DNA from: a virus
DNA: 64,000 bases
Strand: one strand, 5' to 3'
IMG/VR virus record: IMGVR_UViG_3300027816_000052
Location: 480 to 64,479 of that record
Shown here: piece after piece, positions 1-64,000 of the stretch
Layout of the letters: every line of letters starts with the position of its first letter
Numbering within the stretch: the first letter of the stretch is position 1
Program-made: the position numbers and the translations under genes
Notes under the pieces: generated by a model
The model's database searches: none
Told to the model about the DNA's origin: nothing
What the model saw: the letters and a program-made list of their open reading frames with translations, nothing else

Positions 1-2
1 GA

Positions 3-143
3 TATCTAAATTTAGATAAAACACCAATTCAATCCTTGCCGGATAATCTTGATGTTAAAGGGGTAATTTATATTCGTGGAACACCATTAAAAGATAATGA
101 TGAATTGGTTGCGAAATATAGGAAAAAATATAGGATTTTATAG
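3..143 (+). CDS. Window-truncated 3' fragment of an LRR-like repeat family protein, paralog of 42394..43218
   Basis: Frame from nt 3 reads YLNLDKTPIQSLPDNLDVKGVIYIRGTPLKDNDELVAKYRKKYRIL*. This closely matches the C-terminus of 42394..43218. Stop TAG at 141-143. Confidence 0.55.
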   Translation, partial: YLNLDKTPIQSLPDNLDVKGVIYIRGTPLKDNDELVAKYRKKYRIL

Positions 144-155
144 AACTTTTTAATT

Positions 156-635
156 ATGAAAAAGATTAAATTAACAGAATCCGACCTTTATAATATTATA
201 GAGCGAGTTCTTCTTGAGCAAGAGGAAAATAATAAACGTGTTTGGAATACAACTCCAGAACGTTTTATTATGGTTCTTAATAATGTTTTTAATGGAAATT
301 CTGAAATGTTCAGAAAAATTCTTAATAAAAAATATGATAACATTATTATTAATGAAGATTTGGATTTGAGTGAATCACGAATTAAAACCTTACCTGATAA
401 TCTTAAAGTTAAAGGTTATCTTAATTTAAATTATACAAAAATAGAATCCTTACCGGATAATCTTCATGTTGAGGGGAATTTGTATTTAGCTTTTACACGA
501 ATTTATTCTTTACCGGATAATCTTCGTGTTGGAGGTAAAATCTATATTCATGGAACACTATTAGTTAGAAATAGTGATTTAGTTGCGGAATATAGAAACA
601 AACATAAAATTGAAGGATATTTTTGGTCATCATGA
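156..635 (+). CDS. LRR-like 20-aa tandem-repeat family protein, short member with 3 repeats
   Basis: N-terminus MKKIKLTESDLYNIIERVLLEQEE is shared with 25962..26669(-) and 42394..43218. Three xSLPDNLxVxGxLxL repeats. C-terminal GTLLVRNSDLVAEYRNK tail. Confidence 0.7.
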   Translation: MKKIKLTESDLYNIIERVLLEQEENNKRVWNTTPERFIMVLNNVFNGNSEMFRKILNKKYDNIIINEDLDLSESRIKTLPDNLKVKGYLNLNYTKIESLPDNLHVEGNLYLAFTRIYSLPDNLRVGGKIYIHGTLLVRNSDLVAEYRNKHKIEGYFWSS

Positions 636-1027
636 TATCAATAATAATTTTCATATTAATCGCATTATTTGCAAATAGAGAATCTTCTTTTGATTTTACC
701 AAAATAAAAAATCATGAGAAAATTAATCACATTCAATCATGGATATATCGAGCAACTTTTGTTATATTTATAATACTGCTTACGAACCTTTCAATCTTCA
801 ATAAAATAATTTTATCGATAGGTTCAGCATTTTTATTTTCATCAATATTCAGAGCAAGATTAAATCACAGAAGAAAAAAAGATTTAACATATATAAGCAA
901 TAGTAATTATTATGATTCATTTTTTATAAAACTTTTCCCAAAAAAACATGGTATGATGATATATGTTGTTGAAATCATTATCTTTGTAACCCCAACAATA
1001 ATCTATATAGTAACAAACAATGGATAA
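623..1027 (+). CDS. Hypothetical small membrane protein
   Basis: 134-aa ORF with several hydrophobic segments. It overlaps the upstream gene by 13 nt. No recognisable motif. Confidence 0.45.
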   Translation: MVIMISIIIFILIALFANRESSFDFTKIKNHEKINHIQSWIYRATFVIFIILLTNLSIFNKIILSIGSAFLFSSIFRARLNHRRKKDLTYISNSNYYDSFFIKLFPKKHGMMIYVVEIIIFVTPTIIYIVTNNG

Positions 1028-1271
1028 AAAAATATTATACTTTACAGCAGCATGGTGTGGACCATGTAGAGCAATGGCTCCAGCAATTGAAGAACTTTCA
1101 TCGACTCTGAATATTGAAAAAATTGATGTTGACTCAAAGGATGGTAGAATCTTTGATTATAAAATCAAAGCGGTCCCCTCTTTTGTGTTAGTTGACCAAC
1201 AAAATAATGAATTAAAAAGAGTTGTCGGACTTCAATCAAAAGATACATTAAGAAATTTGTTTAACGATTAA
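1020..1271 (+). CDS. trx: Thioredoxin
   Basis: 83 aa with the canonical WCGPC active site (FTAAWCGPCRAMAP). Typical thioredoxin length. Confidence 0.8.
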   Translation: MDKKILYFTAAWCGPCRAMAPAIEELSSTLNIEKIDVDSKDGRIFDYKIKAVPSFVLVDQQNNELKRVVGLQSKDTLRNLFND

Positions 1272-1274
1272 AAA

Positions 1275-1451
1275 ATGTGGGTTATAGTTAAATTTATTAA
1301 AAATAAAGATGGAAAAGAACTTCCAGTAATTATTTTGGACTCTCAAGAAGAAATATTAGAATTTGAGAATGATGAGGACGCACAAAAACAAAAAAATTTG
1401 TTTTTGATTAATTCGGATTCTGGATATAGATATGAAGTAAAGAAAATTTAA
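1275..1451 (+). CDS. Hypothetical small protein (58 aa), not in the supplied ORF track
   Basis: ATG 1275, TAA 1449-1451. Translates MWVIVKFIKNKDGKELPVIILDSQEEILEFENDEDAQKQKNLFLINSDSGYRYEVKKI. Fills the gap between flanking genes. Confidence 0.35.
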   Translation: MWVIVKFIKNKDGKELPVIILDSQEEILEFENDEDAQKQKNLFLINSDSGYRYEVKKI

Positions 1452-1457
1452 CTTCAT

Positions 1458-1652
1458 ATGGATGAATTAAAGAAAAAAATTAAAGAAAGTCACTATAGAA
1501 AATTTTTGGGTGTTGCACCTGAAGGTTTTATTATCATTCCTGAAGTGACATTTGAAAAATTAAAAGATTTTGATTTTTGGAAGGAATGGAAAAATAATCC
1601 TGAATATTTGAGGGAAGAAGCAATTAAAGACACTAAAGAAAATTTTTTTTAG
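1458..1652 (+). CDS. Hypothetical protein
   Basis: 64-aa ORF tightly following the previous gene. No motif recognised. Confidence 0.4.
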   Translation: MDELKKKIKESHYRKFLGVAPEGFIIIPEVTFEKLKDFDFWKEWKNNPEYLREEAIKDTKENFF

Positions 1653-1702
1653 AAAACATTTGGAAGTTTGAAAAGAAGTATCTATCTTTGTGTTGTTAAA
1701 AT

Positions 1703-1778
1703 GCTCCTATAGCTCAGTTGGTCAGAGCGCCAAGCTTATACCTTGGGTCTGTCACAGGTTCAAGTCCTGTTAGGAGTA
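1703..1778 (+). tRNA. tRNA-Ile (anticodon TAT as folded)
   Basis: Hand fold: acceptor GCTCCTA/TAGGAGT, D-arm GCTC...GAGC, anticodon stem CCAAG/CTTGG with loop CTTATAC, T-arm ACAGG-TTCAAGT-CCTGT, 7-nt variable loop. Confidence 0.55.
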
Positions 1779-1786
1779 CGAAATAT

Positions 1787-1860
1787 TGTGGGGTGGAGCA
1801 GATGGTTAGCTCGGAGGTCTCATAAATCTCAGGTCGCTGGTTCAAGTCCAGCCCCCGCAA
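1787..1860 (+). tRNA. tRNA-Met (anticodon CAT; could be a lysidine-modified Ile)
   Basis: Acceptor TGTGGGG/CCCCGCA, D-arm GAGC/GCTC, anticodon stem GAGGT/ATCTC with loop CTCATAA, T-arm GCTGG-TTCAAGT-CCAGC. Confidence 0.75.
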
Positions 1861-2001
1861 CAAAATGTTGATTAGTAGTTTAGTGGTTGAACTAAAAAGA
1901 AAATCTGACGCTCAGTAGCAATAAATACCACCAGTCAGCTTCGTTCTAATTAACATTTTATTTTTATTGTTCTTTGACATATTTATCTTAAAAAAATTAA
2001 T

Positions 2002-2205
2002 ATGCAAAAAATATCTTTTATTAAATTTAATTTTAAAAATGGATTAATTCATTTATTGACATTATTTTTTGGTAGTTTAATATTATTACCAATAACAGGT
2101 AATGAGATTTTTGAATTTAAAATTTGGTTCATTATTTTATTGTTTCTTAGTATCTTTATGACGTACTTCAATTATCGTGTTTGGAAAAAATTAAAAATTA
2201 AATAA
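2002..2205 (+). CDS. Hypothetical small hydrophobic protein
   Basis: 67-aa ORF with two hydrophobic stretches, between tRNA genes. Weak call. Confidence 0.3.
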   Translation: MQKISFIKFNFKNGLIHLLTLFFGSLILLPITGNEIFEFKIWFIILLFLSIFMTYFNYRVWKKLKIK

Positions 2206-2869
2206 TAATTCTTTGATTTATTATGTTTGTGATAATATCAAGATATTTTTGAGAGGTAATCTCTTTAAAATATTTTTGTGCTGATGTATCAATAACACAA
2301 AAATCAATTTTTGCGTCATGACATGCTTTTGACTTTGATTTATCATTTTCTTGAATTTGATTTAATTTTTTAATGCCATAAATTGGTTCATAGTGAAAAA
2401 TTCCATTAAGTTCAAATGCAATATTTAATGATGGAATATAAATATCTAATTCTGAGTTAATAGCTAATTTATCATTAAATTTGATATCTAGGTTTGGGTA
2501 TAAAAATTCTAACTGCGATTGAATCCAAATTTCAAGTTTTGATTTTCTGTTGCCGTGTTTTTTATTTTTATTGTTATATGTTGCGGCACAAGATTTCGAA
2601 CAAAAATGATTTATAGATCTAGAAATTTGATTATTTGCTTTGATAAATTTTTTATCACAATTAGTACATGTAACCTCTTTTCTTTTTTTTGCTGACAAAC
2701 CATTACATTGTATTGAACAAAAACGTAATTGATTTTTTTGTTTTTCAATATTATATTTAATATGTCTTTTTTCAATATAGAAAAAATTATCACAATATTC
2801 ACATATTAATCTTAACTTATCAAAATGTTTTGCATTATAATAATCAAATTCTGAATACGCTTTTTTCAT
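2198..2869 (-). CDS. Cys-rich Zn-finger protein with a C-terminal DUF559/Vsr-like endonuclease motif, a homing-endonuclease-like gene inside the tRNA cluster
   Basis: 223 aa with multiple CxxC pairs (CEYCDN, CSIQCNG, CTNCDKK, CSKSCA). C-terminus LDIYIPSLNIAFELNGIFHYEP resembles the D...E-x-(D/N)-G-x-x-H motif of Vsr/DUF559 endonucleases. Confidence 0.5.
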   Translation of the reverse strand: MKKAYSEFDYYNAKHFDKLRLICEYCDNFFYIEKRHIKYNIEKQKNQLRFCSIQCNGLSAKKRKEVTCTNCDKKFIKANNQISRSINHFCSKSCAATYNNKNKKHGNRKSKLEIWIQSQLEFLYPNLDIKFNDKLAINSELDIYIPSLNIAFELNGIFHYEPIYGIKKLNQIQENDKSKSKACHDAKIDFCVIDTSAQKYFKEITSQKYLDIITNIINQRIII

Positions 2870-2935
2870 TTATACATATATTTATATATAAATATATTAA
2901 ATTTAATTTTCGAATCTGAAGTACTTTGAAATTAT

Positions 2936-3020
2936 GGAGGATCCCACTGGCGCGGTACGTAGTCTTGAAAACTATGAGGTCGGTAATACCGATGTGAAGG
3001 TTCGAGTCCATCATCCTCCG
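2936..3020 (+). tRNA. tRNA-Ser (anticodon TGA), type II with long variable arm; D-arm fold imperfect
   Basis: Acceptor GGAGGAT/ATCCTCC, anticodon stem GTAGT/ACTAT with loop CTTGAAA, variable arm TCGGT-AAT-ACCGA, T-loop GGTTCGAGTCC. Confidence 0.5.
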
Positions 3021-3203
3021 CTAGATAAAATTTGGAAGTTTGAAATTTTAGTTGTATCTTTGTAGAGCGTGTGAAGCATGTGAGCTAAGTTATCGAGGTG
3101 CTTGGTACGATTCGCGGTCGTGTTGCGCTGGAAACCATCAAAGGTTAAAAGACGTGAAACCAAGTTAAATGGTAAAATCTGACACATTCAGCCTTAAATT
3201 TAC

Positions 3204-3276
3204 GCCACTGTAGCTCAATTGGCAGAGCACTAGTTTTGTAAACTAGCGGTTAGCGGTTCGACTCCGCTCAGTGGCT
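3204..3276 (+). tRNA. tRNA-Thr (anticodon TGT); CCA encoded at 3277-3279
   Basis: Acceptor GCCACTG/CAGTGGC, D-arm GCTC/GAGC, anticodon stem CTAGT/ACTAG with loop TTTGTAA, T-arm AGCGG-TTCGACT-CCGCT. Confidence 0.8.
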
Positions 3277-3301
3277 CCAAGAGTTCTTTGAAAAAGTTTG
3301 A

Positions 3302-3432
3302 GAAAAAGCGGAAGTACGAAAGTACGGGAAGATTGTGATAAAAAGAACAAGGAAATAGTCCCTCCCATTGCAGTCACAAGCATAATTGGGTAGAGTGGAA
3401 AGGTGAGTCCACGAACCGCTTTTTCTCATTTT
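3302..3432 (+). ncRNA. Candidate structured small RNA or long hairpin ending in a T-run
   Basis: 10-bp pairing GAAAAAGCGG (3302-3311) with CCGCTTTTTC (3416-3425) encloses about 105 nt with an internal hairpin GTGGA-aaggtgag-TCCAC. Followed by TTTTCTCATTTT. No plausible ORF; GC is locally higher. Confidence 0.25.
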
Positions 3433-3771
3433 ACATGAAAATATAAAATTAGTGAGCAAAGAGAAAGTGACTTCACCAGTCAGCGTAGTATACAACGGAA
3501 GCACGGGCAAGAAAGTAGCATGGTAGCTACCTGAAATAAAAATCGATTGCTGGGACAAAACTGAAAACGTTTAATTGGATACCCTTAAAATGAAGATATA
3601 CCTCACTAACTTTATATTAAAAATTTGTGGTCAGTACGGATTGACGTACCTAGTAAGCTGGTAAATTACATTACGAAGAAACGCTGAAGCGACTAAGAAA
3701 TGTACTAATATGTAATTATTAGTGGGTTGTTGTTAAGTCTTAGTATGTTAGTTTTTAACACCACAAAAAAA

Positions 3772-3845
3772 GCGAGTGTAGCTTAGTTGATTAAAGCGCC
3801 GTCCTTCCAAGTCGGAGATCGTCAGTTTGAGTCTGACCACTCGCT
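3772..3845 (+). tRNA. tRNA-Gly (anticodon TCC)
   Basis: Acceptor GCGAGTG/CACTCGC, D-arm GCTT/AAGC, anticodon stem CCGTC/GTCGG (one U-U) with loop CTTCCAA, T-arm GTCAG-TTTGAGT-CTGAC. Confidence 0.7.
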
Positions 3846-3931
3846 CACTAATCCCCTCTAACCTCTGAAGAAATTCAAGTTATTGGGTAAAACAGTTTCT
3901 TTTCATATTTATAGAATAAACATCTATCAAT

Positions 3932-6900
3932 ATGATTAAGAAAATATTTTTATCATTAGCAATACTTGCTTCAATTTTAAGCAATGCTGCAACATATTAT
4001 GTTTCACCAAACGGAAATGATTCAAATAATGGGACTTCAATAACCACTCCGTGGAAAACAATAAGTAAAGTTAACACCAGACAATTAGTAGCTGGGGACC
4101 AAATTTTATTTGAACGAAATGGAACATACAGAGGTAATTTAACAATTAACTATTCGGGTACCGATGTCAACCCAATTCTAATTTCCACTTATGGTAGTGG
4201 AAATAACCCCATATTACTTGGTTCACAATTAATTTCAAACTGGATATTACATCAAGGAAATATTTGGAAGACTCAAGTAAATGCAACACAAGTTGTTCAT
4301 TTGTTCTTCAATGACAGTTTAATGCCAATTGCAAGATATCCAAATAATGGTTGGTTAAGAAATATACAAGGAACAAATTCTCAAATAACAGATAATCAAT
4401 TAACACAACCAGCGAATTATTGGAATGGTAGTACAATGGTTATTCGTAGTTCTTCTTGGAGTTATGATACAAGTAGAGTTTTATCATATAGTCCGGGGGT
4501 TATTAACTTTAGACCTATTAGTTATAACTTAGGAAACAGTACGTGGGGTTATTTTATCCGAAATAAATTTCAAGAATTAGATGCCCCCGGTGAATGGTTT
4601 TTTGATAAGACCATCAACACATTATATTTTTACTCCCCAACAGGAAACCCAAATTTAAACGCGATTGAAATAATAACAGCCAATCAATCAACAAATGGTG
4701 TAGGAATAAGGGTTACTTGGCAAAGAAATAATATTATTATTGAAAATCTTACAATTAATAAGTATGGTTATGCTGGTGTTAGCACAAGCGGTACATCTAA
4801 TATAACTGTAAGAAATTGTAATATTAGTCAATGTGATCATGGTATGTGGTTATATGGTAATAATCAAATTATTAGAAATAATTTCATCACAAAATGTCCC
4901 CAAATGGGTTTAAATGCTGTTTCTGGTGGAAGCCCAATTAGTTATGGAAACAACAATACATTTGAAGATAATACCATCCAAAATTGTGCATTATATCCCG
5001 GTCTTGGAAAAAGCTCATGGGGTTATTTCGGAATGACCGTCACTGGTTCCAATAATATAATAAGAAAAAATAATATTACAAATATTGGTTATATTGCATT
5101 ATCTTTCGAATCAAACCCATTAATTGAAAATAACTTTATAAGTAATGCATGTTCAATTTTAAATGATGGTTCTGGTATTGCATTTGATAGAACAAATGGT
5201 GCTGTTATTAGAAATAACATTGTTTTAAATACAATTGGTAATATTGAAAGTTGTGCAACAAATACAACCAACTGTGACCCAAAAGGTAAAGGAATATATT
5301 TTGGAAATGTTAGCAATAAAAATAATTTAGTTGATGGTAATACTGTCGCATATTGTAACGGTGCTGGTATTTGGTTTGATCATACTATGCTATCAGAAGG
5401 TAATCAAATTATTAATAATACCTTATTTGGGAACAATTTATATCAATTAGGTATTTCAGATTTTTCAAACTATAATAGTCCCGGAGCAATTGCTCCTTAT
5501 GCAGTTCCGGTGTATAGTAACCAACTTGTTAGAAATAATATTTTTTATTCAAATAACCAACAACAGAAAACCATGTACCACATAAATAAGTGGTATTCTG
5601 GTGTTGATTTTGCAAATTTTAATGAAAATAAATATATTAACCCTTGGGATACTGTTAGTATTCAAGTTTTTGATATAGCAAATAATGGTAATTCTTTAAA
5701 TTATTCATTAAATCAATGGAAAAATGTTAGAGGTGATGACTCTTTATCTACAAACCAACCTTATCTCCCTCAATCCGAATCATCTGATCATATTTTGGTT
5801 TATAATAATCAAATAACAGAACAATCAATTAGTTTACCAAGTGGTACTTGGTCAGATTTAAACGGTAATTTATATAATTCTTCAATTAATATACCAGCAT
5901 TTGAATCAAAACCTTTATTTAATTCATTATTACTTCCTCCACCACCCTCAACCCCAAGCACTATTGTTTCTTTATTGGTTCAAGCTAGTGTTAATTCAAC
6001 AACACCATCAATTACACTTTCATGGATTAGTTATTCCACTGCAACAGGTTATTCTGTGTTCAGAAAATTAAAAAATGCAACATCTTGGGGAAGCGCAATA
6101 GCTACCTTAGGGGGTAGTGCAACTCAGTATGTTGATAATAACGTTTCTTTAAATACATATTATGAATATCGTGTTGTTAGAAACGCTTCTGTTGGTACTG
6201 CATATGGTTATGTTGCAACAGGTATTAATCTCAATACAATTGATTATAGAGGTAAGCTAATATTAGTTGTTGATAATACATTTACAAGTAGTTTATCTTC
6301 ACAACTAACTCAATTACAAAATGATCTAAAATTAGATGGTTGGAATGTTATTAGAGTTGATGTTTCAAGAACAACAACACCAGCGTCAGTAAAATCTCAA
6401 ATACAGACAATTTACAATACTGATCCAACTAATGTAAAATCAGTTTTATTATTTGGGCATGTTCCGGTTTATCGTTCTGGTAATATTGCACCAGATGGAC
6501 ATAGTTTAATTCCTTGGGCATGTGATTCCTATTATGGTGATATGAATGGTTCTTGGACAACACCTCCCACAGCATTACCTTCAGATTTGGAGTTACAAGT
6601 GGGGAGGATTGATTTATTTAATTTACCCGCGTTTGGACAAACAGAACAACAATTATTGTCAAATTATTTAACTAAATTACATCAATTTAAAACAAAACAA
6701 TTTACTCCTCAAAACAGAATGTTAATTCAGGATAATTTAACTTGGGTTAATAATCCACTAGCTGAAACTTCTTATAGAACTGGTGGTCCTTTAGTTGGTG
6801 AAGCAAATATTACAACAATACCAGCAAATAATCAACCAAATTTTGTATCAAGAATGTCTGATGGTTGGTTATGGGGTTATTTTTCTGGTGGTGGAACATA

Positions 6901-8287
6901 CAATTCCGCTGCTGGGATTGGTAATACATCAAATTTCGCAACAACACAAAATAATGTAGTTTTCAATATGAGTTTGGGTAGTTATTTTGGTAATTGGGAT
7001 TCTAGTACACCAGTTCCGGATTGGAATAATAACAATAATAATTTATTAAGAGCGGTATTAGCTAGCGGTCAAGCACTTACAAACGTTTGGGCGGGTTTAC
7101 CAAATTGGTTTTTCCACCACATGGGAATGGGAGATCCTATTGGTTATTCAACAATGTTAACCATTAATAATAGAACATCAAACGCATTATATCAATTACA
7201 AAATGGTGGTTGGCAAGGACAAGGATTAACAACAGTACATCTTGGTTTAATGGGTGATCCGTCATTAAGAATGAATTATGTTGCACCTCCAAGTAATTTA
7301 ACAATAATTAATAATGGAAATTCGTTAACATTTAACTGGACAGCATCAGCAGAGCAGGTTGATGGGTATTATTTATATGAAATTGTTTCTGGTGTACCAA
7401 CAAGAATAACACCAAATCTAATTACAACAAATACATTAACTGGGAATTTTAACTTAACCACTGGTACAGAATATATGGTTAGAGCGGTTAAATTGGTTAA
7501 TAATTTTAGTGGTAGTTATTATAATTTATCATTAGGTTCGGCAAATACGGTACCACAATCGGTAGCACCAACATTAATAGCAAAAGTTTTTCTAGGTGGT
7601 GCGTATGATAATGGTTTAATGTATGATTCATTACGTGTTAAAAATTTAATACCACTTTCTGATCCTTATCCCGCTTTAGGTTATACACATGTAATAGGTG
7701 GTGGACAAACGACAACGCAATCCGTTTTAACAGTTTCAGGAAATTCAGCAATTGTTGATTGGGTGGTTATTGAATTAAGGAATGCAACCACACCATCAAC
7801 CAGAGTATACACAAGAAGTGCTTTAATCCAAAGAGACGGTGATATTGTTGATATGGATGGTGTATCACCGGTTAGTTTACAAATAACTAGTGGTCAGTAT
7901 TATGTTGCAATTAAACATCGAAATCACTTGGGCGTTATGACAGCGCAACCTATTTCTTTGCAGAACAACACAATAATTAATTTTACAACAATTGCAACAT
8001 TTGGAACCGAAGCTCAAAAAACAATTGGTTCTGTAAAAGTAATGTGGGATGGTAATTCTAATTTTGATGACATAATCAAATATACCGGTCAAAATAATGA
8101 TAGGGATTTTATCTTATCTAGAATTGGTGGTGTAATTCCAACTAATGTTGTAACAGGATATTATTCAGAAGATTTAAATATGGATGGTTTTGTTAAATAC
8201 ACCGGTCAAAATAATGATAGAGATATTATCTTATTTAATATTGGTGGTACAACACCTACAAATACAAAAGTTCAACAGATTCCTTGA
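3932..8287 (+). CDS. Giant secreted right-handed beta-helix protein (pectate-lyase/DUF1565-like N-terminus, FN3-like middle, duplicated C-terminal module); possible depolymerase or adhesin
   Basis: 1451 aa. N-terminal signal peptide MIKKIFLSLAILASILSNAATYYVSPNGNDSNNGT...PWKTI. Repeated N-I/V-x-x-x-N parallel beta-helix rungs. C-terminal tandem duplicate YTGQNNDRDFILSRIGG / YTGQNNDRDIILFNIGG. Confidence 0.8.
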   Translation: MIKKIFLSLAILASILSNAATYYVSPNGNDSNNGTSITTPWKTISKVNTRQLVAGDQILFERNGTYRGNLTINYSGTDVNPILISTYGSGNNPILLGSQLISNWILHQGNIWKTQVNATQVVHLFFNDSLMPIARYPNNGWLRNIQGTNSQITDNQLTQPANYWNGSTMVIRSSSWSYDTSRVLSYSPGVINFRPISYNLGNSTWGYFIRNKFQELDAPGEWFFDKTINTLYFYSPTGNPNLNAIEIITANQSTNGVGIRVTWQRNNIIIENLTINKYGYAGVSTSGTSNITVRNCNISQCDHGMWLYGNNQIIRNNFITKCPQMGLNAVSGGSPISYGNNNTFEDNTIQNCALYPGLGKSSWGYFGMTVTGSNNIIRKNNITNIGYIALSFESNPLIENNFISNACSILNDGSGIAFDRTNGAVIRNNIVLNTIGNIESCATNTTNCDPKGKGIYFGNVSNKNNLVDGNTVAYCNGAGIWFDHTMLSEGNQIINNTLFGNNLYQLGISDFSNYNSPGAIAPYAVPVYSNQLVRNNIFYSNNQQQKTMYHINKWYSGVDFANFNENKYINPWDTVSIQVFDIANNGNSLNYSLNQWKNVRGDDSLSTNQPYLPQSESSDHILVYNNQITEQSISLPSGTWSDLNGNLYNSSINIPAFESKPLFNSLLLPPPPSTPSTIVSLLVQASVNSTTPSITLSWISYSTATGYSVFRKLKNATSWGSAIATLGGSATQYVDNNVSLNTYYEYRVVRNASVGTAYGYVATGINLNTIDYRGKLILVVDNTFTSSLSSQLTQLQNDLKLDGWNVIRVDVSRTTTPASVKSQIQTIYNTDPTNVKSVLLFGHVPVYRSGNIAPDGHSLIPWACDSYYGDMNGSWTTPPTALPSDLELQVGRIDLFNLPAFGQTEQQLLSNYLTKLHQFKTKQFTPQNRMLIQDNLTWVNNPLAETSYRTGGPLVGEANITTIPANNQPNFVSRMSDGWLWGYFSGGGTYNSAAGIGNTSNFATTQNNVVFNMSLGSYFGNWDSSTPVPDWNNNNNNLLRAVLASGQALTNVWAGLPNWFFHHMGMGDPIGYSTMLTINNRTSNALYQLQNGGWQGQGLTTVHLGLMGDPSLRMNYVAPPSNLTIINNGNSLTFNWTASAEQVDGYYLYEIVSGVPTRITPNLITTNTLTGNFNLTTGTEYMVRAVKLVNNFSGSYYNLSLGSANTVPQSVAPTLIAKVFLGGAYDNGLMYDSLRVKNLIPLSDPYPALGYTHVIGGGQTTTQSVLTVSGNSAIVDWVVIELRNATTPSTRVYTRSALIQRDGDIVDMDGVSPVSLQITSGQYYVAIKHRNHLGVMTAQPISLQNNTIINFTTIATFGTEAQKTIGSVKVMWDGNSNFDDIIKYTGQNNDRDFILSRIGGVIPTNVVTGYYSEDLNMDGFVKYTGQNNDRDIILFNIGGTTPTNTKVQQIP

Positions 8288-8327
8288 CGAAATAAAGATA
8301 ATATTTTAAATTTAAAAAACCTAAAAC

Positions 8328-8603
8328 ATGTCGCACATATTTTTTGATTCTCCCACATATATTAATATAACTAATTTCTTAAACAAAGAAGAAGGTACAC
8401 CTATTTCTTGGAATGAAATAATGGAAGCATATTTTAAAATTTATCAAATTGAGTTGGAAAAAGTTAAAAGTCTTAAAGAATTGGAGATTTTTCACGCTCA
8501 ATTAGCGGTAAAAAAACTAAATGGTTCCCATAATTTTGAAATTTGGGCGAACACAATCGATAAGTTTTGCGAATCTTGGTTAAAATCAGCGGTTCTTCAA
8601 TAA
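8328..8603 (+). CDS. Hypothetical protein
   Basis: 91-aa ORF downstream of the giant gene. Confidence 0.45.
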   Translation: MSHIFFDSPTYINITNFLNKEEGTPISWNEIMEAYFKIYQIELEKVKSLKELEIFHAQLAVKKLNGSHNFEIWANTIDKFCESWLKSAVLQ

Positions 8604-9113
8604 TTCCAAAATGTCTTTTTTACTTAACTGAGAAAAATGTTCTTTTATTTTTTGCTCAGGACTAATTGGTTTTGGTTTTATTATTTCCTTAATTGTTGAT
8701 TTTTGCTTTGGTTTAGGTACAACAGGTTTTACCGTTTCTTTAACAACTGGTTTTTGTTCTTGTTTAGCAACCTCAACTGTAATTTTTGGTTTGTCGTCAA
8801 TTTGCTCCTGAACGATAACCGCAACCTTTTTATTTGTTTCTACAATATATTCCGAACTCCAAGGTTGGAAAAATACGTCATCAGCAATAACTTCTAATTT
8901 AACAATACCTGTTGATTTTTCAGGTAAAAAGTTTTTTGTTTTCGGTATTGTAACTTCACAGTTACCTCCTTCATAAATAATACCATCAAACATATAATTA
9001 ATTCCCTCAGATTCAACAACTAATCTGACTTTTGAATTAGCTAATGATGTACCATCAACTTGAACGGTACAGCTAAACTTATTGACTTTATCTGTATATA
9101 ATTTATAGCTCAT
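8586..9113 (-). CDS. Hypothetical protein with Lys/Pro-rich C-terminal region
   Basis: 175-aa ORF. KPxxK-rich low-complexity segment. Confidence 0.5.
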   Translation of the reverse strand: MSYKLYTDKVNKFSCTVQVDGTSLANSKVRLVVESEGINYMFDGIIYEGGNCEVTIPKTKNFLPEKSTGIVKLEVIADDVFFQPWSSEYIVETNKKVAVIVQEQIDDKPKITVEVAKQEQKPVVKETVKPVVPKPKQKSTIKEIIKPKPISPEQKIKEHFSQLSKKDILELLKNR

Positions 9114-9115
9114 TT

Positions 9116-9451
9116 TTATTTCTGTTCATTTATAAATATCCCAACTTTTATATTTTTCACTTCAGAAATAAAATTAGCCACGTCTTTTATTGTTACTTTA
9201 ACGTTTTTATTCTTTTGTTTATTTACTCTTTTTTGAAAATTAACGTCTTGAGCGTGAATTTGAACAAATAATTCAATAAGTACTTTTTTTTCCTCTTTAG
9301 ATAATTTTTCTAATTTTTTTCTTATTTGAGATGGCGGACCAGAACCAACCGTCTCAACCACCTTTTTTATAATACAGAAAAACGCCCAAGTTAGCTCAAC
9401 GGTATTCCATTGAACATCAGCATCATTCCATTTATAACAAAAAACACTCAT
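9116..9451 (-). CDS. Hypothetical protein
   Basis: 111-aa ORF immediately upstream of 8586..9113 on the same strand. Confidence 0.5.
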   Translation of the reverse strand: MSVFCYKWNDADVQWNTVELTWAFFCIIKKVVETVGSGPPSQIRKKLEKLSKEEKKVLIELFVQIHAQDVNFQKRVNKQKNKNVKVTIKDVANFISEVKNIKVGIFINEQK

Positions 9452-9548
9452 TTATTTATTTTGTATTTAAAAAGACTAAATTTAAAACTAATAAAGTTAA
9501 ACATAGGTGTATATTTATAATAAATACACAAATATTGAATAGTAAATA

Positions 9549-10262
9549 ATGTCAGATATATCGAATCTTCTTGTTAAAGATACATATGACTATGTTCTTC
9601 AATCTGACATTGTTACAGGTGTAGTATATAGAATTGGTGGTGCGGTACCCGTAAATCCTATATTTTCATCTGGTGCTACCTTTTTACAATCTTTAAGATA
9701 TTCTGACGGAACAGAACAAAGTGGTTATGTTTTAACTTCAGATGTTAATGGTAATGCGTTTTGGGGTCCGGTATCTGGGGCAAGTTCAGGTAATTTTTTA
9801 AATCTAAGTGGCGGTACTGTAAGTGGATTAACAATATTCCAAAGCGGATTAACAACAAATTCATTTACAGCAACAACATTTACTTTTAATAATGGAAATC
9901 AACAAAATGGCTATATTTTAACATCAGATATTAATGGCAATTCTGATTGGAAACCTAGTGGTGCAATAACCGGTATTACTTTATCAGGTAATACATTATT
10001 AATATATAATAATTCAGGTCAAACTATAAGTACTAATGGGTTTATACAAAAATTTGCAATAGATATTGGTGATAGCTCCGCAAATACAATAACAATAAAT
10101 CATAATTTTAATAGTCGAGATATACAAGTTGAGGTTTATAGAAATACTAGTCCTTGGGATACAGTATTTTGTGATATTACTCGTTTAACCGTGAATTCGG
10201 TTAATTTAACTTTTGCAAATCCTCCGGGTATAAATGAATATAGAGTTGTTATAATTAGTTAA
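9549..10262 (+). CDS. Tail-fibre-like protein, paralog A
   Basis: 237 aa, Gly/Ser/Thr/Asn-rich. C-terminal block VEVYRN..PWDTVFCDITRL...LTFANPP..NEYRVVIIS is shared with 10274..10711. Confidence 0.55.
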   Translation: MSDISNLLVKDTYDYVLQSDIVTGVVYRIGGAVPVNPIFSSGATFLQSLRYSDGTEQSGYVLTSDVNGNAFWGPVSGASSGNFLNLSGGTVSGLTIFQSGLTTNSFTATTFTFNNGNQQNGYILTSDINGNSDWKPSGAITGITLSGNTLLIYNNSGQTISTNGFIQKFAIDIGDSSANTITINHNFNSRDIQVEVYRNTSPWDTVFCDITRLTVNSVNLTFANPPGINEYRVVIIS

Positions 10263-10273
10263 TATATATTAAT

Positions 10274-10711
10274 ATGGCAACAACAGAACTTAAAATAGGT
10301 AATCTTGGTGATATTCAAATACAAACCGGAAAAGGTAATCCGAATCATAGTTCATACCCCGGAACGGTTTATTTAGATAAAACTACTGGATTCTTATATA
10401 AAGGAATTAGTGGTACGACTTGGCAATATATTGGTTCCACATATTCTTATTTAATTTATGATTTTTCTGGTGCAACAACAAGTGGTGGTACAGTAAATAA
10501 ATATGTACAAAATATTGGTGATAATATATCTACAACAATAAATGTAAATCACGGATTAAATTCAGAAGATGTTTTGGTTGAGGTTTATAGAAATGGAGTA
10601 CCTAAGGACACAATTTTTTGTGATATAGAAAGAGTTGATGCAAACAATATTCAATTACTTTTTGCAAACCCCCCAACAACAAATGAATATCGTGTGATAA
10701 TTATATCATAA
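10274..10711 (+). CDS. Tail-fibre-like protein, paralog B
   Basis: 145 aa. C-terminal block VEVYRNGVPKDTIFCDIERV...LLFANPPTTNEYRVIIIS closely matches 9549..10262. Confidence 0.55.
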   Translation: MATTELKIGNLGDIQIQTGKGNPNHSSYPGTVYLDKTTGFLYKGISGTTWQYIGSTYSYLIYDFSGATTSGGTVNKYVQNIGDNISTTINVNHGLNSEDVLVEVYRNGVPKDTIFCDIERVDANNIQLLFANPPTTNEYRVIIIS

Positions 10712-10721
10712 TACATAATAT

Positions 10722-13076
10722 ATGCCAAAATTTTTAAAAGAAATAACATTTAGTGGTCAATCAACACCATCAATACCAGATCCCGGTTATGGTTCATTAT
10801 ATATTGATGGATTAACTAATTTATTATATTATATTGATGATGCTGGTGTTACATATAACTTAACGTCAGGTGGAACAGATACTTATGCTACAGGTTTTAC
10901 ATACAATAATGCAAATACGTTAACAATTCAACAAAATAACGCTCAACCTGATTTAACCGCATCAATAAACGTAATGACCGGATTAACAGTTAATGGTAAC
11001 TTATCAGCAACAACAATTGACACTGAATATATTGATTTCTTACCACTAACCGCTAGACCAGCACATTCAGAAGCAAGAATTTATTGGTATGATGATGAAA
11101 ATACCCTTGAACTTCAAACAGAAAATAATGATTTTAATATTGAAGTTGGTCATCAAACCGTTGTTAGAGTTAGAAATACAACCGGTGGTCCCTTAACAAA
11201 AGGGAGACTTGTCTACATTAATGGTGGTTCAGGAAATAATCCGACAGTAACTTTAGCAAGTTATGAAAATGATTTAAATAGTGCAAGAACATTAGGTTTT
11301 CTTGGTACAAATATAAATGATAATCAATTTGGATACGTAATTACAAATGGTATGTTACGTAATGTGAATACCTCAGCTTATTCTACTGGTACACAGTTAT
11401 ATCTATGGTCTGCTGGTACATATTCAAATCAAATTCCCGAAGCACCATTACACGAAGTAAGAGTTGGTATCGTAATTAGACAAAGTGCAACTGTTGGTAT
11501 TATTTTCGTTGCAATAATGAATGGTTATGAGTTAGGTGAACTTCACGATGTTTTAATTTCTGGTTTAACAAATAACGATTTATTACATTATAATTCCTCA
11601 TTAAGTGCTTGGACTAATACACAAAATATACAAATAAATTCTATTTCAGCAACAACTTATCAGAATTTACCAACTGATATTAGAGTAACTGGTGGAACAT
11701 ATTCTGATGGTTCTGCAACATTTACAAATAATACTGGGGGAACATTTACTGTTAGTGGATTCCAAAATTGGAAATGGTATGCTGAAAATACAACTGCACC
11801 AATTGTTCCCCCACAAGCAAACGGAAGTGGTTCAATTGCATTAGGTGATAATGCTTGTGCTAGAGGTGATAATATGTTTGTTTATGGTAACTGTGCTGGT
11901 ATTGGTTCAGTTGTTACAGATAATTCAAATTTCTTAGGTCATAATGCAGGAACAAATTCAGCATATGGATTTAGTTCAAATTTCTTTGGTTGTAAAGCTG
12001 GTAAAGATGCTACATTAGCTAATAATTCAAATTTCTTAGGAGAAAATGCAGGTAATTTAGCAACAAATGCTGATAATTCAAATTTCTTAGGTACAAACTC
12101 AGGTTATTTAGCTACATCAGCTTGTCATTCTAACTTTATTGGTCGTAATGCTGGTTGTAACGCAAAAGGTGCAAATAATTCTAACTTTATTGGTGAAAAT
12201 GCTGGACGTGAAGCTGATTTTGCAACTTATTCAAATTTATTTGGATATAATGCTGGTGCAACATTTGGTTCTAATGTTATTAAAGAAAATAATATTATTA
12301 TTGGTACAAATATTTCATTACCAAATGGTGCAATAAATTCATTAAATATTGGTGCTACAATATTTGGTACTGATTTATATGGTAATACAATTGGAGACCC
12401 CTCTATTACAGTTCAATCTTCAGGTAGAATCGGTATTGGTGTTCTTAATCCAACAACCACATTACACATATCAGGAGCAACCAATCCTTTAAGGATTGAG
12501 GGTTTATTAACATCGGCAAATACTGAATATCTTACAATCAGTCCAACAGGTGTTGTAACAAAAACATCCGGTGCAACTGGGGTTGATACATTTACAACGG
12601 GATTTACTTATTCAAGTAACACGTTCTCAATTTTTAGAAATCAGGGACTCCCAAATCTAACTGCAACAATTAATTCTGTTACCGGATTAACATCTACAGG
12701 AACAATTTCATCAAGTATTATTTCAGCAACAACTTATCAGAATTTACCATATGGTTTAGCTGGGATTAATAATCAAACAGTTACAGCATATACGTTTACT
12801 TTATTGGATTCTGGTTATTTAGTAACATTTAGTTCATCAACCTCTGTCCTAGCAACTATACCAACAAATATATCAGCACCGTTAGCAATTGGATCTCAAA
12901 TTATGCTATCCCAACTTGGCTCCGGACAATTAAGAATTACTGGTGATACGGGTGTTACTTTATATTCTTACGGAAATGCATATAATTTAGTCGGACAATA
13001 TTCTACAGCATTTTTAACTAAACAAGGAACAAATACTTGGATTTTAGATGGAAATTTAACAACTTTAAATTTATAA
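10722..13076 (+). CDS. Tail fibre protein
   Basis: 784 aa, rich in G/S/T/N. Internal repeats (ISATTYQNLP twice; repeated NSNF[LI]G..AG motif). Follows the smaller fibre paralogs. Confidence 0.65.
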   Translation: MPKFLKEITFSGQSTPSIPDPGYGSLYIDGLTNLLYYIDDAGVTYNLTSGGTDTYATGFTYNNANTLTIQQNNAQPDLTASINVMTGLTVNGNLSATTIDTEYIDFLPLTARPAHSEARIYWYDDENTLELQTENNDFNIEVGHQTVVRVRNTTGGPLTKGRLVYINGGSGNNPTVTLASYENDLNSARTLGFLGTNINDNQFGYVITNGMLRNVNTSAYSTGTQLYLWSAGTYSNQIPEAPLHEVRVGIVIRQSATVGIIFVAIMNGYELGELHDVLISGLTNNDLLHYNSSLSAWTNTQNIQINSISATTYQNLPTDIRVTGGTYSDGSATFTNNTGGTFTVSGFQNWKWYAENTTAPIVPPQANGSGSIALGDNACARGDNMFVYGNCAGIGSVVTDNSNFLGHNAGTNSAYGFSSNFFGCKAGKDATLANNSNFLGENAGNLATNADNSNFLGTNSGYLATSACHSNFIGRNAGCNAKGANNSNFIGENAGREADFATYSNLFGYNAGATFGSNVIKENNIIIGTNISLPNGAINSLNIGATIFGTDLYGNTIGDPSITVQSSGRIGIGVLNPTTTLHISGATNPLRIEGLLTSANTEYLTISPTGVVTKTSGATGVDTFTTGFTYSSNTFSIFRNQGLPNLTATINSVTGLTSTGTISSSIISATTYQNLPYGLAGINNQTVTAYTFTLLDSGYLVTFSSSTSVLATIPTNISAPLAIGSQIMLSQLGSGQLRITGDTGVTLYSYGNAYNLVGQYSTAFLTKQGTNTWILDGNLTTLNL

Positions 13077-13079
13077 ATA

Positions 13080-14003
13080 ATGTCAATATTTAGTTACGGA
13101 AATAGATATGCAAACATACCTCTTACAATAATAAGGGAGTATACTGGAGATACTACTTGGAATAAACCAGATGGGATTAAAGAAATTTTGGTTATATGTG
13201 TTGGCGCTGGTGGTGGTGGAGGCGGAGCCGGTCAGCGGAACGGTGCTGCTACTGGAGCATCAGGTGGTGGCGGAGGAATGGTCGGATGGCTTCGCATTGA
13301 CGCTACTAGCCTTGGATTAACAGAAACCATTGTAATCGGAGCGGGTGGAAATGGCGGTAGTGGAGGCACTGGAGCAGCAAGTGCTGGTGCAAATGGTGGT
13401 GCTGGTGGTACAACGTCATTCGGGTCATTTATCAGCGCAGGTGGTGGTTCAGGAGGATTGCGTGGTGAATCAACAGGTACTATTGCTGGTGGTGCTGGTG
13501 GAACTATTGCAAGTGTTCGATTTTTTCTTCCGGGTGCTGCTGGTGGACAAGCAATAACCAACAATATCGGCTCACCCGGATTGAGTGGTTGGGGACAATT
13601 AACATCAGGTGCTGGTGGAGGTGGTGGTGGTGCGTGTTCAAGCGTTACTCCGTTTGCTTGGGCTGCTGGTGCTGGTGGTGGAGTTTTTGATTGGAATGGG
13701 TCAGCATGGACTCTTATTTCAGGCCCTTCCGGACCTGCTGCAAGCGCAGGTGCTGGTGGCAATGGTGTGAATGACCAATGCTTGTATCTTCTCCAGTCAT
13801 TCTCACAGATTCCTACCATTGGACTTGGTACGGGAGGTGCTGGTGGATCCGGTCAGAATGGCACAGGATCAGCTACTGGCAACGCTGGCGGCAATGGAGG
13901 ACGTGCGGCTGGTGGAGGAGGCGGCGGCGCTGTGCGATTTGGAACAGGCGGTAATGGAGGAAACGGAGGAAATGGTCTTTGTATTGTAGTTGAATACTAT
14001 TAA
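13080..14003 (+). CDS. Glycine-rich fibre-like protein with a GC-rich gene body
   Basis: 307 aa dominated by GGxGG / GAGG runs. Gene GC is well above the flanks. Antisense and alternate-frame ORFs are artefacts of the GGN repeats. Confidence 0.6.
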   Translation: MSIFSYGNRYANIPLTIIREYTGDTTWNKPDGIKEILVICVGAGGGGGGAGQRNGAATGASGGGGGMVGWLRIDATSLGLTETIVIGAGGNGGSGGTGAASAGANGGAGGTTSFGSFISAGGGSGGLRGESTGTIAGGAGGTIASVRFFLPGAAGGQAITNNIGSPGLSGWGQLTSGAGGGGGGACSSVTPFAWAAGAGGGVFDWNGSAWTLISGPSGPAASAGAGGNGVNDQCLYLLQSFSQIPTIGLGTGGAGGSGQNGTGSATGNAGGNGGRAAGGGGGGAVRFGTGGNGGNGGNGLCIVVEYY

Positions 14004-14020
14004 ATAATAAAATAAAAAAA

Positions 14021-14221
14021 ATGATTTACTCACTTATTATAAGAAATAATATTGTAATAAATAAGACGATAGGAAATGAATTGTTAACAACATACCCATT
14101 TCCTTATGATTTAATAATTCAAGATGTAAATGAAAATGTTTTAATTGATTCAACATACAATCCAGTGAATGGAACATTTACATTAATTGGTGCTCCGTAT
14201 AACAATGAAAATGGAAATTAA
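14021..14221 (+). CDS. Hypothetical small protein
   Basis: 66-aa ORF directly after the Gly-rich gene. Confidence 0.35.
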   Translation: MIYSLIIRNNIVINKTIGNELLTTYPFPYDLIIQDVNENVLIDSTYNPVNGTFTLIGAPYNNENGN

Positions 14222-14567
14222 TAATTTAATAGAAAAAAACCTTATAGATTTGTAAAACAAATAAAAAACTTATAAATTTGTAAAAAAAATAAAAATGGCG
14301 TTTTATAGAGAAAATTTTTCAGATTACGAAGATTTTAATCATGATTTTTCTTCAAGAAAAGGAAAGAAAAATTTTAAAAAAAGAAAAGGAGAAGATTTTG
14401 AAAGAGGTTTTGGTAATAATAAGAAAAAAAATAAACCAAAACGAGGTAATAGAGATTATGATGATTATTAATACTTTATTTATATTTTATTAAAAAAATA
14501 AGACATTTTTTATTTTTCTTTTTATGAATACGTAATCATCACGATATTTATATAAAAAGAAAAATAA

Positions 14568-15314
14568 ATGATAAAAAAATACATTATACTATTTTTAAGT
14601 TTTTTTATACATTTAAAAATAAATGCACAAAATAGTAATTGTTCATTAGCAATACCATTTATTGATAATGATTGTATATTATTTTCGCCCCCAACAGCAG
14701 GACCGATAACAAGATGTTATTCTTTCTATTTAGTGGATGATTCTGTTGATTTTAATTTTGTTTCATTTGCACCACTAAATACTTGTACTGATGCTATTGC
14801 TTGGTATACGTTATATGATTCAAATTGTGATACAATTACCACAAATTTAGACGGTAATTTTCAAAATCTAATAGAAAATTCTAATTATACTATTTGCTAT
14901 ACAATACAATGTCCAACAAATGGTGTAATTAATTTATTATGTACATATGAATTAATTGTTTTACCAATAGAGTTATTATATTTTAATGCTCGTATTGAAT
15001 ATAACAACATAAGATTAATATGGGAAACAACTACCGAAACAAATAATTGTTGTTTTACACTATACCACTCAACTGATTTTGTAAATTGGTTGAGTATCGG
15101 TAGAGTAGACGGTGCTGGTAATTCAATAACACCGCTATCATATAGTTTTATTTTTAATAATCCAAGTAATGGTGTAAATTATTTTAAATTAATTCAAGAA
15201 GATTTTGATGGTAAACGCACTGAGTTTAATATTTTAGCGATTCCTTTTATAAAAAAAACCAAACCAAACGATATATTTCAAAAATACAATATATTAGGTC
15301 AACAAATTAAATAA
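14568..15314 (+). CDS. Secreted hypothetical protein with signal peptide
   Basis: 248 aa. N-terminus MIKKYIILFLSFFIHLKINAQ is signal-peptide-like. Cys-rich mature part. Confidence 0.55.
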   Translation: MIKKYIILFLSFFIHLKINAQNSNCSLAIPFIDNDCILFSPPTAGPITRCYSFYLVDDSVDFNFVSFAPLNTCTDAIAWYTLYDSNCDTITTNLDGNFQNLIENSNYTICYTIQCPTNGVINLLCTYELIVLPIELLYFNARIEYNNIRLIWETTTETNNCCFTLYHSTDFVNWLSIGRVDGAGNSITPLSYSFIFNNPSNGVNYFKLIQEDFDGKRTEFNILAIPFIKKTKPNDIFQKYNILGQQIK

Positions 15315-15329
15315 TAAAAACCACCAACC

Positions 15330-15947
15330 ATGAACAAAGTTTTATTAATATTTTTAATGTTATTATCAGTCAATGTTTTTTCACAAAATATTGTTAATGC
15401 TAAAATAACACAAATAACATCATCATATATTGATGTTACGTTATATCCCTCAATTTATGAAACTTCTGTATTATCCAATGTTGTATTTACTCTAAAATGG
15501 GAAAATAAACAAAATATATCTTTTGGTGAGCCGCAATTAGATAATTCATTAATTGTTAAAAAATCAGGACCGGTTTTAACAAATGACACTTGGAAATATC
15601 AAATATTTTGCGGATTTAGTTTTGTTATTACAAATATTGGTCAACCAATTATAATTCGCATACCAAAATCCGGAAACGCTAATTTAATAGTAGCAACAGA
15701 TGAATTTGTTAAAAATATTATGGTAAATGGTGATTATTATGTCTCAATTGGTGGACAAGATGTTACGGGTGAAATTTTGGAAGGAAAGTCCATTGAGTTT
15801 GAAGAAACTAATCAACATAAAATGTATTTCGACCAGAGATTTAATAGATTTTTATTTGAGGTAAATGGTGTTTTTTTAACAACTTTAGGTCAGTACATTG
15901 ATGTTCAAGATAAAACAAATTTAATTTTAGTTAAAAAAGTTAACTAG
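15330..15947 (+). CDS. Secreted hypothetical protein with signal peptide
   Basis: 205 aa. N-terminus MNKVLLIFLMLLSVNVFSQ. Confidence 0.55.
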   Translation: MNKVLLIFLMLLSVNVFSQNIVNAKITQITSSYIDVTLYPSIYETSVLSNVVFTLKWENKQNISFGEPQLDNSLIVKKSGPVLTNDTWKYQIFCGFSFVITNIGQPIIIRIPKSGNANLIVATDEFVKNIMVNGDYYVSIGGQDVTGEILEGKSIEFEETNQHKMYFDQRFNRFLFEVNGVFLTTLGQYIDVQDKTNLILVKKVN

Positions 15948-15996
15948 TATTTGTAGCAATCACTTTTTTGTATTATCTTCGCACAAAATAAAAACA

Positions 15997-16179
15997 ATGA
16001 AAGATAAACTTTATAGAACAGATAATTGTATAGTTGGTGGTGTTTGTAGTGGATTGGGTGAATACTTTAATATCGATGAAAATATTATCAGGGTTGCATT
16101 TTTCTTAGCAATCTTCACACCCTTTCCAATCATTATCACATACCTTTTTATGTGGATGCTAGTTCCAAATCAAAGATAA
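15997..16179 (+). CDS. PspC-domain small membrane protein
   Basis: 60 aa. LYRTDNCIVGGVCSGLGEYFNIDENIIRVAFF followed by a TM helix matches the PspC N-terminal domain pattern. Confidence 0.65.
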   Translation: MKDKLYRTDNCIVGGVCSGLGEYFNIDENIIRVAFFLAIFTPFPIIITYLFMWMLVPNQR

Positions 16180-16790
16180 GTTAATAAACTTTGAGCTTCT
16201 TTTTGTAATTTAACTTTAAAGTCTTCTTTAAAGTTATCATTTTCACTTAATTCTACCGGTACTTCGGTAAATGACCAATCTAAAGCTAGTGTTGCAACTA
16301 GATTCTTATCTTTATCAAAGATTGGAACAACAGCATGTGAATTTGTACCATGAGAACGAATAACTGATTTGGTTGCTAAATCATTAACATCATCATAGAC
16401 CGAATAAAAAAATCCATTATTCTCAAGGGCTTGGTGATAATACCAAGAAAAATTACTAACTAAAATATTCTGATATTTTTGTGCTATTGGTTCAAGACCA
16501 TCGGTCATTCTTTCATATGTCATAGATGATTTTTGCATTGAGGAGTTTGTGTAAAAATTACCACCGTTATGAAATTGCGTTATTGTAATTCTATCAGCAT
16601 CATAATTTCTTTTAATTTCTTTTAAAGAGAAGTGAATAATTTCGTCTTTTGCAAATTGTTCGGTTAAATCTTTTTTAGATTTTCTTTCTTTCCGCAAATC
16701 CATAATTTTTTTAAAATAACCAGCGGTTATTAATGCAACTGATATTGAAGTAAAAGCTGTTATTAATGATGTAATTATAGTCGTTCCCAT
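16170..16790 (-). CDS. Membrane-anchored hypothetical protein
   Basis: 206 aa. N-terminal TM helix MGTTIITSLITAFTSISVALITAGYF, then a soluble domain. Confidence 0.55.
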   Translation of the reverse strand: MGTTIITSLITAFTSISVALITAGYFKKIMDLRKERKSKKDLTEQFAKDEIIHFSLKEIKRNYDADRITITQFHNGGNFYTNSSMQKSSMTYERMTDGLEPIAQKYQNILVSNFSWYYHQALENNGFFYSVYDDVNDLATKSVIRSHGTNSHAVVPIFDKDKNLVATLALDWSFTEVPVELSENDNFKEDFKVKLQKEAQSLLTYL

Positions 16791-16882
16791 TCACAAATCT
16801 TTTAATATAAATATATTAAAAATGTAAATAGAAAAAAAAAATACCATCGAATGATGGTATTTATAAAACTTTTTTATTTAAT

Positions 16883-17056
16883 TTAGTTTTTTGTTGTGTC
16901 TACCGCTGTTGTGTCAACAGAAACCATTGTGGTATCAGCAACCATAGCAGAATCAACAGAAACCGCAGTAGTGTCTACAGTAGCGGTTTCTTCTGTTGTT
17001 ACAGGAGTTCCGCATGATGCTAAAACTACTAAAGAACCAAGAACAATTTTTTTCAT
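16883..17056 (-). CDS. Small lipoprotein (57 aa), not in the ORF track; preferred over the antisense ORF 16896..17090
   Basis: Reverse complement reads MKKIVLGSLVVLASCGTPVTTEETATVDTTAVSVDSAMVADTTMVSVDTTAVDTTKN: signal peptide plus lipobox LASC. Confidence 0.5.
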   Translation of the reverse strand: MKKIVLGSLVVLASCGTPVTTEETATVDTTAVSVDSAMVADTTMVSVDTTAVDTTKN

Positions 17057-17167
17057 TTTTTGTTTTTTTATATGTTTATTTGTACAATAATTATCAAAAA
17101 AGATGAAAAAGTCAAATATTTTAAAAATTTTATTTTATTTGTGATATTTATAGTAAAATAATTCATT

Positions 17168-17500
17168 ATGAGTAAAATTGTTAAACTTAAAGAAAGAGAT
17201 TTAACTGAGATAGTTAAACGTGCTTTAATCGGTAAAATGTTTATAGAAGAACAAAAAAAGGAAAAGATTGAAATACCGCAAAATTGTTTTGGCGGTCCAA
17301 AAACAGGTTTAGGTGGTTTAATTTTATTTACAACAATGTTGCAAAAAGAAGCGGATAATGGCGATATGAATAGTGAAAAATTAATTGCTGATATGAAAAC
17401 CTTTTTAAAAGGTATGAATAGAGCAAACCCCGAAATGATTGCAACGTTATTAAAAAAATATAATAAAGAAAAGTACCTGCCTTGGGTGGGTTGTTTTTAA
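17168..17500 (+). CDS. Hypothetical protein sharing the N-terminal module of the LRR-like family
   Basis: 110 aa. N-terminus MSKIVKLKERDLTEIVKRAL parallels MKKIKLTESDLYRIVRKVL of the repeat family. Confidence 0.55.
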   Translation: MSKIVKLKERDLTEIVKRALIGKMFIEEQKKEKIEIPQNCFGGPKTGLGGLILFTTMLQKEADNGDMNSEKLIADMKTFLKGMNRANPEMIATLLKKYNKEKYLPWVGCF

Positions 17501-17540
17501 TATTCTAATCCCGTCGAATTCGAGGGGTTTAAAAGCAAAA

Positions 17541-17566
17541 AGGGTTCACAAAGGAACCCTTTTTAA
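17541..17566 (+). terminator. Rho-independent terminator after 17168..17500
   Basis: AGGGTTC-acaaag-GAACCCT hairpin followed by TTTTT. Confidence 0.6.
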
Positions 17567-18067
17567 TTGGTGGAGATGGAGGGTTTCGAAACCCTCGTCT
17601 TCCGCTGTCAACCTAAAGAGACTACACGCTTAGAACAACATTAGTTCTTAATGTTTCGAAATATCAAGTTTCACTATATACCAACTTGCAAAGGTTTTCT
17701 TTGGTTAATTTTAAGTATCAACCACACTTTTTTTGGAATTTCTGTTGCTAGGTAAATTCCCAAATTACCCCTTGTAGGTGTTAGCCTTAGGCTACAGCTA
17801 CTTCTTCAGTCTTGATGAGACCCAAAACTGACATCTTGTCTAAAACGTTGCCGTTTACTTGTTTGAACCATTTTAACAAGGTTGATTCACCCTTGACGTG
17901 CCTATTTAACCTAATCATCGGAATCAAATCCAACTCATCCCCATATATTTTCAAAGAACAATGCAAAGATAAGAACAAATTTTAAACTGACAAGTACCAA
18001 CCTAAAAATAAATATTTGCATAATAACAAAAGACTTTGTATATTTGTGGTATAAAATATAAAAAAAA

Positions 18068-18889
18068 ATGAATAATTTTGAATTTTTAAAGGAAGTACTA
18101 TCGGTACCAAGTTCTTCATATAAAGAACATTTAATGATTGAGTTTTTGGAAAAATGGTTGACTGAAAATAATATCCCCCATTATACGGATGATTTTGGAA
18201 ATGTATATGCAACAAAAAAAACGAACTTAAAGGAAGGTGAGTTTTTTCCTTGCGTAGTGTCACACACCGATACCGTACATGATATTAGTAATATTAATAT
18301 TTTAGAAAAGCAACTTCCGGATTCAGATAATATTATTAAATTAGCTCTAACGTCTGTAAATGATGATGGAATACCTAACGGTATTGGTGGTGATGATAAA
18401 TGTGGTGTTTATATTTGTCTTAGACTTTTAAAAGATTTACCGAATGTAAAAGCGGCGTTTTTTGTTAGTGAAGAAATTGGTTGTAGGGGTTCATTAAATG
18501 CTGACCCAAATTTCTTTAAAGATGTTGGTTATGCGATTCAGTTTGATGCACCAGAAAACTGGATGGTTACATATACGTGTATGGGCGTGGAATTATTTGA
18601 TATGAAATCAGAATTTTTTGATAAATGTCATAATGTTCTTACCGAAAACTTTAACCATAAAAAAGATTATCTTAAACATCCATATACAGATGTTTACGCA
18701 TTAAGAAAGAAATTTGACTTTGCTTGCATTAATATTTCATGTGGATATTACAATTATCACAGACCAAATGAATATGTTGTAGTTGATGATGTTGAGAACG
18801 CATATGATGTTGGAGTAAAGATGATTAGTGATTTGGGATGTTGTAGTTATATTTTTAATAAATCAAAAAAAACAAAATTTATGTTATAA
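18068..18889 (+). CDS. M20/M42-family metallopeptidase-like protein
   Basis: 273 aa with HTDTVHD, GIGGDDKCGV and SEEIGCRGS motifs in the order typical of M20/M42 dimetallopeptidases. TTTG-N20-TATATTTG promoter-like motif at 18015-18046. Confidence 0.5.
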   Translation: MNNFEFLKEVLSVPSSSYKEHLMIEFLEKWLTENNIPHYTDDFGNVYATKKTNLKEGEFFPCVVSHTDTVHDISNINILEKQLPDSDNIIKLALTSVNDDGIPNGIGGDDKCGVYICLRLLKDLPNVKAAFFVSEEIGCRGSLNADPNFFKDVGYAIQFDAPENWMVTYTCMGVELFDMKSEFFDKCHNVLTENFNHKKDYLKHPYTDVYALRKKFDFACINISCGYYNYHRPNEYVVVDDVENAYDVGVKMISDLGCCSYIFNKSKKTKFML

Positions 18890-18904
18890 AGAAAAGGGGG
18901 AAAC

Positions 18905-21091
18905 TTATTTCCCCTTTTCAATTTTAACCTTATCTTTTACGAATTTTAATTTATACTTTTTCATCTCAATCATCTCACCCTTTAGAATTTCCTCGGATAT
19001 AAAATCTTCCACATATTCTTGTATTGCTCGTTTTAATGGTCTTGCACCAAACTGAGGGTCAAATCCAACTTTAGCGATGTGCTCGACCAATGAATTATCA
19101 TATTTGATAAAATATTTTAATTTATTTAATCTTTCTACCAATCTATCCAATTCAATCTTAACAATTTCCTTGACATCATCTTCTTTTAATGTATTAAAGA
19201 CAACAACCTCATCAATTCTATTTAAGAATTCTGGAGCAAAGAAATTCTTCATTTCTTTTTGAATTATATCTCGTTTAGCTTCTTCATTAGCAAATGAGTT
19301 TTTACCGAAGCCAATTCCAGAACCAAAATCTTGTATTTTTTTAACACCAAGATTTGATGTTAAAATAATTAATGAGTTTCTAAAGTTTATTTTTCTACCT
19401 AAACTATCAGTTATAAAACCTTCGTCTAAAACCCTCAATAAGATTGAGAATATTTCTTTATTTGCTTTTTCAACCTCATCAAATAAAATAACCGAATATG
19501 GTTTGTTTTTTACTTGTTCGGTTAATTGACCACCTTTATCATAACCAACATAACCGGGGGGAGCACCAACCAATCTAGATACGCTATGTTTTTCTTGATA
19601 TTCTGACATATCAATTCTAATTAAGTTATCTTCGCTACCAAAGATTTCTTTCGCCATCTGTTTAGCTAAATGAGTTTTACCAACACCACTATTACCAAGC
19701 AATATGAACGCACCAATCGGTCTATTTGGGTCTCTAATACCTAATCTATTTCTGCGAATAGCTTTCGCCATTTTTGTAATTGCTTCTTGTTGACCAACAA
19801 CTTTTTCACCCACATTCTTTTCCAAATTCAATAAATTCTTTGTATCGTCAGTGTTTAATTTGTTAATTGGTATTTTTGTCATTGTTGATACAACATCATA
19901 AACCAATTCAGTTGTAACTTCTTTTCTTTTGGTTAAAAGAGTTTCTTCAAATTTCTTTTTTTCTTCATTAAGTTTATCGACAATCTTTTTTTCTTTATCC
20001 CTTAATTCCGCAGCTTTCTCATAATCCTGTTGTTTTACAACGATTAATTTTTCTTCCTTAATTTTATGTGCTTCATCTTTAAGGTGGTTAATAATTTCCG
20101 GTAATTCAATATCTACTTGACTTCTAGCACCAACTTCATCAATAATGTCAAATGCTTTATCGGGAAATTCTCTGTCAGTTATATATCTATCAGCAAGGTT
20201 TACACATAAATCTAAAACCTCATCATTGTAACTTACTCGATGATAAAATTCATATTTATCTTTAACGTTTTTTAAAATTTCTAATGTTTCTTCTTTTGAG
20301 GGTGAATCAACAACAACTTTTTGAAATCTTCGTTCTAATGCACCATCTTTTTCAAAATTTTCACGATATTCATCTAGCGTTGTTGCACCGATACATTGAA
20401 TTTCTCCTCTTGCTAATGCTGGTTTAAAGATGTTTGACGCATCTAATGACCCAGATGAATTACCAGCACCAACTAATGTATGAATTTCATCAATAAAGAC
20501 AATTATATCGGGGTTATTTTGTAATTCTTCAAGAATAACTTTAAGACGTTCTTCAAATTGACCTCTATATTTTGTCCCAGCAACAATAGATGTTAAATCA
20601 AGTAGTACAATTCTTTTATTTTCAAGGTTTCTTGGACATTCACCTAGATAAATTTTCATAGCAAGACCTTCAACTATGGCAGTTTTACCACAATTATGTG
20701 AAGATATGCCATTTGTTAAATATTTTCTTTCCTCATCTAATACTTCTAAATCAAAAGTATCGTGAACCCCAATATATTCTTTTTCAATAACATCATGTAA
20801 TTGATTATCGTCATACCAAACTAAATCTCCAATATTAATATTCTTTAATGATAACCAATATGTGTTATTCTGTTCTTCAACTAAATTATTTGCACAATCA
20901 AAAGATGTCTCAACTAAATGGGATTCTGAACCAGAAAGCTCAACGTTATTTGATAATGTTATTTTATAACACTCTTTTTTTGTTTTTTTAAACAAATTAC
21001 CAATTAATTTGTAACCAGATGGGGTCTTTACTTTATAAGTTCCCCCGTTTTTTTCAACATCGTTAAAAAAATCTTCAATTTTTATTTTCAT
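18905..21091 (-). CDS. ClpA/ClpB-like AAA+ chaperone ATPase: C-terminal intein part plus the rest of the extein. It is in frame with 21098..21391 across a TAA.
   Basis: 728 aa. Begins inside a mini-intein that ends ...GVHDTFDLEV...TNGISSHN. Extein then resumes at CGKTAIVEGLA (Walker A). Second AAA+ module GNSGVGKTHLAKQMA...RIDMSEYQEKHSVSRLVGAPPGYVGY. Confidence 0.75.
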   Translation of the reverse strand: MKIKIEDFFNDVEKNGGTYKVKTPSGYKLIGNLFKKTKKECYKITLSNNVELSGSESHLVETSFDCANNLVEEQNNTYWLSLKNINIGDLVWYDDNQLHDVIEKEYIGVHDTFDLEVLDEERKYLTNGISSHNCGKTAIVEGLAMKIYLGECPRNLENKRIVLLDLTSIVAGTKYRGQFEERLKVILEELQNNPDIIVFIDEIHTLVGAGNSSGSLDASNIFKPALARGEIQCIGATTLDEYRENFEKDGALERRFQKVVVDSPSKEETLEILKNVKDKYEFYHRVSYNDEVLDLCVNLADRYITDREFPDKAFDIIDEVGARSQVDIELPEIINHLKDEAHKIKEEKLIVVKQQDYEKAAELRDKEKKIVDKLNEEKKKFEETLLTKRKEVTTELVYDVVSTMTKIPINKLNTDDTKNLLNLEKNVGEKVVGQQEAITKMAKAIRRNRLGIRDPNRPIGAFILLGNSGVGKTHLAKQMAKEIFGSEDNLIRIDMSEYQEKHSVSRLVGAPPGYVGYDKGGQLTEQVKNKPYSVILFDEVEKANKEIFSILLRVLDEGFITDSLGRKINFRNSLIILTSNLGVKKIQDFGSGIGFGKNSFANEEAKRDIIQKEMKNFFAPEFLNRIDEVVVFNTLKEDDVKEIVKIELDRLVERLNKLKYFIKYDNSLVEHIAKVGFDPQFGARPLKRAIQEYVEDFISEEILKGEMIEMKKYKLKFVKDKVKIEKGK

Positions 21092-21172
21092 TTTAAATTA
21101 TAATATTTCAATATTATGCGTATTAACATCAGAAATTTTTTCAACCTCTATGTACGTATCACCAAGTACACA
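20693..21172 (-). other. Mini-intein (about 160 codons) in the ClpA/B-like P-loop, with an internal in-frame stop
   Basis: Starts at Cys codon 21170-21172 after GEPG. Block [14 protein letters not shown] at 21098-21100. C-terminal blocks VHDTFDLEV and NGISSHN, then +1 Cys (20690-20692). No endonuclease domain. Confidence 0.65.
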
Positions 21173-21391
21173 CCCCGGTTCACCAATTATAATTGGATTA
21201 TTTTTCTTTCTTCTAGATAAGATTTGAGCAATTCTGTTAATTTCATTTTCTCTACCAATAACAGGGTCAAGTTTTCCTTGTTCTGCCATTTTTATCAAAT
21301 CTTTACTAAAATTATCTAAAACCGGTGTTGAACCATCTTTTGTTTTTTCGGAACCAGATTTTTGGTTGCTATTTTCTTCAAATTCTATCAT
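21098..21391 (-). CDS. N-terminal extein of the ClpA/B-like ATPase plus intein N-terminus, terminated by an in-frame TAA
   Basis: [33 protein letters not shown] matches the ClpA/B AAA1 N-terminus. It then runs into [10 protein letters not shown]...THNIEIL*. Confidence 0.7.
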
Positions 21392-21507
21392 GATTTTATT
21401 TTAAAAATAAAATGTGGTTATTTAAAATAAATAGTTCAGAAAAAACTAAAAAGTTTTCATCTCTATTGAAAAAATTTGTTATATTTGCAGAATAAAACAA
21501 AACAACC

Positions 21508-22068
21508 ATGAAAAAGTTAATCATTATTCTAAGTTTATTTCCGAGTATTGTTTGTTCTCAAACAAGATTGGATACGCTCATTTTAAATGAGGTGAATAAA
21601 TATCGAGCGGAAAATGGTTTAAATCTTTTAACGTTCACTGCGCAAGGTCAATGTGTTGCTGAAAACCAAAAAGACTATATGTTGCTAACTGGTTGTGTTA
21701 ATCATGAACAAATTGAGGATGTTGATGATTTTGATGTTGAACCAGATTTTGCAAAAAGAAATTTTAAGTGTGGAATTGATACATTGGATACCAAAACAGT
21801 TTACATGGAAGTTCTTGTTGCTGTGTTGGACACAACAAATGCTTCATTAGAGGATATTGCAATTAAAGCTGTAAATGGTTGGAAAAGTTCAGAGGGACAT
21901 AACTTCGCAATCTTATTACCAATGATTAACTATGTTGGTGTTTCTAGCGGTACTAACCATAAACTAGTTGAATACTACGAAGACCTTTACACGGGTGAAC
22001 TTACTATGGTTGTTACAGAACAAAAATATTGGTTTGTATCTTTAAATGCTTATAATATTTATTATTAA
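21508..22068 (+). CDS. Secreted hypothetical protein
   Basis: 186 aa. Signal peptide MKKLIIILSLFPSIVCSQ. TATATTTG motif at 21480-21487. Confidence 0.5.
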   Translation: MKKLIIILSLFPSIVCSQTRLDTLILNEVNKYRAENGLNLLTFTAQGQCVAENQKDYMLLTGCVNHEQIEDVDDFDVEPDFAKRNFKCGIDTLDTKTVYMEVLVAVLDTTNASLEDIAIKAVNGWKSSEGHNFAILLPMINYVGVSSGTNHKLVEYYEDLYTGELTMVVTEQKYWFVSLNAYNIYY

Positions 22069-22152
22069 GAAAATATCATAAAAACTTGCACAAGGATTTT
22101 TTTATATGTATCTTTGTGATGTTCTTAAATTAATAATTAAAAACAAAACAAA

Positions 22153-22428
22153 ATGAAAAAAACATTTTTTTCCGTGTCAGTAATTATTGGTCTTATGACA
22201 TCGTGTAATAATCAGAATAATCGGCAAGAAATCCAACAAACTGAACCGATTGTTGGGGTAAAGGAAATTAGAGCCGATACTTCATTTACTATTAATGAAG
22301 AAACTGGTGAACCAATGATGGTAATTGAGGAAAAAGTCGTAATTGTAAAGCGAGATACTTTCCATAGTATGGACGAAAAAACCGGATTTTTTAATATGGT
22401 TGTTGTTGAAACAATAATTTCTGAATAA
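22153..22428 (+). CDS. Small lipoprotein
   Basis: 91 aa. MKKTFFSVSVIIGLMTSCNN: signal peptide plus lipobox. TATCTTTG at 22109-22116 with cTTG 20 nt upstream. Confidence 0.5.
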   Translation: MKKTFFSVSVIIGLMTSCNNQNNRQEIQQTEPIVGVKEIRADTSFTINEETGEPMMVIEEKVVIVKRDTFHSMDEKTGFFNMVVVETIISE

Positions 22429-22989
22429 TTACTTTCTCTGATAAATGGGTTTTATGGTACCCGGTGTAGGTTCTATTGGTTTAGTATGTGTGGCTTTAAC
22501 TTTTGATTCCTTAAAACTAAAAACTTTTAACATGTAATCTAAATACGCATCAACCGTATTTGTACCTAAGTTACCATCAACAAAATCTCTTTCTTGACCA
22601 GAACTATCTTTAAATTTTAAAGGTAAACCAGCAAGTTTCACTAAATCAGACTGAAGCGATTTAATTGCTTCTACGGAAACTCCCGATTTTTTTGCCATTT
22701 CAGTTAATTGATTCATATTATATTTCCTCAATTCAACTTTTGCTTTTTTTATTTCATTTTCTCTTTCCAATCGTCTTTCATCTGGCGATAAAGATGAAAA
22801 TGGTACAGAAGAATATTTTCCTATTTTAAATAATTTATTAATAAACTCAATAGCAGGTGAACTTTCCTGACTCATAGATAGGGATATACTTTTCTGTTGT
22901 TCATCCAAATATTGTTGGTAAATAGCTGTTTTGTGCATTTCCAATATTCTGGATTTTTCATTTTGGTCTATTGTGAATATTTTTTTCAT
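22429..22989 (-). CDS. Hypothetical protein with a PG-binding-like C-terminal segment
   Basis: 186 aa. C-terminal LVKLAGLPLKF..DGNLGTNTVDAYLDYM resembles a peptidoglycan-binding repeat. Confidence 0.4.
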   Translation of the reverse strand: MKKIFTIDQNEKSRILEMHKTAIYQQYLDEQQKSISLSMSQESSPAIEFINKLFKIGKYSSVPFSSLSPDERRLERENEIKKAKVELRKYNMNQLTEMAKKSGVSVEAIKSLQSDLVKLAGLPLKFKDSSGQERDFVDGNLGTNTVDAYLDYMLKVFSFKESKVKATHTKPIEPTPGTIKPIYQRK

Positions 22990-23086
22990 TTTCCCTTTTT
23001 ATATAAATATTTGTATTATACAAAAACAACAATCCCCCACCATTTAATTTTGATAGGGGATTATTTATGTTGTGTATGTCGGAATT

Positions 23087-25249
23087 TTAAGAACCCATTA
23101 AGTTTTGTTTCAATTGTCCTGTTACGTCAGAGAACTTAGAACTAACTTTTGATAATTGGGGACAAACAAAACTCAATAATTTATCTTCAACTACCTTAAC
23201 TAATTCAGATTTATCTCTAAATAAGAGGTCAGAAATTGAGTTTCTAATGAGATCTTCAATGTAGTTTGTTTCACCAGTTTTACTCATTTTCTTTCTAAAA
23301 ACTGTGTTTACAATTGTTTCAGCAATCCATTTAACTAATGTATTACAATCACCAGATAGTATTTTACCAATATTATCTAAATCGAAGCTAGCAAATCCGG
23401 TAATTAATAGATTTGATAAATAACTATCTTTTGGTACATTTAATTTCTCTAATATCCAAGCCATTAATCTTTCTTGTAAAGTATCCGCAAAACCACCAAA
23501 ACCTAATTTACCTAAGAAATTAAACCAGTTTTCTTGAATTAAATTTTCATTAAATCCTTGTTCCTTTAAGAAATTAGCTTCACTAATTAAAGATTCAAAT
23601 AATTGATTGTAATCTGATTGAGTTTTTAAACCATTAGATGCTTCAACCAAAACGTATAATCTGTTTTTGATTATTTTGTTTTCTTTAATAAGTCTTTGTT
23701 TCTTCGTTTTTTCAACTATTAAGTTTTCTTTAATCATATTTTTTAAATTTTTCGTTGATTCCATTTTTAATTTTCTACCTTCTTTTCCGAGTTTTTTACA
23801 TGATTCGGTTACATCGGCAAAAGGTATTCTATATTCACCAGCACTTGCTGATCTTAGGTCAACAATTATTCTATCAGCACTTTTTTCTTGTGGTGTTCTA
23901 AACATTCTCTTGAAACGTGTCTCATCTTTATTAATCAACTTACATTGATTATTGCAAGCCATAAGAAACTTTTTAGTTCGTTCTGTTGAACTTTGGTCGA
24001 TTGGTTTTTTACCTAAGAAATTTTTATACCATTGAAATAATGCTGTTAAACATTTTTCATCATTAATGTCTTCTATTTTTGTACTTATAGTAGAAGTGTC
24101 TATACCAGATTTAACGCTGGGCCAAATATACACAAGAATGCTTTCAGAAGTATTCCCTTGGGGGAATGATTGTATTAATTCTTTTAATGGAATTTGTTTG
24201 AAGCTACTTCTTTGTGATGTGGGATCATTTAATTGGTCTATTGAATTATCCTTACCTATTTCATCAATTGGATAGTTAATGAAATTATCAGATTTGACCA
24301 TAGATGTTATTGTATTTGGGTCAAGATCGGTATACTTATCTGGATAAGTTTGTTTTAAAAGTTTAAGACCTTCTTTAAAGGTATAAAAAGCGTTTGATTG
24401 ATAACCATTTTTAAGGGCGCTTAAAATTCCTTTATAAATAGAATTTATTCTATTTTCATCGGGCGGATTATCAAGAATTCCGAGATTCCTAAGAAATTGA
24501 TTGTTAGTCTGTGTACCAGCTTGTTGTTGTGTGGTTGTTGTTTGTGTACCTGCTTGTTGTGTACCTGTTGGTGTGGCGGCTTGTTGTTGTGTGGTTACCG
24601 CTTGTTTTTTTCTTGATGTAATAATTTGTTCCACCATTTCTTTTTTTTCTGGTTGAGTGTTTGTTTCATCAGGTATAAAATCTGCAAGTTCATATGTTCC
24701 GCGATCAGTTTCCGCATTATTAACATATTTTCTCCAAGTATTATTTTTAAAGAAATAATAAAATCCTTGCCCAATCGGTTCGGAATCACCATCAATTAAA
24801 TTCGCAGCTTTTTTATAAGCAAGTTGACCAGTTTTAGCTTTTATTAATGAACCACCACTAAATGTACCATTTTTTATATTTTCTTCAAACCATTTTTGTT
24901 CTTCGGATTTTTCTTCCGTTTTTGTTTTTTCGGGTTCGGGGGTACTAAGTTTAGTTCCAGATTTTTTATATTCTTCACCATAAGAATTCCAAGCTGCGGT
25001 TGTTTTTGGACCAAATCTTCCATAACCACCGGCTTTGTTTAAAACACCGTTTGGATAACCTGTTGCCCAACCCGGATGAGTTTTATCCAACCAATCTTGG
25101 AATTTTTTAACACCATCAACATTACCTAAAAATTCAGGAATTGATGACGGTCTTGGTGTTTGAGTTGTTCCAGTTCCGGTTCCACTTGCGCGAGGTGGTT
25201 TGCCACTAGGTGTTGGCGGTTTACCTTCTTTAATTATTATAGGTTTCAT
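23087..25249 (-). CDS. Large protein with an N-terminal peptidoglycan-binding-like domain and a TQ-rich low-complexity linker
   Basis: 720 aa. FQDWLDKTHPGWATGYPNGVLNKAGGYGRFGPKTTAAWNSY is PG_binding_1-like. QQAATPTGTQQAGTQTTTTQQQAGTQT repeats. Confidence 0.5.
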   Translation of the reverse strand: MKPIIIKEGKPPTPSGKPPRASGTGTGTTQTPRPSSIPEFLGNVDGVKKFQDWLDKTHPGWATGYPNGVLNKAGGYGRFGPKTTAAWNSYGEEYKKSGTKLSTPEPEKTKTEEKSEEQKWFEENIKNGTFSGGSLIKAKTGQLAYKKAANLIDGDSEPIGQGFYYFFKNNTWRKYVNNAETDRGTYELADFIPDETNTQPEKKEMVEQIITSRKKQAVTTQQQAATPTGTQQAGTQTTTTQQQAGTQTNNQFLRNLGILDNPPDENRINSIYKGILSALKNGYQSNAFYTFKEGLKLLKQTYPDKYTDLDPNTITSMVKSDNFINYPIDEIGKDNSIDQLNDPTSQRSSFKQIPLKELIQSFPQGNTSESILVYIWPSVKSGIDTSTISTKIEDINDEKCLTALFQWYKNFLGKKPIDQSSTERTKKFLMACNNQCKLINKDETRFKRMFRTPQEKSADRIIVDLRSASAGEYRIPFADVTESCKKLGKEGRKLKMESTKNLKNMIKENLIVEKTKKQRLIKENKIIKNRLYVLVEASNGLKTQSDYNQLFESLISEANFLKEQGFNENLIQENWFNFLGKLGFGGFADTLQERLMAWILEKLNVPKDSYLSNLLITGFASFDLDNIGKILSGDCNTLVKWIAETIVNTVFRKKMSKTGETNYIEDLIRNSISDLLFRDKSELVKVVEDKLLSFVCPQLSKVSSKFSDVTGQLKQNLMGS

Positions 25250-26007
25250 TATTGTACGAATATAAATTTATTTCCTTCAAGTTTATAATTAAATCTAGCT
25301 TTATTCTCATCAATTACATAATATAAGTCACCTTCAATACCAAAGACTTCATTACCTTTAAAATCATTTGCCCAATCATTTTTAACAAATGTTTTAAATA
25401 ATTCAAAGTTGTTATTATTTGTTTGTTGTGGTGGATTATTTGTTTGTTGTGGCGAATTATCATATTTGTCTTTAAGATTTGAAAAGACATCAACAAAATT
25501 AATCCATTCATCGTCATAATCAATATCATCATCAATCCACGTAAAAAAATTATCGCCTTGACCATATCGTGTTTCAAAAAATGCATTAACCGCACATAAA
25601 TCACCAAAAGTCCCTACTGATAATTTATCTAACCCCTCTTTTACTTTATCTAAATCTGTTCCAGTTGGAATTCCAAGAGTAGCCCTTGAAAATGCATCAT
25701 AAAAAGTACGTGCAATAATTTTAATCTCTTCATCAGTAAATGTTTTAGTTTTTAATACTTCTGTTGTGCAAGCATCTAAAATTTTTTCAACATCTTCGGG
25801 ATGACCTTCATTTAAAAGACCTTTTATTTTTTCCTCATTTTCAGTTAACGTCATATCATTTTTATATGACATAAGGAGTTTAACTCTATTAAGAGATTCC
25901 AAACCCTCATCTAATTTATATTTTTCCATAATTAAAAAGTTTTTTATATAAATATATCGACTTATAATAAAGTATTTGCTTTTCCGCGAGTTAAATCTGT
26001 TGACCAT
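25249..26007 (-). CDS. Hypothetical protein
   Basis: 252-aa ORF. PQQTNN duplication near the middle. Confidence 0.45.
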   Translation of the reverse strand: MVNRFNSRKSKYFIISRYIYIKNFLIMEKYKLDEGLESLNRVKLLMSYKNDMTLTENEEKIKGLLNEGHPEDVEKILDACTTEVLKTKTFTDEEIKIIARTFYDAFSRATLGIPTGTDLDKVKEGLDKLSVGTFGDLCAVNAFFETRYGQGDNFFTWIDDDIDYDDEWINFVDVFSNLKDKYDNSPQQTNNPPQQTNNNNFELFKTFVKNDWANDFKGNEVFGIEGDLYYVIDENKARFNYKLEGNKFIFVQ

Positions 26008-26669
26008 TTATTTTTTTGGTCAATTGTATTTGCTTTACCTCTTTTTATTGGATAAGTTTCAGACCATTTTTGTTTTGGATTAGTCGGATTTGCCGGTCCT
26101 CTTTTTACACCGCTATCCCATTTTGTTACCGCAGGATATGCTGGGTTTTCACCACTTGTTGGTTCTTGTTCTTTTAATTCACTGCTTTTTTTTAAAATTT
26201 TTCCTATTATACTACCGCCAATTTTAATCCCATCTGGTAAATTTTTTATTTTTGTCCCACCAATTCTCAAATCACCACTAACATTAAGATCGTTAGGTAA
26301 AAATTTAATTCCAGTACCAGATAAATCTAAATTACCTATAACATTAAGATTTTTTGGTAAAGCAATTAATTGTTCACAACCATATAAAATAAAAGACCCA
26401 TTTATGGTAAGATTATCTGGTAAAAATTCAATATCCCCAAAGATGAATTGAATTCCTCCATTAATAATAACCTTATCATATTGTTGATTAAAAACCCTTG
26501 TTAATTTCTCAGAATCATTTCTAAATACATTTTTAAGAATCATTTTAAAATATTCTGGATTCTTATTAAAAATTCTTCTGTTATTTTTTTCTTCTTCTTG
26601 CTCAAGAAGGACCTTTCTAACAATCCTATATAAATCTGATTCTGTTAATTTTATCTTTTTCATAACCAT
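25962..26669 (-). CDS. LRR-like repeat family protein, degenerate-repeat member
   Basis: N-terminus MVMKKIKLTESDLYRIVRKVLLEQEEE is identical in style to 42394..43218. Degenerate LPDNL/LPNDL/LPDGI repeats. Confidence 0.6.
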   Translation of the reverse strand: MVMKKIKLTESDLYRIVRKVLLEQEEEKNNRRIFNKNPEYFKMILKNVFRNDSEKLTRVFNQQYDKVIINGGIQFIFGDIEFLPDNLTINGSFILYGCEQLIALPKNLNVIGNLDLSGTGIKFLPNDLNVSGDLRIGGTKIKNLPDGIKIGGSIIGKILKKSSELKEQEPTSGENPAYPAVTKWDSGVKRGPANPTNPKQKWSETYPIKRGKANTIDQKNKWSTDLTRGKANTLL

Positions 26670-26699
26670 AAATAGTTTGGTTTATGAAAAATATGAATT

Positions 26700-27062
26700 T
26701 TAAAATATAACAGCGGTAGGAATCTTATCCGGATTATCCAAATAAAATTCATTTATAAATGTCTTTAAATCTTCTTCTTGAATATCGTATATGTTTGTAT
26801 CATTATCATAATGTGAGTCGTCCATATCCTCATCACTATATTCGTTGTTTACTTCCTCAAAAATATCATAATCATCAGAAAAAACGTTAAACCCATATTC
26901 TTCAATTAATGAAATATCAAAAGTGTCTTCTCTTATTTCAGAATCAGAATCTGTAGCAAATCTAAATTGCACTTCAATTGTTTTCGAAGATTCAATTATG
27001 TACTGCGAAACAATTTCTTTAACTTCCATATCAATACTTCTTAATTCGATTGAACATTTCAA
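26700..27062 (-). CDS. Acidic hypothetical protein
   Basis: 120 aa, D/E-rich. Confidence 0.4.
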   Translation of the reverse strand: MKCSIELRSIDMEVKEIVSQYIIESSKTIEVQFRFATDSDSEIREDTFDISLIEEYGFNVFSDDYDIFEEVNNEYSDEDMDDSHYDNDTNIYDIQEEDLKTFINEFYLDNPDKIPTAVIF

Positions 27063-27462
27063 TGATTAAATTTCTTTGAGTGTTGAAACTTTCTTTAAGG
27101 TCTTCATCAATCTCTTCAAAGGTTTCAGCTTCACACTGCTCACAAACCTCATCTTCCTCAACATAATCAAATTTATCACCAAGTTCCGCTGTTTTATAGT
27201 TACATTCACAAACTTCTTCATTTAACCCGCATTGTTCACAAACCTTAACCTTTTCTTCATTTATTCCGAAGTTTTTGTATGTACTAACATTACCTTTATT
27301 ACTTAAAGTAATACCTCCCTTATCTTTTGCTAAATCTTCAATTGTTAAAGGTTGTGAGTTTGATGTTTTGCTTAAAGTGACATAACCATCATAAAGAGTC
27401 TTATGTTGATTTTTAATTGCGTCTCTTTCTTCGTTTGAGATGTTAAAAAAGTATGCGTTCAT
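27031..27462 (-). CDS. Cys-motif hypothetical protein
   Basis: 143 aa with CEQCGLNEEVCECN and CEQCEAE, possibly Zn-binding. Confidence 0.45.
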   Translation of the reverse strand: MNAYFFNISNEERDAIKNQHKTLYDGYVTLSKTSNSQPLTIEDLAKDKGGITLSNKGNVSTYKNFGINEEKVKVCEQCGLNEEVCECNYKTAELGDKFDYVEEDEVCEQCEAETFEEIDEDLKESFNTQRNLIIEMFNRIKKY

Positions 27463-27504
27463 GGTAATAAATTTAATAATAAATATGCGTTAATTAGAAA
27501 AAAA

Positions 27505-27774
27505 TTATTCCAAAATTTTAATAATAAGTTCGGACGTTCCTTTTATTACTCGATGAAACATTTCTTTAGGAATAAAGATTTTTTCATTTTTAGCCAAACA
27601 TTTTGGTAATTCATTATCCAATTGGAGTTTCCAATCGTTTTCATTTAATGCAATTACAGTCCTATCCTTTTTATCACGATGCCATTTTAACTCAATAGGG
27701 TCAATATCATCGGAAAATTTCCGAATCATAACATCATTTTCTATTATTTGTGAATAAGGTCTTTCCATTACCAA
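27505..27774 (-). CDS. Hypothetical protein
   Basis: 89-aa ORF. Confidence 0.4.
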   Translation of the reverse strand: MVMERPYSQIIENDVMIRKFSDDIDPIELKWHRDKKDRTVIALNENDWKLQLDNELPKCLAKNEKIFIPKEMFHRVIKGTSELIIKILE

Positions 27775-28325
27775 TAACCCGGATATGTTTTACCTCCCCA
27801 CAAGTGACCATAACGATTTACTCTGCAAGCCCAATATCCTGCGGTCATTCTATCTTTTTTATCTTTGCATCGATGTCTTGATGCGAATCTTTTTCTAGCT
27901 TCAGGATTTGAAACTTTCGCACTTAATCCTGTTGTATCACCAAAACTAATTTTTTTAACTTTTCCAGTTTTTGGGTTTTTAACGTATACATAATATTTTT
28001 TTGAACCCCCACGCATAGGATATCCAATCCTAACGTCTTTTCCTTGGTACTCAGCTTCGATTAAAAATTCAATTTCCTCTATTGGAAGATCCAAAGGAAC
28101 AATGTTTCCTTCATATTCATCCCACATACCGATATCGGTACTTTCATATAGCTCTCTGTCAACACCATTTAATTCAATTTCTTCAGAATCATAAAGATTT
28201 CTTACTTCGGTTATTAAATTAAAATATGATTCAGAACCATGTCTGAAAACATTCTCGGTTATTTGAATATCATTTTCTAAATGATAATTTAAGTTTTCGG
28301 AAATTATTGTTTTTTTCATTTTCAT
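27768..28325 (-). CDS. Hypothetical protein
   Basis: 185-aa ORF, 4-nt overlap with the upstream gene (operon-like). Confidence 0.5.
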   Translation of the reverse strand: MKMKKTIISENLNYHLENDIQITENVFRHGSESYFNLITEVRNLYDSEEIELNGVDRELYESTDIGMWDEYEGNIVPLDLPIEEIEFLIEAEYQGKDVRIGYPMRGGSKKYYVYVKNPKTGKVKKISFGDTTGLSAKVSNPEARKRFASRHRCKDKKDRMTAGYWACRVNRYGHLWGGKTYPGYW

Positions 28326-28807
28326 TCTATATTTGTTGATTCGATATCTGAACTATCAGAATCTTCTTGAATAAGGTCGCCATCCCAAGCATCGGTAGTA
28401 CCCTGATTAATATCAAAGATTAGTGCCTCTCTAGCATGATTATAATCATACGCTTGAAATGTGTGTCTATATGTTCTAGTCCAGACTTCGGTTGTTGTTT
28501 GTGTGACATCAAAACTAAAATCTTTTAATTCAGGAATAAAAATCGTTTCTTCGTTAAGTTTATTTTCTTTTATTAAATCAATGTTTTCTAGCACCAATAA
28601 TGTATAAAATGATAATTCATCCAAATCATAATGGTCAATGCTTAACGCACTTGATGCTTTTTCTAATAAATCAAGCCATTCACCGGGAACATTAAAATCA
28701 AGATTTTCCAATTCATCCATTGGTATATTTCTTTTTAGGCTTACATTATAGAGTGCTTTAGCTATCTTTACTAAGGTTTGTTTGTCGCGTTCTCTTCCTT
28801 TCTTCAT
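28322..28807 (-). CDS. Hypothetical protein
   Basis: 161-aa ORF. Confidence 0.5.
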   Translation of the reverse strand: MKKGRERDKQTLVKIAKALYNVSLKRNIPMDELENLDFNVPGEWLDLLEKASSALSIDHYDLDELSFYTLLVLENIDLIKENKLNEETIFIPELKDFSFDVTQTTTEVWTRTYRHTFQAYDYNHAREALIFDINQGTTDAWDGDLIQEDSDSSDIESTNIE

Positions 28808-28839
28808 TTGTTTTTTTACATATAAATATATTTATAAAT

Positions 28840-29250
28840 ATGAATCTATCAAAAATTTTAAATAAAGAAACATTATCTGAAATTGTTAACTTTCTAAAAG
28901 AAAGAGGTTTAGATAATGATGAAATACGTTTTGGTATTAATAATGCAACAAATCTTCTTAAAGACGTACCAAAAAAATTTAAAATATATCGAATTATTTA
29001 TTTAAATAATCCATCTGAATTAGATAAAGAAAAATTAGGCGCTCATTGGACCTTAAATAAGGAAAACCTACTTGAGTCGTACCGTATAATGGATGAAAAA
29101 AATTATTGCTTAGTCACAGCAAATGTAAGTGAAGAAAGAGTTATTCTTAGAAGAACATTTGAATTAAATGCTGAATATCCAAATGAGATGGAAATATTAA
29201 TTGATAATGATGGGAAAAATTTAGATGTTGTTAGTATTGAATGTTTTTAA
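28840..29250 (+). CDS. Hypothetical protein
   Basis: 136-aa ORF. Confidence 0.5.
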   Translation: MNLSKILNKETLSEIVNFLKERGLDNDEIRFGINNATNLLKDVPKKFKIYRIIYLNNPSELDKEKLGAHWTLNKENLLESYRIMDEKNYCLVTANVSEERVILRRTFELNAEYPNEMEILIDNDGKNLDVVSIECF

Positions 29251-29483
29251 TCGGGTTTAATCGTTTTCCAATTTGTTATTTTACCAGAAGGTAATTTTTC
29301 TGCTAACCAAATACAAATTTCTTGTTTTTTACCAGTCAATTTACAAATACGATATAGATATGGTATTTTATATCGTTCACCCTTTTTTTGAGGTAATTCA
29401 AAAGTAATTTTATGACGAATATAATATTCCCAAATGTGAATGTTCAATTTGTCCATAAGAATGGCAAAAAGGGAACGTTTCAT
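29247..29483 (-). CDS. Hypothetical small protein
   Basis: 78-aa ORF. Confidence 0.35.
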   Translation of the reverse strand: MKRSLFAILMDKLNIHIWEYYIRHKITFELPQKKGERYKIPYLYRICKLTGKKQEICIWLAEKLPSGKITNWKTIKPD

Positions 29484-29533
29484 GACAACTGGGAATCATT
29501 TTATTATTGGTTTAGTTTTTTTTAATAAATATA

Positions 29534-30217
29534 CTAATCTCTATTAAAATCATTCGTCTCAATATCAAAATCTTTTTCAAGAACACAATGTTGTATTGTC
29601 TTTACAGTAAAATGCATCATACCGTCAGTTGGGTCATAATCACAGTTAATAGCATCTTTTAATTCCATATCACTTGGAAGTTCGGTATAACCACCAAAAG
29701 GGTTAAATCTTTTAATGATTCCCTTATGTGCTTTGCGAATATCAAATGCTTGAATACCATACGACGAATCGGCACCCCAAACACAACCAGCAACAAAAAT
29801 GATTGGTAGATATTTTGTTTTTTCAATATCTTCTTTTTTTATTCCTTTTACTTCTTGATCACCAAGATAAACTTCATACCTAGAATCTTCAGCACGTTTA
29901 ATCTTATGAACTTTTGGTTGGTAATAATGAACAGGACAAAACCCATATTCATTATATTCTTCACCACCGATATCCTCACATGAAGGAAGTTTCATAATAC
30001 GAGTCATAACATATTTTGGTGAAAATAAAGCGTACCAATTACCATCTTCACCAACAAAAGGAATAAATGTTGTATTACCTCCGGTTGGATAATTTCTGGT
30101 ATATTCACCAATTTTTTTCTTTTTATCAAAAACTTCAACTAACTGATGATTCCAATAACCGGTTTCTTCTCGATTAATGACTTTAGCTTCGACCCTGTAT
30201 TCGTGTTTTGTTGCCAT
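29534..30217 (-). CDS. Hypothetical protein
   Basis: 227-aa ORF. Confidence 0.5.
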   Translation of the reverse strand: MATKHEYRVEAKVINREETGYWNHQLVEVFDKKKKIGEYTRNYPTGGNTTFIPFVGEDGNWYALFSPKYVMTRIMKLPSCEDIGGEEYNEYGFCPVHYYQPKVHKIKRAEDSRYEVYLGDQEVKGIKKEDIEKTKYLPIIFVAGCVWGADSSYGIQAFDIRKAHKGIIKRFNPFGGYTELPSDMELKDAINCDYDPTDGMMHFTVKTIQHCVLEKDFDIETNDFNRD

Positions 30218-30222
30218 ATTAA

Positions 30223-30537
30223 TTAATAATTTATTTCTTTTTCAATTGACGTTTCAATAAAAACATCATAACGACTGCAAATATACATAAAAAAACCATG
30301 CTTATCCACTGAAACTTTTCTAATGAAAGAATTTTTAAATTCCAAACCATTAACTTTAAAATTATAATCACCATCATCAATATGTTTTTCGGAATAAAAA
30401 ACAAATTCTGGTAAGTCATCACCATAATCATTATTGAGTTTTAAAAACTTATTTATTTTTCTTTTTTTTGAAAGTAATACGTTTTTAACTTCTTCAGCGT
30501 TATGATTTGTTGTTACAATTTTAAGATTTTTTGTCAT
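30223..30537 (-). CDS. Hypothetical protein; start trimmed to internal Met to avoid the tRNA
   Basis: Listed ORF 30223..30657 would overlap tRNA-Val. Met-41 (ATG at 30535-30537) gives a 104-aa product MTKNLKIVTT... Confidence 0.4.
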   Translation of the reverse strand: MTKNLKIVTTNHNAEEVKNVLLSKKRKINKFLKLNNDYGDDLPEFVFYSEKHIDDGDYNFKVNGLEFKNSFIRKVSVDKHGFFMYICSRYDVFIETSIEKEINY

Positions 30538-30552
30538 GTTTATTATTTCTTG

Positions 30553-30627
30553 TAGTTCCTTTCGGACTCGAACCGAAAACCTTTTCCACGTCAAGGAAAC
30601 GCTCTGAACCAATTGAGCTAAGGAACT
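30553..30627 (-). tRNA. tRNA-Val (anticodon GAC)
   Basis: Acceptor AGTTCCT/AGGAACT, D-arm GCTC/GAGC, anticodon stem TTTCC/GGAAA with loop TTGACGT, T-arm TTCGG-TTCGAGT-CCGAA. Paralog of tRNA-Val(TAC) at 35585..35659. Confidence 0.75.
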
Positions 30628-30756
30628 GTTAACAAAGGGGGTTAATGATAACCCCATTTGTTTTCTACCAACCTAAATCTTTCGAAACTTTGCCATGTCA
30701 CCTGTAAATAGTGACACTTATTCAGAAGTTGGTGGACCCGGTGAGGCTCTTTTTTG

Positions 30757-30826
30757 TACTCCGTGAGAGATTCGAACTCTCAGCCTTCTCGTTAGGAGTG
30801 AGATGCTCATCCAGTTGAGACGGGGC
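30757..30826 (-). tRNA. Degenerate tRNA-Arg-like gene (anticodon CCT as folded); possible pseudogene
   Basis: Good T-arm GAGAG-TTCGAAT-CTCTC and anticodon arm TCTCA-CTCCTAA-CGAGA. Acceptor GCCCCGT/ACGGAGT has a C-A mismatch and the D region is too short. A tRNA 3'-end remnant ...CACCGGGTCCACCA lies just downstream (30730-30749). Confidence 0.35.
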
Positions 30827-30831
30827 ATGAA

Positions 30832-31335
30832 CTATCTATATCTGTTCTCCACGTACCAATATATGGCTTTATTTTTCACCTCAACACGTTCCTTGACTAT
30901 ACCACGAACTCCAGATGAAGTAGCATATTTTCTTGATAGAGACTTGTCAGACAATATAAGTTGTATTACATATCCACTCCACACACTATCATAGAGTCCG
31001 TCCGACTCCACAACTTCTTCCTCTTGTGTTGTTATTGGAGAGAATTCTGGAAGTCTACGAAACTCTTTCTCTGTTCCATCTTCCGCGTAGAAGCGGAAAC
31101 CATCACTCTCGGCAATAATGGTCAAATCACCTTCCATAAGATCTATCAGACAAGATTGTATACCAACCCTGACCTTGTATAATCCAGATTCAAAATGCTT
31201 AGTGATTTCTCCTTTTCCATATTCAACTTCTTTCAATTGATGATCTATTACAACAATTCTTAGATCTTCACTAGGAGCTTTCACGCGCAACTCATACTCG
31301 ACAATGGTTTTAGTTGGTATTGTGGTCACTCTCAT
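30832..31335 (-). CDS. Hypothetical protein with higher GC than surroundings
   Basis: 167-aa ORF. Local GC is visibly above the window average. Confidence 0.5.
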   Translation of the reverse strand: MRVTTIPTKTIVEYELRVKAPSEDLRIVVIDHQLKEVEYGKGEITKHFESGLYKVRVGIQSCLIDLMEGDLTIIAESDGFRFYAEDGTEKEFRRLPEFSPITTQEEEVVESDGLYDSVWSGYVIQLILSDKSLSRKYATSSGVRGIVKERVEVKNKAIYWYVENRYR

Positions 31336-31399
31336 TTGGCAGCGTCTTTTATGATGTGCTTGACCTCTTCGCTGGAGAAGCCCATTATGTGCTTGAGTA

Positions 31400-32593
31400 T
31401 CATTTTTGTTTCAAATCTAAGTTAAGATCTTTAGCCGATTTCATCATCATAATTTCCATGAAATTTGCCGCCGCATTGCTAGAACCACTTGAGTTACCAC
31501 TCATATATTGAGGAACAACATTTCCTTGATATTTCGAGAAGGCGTTTGCCCAATATTCTTGTGATTTAAGCCAAGCATCCAACTTTTGCTCAAGAGCGCC
31601 ATTAGCAGACATTACAAGACGTTTCTTTTCAGCTTCACCTTGACCTTCAAGAATTTGTTTTTCTTTATTAAGTCTAGCAGTTTCAACATCAAGTTCAGCA
31701 ACTCGTTTACGCGATTCAGCCTCAGTCACTTGTTTTGCTTTAATAACCTCTTGATCCCACTTAGCTTTAGCTGCTTCAGCTTCACCTTGTTTTGCGATGG
31801 TAATAGCATCTTGTTCGGCTTTTTTAGAATTTGCAATTGCCAATTGTACACTCATTAATGCTTGTTGTTGATTTTGAATTTGCTTTTCAACGGTCGCATC
31901 ATATGTAATACCATTAATTGAAATATTATAGAGTCTAATTCCATATCCAGCAATTGGTGATTCTTCTTGTCGAATTGGTTGACCGGGAGTCTTTTCAACA
32001 ATCTCAACTTTGGTTACTAATTTTTCCTCACCAGTCAATGGATCAGCTTCTTTAACCTCAACTTGTTTAGTTTTATATACACCTCTAGAAGCTTGATCTT
32101 CAATATAGAAAATCAAATCATTTCTTTTTTCCGCATACGACTCTTTAGATGTCATAAGCGGTCCAGTCATGTAAACTGATTTTTCAATGTTAGTTTTAAT
32201 TAACTGATTCTCCAACGCTTCTTGCGAACCAAATGTTGAGTGTAATTTAATAATTTGTTCAGAAGATAAGGGAAGATCATAACGAACCGATCCTGAAATT
32301 GTTGCATGTCCACCATCATTCCATTTTACGGCAATTGATTTATCTGTTTCACCCTCCTCTTTTGGAGAAGAAAACCAAAATTGATTTGATTTACGATAAT
32401 GTGTTGCCCTACCAAATAATTGCCAAACCCAACCCGGTTCAGTATATGTATGAAGATTACCATCAAATGGGTCTTGAATAACAACAACTTCTCCAGCATC
32501 AACATCTTCCCAAATAAGGGGAACAAAGATTAGACCAAGAACAATAAATACGCCAATAACAATTGCACTAATAGATTTTTTAAAGTTTTCCAT
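31400..32593 (-). CDS. SPFH/band-7 (HflK/C, stomatin-like) domain membrane protein
   Basis: 397 aa. N-terminal TM helix ISAIVIGVFIVLGLIFVPLIW, then a long A/E/K/Q-rich coiled-coil segment typical of SPFH proteins. Confidence 0.55.
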   Translation of the reverse strand: MENFKKSISAIVIGVFIVLGLIFVPLIWEDVDAGEVVVIQDPFDGNLHTYTEPGWVWQLFGRATHYRKSNQFWFSSPKEEGETDKSIAVKWNDGGHATISGSVRYDLPLSSEQIIKLHSTFGSQEALENQLIKTNIEKSVYMTGPLMTSKESYAEKRNDLIFYIEDQASRGVYKTKQVEVKEADPLTGEEKLVTKVEIVEKTPGQPIRQEESPIAGYGIRLYNISINGITYDATVEKQIQNQQQALMSVQLAIANSKKAEQDAITIAKQGEAEAAKAKWDQEVIKAKQVTEAESRKRVAELDVETARLNKEKQILEGQGEAEKKRLVMSANGALEQKLDAWLKSQEYWANAFSKYQGNVVPQYMSGNSSGSSNAAANFMEIMMMKSAKDLNLDLKQK

Positions 32594-32599
32594 GTTTTT

Positions 32600-32866
32600 T
32601 TAAATTTTTGTTTTGTTTTTAATTTTATTAATTTTATTTACAGTTTGATTAACTTCATCATTCACCACATTATACTTCTCAACCGCCTTATCAACTTTTT
32701 CTTCCAGTTCATCTATCGTTGATGAGTGTTGGATTTTTTCTTTATTTTTCTTTTTAAGAAACCAAAAAAATTCTAATTTGGGAATAAAAAGAGGTAGAAT
32801 TATTTGTGTTATAATTGTTAGTATGCTTATAACTGTTAATAAAAATATTATAATTATTTTAGCCAT
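32600..32866 (-). CDS. Small membrane protein
   Basis: 88 aa with N-terminal TM helix. Confidence 0.4.
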   Translation of the reverse strand: MAKIIIIFLLTVISILTIITQIILPLFIPKLEFFWFLKKKNKEKIQHSSTIDELEEKVDKAVEKYNVVNDEVNQTVNKINKIKNKTKI

Positions 32867-33071
32867 TTTGGTTTTTAAATTTAAAAATTATATCATTTAT
32901 ATCATTTCTTATTGATTCCATATCATCTATGTCAAGATAAAATGAAAATGAATCATCACCTTGACTACAGGTTAACCATATTTCATCATCACCACCTTGA
33001 ATAAAAAATTCCAAGTCTTTATCTCCTTGTGAAAATTTATATGTTTTTATTGTTTTCATTTTATAGTACAA
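32859..33071 (-). CDS. Hypothetical small protein
   Basis: 70-aa ORF. Confidence 0.35.
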   Translation of the reverse strand: MYYKMKTIKTYKFSQGDKDLEFFIQGGDDEIWLTCSQGDDSFSFYLDIDDMESIRNDINDIIFKFKNQNG

Positions 33072-33100
33072 ATATAGTATATGTTTTTAACATAAACAAA

Positions 33101-33286
33101 TCAAATGAAAATTTCACCAAATAAGGAAATATATTCATTTTTTGGTATTTTACAATAAACATCACCAACCCAAAAAAATACATCGTCACCAATTTCATTC
33201 GGTTCGGTGATATTCCATTTTTTAACAATATTGACAGGTATTTTGTCGTAATCTAAATTAGGGAAAGCAACATGTACGTAGTCCAT
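33101..33286 (-). CDS. Hypothetical small protein
   Basis: 61-aa ORF. Confidence 0.35.
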   Translation of the reverse strand: MDYVHVAFPNLDYDKIPVNIVKKWNITEPNEIGDDVFFWVGDVYCKIPKNEYISLFGEIFI

Positions 33287-33365
33287 TTTTTTTTAGTTTA
33301 CACAAAGATAATAACAAATATTTAAATTTCCAATAACTGATAATATTTATTTTAAAAGTTGGTAT

Positions 33366-34151
33366 ATGAGAAATCTAATCAAAAAAGTTTTGCGTGAATT
33401 TGTATTAAAAGAAGCGGAAGAGACAGACCACGCAAAATGTCGTTATGTTAATAGAGTTGCGAATGAAAGAAATCATAAAACAACAAATGTTAAGGACAAA
33501 ATTGGTAAAGAAGGAATTGAAAACATTAAATTTATCATCGAACTTGTTAAAAAAATAGATTTTCCAAAAAATATCGATATTGCAATTAATTTAGCTTATT
33601 CACCATCAAGAGATGTTAACAATCCAGAAGGTTTTGAAAACGCAAAAGGATTTTATTTTAATGACCCTAATGATAATTGTACTAAAAAAGAAAATATTGA
33701 ACCTAGCTGGGGACATTATTTGTGGTTAATAATAAGAGATAATTCTATCACAACAATAATGATTCATAGAACCAAACCAAAAGATTTAAGAGAGGTTAAT
33801 ATAGATAGATTAATAAATAATTTAAATAACTATTTTGGACTTAATATTAAAGAAAAAGAACTTTCGTCGGCTGAAAATTTAAAACAAATAGATTTAACAA
33901 ATGAGAGACTTTTCTTTAAGATGATTAGTAAACCAGAAAAAAAATCTGAGGAATCTCCTTTAAAAAATGAAGAAATACTTCTTGTTAAACAAAAAAAATA
34001 TGTTATTGATAAAATTAAAAAAACAATTCATCCAAAAAATAAACCAAAAGAAATACAGAAAATAGAAGAATTTATCAATTTAATTTTAAATTTAGAACCT
34101 TTTACCCCTGAAGATGAGAAAGCTATTGAATACTTAATTTCTTTGATTTGA
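33366..34151 (+). CDS. Hypothetical protein with an LxE-type N-terminal module
   Basis: 261 aa. N-terminus MRNLIKKVLREFVLKEAEE resembles the KVLLEQEE motif of the repeat family. Confidence 0.5.
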   Translation: MRNLIKKVLREFVLKEAEETDHAKCRYVNRVANERNHKTTNVKDKIGKEGIENIKFIIELVKKIDFPKNIDIAINLAYSPSRDVNNPEGFENAKGFYFNDPNDNCTKKENIEPSWGHYLWLIIRDNSITTIMIHRTKPKDLREVNIDRLINNLNNYFGLNIKEKELSSAENLKQIDLTNERLFFKMISKPEKKSEESPLKNEEILLVKQKKYVIDKIKKTIHPKNKPKEIQKIEEFINLILNLEPFTPEDEKAIEYLISLI

Positions 34152-34439
34152 TTTTATAATTAATCTGTCATAATGCGTGAAATAACCCCGTTTATTAGCC
34201 TCATCTAATATTTCATCAGTTGTTGGTCTTGGTTGTTTTTCCAAATAATATTTGATATTTTTTTCATCCATATATTCTCTAATGGTTTCTTCAACATTAC
34301 TAAATAAGCGATAAATATTATCAGCTAAAATATCAGCATCAACCAATCCGGTTACATTTTCCATCATATCATCAAAAACAAAATTTGATGATTCATCCTT
34401 TTTAATAATCAAGATATAATAGTCGTATTTCATCTGCAA
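34134..34439 (-). CDS. Hypothetical protein
   Basis: 101-aa ORF. Confidence 0.45.
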   Translation of the reverse strand: MQMKYDYYILIIKKDESSNFVFDDMMENVTGLVDADILADNIYRLFSNVEETIREYMDEKNIKYYLEKQPRPTTDEILDEANKRGYFTHYDRLIIKSNQRN

Positions 34440-34885
34440 TGATAATCCGCCGCTTTAGTTGCGATTTGAATATTTGGTTTTACATTAACTTGATACCCCA
34501 ATGAATTCGCCCACCCCTTTGTTGCACTGATTAATTGATTACTTTTATAAAATTCATCCTCATTATAATCCATATCTAATTCAAGTTTTAGACTGACATT
34601 AACTTTGTTTTTAAACCATTCCGCAATTTCAATCGTGCTTTCAGCTTCCTTCCAAAGTCTAGTCCATAAATCATTAATTCTATTGATTCTTTCTTTTGTG
34701 AAAATATAATGGACACCCCTAGTACCATAACGATAGGCGATAACGGAAACATAAACGGTTTCATTTGACACGTTTTGTGAATCAGTACCGATATGGATTT
34801 TTACATCAGGATTTTCCCTGATAACCTCAAGAGTATGTTTTACAACATCTACTGGAGTTCCATCTAATTTTCTAAACACTTTCAT
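34430..34885 (-). CDS. Hypothetical protein
   Basis: 151-aa ORF, 10-nt overlap with the downstream gene. Confidence 0.45.
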   Translation of the reverse strand: MKVFRKLDGTPVDVVKHTLEVIRENPDVKIHIGTDSQNVSNETVYVSVIAYRYGTRGVHYIFTKERINRINDLWTRLWKEAESTIEIAEWFKNKVNVSLKLELDMDYNEDEFYKSNQLISATKGWANSLGYQVNVKPNIQIATKAADYHCR

Positions 34886-34897
34886 TTTATAGTTATT

Positions 34898-35254
34898 TTA
34901 TTCGTCTACACTGATGAGGGGGAATTCAATTTTAAGTCTATAATGAATAAAATCATTCATATCTTCCACTAAATCAAAATATTTTCTATAAGACTCACCA
35001 TTTGACATTTTTATTTTTAAAAATGGTTTGTAATAAACAACATAATCCTCAATATATAAGTTTTTGTTTTTAAGAATCTCTTCTTCTGTTATAAAAAAAG
35101 TTCCATTGTAATACCAATCAGCGTAATAAAATCCTTCTTTTCTTTCTTTACAAAATAAACTTTTTTTTCTGCGATTTTGCCAAACAAATTTATCATTTTC
35201 TATTTTTTCAAATTTTCTAATACTACAAATTTGTTTGATATTAATTTCTTCCAT
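34898..35254 (-). CDS. Hypothetical protein
   Basis: 118-aa ORF. Confidence 0.45.
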   Translation of the reverse strand: MEEINIKQICSIRKFEKIENDKFVWQNRRKKSLFCKERKEGFYYADWYYNGTFFITEEEILKNKNLYIEDYVVYYKPFLKIKMSNGESYRKYFDLVEDMNDFIHYRLKIEFPLISVDE

Positions 35255-35399
35255 TTTTAAAAGTTTGGTACAAAGATATGAAAAGTTTTATGAAAAAAAA
35301 AATTGCAACGATTTTAGCCTACGTTAATATTTTGTGGGAAGAGCTTATCGTTATTAAGTTTCGCTTATTATACCAACACAATTTTTAATTCATAATACA

Positions 35400-35475
35400 T
35401 GGTGGACCGGAAGGGATTCGAACCCTCATCCTCCTGAGTGCAAATCAGGTGCTCATCCAGTTGAGCTACCAGCCC
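35400..35475 (-). tRNA. tRNA-Ala (anticodon TGC), CCA encoded
   Basis: Reverse complement GGGCTGG-TA-GCTC-AACTGGAT-GAGC-A-CCTGA-TTTGCAC-TCAGG-AGGAT-GAGGG-TTCGAAT-CCCTT-CCGGTCC-A-CCA. Confidence 0.8.
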
Positions 35476-35584
35476 ATGTTCCCGTTTTTCTTCATCATTT
35501 AGTTCACCACCCAGATGAACAAGTGGTGGATTTTGCTTTTGGAAGTCTGCATTACAGACCGTCACCACGGGAAAACCAACGCAG

Positions 35585-35659
35585 TAGTTCCTGTGTGACT
35601 TGAACACACGCCCTTTCGAATGTAAATCGAACGCTCTAAACCAACTGAGCTAAGGAACT
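35585..35659 (-). tRNA. tRNA-Val (anticodon TAC)
   Basis: Acceptor AGTTCCT/AGGAACT, D-arm GCTC/GAGC, anticodon stem TTCGA/TCGAA with loop TTTACAT, T-arm GTGTG-TTCAAGT-CACAC. Confidence 0.75.
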
Positions 35660-35667
35660 ATATTTCG

Positions 35668-35739
35668 CACCCCCTGAAGAATTCGAATCCTCACCAACGA
35701 TGTTGGAGATCGTTACTCTACCAATTGAGCTAAAGGGGT
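35668..35739 (-). tRNA. tRNA-Trp (anticodon CCA)
   Basis: Acceptor ACCCCTT/AGGGGGT, D-arm GCTC/GAGT, anticodon stem ACGAT/ATCGT with loop CTCCAAC, T-arm GAGGA-TTCGAAT-TCTTC. Confidence 0.7.
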
Positions 35740-35749
35740 ATGTATTTTG

Positions 35750-35825
35750 GGTGAATAACGAGACTCGAACTCGCAAAAATCCGGGACCACAATCCGGAGT
35801 GTATACCAATTCCACCATATTCACC
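35750..35825 (-). tRNA. tRNA-His (anticodon GTG) with G-1
   Basis: Extra 5' G pairs with discriminator C. Acceptor GTGAATA/TATTCAC. Anticodon stem CCGGA/CCCGG (A-C closing pair) with loop TTGTGGT. T-arm GCGAG-TTCGAGT-CTCGT. Confidence 0.6.
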
Positions 35826-35833
35826 ATAATTCG

Positions 35834-35912
35834 TACTCCCGGTGAGAATCGAACTCACACCCTTTCGGATCTGTTCCTAAAACAGACGCGGCTACCGTTA
35901 CGCCACAGGAGT
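35834..35912 (-). tRNA. tRNA-Leu (anticodon TAG), short type-II variable arm
   Basis: Acceptor ACTCCTG/CGGGAGT, anticodon stem TCTGT/ACAGA with loop TTTAGGA, 11-nt variable region, T-arm GTGAG-TTCGATT-CTCAC. Confidence 0.55.
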
Positions 35913-35963
35913 GTTTAACATCACAAAGATATAACTTTATTTTCTTATCTCCAAATTAAACTG

Positions 35964-36035
35964 AGGTCGAAGTGAGAATCGAACTCACGTAAGAAGTTTT
36001 GCAGACTTCCGCCTAAACCACTCGACCATTCGACC
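35964..36035 (-). tRNA. tRNA-Cys (anticodon GCA)
   Basis: Acceptor GGTCGAA/TTCGACC, anticodon stem GAAGT/ACTTC with loop CTGCAAA, T-arm GTGAG-TTCGATT-CTCAC. Confidence 0.75.
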
Positions 36036-36221
36036 TTACTTTTCACCTAATTTTCTAATAATACCTCCCTTAGCTTCATACCAAGTACCCTGATAATTAA
36101 ATTCAAATCCGGTATCTCTCATACAAATACCCATAAATTCACCGTCTCTTGTTTTTAAACCAACCCCTGAAAAAACATCTTCAAGAATTATTTCACCGTT
36201 TTCATCTGTTGTTAATTTCAT
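36036..36221 (-). CDS. Small hypothetical protein (61 aa) between tRNA-Cys and tRNA-Arg; start trimmed to avoid the tRNA
   Basis: Listed ORF 36036..36296 would overlap tRNA-Arg. The internal ATG at 36219-36221 gives MKLTTDENGEIILEDVF... Confidence 0.4.
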   Translation of the reverse strand: MKLTTDENGEIILEDVFSGVGLKTRDGEFMGICMRDTGFEFNYQGTWYEAKGGIIRKLGEK

Positions 36222-36238
36222 AATTTTAATTTTTTTTG

Positions 36239-36310
36239 TATCCCCCGAAGGATTCGAACCCTCACCAACTGAGTCGAAATCAGGTATGCTATCCATTACA
36301 CTAGAGGGAC
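36239..36310 (-). tRNA. tRNA-Arg (anticodon TCG)
   Basis: Acceptor GTCCCTC/GGGGGAT (two G-U), D-arm GTGT/GCAT, anticodon stem CCTGA/TCAGT (one mismatch) with loop TTTCGAC, T-arm GAGGG-TTCGAAT-CCTTC. Confidence 0.65.
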
Positions 36311-36570
36311 TTTTTCTCTTTTCTTTTTTTCCATTCTACAGCAAGTGCTGCTCCAATAAAAGCGCCTAACATTGCAGCACCAAATAAACGTGTATCATTT
36401 ACATAATTTACAGTGGTGAAAGCACCAAATAAAACAATTAATGCTGACCATATTCCGGATGCGATAGTTTTTCTTTCCTCCACTTTAATAAAATATAAAG
36501 TCCATGCAATATCAGCTAAAATCATGGAAAACATAACCAGCAAAAATTTTAATTCAAAGGGTATATTCAT
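36301..36570 (-). CDS. Small membrane protein
   Basis: 89 aa with 3 hydrophobic helices and a basic C-terminus KKRKEKKSL. Confidence 0.5.
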   Translation of the reverse strand: MNIPFELKFLLVMFSMILADIAWTLYFIKVEERKTIASGIWSALIVLFGAFTTVNYVNDTRLFGAAMLGAFIGAALAVEWKKRKEKKSL

Positions 36571-37013
36571 CTTTTTAATAATTTATCACATTTATTTTTC
36601 CAATTTGATGAGAGACATGAAATTGGTGTTACTTTTGTAAGTTGATTAATTAATCTAATTTCTTGTGGATTATCATCCAAATGAAATACAAAATCATTTC
36701 CATTCTTTTTAAACCACCAAGCCTTTGGGTCGTGGTTTGTAAAAATCACTCGTTCCCTTGGGATTCCTAAATCTTTCGCCACCAAAAACAAATCTTCTTC
36801 ATTTGACCACCAAAGAACATCATCGTCTCTTTTAAAAGTTTCATCATCAGGATATTTCTTTCTGAAAAATTCTTTTGGATTTTCCGGTCTTGAGGTAACA
36901 ATCCATACCTCAATGTTGGAATCTTCAATTAATTCCTTACAATAATTTTGTATGAACAGCGAATGACCAAGACAATCATCAAAATCAAAACTTACTTTTT
37001 TCATGCTAACCAA
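36567..37013 (-). CDS. HAD-superfamily hydrolase-like protein
   Basis: 148 aa. N-terminal VSFDFDDCLG matches HAD motif I (hhhhDxDx[TV]). Confidence 0.5.
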   Translation of the reverse strand: MVSMKKVSFDFDDCLGHSLFIQNYCKELIEDSNIEVWIVTSRPENPKEFFRKKYPDDETFKRDDDVLWWSNEEDLFLVAKDLGIPRERVIFTNHDPKAWWFKKNGNDFVFHLDDNPQEIRLINQLTKVTPISCLSSNWKNKCDKLLKR

Positions 37014-37303
37014 CGAATTAAATATTTTGCTTGCATTTGAGATGTAAAATCAGCCTCACCCATATCTGTAACAGGAATTTCAAAACTTATCACTTCAGTA
37101 TCCTCACCACCATCTCCCAAAAATAATGAATAATAAGCAACACCGAGTCTGATTTTATCAAAAAACGCTATTGGATTGTTTTTATATAGCATTTTTTTAA
37201 TTTCGTTTTTTCTTATTGTATTTAATTTTTTATCCATTTTATCTAAAGTTATTTTATCAACGCTATCCATTGCTTCTTTATATAATTCTTCGTCTGTCTT
37301 CAT
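37001..37303 (-). CDS. Hypothetical protein
   Basis: 100-aa ORF overlapping neighbours by 13 and 4 nt. Confidence 0.45.
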   Translation of the reverse strand: MKTDEELYKEAMDSVDKITLDKMDKKLNTIRKNEIKKMLYKNNPIAFFDKIRLGVAYYSLFLGDGGEDTEVISFEIPVTDMGEADFTSQMQAKYLIRWLA

Positions 37304-38817
37304 CGTATTAAATTAATATTACCAATTTTATTAATTAAGTTATTAGCTATAATTCCGCTAAATTTATAAACATAAACACCATTCTGACAATTAAGCCCAT
37401 CCCATGATTCGTTTTGATTGGTAAATTCATAAATTTTCTCACCCCAACTATTATAAATTTGCATTTTAAAATTTTCAATTTTTGAAATTGTTGTTACTTT
37501 AAATGAATCATTTATATTATCATAATCGGGTGAAAATGTGTTAGGAATATAAATATCTCCACAAATTTCTGAATAAATTTCTAATGTTGTTAAATCGCCA
37601 AAACAACCAAATTCATTTATCTCATAAACACTTAATATGTTTTCAAAATTAGAAATGTTTGGTAAATTTATTGTTATAGTATTTTGTGTCAAATTTAATG
37701 TATCTTGATTTAAAATCCAAATATATGAAGAATTTATATTACCAGTTGTTAAAAATTGTAAAGTTCTATCGAATTCTGAGCAATTTACAAAACTATTTTC
37801 ACCGATAATAATAACATCTTCAGGATTTGGATTCACAACAACTAATATCGAATCGTTGTTTCTACAACCAAAAGAATCAATAAATGTATATTCAACCCAA
37901 TTTGTTCCAAATTGTGGTAAATAATTAGGACCAATATTCCAAGTACCACCAATAGGGAATGCTTGCATTTGAACCGGTGAATCATTAAAACATAGTGTGT
38001 CAACAGGATTAATTAATACTACAGGTAATTGATTTACGTTTACAGTAAAAATAGTTGTATCTATACAATTATTAATTGTTTCTTCAATAATACTAATTTG
38101 TTGAGTCCCTATATTATTCCAAATATTTATTTGGGGATTACCTGTATAAAAAATTGAGTTATTTGTTGGATTTGCTAATTCATGAATTGTCGTATCCCCA
38201 AGACATACGGTTTGGACCAATGGGGTTATTGGATTACTTTCAAAGTCTAAAGGAATATTGGTACCATTAAATAAATTAAATGGTGATAGATTACAGTTAT
38301 TATTTCCCCAAGATCCCCAAGTACCGTCAGCACCAGCGGTTATTTGAATTATAATGTCCTCAGAGGAACATGTCTCAACAACTGTGGTTGTAAAACAAAA
38401 ATTCCATGTACAATTTCCAAAATCACCCCAATCATTACCGGGATTTCCATCAATAACACCACCTTGATTTGTTTCAAAAAACCAACCCGGTCCAGCAGAA
38501 ATACCCGTTGATGATGATGTTACCGTACCAGAAATCCAAACCCAATTACCAGAACCACCATTACAATTGGTAGGTGATGCTTGCGGAATAGGGGGTGTTA
38601 AAGAAGGACTTAGATTAATTTCAAATCCCTCAACCCAATTTGAACTAACGTTCAAACCGTTCCAACCATTCATTGTATAACACACATTTAAAACAGTTCC
38701 ACTAGCGTATTGACCATTAATTGGGGTTGGGTTTATTGAAAAACTTTCAATCCCATTACATTGATTAAACGCTAAATTACTAATTAAAGTAAAAATTATT
38801 AATAATACTTTTTTCAT
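37300..38817 (-). CDS. Secreted protein with signal peptide and a T9SS type-B / CHU_C-like C-terminal sorting domain
   Basis: 505 aa. N-terminus MKKVLLIIFTLISNLAFNQ. C-terminus IPNTFSPDYDNINDSFKV...NGVYVYKF matches the gliding-motility C-terminal domain pattern PN.F.PN.DG.ND.F. Confidence 0.6.
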   Translation of the reverse strand: MKKVLLIIFTLISNLAFNQCNGIESFSINPTPINGQYASGTVLNVCYTMNGWNGLNVSSNWVEGFEINLSPSLTPPIPQASPTNCNGGSGNWVWISGTVTSSSTGISAGPGWFFETNQGGVIDGNPGNDWGDFGNCTWNFCFTTTVVETCSSEDIIIQITAGADGTWGSWGNNNCNLSPFNLFNGTNIPLDFESNPITPLVQTVCLGDTTIHELANPTNNSIFYTGNPQINIWNNIGTQQISIIEETINNCIDTTIFTVNVNQLPVVLINPVDTLCFNDSPVQMQAFPIGGTWNIGPNYLPQFGTNWVEYTFIDSFGCRNNDSILVVVNPNPEDVIIIGENSFVNCSEFDRTLQFLTTGNINSSYIWILNQDTLNLTQNTITINLPNISNFENILSVYEINEFGCFGDLTTLEIYSEICGDIYIPNTFSPDYDNINDSFKVTTISKIENFKMQIYNSWGEKIYEFTNQNESWDGLNCQNGVYVYKFSGIIANNLINKIGNINLIR

Positions 38818-38983
38818 TTTTTATAAAAAATTAAGAGTTTAAACCACCACTTCCACCACATGAATTTTAATGTTAAAAGACCTTCTGGGTCATGGTAGTA
38901 TATGATTGTTGGAATTAAAGGTTTATGGTCCTCGATAATAAATCGCTTTGACCTATCTGTTCTAATTTTCATGTTTGTTAATT

Positions 38984-39256
38984 TTATCGTTTACAATAAT
39001 TCCATATTTCTTCCGCTGTATTCCATTCCGAACCAACGTTTAACATACCGATTGGGTCTTCTTTAAACCACATTCGTTCTTTCCATTCACCAGTACCATT
39101 TAATCTAAAATAACTTATAATTGAGAGTGAGATATTACTTGGTTCTAGTTCATTTGGGTCATTTGCGGAATTACCAATCCAATGGTCGATAAATCCATCT
39201 TTACAATAAATTCGTCGAAATTTAACCCACCCTTCTTGTAGTTTTTCGGTTTTCAT
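38984..39256 (-). CDS. Hypothetical protein
   Basis: 90-aa ORF, Trp-rich. Confidence 0.4.
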   Translation of the reverse strand: MKTEKLQEGWVKFRRIYCKDGFIDHWIGNSANDPNELEPSNISLSIISYFRLNGTGEWKERMWFKEDPIGMLNVGSEWNTAEEIWNYCKR

Positions 39257-39510
39257 ATAATTTCTAATGATATTAAACTCATAAATCTATCATGTGAGTC
39301 TAAAGAATAATAAATTCTAACTTTTTGACCTTGTTCACTTATTAATTCTTTAAAATGTTTATGAATTAAAATTTTAACATCTTTATTTATCACCATAAAT
39401 AAATGATTTTCTTTAAAATCAAGTTCAGATGGAATTTCTGTGTAATAAACATTTTTAATAATCAACTCAATAAAAGGGAATTTGTTTGTGTATGATGTTT
39501 CAATATTCAT
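39253..39510 (-). CDS. Hypothetical protein
   Basis: 85-aa ORF, 4-nt overlap with the downstream gene. Confidence 0.4.
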   Translation of the reverse strand: MNIETSYTNKFPFIELIIKNVYYTEIPSELDFKENHLFMVINKDVKILIHKHFKELISEQGQKVRIYYSLDSHDRFMSLISLEII

Positions 39511-39526
39511 TATTATTAATTTTTAG

Positions 39527-39600
39527 TTGTCCCACTCTGACTCGAACAGAGAACCTCCACATTATCAGTGTGACGATCTAACCAATTGATCTATGAGACA
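39527..39600 (-). tRNA. tRNA-Ile (anticodon GAT)
   Basis: Acceptor TGTCTCA/TGGGACA, D-arm GATC/GATC, anticodon stem TCACA/TGTGG with loop CTGATAA, T-arm CTCTG-TTCGAGT-CAGAG. Confidence 0.75.
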
Positions 39601-39842
39601 ATAAGTGGTTATTTTATCGCTTTTATCCCTTGATCAGAGGGGAAGTGCTCGTAAAATAACCAAAACCAAACTTCAAATATCATTATATGTTCTATATAAA
39701 ATTCGACAAAAGATAAACCCTAAAAAGCAACAAATCAAATTTATAATGGTAACATCATAAGATTGGGGATATAATATTTGTGTATATACACCAGCTAGGA
39801 ATAAGGTAATGTAAGATAATACTTTAAGTACGTGTTTCATTT

Positions 39843-40091
39843 TTATATAAAATAAGGTCCGTAGATAACACCCCCTGACTCAACAACACCCTTTTCCATT
39901 TCCCAAGCTTTTTTTAATGCTTCTTTAAGGGTATATACAGGACTAGCACCATTACCCCTAATTAACATGTGTGCGTGTTTGAAAACTCTTTTCTTTGAGA
40001 TTTCTTTGGGAAAAATGATTAAGCTATTATCGCTATTTTTTTGATTTAAATAACGAGTTAACATTCCTTTTTTTGGTTCCATATCATTCAT
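39843..40091 (-). CDS. Hypothetical protein
   Basis: 82-aa ORF. Confidence 0.4.
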   Translation of the reverse strand: MNDMEPKKGMLTRYLNQKNSDNSLIIFPKEISKKRVFKHAHMLIRGNGASPVYTLKEALKKAWEMEKGVVESGGVIYGPYFI

Positions 40092-40221
40092 TGTTTTTTT
40101 CTTTATCTTTAATTTCTTCTATACGTCTGATGGTTGAGGGTTTAGTACATCTTCCACCGTAACCACAAAGATACGAAAGATTTCTGGTTTTTCTACGCAC
40201 AATTTTACCTTGTTTACTCAT
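40084..40221 (-). CDS. Small basic Cys-containing protein (45 aa) inside the tRNA cluster, not in the ORF track
   Basis: MSKQGKIVRRKTRNLSYLCGYGGRCTKPSTIRRIEEIKDKEKNNE. ATG at 40219-40221, TGA at 40084-40086. Confidence 0.3.
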   Translation of the reverse strand: MSKQGKIVRRKTRNLSYLCGYGGRCTKPSTIRRIEEIKDKEKNNE

Positions 40222-40238
40222 TTTGATTTTTTTATATG

Positions 40239-40310
40239 CGGTCTATGACGGGTTCGATCCGTCTACTCTACCGTGACAGGGTAGGATGATAGCCATTTCA
40301 CCAATAGACC
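40239..40310 (-). tRNA. tRNA-Asp (anticodon GTC)
   Basis: Acceptor GGTCTAT/ATAGACC, anticodon stem CTACC/GGTAG with loop CTGTCAC, T-arm GACGG-ATCGAAC-CCGTC. Confidence 0.8.
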
Positions 40311-40321
40311 AAAAGAAATTG

Positions 40322-40393
40322 AGGACTCGGAGAATTACGATATCTCGACCTAAAAGTTAACAGCTTTTTGCTCTGCCCCTGAGCTACGAGTCC
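40322..40393 (-). tRNA. tRNA-Asn (anticodon GTT)
   Basis: Acceptor GGACTCG/CGAGTCC, D-arm GCTC/GAGC, anticodon stem AAAAG/CTTTT with loop CTGTTAA. T-arm is atypical (GAGAT-ATCGTAA-TTCTC). Confidence 0.65.
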
Positions 40394-40399
40394 TTATTG

Positions 40400-40472
40400 T
40401 GGTACTTCGTGGTTCCGAGCCACGCTCCTCCCGTCTTCAGCGGGATGCTTTCACCAGATTAGCTTAAGTACC
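40400..40472 (-). tRNA. tRNA-Phe (anticodon GAA)
   Basis: Acceptor GGTACTT/AAGTACC, anticodon stem TCCCG/CGGGA with loop CTGAAGA, T-arm CGTGG-CTCGGAA-CCACG. Confidence 0.8.
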
Positions 40473-40527
40473 GTTATCAGTTACAAAACCTCTCAAATTA
40501 GGAACTTCACCGATGTAGTTTTTTTAG

Positions 40528-40611
40528 TGGAAGTAGTAAGACTCGAACTTACGAACCCCTTTCGGAGAAGTGATTTACAGTCACTTGGAATTGCCGCTAT
40601 CCGATACTTCC
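40528..40611 (-). tRNA. tRNA-Tyr (anticodon GTA), type II
   Basis: Acceptor GGAAGTA/TACTTCC, anticodon stem AGTGA/TCACT with loop CTGTAAA, variable arm CTCC-GAAA-GGGG, T-arm GTAAG-TTCGAGT-CTTAC. Confidence 0.75.
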
Positions 40612-40685
40612 ATTTGCTGTCTCTCCATGCTGTCAATGCGGATGTTTTATCATGAATTTAGGTACCTCGCATTGCTCCCATATTG

Positions 40686-40757
40686 TAGTCCCGACGAGAA
40701 TCGAACTCGCATTACCGGAGTGAAAATCCGGGTTCCGAACCATTAGAAGACGGGACC
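40686..40757 (-). tRNA. tRNA-Glu (anticodon TTC)
   Basis: Acceptor GGTCCCG/CGGGACT, anticodon stem CCGGA/TCCGG with loop TTTTCAC, T-arm GCGAG-TTCGATT-CTCGT. Confidence 0.75.
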
Positions 40758-40781
40758 ATTTAAAATTTTAATGAACTAAAG

Positions 40782-40855
40782 CTGTCCCGGAAGGGGTCGA
40801 ACCTTCAAACTTCCCCTTCAAAGGGGGATGACTTTGCCAATTTGTCTACAGGACA
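40782..40855 (-). tRNA. tRNA-Gln (anticodon TTG)
   Basis: Acceptor TGTCCTG/CGGGACA, anticodon stem TCCCC/GGGGA with loop CTTTGAA, T-arm GAAGG-TTCGACC-CCTTC. Confidence 0.75.
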
Positions 40856-40860
40856 ATAAG

Positions 40861-40994
40861 CGGGGGAGGTTGGATTCGCACCAACAATCGTTACATTTCA
40901 GAGTAATTGCTTTACTGTTTCGAAGTATCTCATATTCTCACCACTCGGACGAGGGAAAATGAAATGAGTTTTTCTTTTTATTAGCTTCTCCCCC
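40861..40994 (-). other. Unresolved tRNA-like locus: a canonical T-arm plus 3' acceptor whose only complementary 5' acceptor lies 134 nt away
   Basis: 3' part GTTGG-TGCGAAT-CCAAC-CTCCCCC-G (40861-40885, complement). The matching GGGGGAG is at 40988-40994. The intervening sequence does not fold as a D/anticodon arm by hand. Confidence 0.25.
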
Positions 40995-41006
40995 AAGAAA
41001 TTATAG

Positions 41007-41089
41007 TGGATGTTGACGGAATCGAACCGCGTTTCCAAACAGCACCCCCAACCTCATCATGAACGGTCGGTCAAGGTTTAGCAACACCC
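41007..41089 (-). other. Unresolved tRNA-like sequence (83 nt): T-arm and acceptor pairing present, anticodon and D arms could not be folded
   Basis: Reverse complement GGGTGTT...CGCGG-TTCGATT-CCGTC-AACATCC-A. The ends pair (7 bp with G-U). The middle lacks a clean 5-7-5 anticodon arm. Confidence 0.25.
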
Positions 41090-41100
41090 AAAAAAGTTAG

Positions 41101-41174
41101 TTCTCCCAGCGAGACTCGAACTCACAACTCCCATATTAAAAGTATGGTACTCTAACCAATTGAGTTACAGGAGA
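41101..41174 (-). tRNA. tRNA-Lys (anticodon TTT)
   Basis: Acceptor TCTCCTG/TGGGAGA (two G-U), D-arm ACTC/GAGT, anticodon stem CCATA/TATGG with loop CTTTTAA, T-arm GTGAG-TTCGAGT-CTCGC. Confidence 0.7.
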
Positions 41175-41182
41175 TTATGTGA

Positions 41183-41403
41183 TGAGTGATGGATTCGAAC
41201 CACCATAAGCTGCTTCGTTTAGGATATCCTCTAAGCAACAGCGGGATATGTATAGTGTTGGGTAACTATATCACTAATATCCACCGCAACCCGTTCCCTT
41301 GGGCTATCTCATCAAATTGAGAGGACACCGATACCTCCTCTCTGGGTGGGTCTAATTTCGAATTCTTTTATGACTTGTTCTGAAAGTCGCCAACATACTC
41401 ATC
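41183..41403 (-). other. Unresolved tRNA-like locus: T-arm plus 3' acceptor ACTCATC at 41183-41210, with the complementary GATGAGT 215 nt away at 41397-41403
   Basis: 3' part GGTGG-TTCGAAT-CCATC-ACTCATC-A. Candidate 5' part GATGAGT-AT-GTTGGCGACTTTCAGAAC... The interior contains a 7-bp hairpin GAGAGGA/TCCTCTC. Confidence 0.2.
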
Positions 41404-41471
41404 ATTTCTGATTTAGTCATTGCACGTCCCACTTAACTTTAAACGCGGTCGGTTTTAAGGTATGTATTGTG

Positions 41472-41547
41472 TCGAGGTGAGAGGATTTGAACCTCCATGA
41501 TATCTTCGCCCCAAACGAAGAGACTTAGCCAATTAGTCCACACCTCG
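41472..41547 (-). tRNA. tRNA-Pro (anticodon TGG)
   Basis: Acceptor CGAGGTG/CACCTCG, U8, D-arm GAC/GTC with 11-nt loop, anticodon stem CTTCG/CGAAG with loop TTTGGGG, 7-nt variable loop, T-arm GGAGG-TTCAAAT-CCTCT. Confidence 0.6.
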
Positions 41548-41745
41548 ATAATTAATCGTCTCTCCGATCTGTCACACTTATTCATTGTTACGTCGATTGA
41601 CACTAAGTGTTTAAATTCAATCGAACATGATAATAATCAAATTATTATTATCTAAATTTCTTGGTATTACAATATGTCAACGAACGTCACAAAGTTATGT
41701 CTTATTCTTCAAACTACCAAAACTTTTTTGGTATAAAATTTAAAA

Positions 41746-41766
41746 CCCCGGATTTTTTGTCCGGGG
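41746..41766. terminator. Strong GC hairpin with flanking T/A runs; candidate bidirectional terminator between the endo VII gene and the tRNA cluster
   Basis: CCCCGGA-ttttttgt-TCCGGGG. A second ACCCCGGA copy sits about 45 nt downstream. Confidence 0.45.
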
Positions 41767-41935
41767 TTACATTTTCTTTGTGTTAAAAATTATTTCACAA
41801 AAACCCCGGAATACATAATGGGAGCATAAAACCAATCACACTGATTTGGTTTTACTACCTCAAGATTATGTTTACGTAGATTGTTCATTTAAAATAATTT
41901 TCAATAAATATATACAAGTTTTGAAAAAAGTCAAA

Positions 41936-42340
41936 TCATTCTAATTTTTTTTCTAAATTTAAATAATCGATTGCTTTTTGTAATAATTTTACATCATCAT
42001 TAAATCTACCCAAACCCAAGTTGCAGTTGTTGCATATATAACCCCTAAACGTATCAGTAAAATGACAATGATCTAAAACCCATGATGTTGTATGTTTATC
42101 ACATATTGGACAATTTCCGGATGGTGGTGGTGAATACTTAATTTTTAAATGTTTTCTTATTTCAGCTAATTTTTGATTGCAACTTTTGCATGTATTTTTT
42201 CTTCCAGCATCGATTGTTGAGAAGAATGGAAATTCGTCAATTTGTTTTTCAATATTGCAATTTCTGCATGTTTTTGTTTCTCCTGAAATAACTGGTTTTA
42301 TGTTTTCTTCAGGTTCAAATAAATTTAATTGATTCATCAA
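41936..42340 (-). CDS. Recombination endonuclease VII (T4 gp49-like) family protein
   Basis: 134 aa. Zn-binding Cys pairs and the WVLDHCHFTDTFRGYICNNCNLGLG motif (DHxH...RG.LC..CN..LG) characteristic of endonuclease VII. Confidence 0.7.
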   Translation of the reverse strand: MMNQLNLFEPEENIKPVISGETKTCRNCNIEKQIDEFPFFSTIDAGRKNTCKSCNQKLAEIRKHLKIKYSPPPSGNCPICDKHTTSWVLDHCHFTDTFRGYICNNCNLGLGRFNDDVKLLQKAIDYLNLEKKLE

Positions 42341-42393
42341 ATTTTATTTGAACATAATGAGGTTCTGTGTTAAAGTAAACTATTCATATATTT

Positions 42394-43218
42394 ATGGTTA
42401 TGAAAAAGATTAAATTAACAGAATCGGATTTATATAGAATTGTTAGAAAGGTTCTTCTTGAGCAAGATGAAAAAAAGAAAAGTTTTACATTTTCTCCGGG
42501 TTCATTTGAATCTCTTATAACATCATCATCAGGTGAAAGATTTGTTAAACATCTTAATAACAAATATGATAGGGTTATTGTTAATGAAGAGTTGGATTTA
42601 AGTGAAACACCAATTCAATCCTTGCCGGATAATCTTCATGTTGAGGGAAATTTGGATTTAGAAGGAACGCAAATTCAATCCTTACCGGATAATCTTCATG
42701 TTGGGGGGAATTTGTTTTTATATGGATGCAAAAATCTTAAATCCTTACCGGATAATCTTTATGTTGGGGGAAATTTGGAGTTAGATGGAATACCAATTCA
42801 ATACTTAGGGAATAATATTCATGTTAAGGGAAATTTGGAGTTAGATGGAATACCAATTCAATCCTTACCGGATAATCTTCATGTTGGGGGAGATTTGAGT
42901 TTAGTAGGAACACCAATTCAATCCTTACCGGATAATCTTCATGTTGGGGGATATTTGGATTTATATGGAACACCAATTCAATCCTTACCGGATAATCTTC
43001 ATGTTGGGGGAAGTTTGTATTTAAGAGGAACACCAATTCAATCCTTACCGGATAATCTTCATGTTGAGGGAGATTTGTTTTTAGGTAAAACACCAATTCA
43101 ATCCTTACCGAATAATCTTGACGTTAAGGGGACAATTTATATTAAAGGAACACCATTAAATGATAATGATGAATTGGTTAAGAAATATGAAGAAAAATAT
43201 AGAATTATTAGAGTTTAA
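42394..43218 (+). CDS. LRR-like 20-aa tandem-repeat family protein, long member with about 9 repeats
   Basis: 274 aa. N-terminus MVMKKIKLTESDLYRIVRKVLLEQDE. Nine near-identical repeats (G)TPIQSLPDNLHVGGxLxLxG that differ only at 3-4 positions. C-terminus KGTPLNDNDELVKKYEEKYRIIRV. Confidence 0.75.
   Translation: MVMKKIKLTESDLYRIVRKVLLEQDEKKKSFTFSPGSFESLITSSSGERFVKHLNNKYDRVIVNEELDLSETPIQSLPDNLHVEGNLDLEGTQIQSLPDNLHVGGNLFLYGCKNLKSLPDNLYVGGNLELDGIPIQYLGNNIHVKGNLELDGIPIQSLPDNLHVGGDLSLVGTPIQSLPDNLHVGGYLDLYGTPIQSLPDNLHVGGSLYLRGTPIQSLPDNLHVEGDLFLGKTPIQSLPNNLDVKGTIYIKGTPLNDNDELVKKYEEKYRIIRV
42605..43150. repeat. Tandem array of 60-nt direct repeats (about 9 units) encoding the 20-aa LRR-like repeat
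   Basis: The unit caattcaatccttaccggataatcttcatgttggggg(n) recurs with period 60 nt. Variation is concentrated in about 12 nt per unit. It also generates the antisense ORF 42824..43096. Confidence 0.85.
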
Positions 43219-43245
43219 TAATAAACACATAACACACATAAAAAA

Positions 43246-43554
43246 ATGGGAATATTTGAACTAGTTAATACATTATTTGTATTATCATCGTTAGTTGTCG
43301 TTGCTTCAGAATATGCAAGCAAATATACAAAAGTTAAAGGAACGTTATCACAAATCCAATCTTGGGTAATTTCAATCCTAATTGGTATTTTTTGTGCATG
43401 GTTAAACTTTGGAGTATTCAATGGTGTGGACACCAAAGGGGGCATTCTCTATGGAATATTAATCGGATTAATATCAAATGGAATATTTGACATGTCATTC
43501 GTTAAACAAATCTTAACAATGATTGGTGCTAGAGCAAATACTTTAAAGGATTAA
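43246..43554 (+). CDS. Small membrane protein with 3 predicted TM helices; holin-like candidate
   Basis: 102 aa. Hydrophobic segments LVNTLFVLSSLVVVA, WVISILIGIFCAWLNFGVF and ILYGILIGLISNGIF, with a charged C-terminus. Confidence 0.4.
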   Translation: MGIFELVNTLFVLSSLVVVASEYASKYTKVKGTLSQIQSWVISILIGIFCAWLNFGVFNGVDTKGGILYGILIGLISNGIFDMSFVKQILTMIGARANTLKD

Positions 43555-44159
43555 ACGATATCTTTACTTTCAATTAAGGTGTAGGTAAATCTATTACCGT
43601 GGATATTTCTTGCTTTATTTAAAATTGTCATAAATTCATTAAAGTCTTTGACTCTTTTAAATACAGAACATCCTTCGCTCCAATCGTTTACAAATTGTGA
43701 TTCAGTTTTTGGATTTGAACGATGTATATTAATACCAAAAACACCCTCATGAATTGTTGCGGGGTCCATATCAAATTTCATATCTTTATTTTTATCACGA
43801 TAAACTTTAACAGGTCTGTCTTGACATAAAGCATCATATTTTCCTTGGTGCTTTCTTATAATATATGCACTTCTATATTGACCCGGAACAAGAATTGCAA
43901 CACCCCTTGTATTACTAAATTCTCTCACAGCTTTTGTTCCCGGATCTGTGGTAATATCCCACTCATGATATTTCCACACACCATTTTCTTTATATGTTAA
44001 TGTTAATTTATCATCAAAAACATTTGTAACTCTTGAACCCGGTCCTGAGTTTCTAATGCTAACAACGTTAACATCAAATCCTTTATTTGAATCATCATTA
44101 AACCAAACATAACCTTTTGATTTAAGAGCGTTTTCTATTTTTTCTTTTGAGTATAACAT
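43551..44159 (-). CDS. L,D-transpeptidase (YkuD)-like catalytic domain protein
   Basis: 202 aa. HEGVFGINIHRSNPKTESQFVNDWSEGCSVF matches the YkuD H-x-G ... S-x-G-C-[IV] catalytic signature. Confidence 0.5.
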   Translation of the reverse strand: MLYSKEKIENALKSKGYVWFNDDSNKGFDVNVVSIRNSGPGSRVTNVFDDKLTLTYKENGVWKYHEWDITTDPGTKAVREFSNTRGVAILVPGQYRSAYIIRKHQGKYDALCQDRPVKVYRDKNKDMKFDMDPATIHEGVFGINIHRSNPKTESQFVNDWSEGCSVFKRVKDFNEFMTILNKARNIHGNRFTYTLIESKDIV

Positions 44160-44234
44160 GTGATATATAGTTTAACCATAAATATTATTGATTTATTTTT
44201 TATATAATTTATTTTTTCATAAAAACTTAAACAA

Positions 44235-44477
44235 ATGTCAATATTAAAAGAAGAAATCAAAGGAACGAAGATTTATAATGAAATTCAATCTTCAAATATT
44301 GTGAGAACAGAATATGATACACAAACTGAAATTATGATAGTTGAATTTAAAAATGGTTCTAGGTTTGAGTATGAAAAAGTACCCCATAAAATATATTCTC
44401 AATTTAGATTAGCTGAATCGCAGGGAAAGTTCTTTTCATCCTCAATATCAAAAGCATATAAGTATAAAAAAATTTAA
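44235..44477 (+). CDS. KTSC-domain protein
   Basis: 80 aa. IMIVEFKNGSRFEYEKVPHKIYSQFRLAESQGKFFSSSI matches the KTSC pattern Y.F.NG..Y.Y..VP...Y..F..A.S.GK.F. Flanked by 15-bp inverted repeats. Confidence 0.5.
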   Translation: MSILKEEIKGTKIYNEIQSSNIVRTEYDTQTEIMIVEFKNGSRFEYEKVPHKIYSQFRLAESQGKFFSSSISKAYKYKKI

Positions 44478-44533
44478 TAAATTTAAAAACTTATTGGTTA
44501 CCATATATTTATGGTTAAAGCTTTTTTAAATAT

Positions 44534-46525
44534 ATGAGTGAAGAATCGAAAATAATTTCATCGTTTTCATTACAAGAAACATTAAATCCGAAAATTTGGG
44601 ATAATTATAAAAATCCTGAAAAAGCTTCGCTTAAACCAGAAATAAGAAAGAAACTTCTTGAGATTGCTCATGAGTTTATGGATTTTATTGATATTGAGTT
44701 TTTTGTTGATGATATTATTTTTACCGGTTCTCTTTCAAATTTTAATTGGTCAGATTTTTCTGACGTTGATTTACATCTTGAAGTTGATTTTACCCAGTTT
44801 GATACTGATTCAGTTGAGTTATATCGTGAACTGTTTAATTTAAAAAAACTCTTATTTAATACCAATCATGATATTACCATAAAGGGGTTTGAGGTTGAGC
44901 TTTATGTTCAAGATATTATTGAACCCCACACAAGTGGTGGGATTTATTCGGTTCTTTTTGATGAATGGACGGTTGTACCACAAAAAAAAGATGTTAAAAT
45001 AGATAGGAATCTTTTAAAGAAAAAAATTAAAACGTGGACCAATAAAATTGATGAAATTACCGAACAAGTTAAAAATGGTGATTATGACGAATCAATTTTA
45101 TTAATTAAAGAATTAAGAGATAAGATTAAAAAATATAGAAAAGCTGGTCTTGAAAAGAATGGTGAATTTTCATATGAGAATTTGGTATTCAAATACTTAA
45201 GAAGGGGTAAATATATTGAAAGATTAATAGACTTATCCAATCAATTAAAAGATAAAAAGCTGTCTTTAGAATCGTTAAATGAAGCTAAATTAATTGGTGG
45301 TGATTTTAAATGGGGTGGTGGACCAAAAGAACACGGTAAAAGAGCATTCGGTAATTGGCAATCTGATAACGCTTATGATTTAATGGCTCCGGTAGGTACG
45401 CCCGTTTATTCATTAACTGATGGGACAATCACAAAAACATATTTCACTGAAGGAGGTGAAAGTGGAAAACAAACTAAAATCTATGGTTGGCAAGTAACTA
45501 TAAAAGGTGATGATAATAATTTTTTTTATACCCATTTAGGTGAAATAAATCCAAACATAAAGGTTGGTAATAGAATTTCTAAAGGTGATTTAATTGGTAC
45601 AATTGGCGCACCTACAAGTGGTAGAAAATGGTATCCACATTTACACATTGCGGTTCAAAATGGTGATTTAAAATCATACATAAATGATACGGCAATTATA
45701 AAAAAAGAAGAAAGTATTTTTGATAAGATTTTAAAGTTTTTAGGTCTTGAAGGATTAATAACATCAGAAGAAACAAATTTTGTTAAAGAGTTAGAAAGTT
45801 TAATACAGTCAAATACTGAGTTAAAATGGGAAAAAAATAAAAAGATAGAATATAATGATAATACTAAAACACTGCAAAGCATTCTACAATTATTAGGATA
45901 TTCTTTACCCAAATGGGGTGTTGATGGAAAGTTTGGTCCTGAAACAAATACGGCTGTTATTAATTTCCAAAAAGAAAATAATTTAACACCAAATGGTGTT
46001 GTTGATAACATCACACTTAAAGTAATTCTTAAAGAATTATCAAAAATTGATTTGAATCAAGATAAAATTAGTGGAATTCAAAAAAATAAAGAAAATCTAA
46101 AAATAAACCCAACAAGTAATAAAAATAAAATTTTAAAGTTTTTAACCGATAAGGGATTAACAATAGAACAAGCATCTGGAGTAGCTGGTAATTTACAAGC
46201 AGAATCTAATTTTAATCCGAGTGCTGTTGGCGATAATGGAACATCTTTAGGTATTGCTCAATGGCATAAAAGTAGAAAAGATAATTTAATTAATTTTTGT
46301 AATTCAAAAAAACAAAATTCAGAATCACTTGATTGTCAATTAGATTTCTTGTGGAGTGAGTTAAATACAAAATATTCAAATGTTTTATCCTCTATTAAGG
46401 CAAGTAACTCTGCTGGTGATGTAGCTGAAATTTTTGCATCAAAATACGAAAAACCAAGTAGTACAGATTATAGTAAAAGAATAAATTTTGCAGAAAAAAT
46501 ATATAGTGATACAACAATTTCTTAA
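44534..46525 (+). CDS. Multidomain cell-wall-targeting protein: NTase-fold N-domain, M23 peptidase, PG-binding domain and tail-lysozyme-like C-domain
   Basis: 663 aa. FTGSLSNFNWSDFSDVDLHL is the GS...DxD minimal nucleotidyltransferase motif. M23 block YSLTDGTI..WQVTIKGDDNNFFYTHLGE..GDLIGTIG..HLH. PG_binding_1-like LQLLGYSLPKWGVDGKFGPETNTAVINFQKENNL. C-domain ASGVAGNLQAESNFNPSAVGDNGTSLGIAQWH. Confidence 0.65.
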   Translation: MSEESKIISSFSLQETLNPKIWDNYKNPEKASLKPEIRKKLLEIAHEFMDFIDIEFFVDDIIFTGSLSNFNWSDFSDVDLHLEVDFTQFDTDSVELYRELFNLKKLLFNTNHDITIKGFEVELYVQDIIEPHTSGGIYSVLFDEWTVVPQKKDVKIDRNLLKKKIKTWTNKIDEITEQVKNGDYDESILLIKELRDKIKKYRKAGLEKNGEFSYENLVFKYLRRGKYIERLIDLSNQLKDKKLSLESLNEAKLIGGDFKWGGGPKEHGKRAFGNWQSDNAYDLMAPVGTPVYSLTDGTITKTYFTEGGESGKQTKIYGWQVTIKGDDNNFFYTHLGEINPNIKVGNRISKGDLIGTIGAPTSGRKWYPHLHIAVQNGDLKSYINDTAIIKKEESIFDKILKFLGLEGLITSEETNFVKELESLIQSNTELKWEKNKKIEYNDNTKTLQSILQLLGYSLPKWGVDGKFGPETNTAVINFQKENNLTPNGVVDNITLKVILKELSKIDLNQDKISGIQKNKENLKINPTSNKNKILKFLTDKGLTIEQASGVAGNLQAESNFNPSAVGDNGTSLGIAQWHKSRKDNLINFCNSKKQNSESLDCQLDFLWSELNTKYSNVLSSIKASNSAGDVAEIFASKYEKPSSTDYSKRINFAEKIYSDTTIS

Positions 46526-46567
46526 TTTTTTTAAAATCAACTATATTTATATATAAAAAATAATAAA

Positions 46568-46741
46568 ATGCCAGAAACAGTATCAGCGGGAACTTATAAC
46601 TATGTAATACAAGATTGCGCTTGTACGGGTAATACTCAGTTTTATTCACCACATCCTGAATATGTTAACCCAAAGAATGGTGATACCGTTGTTCAAATCT
46701 CTTCCATTGAGCTTGGTGGGTTCAATGGATTAAATAATTAA
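46568..46741 (+). CDS. Hypothetical small Cys-containing protein (57 aa), not in the ORF track
   Basis: MPETVSAGTYNYVIQDCACTGNTQFYSPHPEYVNPKNGDTVVQISSIELGGFNGLNN. Competes with the antisense ORF 46395..46652. Confidence 0.3.
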   Translation: MPETVSAGTYNYVIQDCACTGNTQFYSPHPEYVNPKNGDTVVQISSIELGGFNGLNN

Positions 46742-46753
46742 AAATATAAAAAA

Positions 46754-47941
46754 ATGGGAACATTAAAACCAGTAGGTAGTGAAAAATTACAGGGGGCGGA
46801 TAAAATCGCTCGTATTATGGAAATTGCCAGATATAAAGAAGCTTTACCTAATCAAGAAAAAAATTTACAAACAGAATCATTTTCAGTTCAGTTAGCTGAT
46901 GGTAATACCTATAGAATTTTATACGAGAAGAACGGCTATATTATTCAGAAATCTGTAAATGAATCATTTGATTATATTGAACCGATGAAGAATAGAAAAT
47001 ATTATTCATCATATTCTGACGCATTTAAAAGAGTAAATTTGATTGCTAAGGAATTAAATACTTTGTATGAAAATAAAGACGGTGTTTCATTATTTGGTGA
47101 ACAAAAAAAGTTCGTTTTAAAGGCTCCAACACCTCCCGCACCAGAAATGGCTCCCGAAATTAGTGCTCCAGCACCTAATTCCGGAATACCAGAAACACCT
47201 GCGGTTGATGATATTTCTTTAGATATTGAAACACCTTCTACTGATTTAGCGGAACCAATGACCGGTGAAGTTCCTTCAGAAACAGGTGAAGTATCGTTTA
47301 AACAAATACAAAAATTAACCGGAAAACTTGCTCAAAAATTAAGAGAATTTAAAGTTTCTGGTGAAATGTCATCAAAAGATATAAAATACGTTGTTAATTC
47401 AATATTATCTGCTTTGGATTTAACATCGCTTGAGGAGGAAGATAAAGAAGAAATTTTATCAAGATTTGATAGTGAAGATATGGATATTGACATAGAAACT
47501 GACATGAGTGCTGAAGCTGGTCTTGAAACACCGGAAGAGGAAATTCCTATGGGTGAAGGTTGGGATGTTGAGGAATCATATGAGGAGGTTGAGGAGGAAG
47601 AATCACCTGAAAATAAATTCACAAAAGATATTATGGATTCAATTTTTTCAGAATCAAAAGTTGAATCTACATTAACAAAGTATTTTGAAAAAACAAAATC
47701 AGAAATTTTAAGTGAACAGAAAAAATATAATCAATTTAAGGAAAGTTTAAAAACTAAAATTAAACAAGAATTAAGTGAAATTAAAAAATTAGCTGAGAAT
47801 ACTAATCAAGAAAAAAATGCTAAAACTTTCTTACGTGAGAACCCTACTTTTAACTTTGTTGGAAAAACTAATAAGAAAAGTTTAGTGTTTGAAAATAAAG
47901 GCGAACAAATAAGAATCACAAAGGAAGGTAATGTATTATGA
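46754..47941 (+). CDS. Acidic Pro/Glu-rich hypothetical virion-module protein
   Basis: 395 aa with a PTPPAPEMAPEISAPAP segment and long D/E-rich stretches. First of four translationally coupled genes upstream of the terminase. Confidence 0.5.
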   Translation: MGTLKPVGSEKLQGADKIARIMEIARYKEALPNQEKNLQTESFSVQLADGNTYRILYEKNGYIIQKSVNESFDYIEPMKNRKYYSSYSDAFKRVNLIAKELNTLYENKDGVSLFGEQKKFVLKAPTPPAPEMAPEISAPAPNSGIPETPAVDDISLDIETPSTDLAEPMTGEVPSETGEVSFKQIQKLTGKLAQKLREFKVSGEMSSKDIKYVVNSILSALDLTSLEEEDKEEILSRFDSEDMDIDIETDMSAEAGLETPEEEIPMGEGWDVEESYEEVEEEESPENKFTKDIMDSIFSESKVESTLTKYFEKTKSEILSEQKKYNQFKESLKTKIKQELSEIKKLAENTNQEKNAKTFLRENPTFNFVGKTNKKSLVFENKGEQIRITKEGNVL

Positions 47942-48339
47942 GTCATCTAGTATATGTGAACGGGTTAGGACCAAATTATAAAGGTGAACATATATATGAA
48001 TTTATTTTTTCAGAATCTGATGAAATTAGTGGTGATTATTGGGACGCAAAACCATCGCATGGTCAACCAAAACCTCCAGATTTGGAGTATGTAAAAAAAG
48101 TTGGTATACTTAGAAATAGTGGTGTTATTTTTGACTTAATACAGAACTCTGACGTTTTTGGAATGGAAGACGCTGTAGATGGTATTATAGCATTAGCTTG
48201 GGAAAACGACGAAACTAAAACTAATTTTAAAAAATTGGTATTCTTATTTGGTGAAGAAGAAAAAATTATAAAAGATAAACTATATTCAAGAGATTTAATT
48301 CTTGAATTTGAAAAAGAAATGAGTTATGAAATCGATTAA
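47938..48339 (+). CDS. Hypothetical protein
   Basis: 133 aa, 4-nt overlap ATGA with the upstream gene. Confidence 0.5.
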   Translation: MSHLVYVNGLGPNYKGEHIYEFIFSESDEISGDYWDAKPSHGQPKPPDLEYVKKVGILRNSGVIFDLIQNSDVFGMEDAVDGIIALAWENDETKTNFKKLVFLFGEEEKIIKDKLYSRDLILEFEKEMSYEID

Positions 48340-49024
48340 AGAAAAATACAACGAATTAATTCAAAAAGGTTTTTCCAAAAAAACCCTTTATTCTTTAAAT
48401 GAGACTGAACTTTCAGATCTTCATAAGCTAATTACTGAACAAGTAAAACAAACAACTAAACAAGTTACAACCACAACAATTCCCTCGTCTGTTGCAAAAT
48501 CAACCGGTGCTAATGTTGGTAATGTCGATATAAAACAGGACGCTTCCGGAAATATTGTTGCAACAAAAATGGAGGGTGAAATGAAAGAAGGTGGAAAGAA
48601 AAAAGTAAATCCTTGGGCGGTTTGTACTTCAAATATGGGTAAAAAGTTTGGTACAACTGAAAGAAGTGAGTGGAATAAAGAACAAATGGATGAATATGAG
48701 CGTTGTATTATGGATGTTAAAAAATCCGCAAAAAAATATAAGAAAAAAATTGATGAAGAATTGGAAAAACAACTTGTAAAGTTAGTTGAAAAGCATATCT
48801 CACCAAGAATGACTAAGGGTGATTTACTTAATTTAATTGAGCAAGGAACAAAAGAAGCGCCAACAAAACCTAAAGAAAAGGAAAAGGAGCGTACAAAACC
48901 TTGGCATCCCGGAAGAGATCCCCGTCCCGGTGTTGAACCAGCACCGAAAGCTAAAAAATCGGATGAGAAGAAAAAAGAGGATATTATGAAAATAATTGCA
49001 AAAATATTAAACAATAATGAGTAA
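48326..49024 (+). CDS. Hypothetical protein with Lys-rich C-terminus
   Basis: 232 aa, overlaps neighbours by 14 and 8 nt. K/E-rich tail. Confidence 0.5.
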   Translation: MKSIKEKYNELIQKGFSKKTLYSLNETELSDLHKLITEQVKQTTKQVTTTTIPSSVAKSTGANVGNVDIKQDASGNIVATKMEGEMKEGGKKKVNPWAVCTSNMGKKFGTTERSEWNKEQMDEYERCIMDVKKSAKKYKKKIDEELEKQLVKLVEKHISPRMTKGDLLNLIEQGTKEAPTKPKEKEKERTKPWHPGRDPRPGVEPAPKAKKSDEKKKEDIMKIIAKILNNNE

Positions 49025-50261
49025 AAAATTTAAATTATCTGAAGCTCCGGTTGATTATGGTGATTATCCGGAAAGAATGGACCCAGAAACTGAAAGAAAA
49101 GTTTCAAGTCCCGAAAATCCATTTGCAAAAGCATTAAGAGGTGGTGTTTCTGATGTTGAAAAATTAATCGGTTCTCGATTTAAAAAAGTCGTTGATAAAC
49201 TCAAAGCTGCGACTGGAATTGAGGATTTGAGCAATCATGAGGTTACTAGTAGCTTGGTCAAAGATTTGTTTAATAATATAAATAGCGTTGTTCAAATTGA
49301 ATCGAGATATAAAGAAGAGTTAACAGAATTAGCGATTAAATTAGCGATAGACGCTGCTGATGCTGAAGAAGATTGGTATGAGATTGAGGCTCGTCTTAAT
49401 CCGATTGGGATTGATACTTCAAAGTTTAGATTGAAAAAAGAAGCGCCGCCCAAATTTCAACCCTCAACTTCATTTGAAATGGATACTTTAACAGATGAGG
49501 AAAAATTTGAATTAGAAAAGGCAAAAAGAAATATAATTAATGCTATTGTACAAGGCTCATCAAAAAAAGGACATTATATTTTTCAATTACCAGAAGTTAA
49601 AGAAAAGTTAGATGAAATTAATCCTTCGTTATATGATTTTTACTCTAAAATAATGGCGGTTAATGATATTATGTATTTTACTATGGATAAGCTTATTGAA
49701 GCTGCGAGTAAAACTGGTCGGGGTGTTGCTGGTAAAGTACAAACAATGAGTAATGATGATGAAGACGATGAAAATGCACCAGACATAAAAATTGTTGCTG
49801 AAGGATTAATGTTTCCGATATTAGTTCATGAAATAATAAAAGGTATTGAGGAAGCAAAAGCTAAATATGGTTTACCCGAAGACCCTGAAATGGCGATGAA
49901 AGTTATGGGTCAAACAGATGTTCTTTCTCAGGAACCCATGCAATTAAGAATTGGACCTGAATTAGTGGAGAAAATAAAGTTTGCGTTACCCGCAGAAATT
50001 TTTGAACCCGAAAATAAAGGTTTAATTAGCTTTTTCCAAACTGAACTTTATTCTTTACCAGCTAAAGAATTCTTAGATGTTATTAGTGATATTGTTTCTG
50101 AAAATGATGCTGAGAATAGAAACGGAATAAAAAAATTCAATGATTTATTGAAAATTGCAAAAAACAAAAAAAACCAATACGACAAATCAAAAAAATCAAC
50201 TGATTCGGGTGATGATGAGGATGAGGAATTTGGTTCATTTTTAAAGGACTTAGGTTTATAA
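49017..50261 (+). CDS. Hypothetical protein immediately upstream of the large terminase
   Basis: 414 aa with acidic C-terminus. Sits where a small terminase or neck protein might be, but is too long and has no recognisable motif. Confidence 0.5.
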   Translation: MSKKFKLSEAPVDYGDYPERMDPETERKVSSPENPFAKALRGGVSDVEKLIGSRFKKVVDKLKAATGIEDLSNHEVTSSLVKDLFNNINSVVQIESRYKEELTELAIKLAIDAADAEEDWYEIEARLNPIGIDTSKFRLKKEAPPKFQPSTSFEMDTLTDEEKFELEKAKRNIINAIVQGSSKKGHYIFQLPEVKEKLDEINPSLYDFYSKIMAVNDIMYFTMDKLIEAASKTGRGVAGKVQTMSNDDEDDENAPDIKIVAEGLMFPILVHEIIKGIEEAKAKYGLPEDPEMAMKVMGQTDVLSQEPMQLRIGPELVEKIKFALPAEIFEPENKGLISFFQTELYSLPAKEFLDVISDIVSENDAENRNGIKKFNDLLKIAKNKKNQYDKSKKSTDSGDDEDEEFGSFLKDLGL

Positions 50262-50297
50262 AATCACTCTATTAGTTATTCTAATAGATAATATATA

Positions 50298-52067
50298 ATG
50301 CAAGGATTAACAAAAGAGCAATTAGCGTTAGAGTATGTTAGGTGTTTAAAAAGCACACCATATGCACTTAAAACGTATTTACAAACATATGATAACACGG
50401 TACAAAAATATGTCCCTCTTGAGCTATTCAAAGACCAGCAACAACTAATCAACGATTATGATACGTTTGAAGAAAACATTGCGTTAAAATATCGTCAAGC
50501 TGGCGTATCAACAGCTACAGCGGGTTGGGCTTCAAAAATACTTGCTTTTGCGAAAAAAGAAAAACCTGAAAAAATTCTAATTATTGCAAACAAATTGGAT
50601 ACCGCCGTTGAGATGGCGAATAAGATTAGAAGTTTTATTGACCAGTGGCCTAAATGGGTTGGTATTGAGTTTTCAGATGAAAAGAACGCTGCTAGACATT
50701 TTAAATTAAATAATGATAGTGAGGTTAAAGCTGTTGCCACTTCTAAAGATGCTCTTAGAGGTTATACACCAACAATTCTTATTTTTGATGAGGCAGCTTA
50801 TATTGAAGCTGATGATGATTTCTGGGCTGCTTGTATGGCATCTCTTTCCACCGGTGGTAAAGTCATTGTAATATCAACACCAAACGGATTTGATCCAATT
50901 TATTATGAAATTTATGACCAATCAATTCGTAATATGAATAACTTCAAAATTACAGAAATGTATTGGTATAGAGATCCCAGATATACAAAAGATTTATATC
51001 TAGTTAAAACAAATGATATCGTGGATTATCTTTTAAATAGAGAAGAAAGAAAAGATTTAGAAATTATTGATTTTTCACATATAAGTCCACATGAAAGAGA
51101 TTTTAATATAATCAAGGATTATATTGGTCAAGGGTTCAAACCATGCTCAACATGGTTTGAAAATATGGTTAAAAAATTAAAATATGATAGAAGAAAAGTT
51201 GCACAAGAACTAGATTGTCAGTTTTTAGGTTCAGGTGACAACGTTGTAGATTCAACAATTCTTGAAGATATTAGAGAAAATCAAGTTTGTGAGCCAAAAT
51301 ATAAAACAATGGGAGGTTCTTTATGGGTTTGGAAAGAACCCGAACTTGGTCATAAGTACGTTTGTGGCTTGGATGTCTCAAGAGGAGACAGTGATGATTT
51401 TTCAGCTTTTCAGATAATTGATTTTGAAACCAGAGAACAAGTTGCGGAATATCTTGGTAAAGTACCACCAGATGTGATGGCGGAAATAGCGTATAAGTGG
51501 GGAACAACATATAACGCTTATATTGTTATTGATATTACCGGTGGTATGGGGGTTTCTACTGCTAGAAAATTACAAGAATTAAATTATAAAAATTTATATA
51601 TCGATGGGCTTGAGCTTGGTAATAAATGGAAATATGATGCAAAAGCACTTGATAAAATTCCCGGTATTAATTTCAATAATAAAAGAGTTCAGATTATTTC
51701 TTCATTTGAGGAGGCTTTAAGACATAAATTTAAAGTTTATAGTAGTAGATTATTAAATGAGTTAAATTCATTTGTTTATATTAATGGTAGACCTGATCAC
51801 CAAAAGGGTCGTCATGATGATTTAATCATGTCAATTGCTATGGCAATTTATGTTTCCGAATTTTCTTTCACACAATTAGAAAAAGTTACGGAACATACGA
51901 AAGTTATGATTGAATCATGGCAAGTTAATACATATGAACCAAAACAAACTTCACAATTCTTTAATCCAAGCGTATCTTTTACTGATGATAAAAGTATATA
52001 TAGAAATAACCCAACAAGAAAAGACTATGAACAACATTCTTGGTTATTTGGTGGGATAAGAAGGTAA
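50298..52067 (+). CDS. Terminase large subunit (T4 gp17-like)
   Basis: 589 aa. Walker A-like YRQAGVSTATAG, Walker B ILIFDEAAYI, C-terminal nuclease-like region. Immediately upstream of the portal, as in T4. Confidence 0.85.
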   Translation: MQGLTKEQLALEYVRCLKSTPYALKTYLQTYDNTVQKYVPLELFKDQQQLINDYDTFEENIALKYRQAGVSTATAGWASKILAFAKKEKPEKILIIANKLDTAVEMANKIRSFIDQWPKWVGIEFSDEKNAARHFKLNNDSEVKAVATSKDALRGYTPTILIFDEAAYIEADDDFWAACMASLSTGGKVIVISTPNGFDPIYYEIYDQSIRNMNNFKITEMYWYRDPRYTKDLYLVKTNDIVDYLLNREERKDLEIIDFSHISPHERDFNIIKDYIGQGFKPCSTWFENMVKKLKYDRRKVAQELDCQFLGSGDNVVDSTILEDIRENQVCEPKYKTMGGSLWVWKEPELGHKYVCGLDVSRGDSDDFSAFQIIDFETREQVAEYLGKVPPDVMAEIAYKWGTTYNAYIVIDITGGMGVSTARKLQELNYKNLYIDGLELGNKWKYDAKALDKIPGINFNNKRVQIISSFEEALRHKFKVYSSRLLNELNSFVYINGRPDHQKGRHDDLIMSIAMAIYVSEFSFTQLEKVTEHTKVMIESWQVNTYEPKQTSQFFNPSVSFTDDKSIYRNNPTRKDYEQHSWLFGGIRR

Positions 52068-52079
52068 AAAAGATATAAA

Positions 52080-55000
52080 ATGGAAGATGAAAAACTAACA
52101 ATATGGCAACGACTTTCTAAAGGATTTGGTCCAAACTCATTACTTGGACAAGAAAGTCCAACATTTAAATTTGATAAGAAGGTTTTATTAAAAACACCGA
52201 ATAAGCAAGAGTACGAAAGAGAAAAACTCCAAGCACAACAAACAGCTTATTTAACATACCAATGGAGTAAGATTGAAAATAATTTATATACACAATCAGT
52301 ATATTATGAACCCACTAGATTAGCATCATATTATGATTATGAGAGTATGGAATATTTTCCGGAAATTTCAGCAGCATTAGATACATTTTCGGAAGAATCT
52401 ACAACGCCAAATCAAGATGGTCAAATGTTACAGATTTATTCTGAATCAAAAAGAATTAAATCAATTTTAACAGATTTATTCTATAATCAATTAGATATTA
52501 ACACAAATCTACCCATGTGGACAAGAAATACTTGTAAGTATGGTGATAATTTTGTGTTTTTAAAACTAGACCCAGAAAAAGGTATTGTTGGTTGTTTTCA
52601 ACTACCAAATATTGAAATTGAACGTATTGAAAAGGGGATGGTTAAACGTCCGGGTGGGACACCAAATAGCGACCCAGAAAATAAACAAATGAAATTCTCT
52701 TGGAAACAAAAAGATTTAGATTTTAATACTTGGGAGGTCGCACATTTTAGATTATTGGGTGATGATAGAAAATTACCATACGGTACTTCGATGTTAGAAA
52801 AAGCGAGAAGAATTTGGAAACAATTAGTTCTTGCTGAAGATGCAATGTTAATTTATAGAACATCTAGAGCACCGGAAAGAAGAGTATTTAAAGTTTTTGT
52901 TGGTAATATGGATGATAAAGATGTTGAAGCATATGTGCAAAGATTTGCAAATAAATTTAAGCGAGACCAAGTAGCGGACCCAAAAACGGGTAATGTGGAT
53001 TTACGTTTTAATCAAATGGCGGTAGACCAAGATTATTTTGTACCGGTTAGGGATATTGCTGCACCTAATCCGATTGATACATTACCGGGAGCGTGTATTG
53101 ATTTAAATACCAGAATTCCCCTTCTTGATGGTAGAACTTTAACTTTACAACAAATAATTAATGAGTGGGATAATGGTAATAGAAACTTATGGGTTTATTC
53201 TTGTGACCCAAATACAGGGTCCGTACATCCGGGTATGGTAACTTGGGCTGGTGTAACAAGAAAAGACGCTGAAGTTATTAAAATTACATTAGACAATGGT
53301 GAAGAGGTGATTACAACTCCAGACCATAAATTTGTTCATAGAACTAGAGAATTTGTTGAAGCGAAAGATTTAATTGTTGGGGATAGTTTAATGCCTTTTT
53401 ATTCAAGAACCGAAAAAATAAAGACCAACACTAATGATTATCACCAAATTTTTGATAATGAAAAAAATCAATGGGTTTTTACGCATAGAATGGTAAAAAA
53501 CAGTACTGTTGGTAGTTCTTTAGTAAAAGAATGGGTTTTTAATTCTGAATTTAAAAATAAAGATAAAAAAATAATTCACCATAAAGACCATAATCGCTTT
53601 AATAATAATCCAAATAATTTACTAATAATGAATGGTGAAGACCATTTAAAATATCACCAACATATCATAAAAGAAACGATTTGGAAAGATATTGAACTTA
53701 ATAAGAAAAAAATTTCAGAAGGTATTAAAAATTATTTAAATAATCTTTCTTCAGATGAATTACAAAAAAGACATGAAAGAATTAATAATCCAATATCAAA
53801 AGCTAAAACAACTAAAAAGTTATTGGAATGGAATAAAAATGATGAAAATTTAAAAAATAAAGGTAAAAAAATTTCAAAAGCTTATACAGAAGAAAGAAAA
53901 AATAAGATAAAGGAATTAAATTTAATAAGGTGGTTGAATGATGATTATCGAAATAAAGTTTTTTCTAAAAAACAAACAATAACATTTGATGATTATATAT
54001 ATAATTCATTTGTTAGTGAATTTAAAAAGACTTTACGTGCTGATTTAGCGTTAAAGAACTTAAATAATTCTTTTGAATTTATTTCACATTTTAAACAAAT
54101 TAATGAGGAAATTAGAAGTTCGTTAACAAACTTAAATGAATTCACGCAAAACCATGTAGATAAAATGGTTAAACAACAAGGGTTTAAAAATTTTACTGAA
54201 TGGAAACATTTTGAGTGTAAAAAGAGAGGATTTAAAAATATTCGTCAATGGAAATATAATGTTGAGAAAGAAATTTATTTTAACCATAAAATAACAAAAA
54301 TTGAATGGTTAACAAATAAAATTGACACTGGTACGATTACGGTTGATGGTAATGAATTATATTCAAAATCTCACACTTTTGCTATTGAAAGTGGTATTTT
54401 TATTAAAAATTCTAACCTTTCTGAAATTGCAGATATAGAATACATCCAGAAAAAACTTTTAACAGCATTAAGGATACCAAAAGCGTTCCTTGGGTTTGAA
54501 GAAGTTGTTGCTGATGGTAAAAATCTTGCGTTACAAGATATTCGTTTTGCTAGAACAATTAACAGAATACAAAAAAGTATGTTAGCGGAATTAAATAAAA
54601 TTGCTATTATACATTTATTTATTTTAGGTTTTGAAGATGAACTTTCTAACTTTACATTAGGATTAACAAACCCATCAACACAAGCTGATTTATTAAAGGT
54701 TGAGGTTTGGAAAGAGAAAATCTTACTTTATAAAGACGCTGTTGCAGGAATTGAGGGTATTGCACCAACTTCACATTCTTGGGCTAAAAAACATATTCTT
54801 GGTTTCTCGGATGATGAAATTAAACTTGATATTCAACAACAAAGAATTGAAAAGGCGGTCGCAAAAGAACTTGAGAACACACCAAATGTGATTGTAAAAA
54901 CAGGTATTTTTGATAGTGTTGATGCAATCTACGGTCAAAAAGGTGGTGGTACTCAAGCTGGAACTCCCCCTCAAGAACCAACATCTGATATGACAATGCC

Positions 55001-55220
55001 TGAAACTAGTCCAGCATCATCACCATCAATAACTCCACCAGAAGCTCCTGAGAGCGCACCAACTGAAACTCCAACAACAGTACCTGAATCAAAACAGGAA
55101 AGAGTAAATATTTTACTTGAAGGTGGTCTTTTAAATGAAGATGAAGAAATCGATTTGAGTAAAGCTAGAATTCAATTAGGTGAAATGGAAGAACATTTAA
55201 ATAAACTTCTAAAGTCGTGA
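52080..55220 (+). CDS. Portal protein (T4 gp20-like) interrupted by an in-frame intein
   Basis: 1046 aa. LAEDAMLIYRTSRAPERRVFKVFVGNM...IDTLPGA aligns to T4 gp20 ...[26 protein letters not shown]...VDTLPGA. After the insertion, SNLSEIADIEYIQKKLLTALRIP aligns to T4 [23 protein letters not shown]. Confidence 0.85.
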   Translation: MEDEKLTIWQRLSKGFGPNSLLGQESPTFKFDKKVLLKTPNKQEYEREKLQAQQTAYLTYQWSKIENNLYTQSVYYEPTRLASYYDYESMEYFPEISAALDTFSEESTTPNQDGQMLQIYSESKRIKSILTDLFYNQLDINTNLPMWTRNTCKYGDNFVFLKLDPEKGIVGCFQLPNIEIERIEKGMVKRPGGTPNSDPENKQMKFSWKQKDLDFNTWEVAHFRLLGDDRKLPYGTSMLEKARRIWKQLVLAEDAMLIYRTSRAPERRVFKVFVGNMDDKDVEAYVQRFANKFKRDQVADPKTGNVDLRFNQMAVDQDYFVPVRDIAAPNPIDTLPGACIDLNTRIPLLDGRTLTLQQIINEWDNGNRNLWVYSCDPNTGSVHPGMVTWAGVTRKDAEVIKITLDNGEEVITTPDHKFVHRTREFVEAKDLIVGDSLMPFYSRTEKIKTNTNDYHQIFDNEKNQWVFTHRMVKNSTVGSSLVKEWVFNSEFKNKDKKIIHHKDHNRFNNNPNNLLIMNGEDHLKYHQHIIKETIWKDIELNKKKISEGIKNYLNNLSSDELQKRHERINNPISKAKTTKKLLEWNKNDENLKNKGKKISKAYTEERKNKIKELNLIRWLNDDYRNKVFSKKQTITFDDYIYNSFVSEFKKTLRADLALKNLNNSFEFISHFKQINEEIRSSLTNLNEFTQNHVDKMVKQQGFKNFTEWKHFECKKRGFKNIRQWKYNVEKEIYFNHKITKIEWLTNKIDTGTITVDGNELYSKSHTFAIESGIFIKNSNLSEIADIEYIQKKLLTALRIPKAFLGFEEVVADGKNLALQDIRFARTINRIQKSMLAELNKIAIIHLFILGFEDELSNFTLGLTNPSTQADLLKVEVWKEKILLYKDAVAGIEGIAPTSHSWAKKHILGFSDDEIKLDIQQQRIEKAVAKELENTPNVIVKTGIFDSVDAIYGQKGGGTQAGTPPQEPTSDMTMPETSPASSPSITPPEAPESAPTETPTTVPESKQERVNILLEGGLLNEDEEIDLSKARIQLGEMEEHLNKLLKS
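53094..54410 (+). other. Intein (439 aa) with HNH homing-endonuclease domain inside the portal gene
   Basis: Begins CIDLNTRIPLLDGR (block A) right after the conserved TLPGA. Contains HHKDHNRFNNNPNNLLIMNGEDHLKYH (HNH). Ends ...GIFIKN, followed by +1 Ser. Confidence 0.7.
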
Positions 55221-55247
55221 TATTTATTTAAAAATATATTTTGAAAA

Positions 55248-55955
55248 ATGAAAACCTTTGGAACTATAAAAACAAAAATTGAGGATAAATTAACTGATTC
55301 CTACAAAAAAAATACATTTAAAAAAGAATTAAAGAAATTTAAAACACTTGTTTTAGAAGATAAAAATGTTGTGCAAATTTATCACATTTATGACAATTTA
55401 TCTAAACCTCAAGGATATTCCGAAGAAACATCAAAATTATTTTTAGATGAAGCAATTAATATGGTTAAAAAATCAATCGAAAAAACTGATTTTAAAAAAT
55501 TAAATGAATGGATAAGTGATGTAAAATCTGAAAACAGATATTCACATATTGATATGATTGTTGAGGGTAAAGTCCAACAAATTGAATCTATTATTAATAG
55601 TAAAAAATTAATAATTGAAAATTTACAGAAAAAACAAGATAAGAAAGAGGTAATTAATCTACCACTAAAAACTATGTTAGGTGTAGCAAATAAAGCATTA
55701 AATTCAATTGTGTCTAATTTGAATGAGGAAGAGAAAAAAGAGTTAACTCATATTATTTCTTTATCTGAAAATGATATAAAAATTCAATTTAGTGATTTAA
55801 AGGAAAGTACAATAAAAAAATTAGAAAGTTTATTATTAGAACAAACTGATGTCGAGTTGGTTAATAAGATTCAAGATACTATTACAAAAATAAAAGATGA
55901 GACTCCCGGAAGTTTAAGTCTATATAAGTTACTAACGTTAAATAAAACATTTTAA
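55248..55955 (+). CDS. Hypothetical head-assembly module protein
   Basis: 235 aa, K/E-rich, between portal and protease, where T4 has prohead core genes. Confidence 0.45.
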   Translation: MKTFGTIKTKIEDKLTDSYKKNTFKKELKKFKTLVLEDKNVVQIYHIYDNLSKPQGYSEETSKLFLDEAINMVKKSIEKTDFKKLNEWISDVKSENRYSHIDMIVEGKVQQIESIINSKKLIIENLQKKQDKKEVINLPLKTMLGVANKALNSIVSNLNEEEKKELTHIISLSENDIKIQFSDLKESTIKKLESLLLEQTDVELVNKIQDTITKIKDETPGSLSLYKLLTLNKTF

Positions 55956-56025
55956 AAAAAATTTGTTAATTCAGTATTTGTTTTCTATACTTTAAAAAAT
56001 AAACTTTTATGTGAGATGAGTATAG

Positions 56026-56496
56026 ATGAAGACAGGAAAAACATTAAAACTAACCGGTTATAATAATATAAAAGTTAGTTACGGTACGGTGGATTTTAAA
56101 AATTTTAAATCGTTATATTTAAATATTCAAAGTTGGTTGCAACCAAAGATTGATTTGGAAGATTGGGATCGAGTCGTGGGTAATTTACGAAAAGATGTAA
56201 AGCACGTAATTCATGATATATTAAATCCAATTTTTTTTGAAAATAATTATATTGTTGATTTGGATTTAAGAACTAGCGGAATCCAATATGGAAAAAGGAG
56301 TTTTATGAATTTAGAAATAACACTTTACGTTAAAAACAATATAAACTTTAAATCAAGTGAACTTAGAAATGAACTTAATTACATTTCAAGAACAATAAAT
56401 GATAATGTCTTTTTAAATAATAAATATTTTACATATTCAATAACAAAAAAGATTACACAAGAAAATATATTAGAAAATACACATATTTATAGATAA
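56026..56496 (+). CDS. Hypothetical head-assembly module protein
   Basis: 156-aa ORF. Confidence 0.45.
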   Translation: MKTGKTLKLTGYNNIKVSYGTVDFKNFKSLYLNIQSWLQPKIDLEDWDRVVGNLRKDVKHVIHDILNPIFFENNYIVDLDLRTSGIQYGKRSFMNLEITLYVKNNINFKSSELRNELNYISRTINDNVFLNNKYFTYSITKKITQENILENTHIYR

Positions 56497-56506
56497 AAAA
56501 TTATCT

Positions 56507-57229
56507 ATGAAAATCTTAGGACCAAACGAAATAGGACAAAGAGGTATTCTTATTGAAATGGATGCTGGTTATATTTCACCAAGTGATGAACGTAATTTAG
56601 CAATCATTAAAGAATCTAAAAACTTATTGGATTATTCAAAACCATTTGAATTTTATGCTGTATTACAAAAATACGGAGTACCAAACAGAAATGGTAGAAT
56701 TTATCCTGAAAGTATATTAAAAAGAGAATCTGAAAATTATTTAAAATTAATCAAACAAGGGAAAGCTATGAGTGAATTAAATCACCCAGAATCTTCCCTT
56801 ATTGATTTGGATAGAGTTTCACATCTTATTACAGATATGTGGTGGGACGGTCATATTTTAATGGGTAAATTAAAGTTATTAACATCACCCGGATTCCATG
56901 AAAGAGGTATTGTATCAACAAAAGCGGACATTGCTGCTAATTTGTTAAGACACGGTGCAACTTTGGGTATTTCCTCAAGAGGTGTTGGTTCATTGGTTAA
57001 AAAGGGTGAACAAAATGAGGTTCAATCAGATTTTGAATTAATTTGTTTTGATTTGGTATCATCACCTTCAACACCGGGTGCGTATCTCTTTAGTGATGTT
57101 AATGATAGAAACAAATTTGAAGAGAATATTGAGGAAGAGAAAAAATTGAGACAGCAGCCTATTTCAGATAAAAAAGAAATTAAGTCACTTGACTTAATGA
57201 AAAGATTATCCGATTATTTGGGAAAATAA
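56507..57229 (+). CDS. Candidate prohead core protease (T4 gp21 position)
   Basis: 240 aa between portal and scaffold genes. Contains a NRNGRIYPESI segment and conserved His/Ser residues. Assignment is by synteny plus weak motif recall. Confidence 0.45.
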   Translation: MKILGPNEIGQRGILIEMDAGYISPSDERNLAIIKESKNLLDYSKPFEFYAVLQKYGVPNRNGRIYPESILKRESENYLKLIKQGKAMSELNHPESSLIDLDRVSHLITDMWWDGHILMGKLKLLTSPGFHERGIVSTKADIAANLLRHGATLGISSRGVGSLVKKGEQNEVQSDFELICFDLVSSPSTPGAYLFSDVNDRNKFEENIEEEKKLRQQPISDKKEIKSLDLMKRLSDYLGK

Positions 57230-57246
57230 TCTAAAACATTTTAAAA

Positions 57247-57462
57247 ATGAACGAAAATCAAAAGTATTTTGTGGCAAAAGTTTCTTTGGACATTCCAGAT
57301 CTTGACAGCGGTAGAATTAAAACAAAAAAAGAAGAGAAATTAGTTATGGGATATTCCGTAACTGATGTTGAAGCTAAAATTACAAAAAAATATGAAGGAT
57401 TTCCTAGTGATTGGAGAATTACTGCGGTAGTTGAGAGTAAAATAGATGAGGTGATAAGTTAA
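57247..57462 (+). CDS. Hypothetical small protein
   Basis: 71-aa ORF followed by a terminator. Confidence 0.4.
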   Translation: MNENQKYFVAKVSLDIPDLDSGRIKTKKEEKLVMGYSVTDVEAKITKKYEGFPSDWRITAVVESKIDEVIS

Positions 57463-57487
57463 TAACTTTATAAATAATTTAATAAAA

Positions 57488-57513
57488 AGAGGACATTTTG
57501 TCCTCTTTTTTTG
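57488..57513 (+). terminator. Rho-independent terminator
   Basis: AGAGGACA-ttttg-TGTCCTCT followed by TTTTTTT. Confidence 0.7.
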
Positions 57514-57566
57514 TTTTTTTATGATTTTTTCAAATTAGCACATATTTATTGTTAAAAATATAATAA

Positions 57567-59114
57567 ATGTCAGAAAAAAAATCATTAGTAGAAGATACTC
57601 TAATCCAAATGAGAAATTTGGAGGAAGCTATCCAAGAAAATGCAAAAGGAATACTTGCTTCAACCATGAAGGAAGAAATCAGTGATTTAGTAAAAGAGTC
57701 TTTAAATGAGACTGAAACAGAAGAGGAAATGGATGAAATGGAAATGGAGTCCAAGACCGATGATAAAGTTGACGAGCAAGAGTCATCCGATTTAGAAATG
57801 GACATGGATATGGAAGATGAAGTTAGTGACGAATCTGAAGAAGAGTCTGATGAAGATTCAGAAGAGATGATGGGCGCTGAAATGAATCTTGACATGGACG
57901 TAGAAGATGAAGTCCCGATGGACTTAACAAACGCATCAACAGAAGAGCTTTTAAAAGTTTTTAAAGCTATGGGTGAAGAAGATGGTATTATCGTTAAAAA
58001 AGAAGATGATAAAATCCATCTAAAAGATGATTCAGAAGGTGTTGAATATATGATTGATTTAGGAGAAAGCATTAATGAACAACCTCTTGATTTGGGCGAT
58101 GAGTCTGAGGAAGAAGAATTTGACTTTAATTTAGATGATGAATCTGAAGATGAGGAATTTGAATTCGATGAGTTTGAAGAAAGAATGCCAATGCGTAAAT
58201 CACATAGAATTCGCAAAATGAAAAGAGATGAAGAAATGCATGAACAATCATTTGCGGATGAGACAGAGTCTGAAAAACAAGCCGATATTGATGCGATGTT
58301 AGACGATATCTTTAATGAATCAGAAGTATCTGAGGAGGAAGAGGTTGTCTATGAAATTGAGCTAGATGAAGAGGATGATAATGAAGATATGACGGAAGAA
58401 ACTGAAGAAACAGATGAGGAAATGAATGAAACCTATGATTTAGAGGAAGCATTCAAACCAAAAATGTTCAAAGGTAAAAATCCTGAAAATAAAACAAATA
58501 AAGGTCCGAAAAAGATGTTAATGAAAAAACCTACCGGAAAAATGTTTGGTATGACACCAAAAATCGGTAAAACAACAAAAACATCGGAATCTGATGTAAA
58601 GAAAGTTGAGACCAAAGAAGCAGCAAGAACCTTGGGTATGGGTAGTAAATTTAGAAAAGGTGGTTTACCAAAACCTAAAGCTGCCCCAAGACATCTCGGA
58701 GAAGATTTTGATTTTGAAGCGATGAACGCTGAGTTAGTTTCTTTAAGAGAAAAAAATGAAGAATATAGAAAAGCATTAAATATCTTCAGAGAAAAACTTA
58801 ATGAGGTTGCTATATTCAATTCAAATCTTGCTTATGCGACAAGACTTTTCACCGAACATTCAACTTCTAAGCAAGAAAAAATTAATATTCTTAGAAGATT
58901 TGATGGTGTTGAGACAATTAAGGAATCTAAAAATCTTTACACAACAATAAAAGAGGAATTAAGTTCCAAGGGTGTTACACCAATAACCGAATCGATTGAG
59001 TCAAAAATTGAAAAAACTCCATCTAGCGGTTCTGCGGCTAATTTGATTGAGTCAAAAACTTATGAGAATCCGCAGTTCTTGAGAATGAAAGACCTCATGA
59101 ATAAAATAAAATAA
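57567..59114 (+). CDS. Acidic prohead scaffold protein (T4 gp22 position)
   Basis: 515 aa. Extremely D/E-rich central region, helical K/E-rich ends, directly upstream of the major capsid gene. Confidence 0.6.
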   Translation: MSEKKSLVEDTLIQMRNLEEAIQENAKGILASTMKEEISDLVKESLNETETEEEMDEMEMESKTDDKVDEQESSDLEMDMDMEDEVSDESEEESDEDSEEMMGAEMNLDMDVEDEVPMDLTNASTEELLKVFKAMGEEDGIIVKKEDDKIHLKDDSEGVEYMIDLGESINEQPLDLGDESEEEEFDFNLDDESEDEEFEFDEFEERMPMRKSHRIRKMKRDEEMHEQSFADETESEKQADIDAMLDDIFNESEVSEEEEVVYEIELDEEDDNEDMTEETEETDEEMNETYDLEEAFKPKMFKGKNPENKTNKGPKKMLMKKPTGKMFGMTPKIGKTTKTSESDVKKVETKEAARTLGMGSKFRKGGLPKPKAAPRHLGEDFDFEAMNAELVSLREKNEEYRKALNIFREKLNEVAIFNSNLAYATRLFTEHSTSKQEKINILRRFDGVETIKESKNLYTTIKEELSSKGVTPITESIESKIEKTPSSGSAANLIESKTYENPQFLRMKDLMNKIK

Positions 59115-59137
59115 ACCTAAAAAACAATTAAAAAACA

Positions 59138-60997
59138 ATGGGTGCATTATTAGAAAGCGGTCTTGTTGGTAACATTGGTCTTAAGCATCTTAAGGTTATC
59201 AAGGAAGACACAATTAACAAGTGGGACAAATTAGGATTCTTAGAGGGTCTTAGAGGTCACTTAAAGGAAAACATGGCTCAGTTGTATGAAAACCAAGCTT
59301 CACATCTTATTAACGAAGCTGCTTCAACAACTGATAGCGGTTCATTTGAAACCGTAGTTTTCCCGATTATCAGAAGAGTTTTCTCAAAACTCTTGGCGAA
59401 CGATATCGTATCAGTTCAAGCCATGAACCTTCCTATCGGTAAGTTATTCTACTTTATTCCGAGAATTCAGGGTTATACCGGCGCTACTGCTGATGCCGCT
59501 ATCCCCGGTGGTTTCTCAGATTCAGGTCAGCACTACGCTCCGGTTGGTTCTCCCGGTAACTATCCCGGAGATCCTAACACTGGATATCCCCCTGCTTCAA
59601 ATGCTTATGGAAAGAATCTTTACGATCTCTTCTATGAGGGTAATGAGCCGGGATTAAATCCTGCCGGTCTTTTCGATTACTCAAAGGGTAGATTCCTCAT
59701 CGTAACTGCTAACACACAAACTGTTGCTTGGAGCGGTTCTGACCTTATCGCTTCTGCTTACACCGCTGGTGAATTCAGAAAGATTTTAGTCGCTCTTTCA
59801 GGTTTCTCAACTGTAGGTGCTGGTAAGCTTATTGGTCCTGATGGTCAAGAAATGGATACAGAGTCATTCTTGTCAGATCTTACTCTTTATACTTCAAACG
59901 CAACAGTTGCTTCACAATTAGGTACTTCGACAATAACTCCTCTTCTTTACAGAGTTGTAACTCAGAAGTATGGTAAGGGTATTGTTGAGTACGGTACCAC
60001 AACTCAGGCTCCGTTTAACAGAACTACAACTGGTGGAAATGGTGGTTACTTTGATAACATCTGCTCACCGACCGGTATCATTTACCTCGAAGTTGACGCT
60101 CAAGTCCCTGTTTGTATTTCATGTAATAACGCTAACACAATTGATGGTTACTCTGGTGCCACTATTACATCTGCCGCTTGGTCAGGTTCATCTGGAAGTG
60201 GTCAAATTATGGCAGCTTGGAAGCGTTACGAAGAACTCGAATTTGAAGACAAGATTGGTGAAGTTTCGTTTGACCTTCAGTCAGTAACTGTTTCAGTAAC
60301 TGAAAGAAAGTTAAGAGCACAATGGTCACCTGAACTCGCTCAAGACGTTGCGGCTTTCCACAACATTGATGCTGAGGCTGAATTAACCGCTCTCTTATCT
60401 GAACAAGTTGCTGCTGAAATCGACAGAGAAATCTTAAGAGATTTAAGAAAGGGTGCTGCTTGGACATTAAGATGGGATTACAATGGTTGGAAGAGATTAG
60501 GTACCGCTGCTGTTCCTTATACCCAAAAGGACTGGAACCAGACCCTCATCACCGCTATCAACCAAATCTCAGCACAAATCCACAAGTCAACCTTAAGAGG
60601 TGGTGCTAACTGGATTGTTGTATCATCTGAAATCTCAGCTATCTTCGACGATCTCGAATACTTCCACGTTTCAAACGCTGCTCCTGAACAGGATCAGTAC
60701 AACATGGGTATTGAGAAAATCGGTACATTAGCTGGAAGATATCAGGTTTACAGAGATCCTTACTTCCCACCCAACACTGTGTTGCTCGGTCACAAGGGAA
60801 CCTCTCTCTTAGATACTGGTTACGTCTACGCTCCGTATGTACCTCTCCAGTTAACTCCGACAATGTACAATCCGTTCAACTTTACCCCGATTAAGGGTAT
60901 CATGACCCGTTACGCCAAAAAAATGGTAAATAACCGGTTCTATGGTAGAATTACTGTTGACGGTGTTCGTTCATTTGACTTAAGAGAATTGAGATAA
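59138..60997 (+). CDS. Major capsid protein (T4 gp23-like)
   Basis: 619 aa. VFPIIRRVFSKLLANDIVSVQAMNLPIGKLFYFIPR aligns to gp23 MVRRAIPNLIAFDICGVQPMNSPTGQVFALRAV. C-terminal GRYQVYRDPYF...GYVYAPYVPLQLTPT...FNFTPIKGIMTRYA aligns to GKYRVYIDQYA...GIYYAPYVALTPL...FQPVMGFKTRYG. Codon usage shifted to C/G-ending codons. Confidence 0.9.
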   Translation: MGALLESGLVGNIGLKHLKVIKEDTINKWDKLGFLEGLRGHLKENMAQLYENQASHLINEAASTTDSGSFETVVFPIIRRVFSKLLANDIVSVQAMNLPIGKLFYFIPRIQGYTGATADAAIPGGFSDSGQHYAPVGSPGNYPGDPNTGYPPASNAYGKNLYDLFYEGNEPGLNPAGLFDYSKGRFLIVTANTQTVAWSGSDLIASAYTAGEFRKILVALSGFSTVGAGKLIGPDGQEMDTESFLSDLTLYTSNATVASQLGTSTITPLLYRVVTQKYGKGIVEYGTTTQAPFNRTTTGGNGGYFDNICSPTGIIYLEVDAQVPVCISCNNANTIDGYSGATITSAAWSGSSGSGQIMAAWKRYEELEFEDKIGEVSFDLQSVTVSVTERKLRAQWSPELAQDVAAFHNIDAEAELTALLSEQVAAEIDREILRDLRKGAAWTLRWDYNGWKRLGTAAVPYTQKDWNQTLITAINQISAQIHKSTLRGGANWIVVSSEISAIFDDLEYFHVSNAAPEQDQYNMGIEKIGTLAGRYQVYRDPYFPPNTVLLGHKGTSLLDTGYVYAPYVPLQLTPTMYNPFNFTPIKGIMTRYAKKMVNNRFYGRITVDGVRSFDLRELR

Positions 60998-61024
60998 TAG
61001 ACTCAAAAACAACAAAATAAAGAA

Positions 61025-61050
61025 GGCGGGAGATTTCTCCCGCTTTTTTT
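61025..61050 (+). terminator. Rho-independent terminator after the capsid gene
   Basis: GCGGGAG-attt-CTCCCGC followed by TTTTTTT. Confidence 0.75.
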
Positions 61051-61116
61051 ATTTATATTTTTCATGGTTAATTGACGATTCTATGGATTAATGTTATATT
61101 TATTAAAAAGGTAAAA

Positions 61117-62544
61117 ATGAAAAAAATAGAACCAACAAAAGAACAAGTAGAAGAAATGCTACATTTATATAATGTCGAGTTACTTGGTTCTCCGACAATA
61201 GCGGAAAAAATGGGGCTATCAAAACCAACTGTAATACGTATCCTAAAAGAAAATGGTGCTAAGTTTGGACCGTCTGGTAGAAAATTTAAAGGGGGTAAAT
61301 CAGTTTCCGATAAAAAATACCGAACTAAAAAAGAAGTTGTTGATAGAATAAAAAGTTATTTTAAAAATTGGTCAAAAGAAAACAAAGAACATTTAAATGA
61401 ATATTGTAAAAATTGGACTGAAAAAAACATAGAAAGGGTAAGAGCAAAAAAAGCCCAATATGAGCGAGAGAAAAAAGCAAAAGACCCCAAATACAAAATA
61501 TCCAGCGTATTTAGAACCGCACTATATACAGCGTTAAAAGAAAAGGATATTCTTAAAGATAAAAAATGTTTTGAGTTATTAGGTTACACTAAAAATGATT
61601 TAATAAAACATTTAACTAAATTACTAGAACCCGGAATGACCTTAGAAAATTATGGTGAGTGGCATATCGATCATATAATTCCAATATCTAAATTTAATTA
61701 CACCTCAACGCAAGATGATGAATTTAAGGAATGTTGGTCATTAAGTAATTTAAAACCCATGTGGGGTCCAGAAAACATTAGTAAGAGTGATAAGATTATT
61801 GCGCATCAATATAAAATAAGACAACAAAAAGAAATCGAACAACAAAATGCAATTGATTTTAATATTACAAAAGTAAGTTTAAAGAATTGTGAAATTAGAC
61901 AGATAACTAGAAAAGAATGTGAACCAATCATAAATGAATATGAATGGTTAGGTTATCTTCCAAGATATACAAATTATTATTTTGGTATTTTCTTTAAGAT
62001 TGACGATAGAGAAATTCTTGGGGGTGTTGTCGCATATCAACCCGAATATGGTGAGAATATGGGGGTATGGGATAAATATGGTTATACGGGTAAAATAATA
62101 CAATTAAGCAGAGGTGTTTGTCTTTGGTGGACACCAAAAAATACAGCATCTTTCTTTATTACAAGAACAAATGAATGGTTAAAAAAGAATACACACTATA
62201 AGGTAGTTACAGCAACCGTGGACTCTTCCGCTGGTGAAATTGGTACTATATATCAATCAATGAATTGGTATTATGTTGGTACGTTTGGTGGTAATATAAC
62301 AAAAACCGGTAAAGAGAGAATTCGTTATGGTTATATTATAAATGGTAAGACATACAATCAAAGACATATAAGAAGTATGATTGGTACAGCAAAAAAAGAA
62401 AATGTGTTAAAGCATTTTCCAGATGTTAAAATGGTTAATTTGGGTAGGAAAAAAAGATATTTTACTTTCTTAGGTAATAAGAAAGAAAACGAAGAACTAT
62501 TCAAACCAATAAAAAATTTAATTAAGGAATATCCGAAACGATAA
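61117..62544 (+). CDS. HNH homing-endonuclease-like protein with N-terminal HTH and a large C-terminal domain
   Basis: ORF track starts at 61072. ATG at 61117 (MKKIEP) has an AAGG 8 nt upstream. HNH core GEWHIDHIIPISKFNYTSTQDDEFKECWSLSNLKPMWGPENISKSDK. Confidence 0.65.
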   Translation: MKKIEPTKEQVEEMLHLYNVELLGSPTIAEKMGLSKPTVIRILKENGAKFGPSGRKFKGGKSVSDKKYRTKKEVVDRIKSYFKNWSKENKEHLNEYCKNWTEKNIERVRAKKAQYEREKKAKDPKYKISSVFRTALYTALKEKDILKDKKCFELLGYTKNDLIKHLTKLLEPGMTLENYGEWHIDHIIPISKFNYTSTQDDEFKECWSLSNLKPMWGPENISKSDKIIAHQYKIRQQKEIEQQNAIDFNITKVSLKNCEIRQITRKECEPIINEYEWLGYLPRYTNYYFGIFFKIDDREILGGVVAYQPEYGENMGVWDKYGYTGKIIQLSRGVCLWWTPKNTASFFITRTNEWLKKNTHYKVVTATVDSSAGEIGTIYQSMNWYYVGTFGGNITKTGKERIRYGYIINGKTYNQRHIRSMIGTAKKENVLKHFPDVKMVNLGRKKRYFTFLGNKKENEELFKPIKNLIKEYPKR

Positions 62545-62546
62545 TA

Positions 62547-62789
62547 TTACCAAATTATTTTTTTCCAATCATCAATAAGTTTTTTTCTTTTTTCTTGGTC
62601 AATTCCAAGACTTTTTAAATCGTCCTCAATTTTTTGAACTAGTGTTGTTCTTTGTTCAATGATATTATCAACACCACCACCAAATGAAATTACCTTTCCA
62701 ATTTTTGTTACATTAGATAAAACTTCATGGTATTCTTGGGATGTTAATCCGGTTAAATGAAAGTTTGCTTGATATAATTGTTCACTCAT
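62547..62789 (-). CDS. Hypothetical small protein
   Basis: 80-aa ORF, overlaps the upstream minus-strand ORF by 8 nt. Confidence 0.45.
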   Translation of the reverse strand: MSEQLYQANFHLTGLTSQEYHEVLSNVTKIGKVISFGGGVDNIIEQRTTLVQKIEDDLKSLGIDQEKRKKLIDDWKKIIW

Positions 62790-62994
62790 TGGTCATTATA
62801 TATCTTAAAGCTTTGGATACAACTTCACTCTCCTCAAGAGAAAAGACTCCTCTTGAGTGTGCTGCTTTTATTGCTTGATTTAAACAATAAATTGCTTGTT
62901 CATTTGTCATTCCATTTGAAAAAGCATCCAAATCATTATTTGAATAATAATTTATTGAATTAAATAACGTACCTATTGGTGTTTTTTCTTCCAT
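62782..62994 (-). CDS. Hypothetical small protein
   Basis: 70-aa ORF. It is the first gene of a 2-gene minus-strand pair inside an otherwise plus-strand module. Confidence 0.45.
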   Translation of the reverse strand: MEEKTPIGTLFNSINYYSNNDLDAFSNGMTNEQAIYCLNQAIKAAHSRGVFSLEESEVVSKALRYIMTNE

Positions 62995-63053
62995 TTTTAT
63001 TTAAATATATAAAAATTTATCTCGCATTCAAGATATTTATTGTAAAAACTTTT

Positions 63054-64000
63054 ATGAAAGTTAAAAAAGAAATAATTTTTAGATTTTTGGATTTAAGATT
63101 TAGTCGATATACGTTGGTTAAATCAAAATGTTCTGTTACTGGTGATTTGAGTTTTATCGTACCAGCTTGGGCAATGTATGCAATTGAATGCGGTAATTAC
63201 GAGACATTAAGTGAAGAGGAAATTGAAAGTCTTAATGATTTTTTGGATGATTTGGTTAAAACTTATGGTAATGCTGTGTTAGCTTTTGGGGATGAATCAT
63301 ATTTTTCAACAATCAATGATATTGATAATTTAGGTGGTGACGTTTTTCAGGCTAGTTTAGTTCCAAGTGTAGTAAATACCTATATTGTGGATTTAAATAA
63401 CGATAAATTAATAATGAAACACGAATTTAAAAGTAATTATGTTTTTTTTAAGGATATAATATTTGAAATGAATTCTATTTTTAGTTTAAAAGAAGACGAT
63501 TACAATTCACTTAGAGAAATTATTAATGAGTGGGTTGAGGACAGATTTAATATACCAAGAAGTTTATCGACATTTCATACATTCTCAAAAATAAATTATC
63601 GTAACGATTTAATTTCATGTATAATGCGTAAGGCAGTTGAGACAAAAAAACTAGATTATCTTAATAATAAAAAAAATAATGTTTCAGAAAATTCAAGTTC
63701 TAGATTTGCTGGTGAATATAATGGACCGATTGAGTTGGGTTTAAGAAAGTGGAAAAATCCTGAACTTAAACCTTTTAGTGAAATTTCTTCGCATTTAGCA
63801 AATAACGATAGTAAAAGCAAAACACTTAAAGATAACATAAAACGTATTGTTGGAATGTGGGAAAAAGGTTCAGATGGAACATATGATATACCAACACATG
63901 ATGTTGATACAATTAATGAGGATTTAGCTGTTTGGTTTGGTAAGAAAAAGAAACCAAAAGGTAGTAAACAACCACAAGGTCCGTGGGTTAATATTTGCAA
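63054..64000 (+). CDS. Hypothetical protein, 3' end beyond window; absent from the ORF track because it runs off the edge
   Basis: Open frame from ATG 63054 to the window end (over 315 codons): MKVKKEIIFRFLDLRFSRYTLVKSKCSVTGD... The antisense ORF 63656..64000 is judged spurious. Confidence 0.55.
   Translation, partial: MKVKKEIIFRFLDLRFSRYTLVKSKCSVTGDLSFIVPAWAMYAIECGNYETLSEEEIESLNDFLDDLVKTYGNAVLAFGDESYFSTINDIDNLGGDVFQASLVPSVVNTYIVDLNNDKLIMKHEFKSNYVFFKDIIFEMNSIFSLKEDDYNSLREIINEWVEDRFNIPRSLSTFHTFSKINYRNDLISCIMRKAVETKKLDYLNNKKNNVSENSSSRFAGEYNGPIELGLRKWKNPELKPFSEISSHLANNDSKSKTLKDNIKRIVGMWEKGSDGTYDIPTHDVDTINEDLAVWFGKKKKPKGSKQPQGPWVNIC

What the first reader, a model, noticed from the sequence alone, without database searches (positions are those of the whole stretch)
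53094..54410. HNH-endonuclease-containing intein in the portal protein
The gp20-like portal is interrupted right after the conserved TLPGA by a 439-aa insertion. It begins with Cys (CIDLNTRIPLLDGR), contains an HNH motif (HHKDHNRFNNNPNNL…NGEDHLKYH) and ends …GIFIKN before +1 Ser. The flanks align colinearly with T4 gp20. The intein lacks the usual penultimate His (KN instead of HN). A second, free-standing HNH endonuclease follows the capsid gene at 61117..62544. That endonuclease is adjacent to a minus-strand 2-gene pair (62547..62994) of TA-module size that breaks the plus-strand run. Together with the Clp intein and the DUF559-like gene in the tRNA cluster, the phage carries a heavy load of selfish elements.
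Basis: partly seen in the sequence, partly recalled or inferred. Interest (0 to 1): 0.55.

Follow-up and report, generated by a model that had tools for sequence, protein, structure and literature searches.

The report
HNH homing intein in portal gene
The phage's portal gene is interrupted by a real self-splicing protein element (an intein) that carries its own DNA-cutting enzyme; this is a known kind of selfish element, and it belongs to a large metagenome-only family that has settled at many sites in portal genes.

Summary
Observation confirmed exactly. The portal ORF (52080..55220, 1046 aa) has a 439-aa in-frame insert at 53094..54410. The insert starts with Cys, ends in Lys-Asn and is followed by Ser.

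It is an intein, not a portal domain:
- 118 of the 120 closest portal clusters (72-83% identical) read DTLPGA|QNLSEIADIEY straight through this site.
- C1, TPDH, a block-F His and the terminal Asn are invariant across the family alignment.
- A near-identical phage contig carries the same insert, under purifying selection (omega 0.13 overall, 0.14-0.17 in the nuclease part).

The middle of the insert is an HNH beta-beta-alpha-metal nuclease followed by helical modules.

The penultimate Lys is the norm for this lineage: 43 of 61 inteins at this site have it.

Wider context:
- The family has 2271 clusters at E<=1e-30, and almost all top hits are T4-type portals.
- It occupies at least 25 insertion points. 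They cluster where T4 gp20 has its clip region, channel loop and tunnel loop.
- Up to four complete copies occur in one gene.
- Among GenBank phage records I found it only in uncultured huge-phage portals.

Side claims fared less well. The "free-standing HNH" gene is an EndoVII/HNH-Mom fusion. The toxin-antitoxin idea has no support. I found no Clp intein.

Verdict: new member of a known kind, moderate interest.

The parts
52080..53093 (+). N-extein of the T4 gp20-type portal protein (aa 1-338), ending ...PIDTLPGA
   Evidence: Pfam Portal_T4 stretch 84-338. Aligns to T4 gp20 residues 254-353. 72-83% identical to uninterrupted portals.
53094..54410 (+). Whole intein: 439 aa, Cys1 to Asn439
53094..53423 (+). 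N-terminal splicing region (intein residues 1-110). Block A Cys1 is at 53094..53096. Block B TPDH (residues 75-78) is at 53316..53327.
   Evidence: TIGR01445 matches residues 1-81. C1, T75, P76 and H78 are invariant in alignment A3. Beta-strands with pLDDT 94-98. omega 0.055 against L004.
53571..53657 (+). HNH motif IIHHKDHNRFNNNPNNLLIMNGEDHLKYH (intein residues 160-188), the beta-beta-alpha-metal core of the endonuclease
   Evidence: The model has strand 160-163, strand 176-179 and helix 181-195. PHROG HNH endonuclease families match at E 1.5e-5. Pfam HNH_3 scores 18.6 bits, below its cutoff. The motif is kept in all large family members.
53658..54284 (+). Lys/Asn-rich helical region of the endonuclease (intein residues 189-397), probably the DNA-binding modules
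54285..54410 (+). C-terminal splicing region (intein residues 398-439). Block F His427 is at 54372..54374. Penultimate Lys438 and terminal Asn439 are at 54405..54410.
   Evidence: H427 and N439 are invariant in A3. The local C-block HMM scores E 3.7e-24. The model places strands 399-438 in the HINT fold.
54411..54413 (+). +1 Ser codon (TCT), the C-extein nucleophile
   Evidence: Intein-free alleles have CAA (Gln, 102 clusters) or Thr (17 clusters) here.
54411..55220 (+). C-extein of the portal (aa 778-1046 plus stop), starting SNLSEIADIEYIQ
   Evidence: Aligns to T4 gp20 residues 355-508 and to uninterrupted relatives.

Best explanation
The segment 53094..54410 is a class 1 intein carrying an HNH homing endonuclease. 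It sits in the essential portal gene of a large T4-like phage.

Inferred mechanism (standard intein chemistry, not shown here):
1. The gene is translated as a 1046-aa precursor.
2. Cys339 attacks the Ala338 peptide bond.
3. The N-extein is passed to Ser778.
4. Asn777 cyclises and releases the intein. The invariant block-F His probably assists, in place of the missing penultimate His.
5. A normal peptide bond forms, giving a 607-aa portal that reads ...DTLPGA-SNLSEIADIEY...

The released 439-aa protein is an I-HmuI-like HNH nuclease with helical DNA-binding modules. In a cell co-infected by a related phage whose portal gene lacks the intein, it would cut or nick near the sequence ...CCGGGTGCT|CAAAACCTA.... 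Recombinational repair from the intein-bearing copy would then copy in the intein together with the adjacent Ser codon.

The copy in this window is one member of a very large intein family found almost only in T4-type portals.
For: Shown:
- Exact in-frame insertion with Cys1, Asn439 and +1 Ser.
- 118 of the 120 closest portal clusters (72-83% identity) are about 600-630 aa long and read DTLPGA|Q/T-NLSEIADIEY straight through.
- The syntenic relative L005 shows the empty site at DNA level.
- An independent contig (L004/L008, portal 95% identical in amino acids) carries the same 439-aa insert.
- Pfam Intein_splicing and TIGR01445 score above their cutoffs.
- C1, T75/P76/H78, H427 and N439 are invariant in the family alignment.
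- In a census of 277 complete family inteins, 276 start with Cys, 277 end in Asn, 276 are followed by Ser, Thr or Cys (the other is cut at the end of its record), 275 have T..H and 241 have the block-F His.
- Removing the predicted inteins in silico from portals with 3-4 copies gives 553-615 aa portals.
- Nei-Gojobori comparison with L004: omega is 0.129 for the intein (45 synonymous, 29 non-synonymous changes), 0.142 for the HNH region and 0.166 for the helical region. The exteins give 0.057 and 0.099.
- In related portals at this site, full-length, HNH-less (189-201 aa) and empty forms all occur. That is the pattern expected of a homing cycle.

From the literature:
- Portal inteins, HNH inteins and phage inteins without the penultimate His (including Lys) are all documented (PMC5050341; bioRxiv 10.1101/2025.01.02.630785).
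Against: - Neither splicing nor DNA cleavage was tested.
- The penultimate His is absent. NCBIfam reported no C-terminal splicing-region family for the insert.
- The selection estimate rests on one sequence pair with modest counts.
- The intein is rare among the 120 closest portal clusters: apart from the cluster of this phage's own near-identical relative (P0121), none carries it at this site. An efficiently homing element might be expected to be more common.
- GC3 of the intein (0.16) matches the host gene (0.16-0.20), so there is no compositional sign of recent arrival.
Confidence: 0.85

Rival explanations
1. The intein still splices, but its HNH domain no longer works as a homing nuclease. 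It would be decaying, or kept for another reason such as helping the intein fold or binding DNA. The element would then be inherited only vertically in this lineage.
For: Many family members have lost the domain altogether: 117 of 277 are under 300 aa. Some retain visibly degraded HNH remnants. The intein is rare among the closest portals. Pfam HNH_3 is below its cutoff.
Against: The full HH..D...NN.P.NL...DH...H motif is intact and matches the large family members. omega is 0.14-0.17 in the nuclease and helical regions, far below neutrality. A 290-aa useless domain would be expected to be lost, as it was in P0026 and P0356.
Confidence: 0.15
2. The intein acts as a conditional or slow-splicing switch that the phage uses to time or limit production of functional portal. 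The non-canonical Lys-Asn ending would tune the rate.
For: In a mycobacteriophage intein the penultimate residue strongly changes precursor accumulation (PMC5050341). Lys is kept at this position in 43 of 61 inteins at this site. The insertion lies in the channel loop of a protein that nucleates head assembly (PMC4493910).
Against: Almost all close relatives do without the intein, so it is not needed for portal function. Nothing in the sequence points to a sensor. The distribution fits a selfish element. This reading does not exclude the main one.
Confidence: 0.08
3. The insert is a permanent, non-splicing decoration domain of the portal, or an assembly chimera.
For: None beyond the missing penultimate His and the lack of experimental data.
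Against: The insert interrupts the equivalent of the T4 channel loop, which lines the DNA channel (PMC4493910). It has a complete HINT fold with all nucleophiles. It is absent from 118 of 120 close relatives. It is present in an independent assembly and in hundreds of other portals with the same exact boundaries.
Confidence: 0.02

Closest known systems
Portal-protein inteins of mycobacteriophages and other actinobacteriophages (Kelley et al. 2016, PMC5050341; Gosselin et al. 2025, bioRxiv 10.1101/2025.01.02.630785)
   Same: Class 1 inteins in phage portal genes. They have a sporadic distribution and frequently lack the penultimate His; Lys is among the replacements reported.
   Different: Those portals are recorded under a different InterPro family (IPR009279), not T4 gp20/PF07230. 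In the actinobacteriophage survey most inteins (712 of 784) carry LAGLIDADG endonucleases, and portal is not among the four host proteins listed for the non-canonical endonucleases (10.1101/2025.01.02.630785). Here the nuclease is HNH, and the family is spread over many sites of one protein.
In-frame HNH-endonuclease inteins: first reported by Dalgaard et al. 1997 (as cited in both papers above); actinobacteriophage examples in Gosselin et al. 2025
   Same: The HNH nuclease is inserted between the N- and C-terminal halves of the splicing domain and is translated in frame.
   Different: In the actinobacteriophage survey the non-canonical endonucleases occur in DNA polymerase, minor capsid, terminase and thymidylate synthase genes. 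That survey describes them as rare. I did not compare sequences with those inteins.
I-HmuI, HNH homing endonuclease (PDB 1u3e)
   Different: I-HmuI is not part of an intein. The match is weak (13% identity), so this is a resemblance in architecture, not shown membership of one family.
NrdJ-1 intein (PDB 8ubs) and other mini-inteins (Npu DnaB, Mtu RecA)
   Different: About 20% identity, a different host protein and no endonuclease domain.
Portal of the uncultured 484-kb phage LR756508.1 (locus L001, 1282..5442)
   Same: A T4-type portal with an HNH intein of the same family that also ends in Lys-Asn (27% identity over the whole intein, 38.8% in the N-terminal splicing part).
   Different: There the intein sits about 37 residues further downstream (after ...EKELEGK). 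The same gene holds two further canonical mini-inteins. The record has no annotation.

Membership tests
Intein (HINT superfamily), class 1 | Nucleophile (Cys/Ser) as the first residue of the insert | tested here: met
   Cys at intein position 1, nt 53094..53096. 276 of 277 family members have Cys.
Intein (HINT superfamily), class 1 | Block B Thr-x-x-His | tested here: met
   TPDH at intein residues 75-78. T75, P76 and H78 are invariant in A3. T..H is present in 275 of 277.
Intein (HINT superfamily), class 1 | C-terminal Asn followed by a Ser/Thr/Cys +1 extein residue | tested here: met
   Asn439 then Ser (TCT). 277 of 277 end in Asn. +1 is S in 247, T in 19 and C in 10.
Intein (HINT superfamily), class 1 | Penultimate His in block G (usual but not universal) | tested here: not met
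   Lys438. At this insertion site 43 of 61 family inteins have Lys and 2 have His. Phage inteins without this His are documented, and a block-F His can take over its role (PMC5050341). His427 is invariant here.
Intein (HINT superfamily), class 1 | HINT fold formed by the N- and C-terminal parts of the insert | tested here: met
Intein (HINT superfamily), class 1 | Curated sequence models reach their thresholds | tested here: met
   TIGR01445 intein_Nterm scores 41.7 bits against 24.5. Pfam PF14890 scores 36.5 against 35.8 for the insert alone, but 34.0 when the whole portal is scanned. NCBIfam reported no C-terminal splicing-region family for the insert.
Intein (HINT superfamily), class 1 | Precise in-frame insertion in a conserved host protein that has intein-free homologues | tested here: met
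   118 of the 120 closest portal clusters are uninterrupted at DTLPGA|QNLSEI. The DNA of the empty site is seen in L005-L007, L009 and L010.
Intein (HINT superfamily), class 1 | Protein splicing actually occurs | not testable with these tools
   Needs expression and protein analysis. The indirect support is that the portal is essential and the splicing region is under strong purifying selection (omega 0.055).
Class 3 intein (Trp-Cys-Thr triplet; an internal Cys makes the first attack, as described in PMC5050341) | Conserved Trp-Cys-Thr triplet | tested here: not met
   No Trp in block B (TTPDHKF) and no Cys in the C-terminal blocks (KIDTGTITVDGNELYSKSHTFAIESGIFIKN). Cys1 is present. Read directly from the sequence.
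HNH (His-Me finger) homing endonuclease | Beta-beta-alpha-metal motif with the conserved His / Asn / His(Asn) residues | tested here: met
   IIHHKDHNRFNNNPNNLLIMNGEDHLKYH lies on strand 160-163, strand 176-179 and helix 181-195 of the model. The motif is conserved in the large family members.
HNH (His-Me finger) homing endonuclease | Curated family model reaches threshold | tested here: inconclusive
   Pfam HNH_3 scores 18.6 bits, below the 24.8 cutoff. Three PHROG 'HNH endonuclease' families match at E 1.5e-5 to 3.9e-5. Relatives such as P0338 and P0380 pass HNH_3 with 45-58 bits.
HNH (His-Me finger) homing endonuclease | Sporadic presence among close relatives, with empty, full-length and nuclease-less forms (homing cycle) | tested here: met
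   Empty in 118 of 120 close clusters. Full-length in P0121, P0001, P0328 and P0290. HNH-less at 189-201 aa in P0026 and P0356 at the same site.
HNH (His-Me finger) homing endonuclease | Cleaves or nicks the intein-free allele and promotes its conversion | not testable with these tools
   Needs a nuclease assay or mixed infection.
T4 gp20-type portal protein (PF07230) | Profile match across the protein, and synteny with terminase, prohead protease and gp23-type capsid genes | tested here: met
   Portal_T4 E 2.2e-65. T4 gp20 structures match at E 5e-17. Neighbours are Terminase_6N upstream, then Peptidase_S77 and Gp23 downstream.
Toxin-antitoxin module (for the pair 62547..62994) | Recognisable toxin or antitoxin family | tested here: not met
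   No Pfam or PHROG match. tblastn finds nothing for one ORF and one weak hit for the other. Both are kept at the same place in L008, and one of them in L009. PADLOC was not searched.

The most novel reading that the evidence does not exclude
The window's intein is one copy of a large, apparently undescribed intein superfamily that specialises in T4-type portal proteins.
- Size: 2271 clusters at 50% identity with E<=1e-30.
- Host: 136 of the 143 top representatives not already retrieved are portals.
- Sites: at least 25 different insertion points, concentrated where T4 gp20 has its clip region, inner clip loop, channel loop and tunnel loop.
- Stacking: up to four complete copies in one gene, only 11-14 residues apart.
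- Ending: the majority end in Lys-Asn.
- Cultured phages: no sequenced isolate in GenBank carries a close member in its portal.

If this holds, the family would be a natural system for studying how a homing intein changes target site within one protein, and how an essential 12-mer ring protein tolerates serial splicing.
Probability: 0.45. Interest if true: 0.55.

Novelty: new member of a known kind. Interest (0 to 1): 0.38.

Why it matters
For this genome the result is a correct annotation. The mature portal is 607 aa, and the 439-aa middle is a mobile element, not a portal domain.

Beyond this genome there are three points of interest:
- The family behind this copy is a compact natural experiment in intein site-switching and stacking inside a single essential gene.
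- The Lys-Asn ending, combined with an invariant block-F His, offers many natural sequences for studying splicing without the penultimate His.
- Mini-inteins of 142-150 aa from this family could be candidates for protein-engineering tools. That would need testing.

Tried and rejected
- Megablast of 50000..62000 against 50,697 phage records found no match. The phage has no close sequenced relative there.
- tblastn of the intein against the same records gave 11 records. LR756508.1 holds a clear family member in its portal. A short match in LR756511.1 lies next to that record's portal match. The remaining matches lie under other annotated genes or unannotated sequence.
- The idea that KN marks a defective or odd intein was rejected. 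It is the commonest ending in the family.
- A co-conversion tract around the site, sought as 90-nt sliding identity against L005, showed no clear signal.
- A compositional sign of recent transfer was rejected. GC3 of the intein equals that of the host gene. The low GC of the nuclease part follows from its Lys/Asn-rich composition.
- A second intein of this family elsewhere in the window was sought by six-frame search with local HMMs. Nothing scored below E 0.1.
- 'Clp intein': the ClpB-like ORF 18905..21091 has contiguous AAA/ClpB domains and no intein hit. The relative L009 has a 672-aa version.
- 'DUF559-like gene in the tRNA cluster': I found an Endonuclease VII gene at 41936..42340. DUF559 itself was not seen in the ORFs I scanned.
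- The toxin-antitoxin reading of 62547..62994 has no support.
I repeated it without that row.
Full report
**1. What is in the sequence**

The ORF 52080..55220 on the + strand encodes 1046 aa. It begins CIDLNTRIPLLDGR and contains IIHHKDHNRFNNNPNNLLIMNGEDHLKYH (intein residues 160-188). It ends GIFIKN, and the next codon is TCT, Ser.

Pfam finds the T4 portal family in two stretches (E 2.2e-65) separated by an Intein_splicing match. That match has E 5.4e-9 and scores 36.5 bits against a cutoff of 35.8 when the insert is scanned alone. NCBIfam's intein N-terminal model scores 41.7 bits against a cutoff of 24.5.

The flanks align colinearly with the solved T4 gp20 portal. Query 239-338 matches gp20 254-353, and query 779-924 matches gp20 355-508.

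The neighbours are a T4-type large terminase upstream, and a prohead protease and a gp23-type capsid protein downstream.

**2. It is an insertion, not a portal domain**

I joined the two flanks into a 607-aa protein and searched the 5.8-billion-protein collection. The 120 best clusters are 72-83% identical over the full length. Of these, 118 are 597-631 aa long, so they have no insert.

At the site they read DTLPGA|QNLSEIADIEY. The residue after the junction is Gln in 102 clusters and Thr in 17.

The two exceptions are:
- P0121 is a 1046-aa protein, 95% identical to the window's portal, with the same insert. It comes from an independent ENA assembly.
- P0123 has no insert at this site. It carries a different, canonical mini-intein at LPYGT|SILEKARR.

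Syntenic contigs show the empty site at DNA level. L005 reads ...CCG GGT GCT|CAA AAC CTA..., and the window reads ...CCG GGA GCG|[1317 nt]|TCT AAC CTT....

Gln cannot act as the +1 nucleophile. The Ser codon differs from CAA at all three positions. Under the homing model the Ser codon would therefore have come in with the intein. This is an inference, not shown.

More distant cultured relatives also lack the insert: Microcystis phage Mel-JY01 and Flavobacterium phage immuto, at 38% and 33% identity.

**3. It has the fold and the residues of an intein**

I aligned the insert with 27 family members (A3). The invariant positions include Cys1, Thr75-Pro76-x-His78 (block B), His427 (block F) and Asn439.

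An AlphaFold2 model built on that alignment has mean pLDDT 87.1. Residues 1-110 and 399-439 are almost all beta-strand with pLDDT above 90.

There is no Trp-Cys-Thr triplet, so this is a class 1 intein.

The missing penultimate His is real. Phage inteins without it, including ones with Lys, are documented, and a block-F His can take over its role (PMC5050341). That His is invariant here.

**4. The middle part is an HNH nuclease with helical modules**

In the model the HNH motif lies on strand 160-163, strand 176-179 and helix 181-195. This is the beta-beta-alpha-metal arrangement.

Three PHROG families annotated as HNH endonuclease match residues 111-247 at E about 1e-5. Pfam HNH_3 is below its cutoff for this copy (18.6 bits). 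Relatives with the same domain pass it with 45-58 bits.

**5. Is it maintained?**

The window and L004 differ at about 6% of nucleotides. Nei-Gojobori estimates of omega are as follows.

| Region | omega |
|---|---|
| N-extein | 0.057 |
| C-extein | 0.099 |
| Whole intein | 0.129 (45 synonymous, 29 non-synonymous differences) |
| N-terminal splicing part | 0.055 |
| HNH region | 0.142 |
| Helical region | 0.166 |
| C-terminal splicing part | 0.178 |

Both the splicing part and the nuclease part have therefore been under purifying selection since these two phages diverged. This rests on a single pair of sequences.

GC3 of the intein (0.16) equals that of the host gene (0.16-0.20). The low overall GC of the nuclease part reflects its amino-acid composition.

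**6. The family behind this copy**

A word-indexed search with the intein found 190 proteins. Nearly all of the 120 listed carry the portal Pfam domain.

A full profile search of 1.84 billion cluster representatives found 13,097 hits at E<=1e-3, 4,515 at E<=1e-10 and 2,271 at E<=1e-30. Of the 143 top representatives not already in hand, 136 match a local portal HMM. Five of the other seven were scanned against Pfam, and their host parts showed no recognisable family beyond weak AAA_5 hits.

I delimited 277 complete inteins in the proteins in hand:

| Feature | Count (of 277) |
|---|---|
| Start with Cys | 276 |
| End with Asn | 277 |
| +1 residue | Ser 247, Thr 19, Cys 10 |
| Penultimate residue | Lys 135, His 74, other 68 |
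| Size classes | 117 under 300 aa (mostly 135-250 aa); 160 of 300 aa or more (mostly 350-450 aa) |
| HNH-like motif | 116 of the 160 that are 300 aa or longer; 3 of the 117 shorter ones |

Some short members keep visibly decayed HNH remnants.

I mapped the junctions onto the window's spliced portal. This gives at least 25 insertion points:
- The two most populated are after residue 313 (n=77) and after residue 338, the window's site (n=62 including the window).
- Further clusters lie at 301-305, 315, 322-326, 337-342, 351, 362 and 371-377.
- A few sites lie in the N-terminal half.

At site 338 the penultimate residue is Lys in 43 of 61 inteins and His in 2.

For T4 gp20 numbering I used the alignment and the residue ranges in PMC4493910:
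- Site 338 falls after Ala353, inside the channel loop (350-359). That loop narrows the DNA channel and is described as exceptionally well conserved.
- Sites 322-326 correspond to about 337-341, at the inner clip loop (R338, K342).
- Sites 371-377 correspond to about 389-396, inside the tunnel loop (374-398).

These correspondences come from sequence offsets, not from a structural superposition.

Inteins mostly group by site. For 214 of 260 inteins, the nearest neighbour below 90% identity sits at the same site, against about 16% expected by chance. This fits site-specific homing with occasional moves to new sites.

Portals with several copies exist:
- P0253 has four mini-inteins at sites 305, 313, 324 and 338, separated by 11-14 extein residues.
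- P0241 has three.
- Removing the predicted inteins leaves 553-615 aa in the portals with 3-4 copies, the size of a normal portal.

The top of the hit list is biased towards multi-copy proteins, because their scores add up. These numbers therefore show existence, not frequency.

At site 338, relatives with 57-70% extein identity carry full-length HNH versions (P0328, P0290, P0263, P0267, P0325) or HNH-less versions of 189-201 aa (P0026, P0356). Together with the many empty alleles, all three stages of a homing cycle are present.

**7. What is known**

Portal inteins are reported in mycobacteriophages and other actinobacteriophages. In-frame HNH inteins are reported but described as rare. Loss of the penultimate His is a noted feature of phage inteins (PMC5050341; bioRxiv 10.1101/2025.01.02.630785).

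Dense intein and intron loads are described for crAss-like and jumbo gut phages (PMC7886860; PMC12880540).

My literature searches found no description of an HNH-intein family in T4-type portals. The library is incomplete, so this is only absence of evidence.

Among 50,697 GenBank phage records, LR756508.1 (an uncultured huge phage) holds a clear family member in its portal. A short match in LR756511.1 lies next to that record's portal match. The LR756508.1 portal has three inteins.

**8.

The ORF after the capsid gene (61117..62544):
- It combines an Endonuclease VII/HNH-type nuclease (about aa 73-228) with a Mom-like domain. Pfam gives E 4.8e-19 and PHROG 'Mom-like DNA modification protein' gives E 1.6e-21.
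- No phage record covers 80% or more of it.
- It is 98% identical in L008 and absent at that position in L009 and L010.
- It is therefore a variable gene, but not a plain HNH endonuclease.

The two small minus-strand ORFs 62547..62994:
- They have no family match.
- They are conserved in place in relatives.
- Nothing supports a toxin-antitoxin reading.

Other remarks:
- I found no intein in the ClpB-like ORF and no other copy of this intein family in the window.
- An Endonuclease VII gene lies next to the tRNA cluster.

**9. Verdict**

This is a genuine class 1 intein with an HNH homing endonuclease in the portal gene. It is a new member of a known kind.

Splicing and homing are inferred, not shown.

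The wider family, with its portal specificity, many sites and stacked copies, is the more interesting result and deserves a proper survey.

Noticed in passing
window 61117..62544 (+) (ORF from TTG at 61072): The gene after the capsid gene fuses an Endonuclease VII/HNH-type nuclease (about aa 73-228) to a Mom-like DNA-modification domain (about aa 260-475). No record among 50,697 phages covers 80% or more of it. It is 98% identical in the relative L008, although neighbouring genes are 79-96% identical. It is absent at this position in L009 and L010.
   Followed up: partly
L001 (LR756508.1, uncultured 484-kb phage) 1282..5442: This unannotated 1386-aa portal ORF holds three inteins. Two are canonical minis ending ..HN (aa 230-379 after YLPYGK; aa 393-533 after RRTWKQL). 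One is an HNH intein of the window's family ending KN (aa 658-1115 after EKELEGK).
   Followed up: partly
proteins P0253, P0241, P0243, P0245, P0282, P0286 (metagenomic portals): These portals carry three or four complete inteins of this family, separated by only 11-26 extein residues. Removing the inteins leaves 553-602 aa. P0253 has four minis at sites 305, 313, 324 and 338.
   Followed up: partly
protein P0123 (closest-clade portal, 767 aa); equivalent window site about 52785 (KLPYGT|SMLEKARR): A close relative has a canonical mini-intein (...GIVVHN|S) at LPYGT|SILEKARR. The same site is occupied in LR756508.1. In the window that site is empty.
   Followed up: no
window 62547..62789 (-) and 62782..62994 (-): Two small overlapping minus-strand ORFs (80 and 70 aa) have no Pfam or PHROG match. 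They are conserved at the same place in L008 (79% and 96%), and the 70-aa ORF has a 46%-identical homologue in L009. L008 has two extra ORFs (358 aa on +, 165 aa on -) between the Mom gene and this pair that the window lacks.
   Followed up: partly
window 41936..42340 (-): An Endonuclease VII (PF02945, E 7.7e-16) gene lies beside the tRNA cluster.
   Followed up: no
window 18905..21091 (-): A phage-encoded ClpB/ClpC-like double-AAA+ protein (727 aa) has contiguous domains and no intein match. The relative L009 has a 672-aa version.
   Followed up: partly
window 59138..60997 (+): The major capsid gene has much higher GC (0.43; GC3 0.36) than the window (0.31). The best-scoring stretch of the Gp23 Pfam match covers only aa 353-604 of 619. 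The N-terminal part may hold extra sequence, but I did not examine it.
   Followed up: no
window 1703..41547 (tRNAs); 37300..38817 (-): The window has 22 tRNA genes in three clusters. A protein with a CHU_C type IX secretion sorting domain, together with the Flavobacterium-phage similarity of the portal, hints at a Bacteroidota host. Related portals lie on contigs up to about 320 kb.
   Followed up: no
L008 484..1161 (-): The near-identical relative's contig carries a GIY-YIG/NUMOD3 homing-endonuclease gene beside the ORF that matches window 43551..44159 in length and position (202 aa, minus strand; homology assumed, not tested). I did not check whether the window has it.
   Followed up: no
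protein P0020 (portal, intein after ...SKRHL): One family intein appears to be followed by Gln (…GIYTRN|QMMEDFW) instead of Ser, Thr or Cys. It may be inactive, or my boundary may be off by a residue.
   Followed up: no
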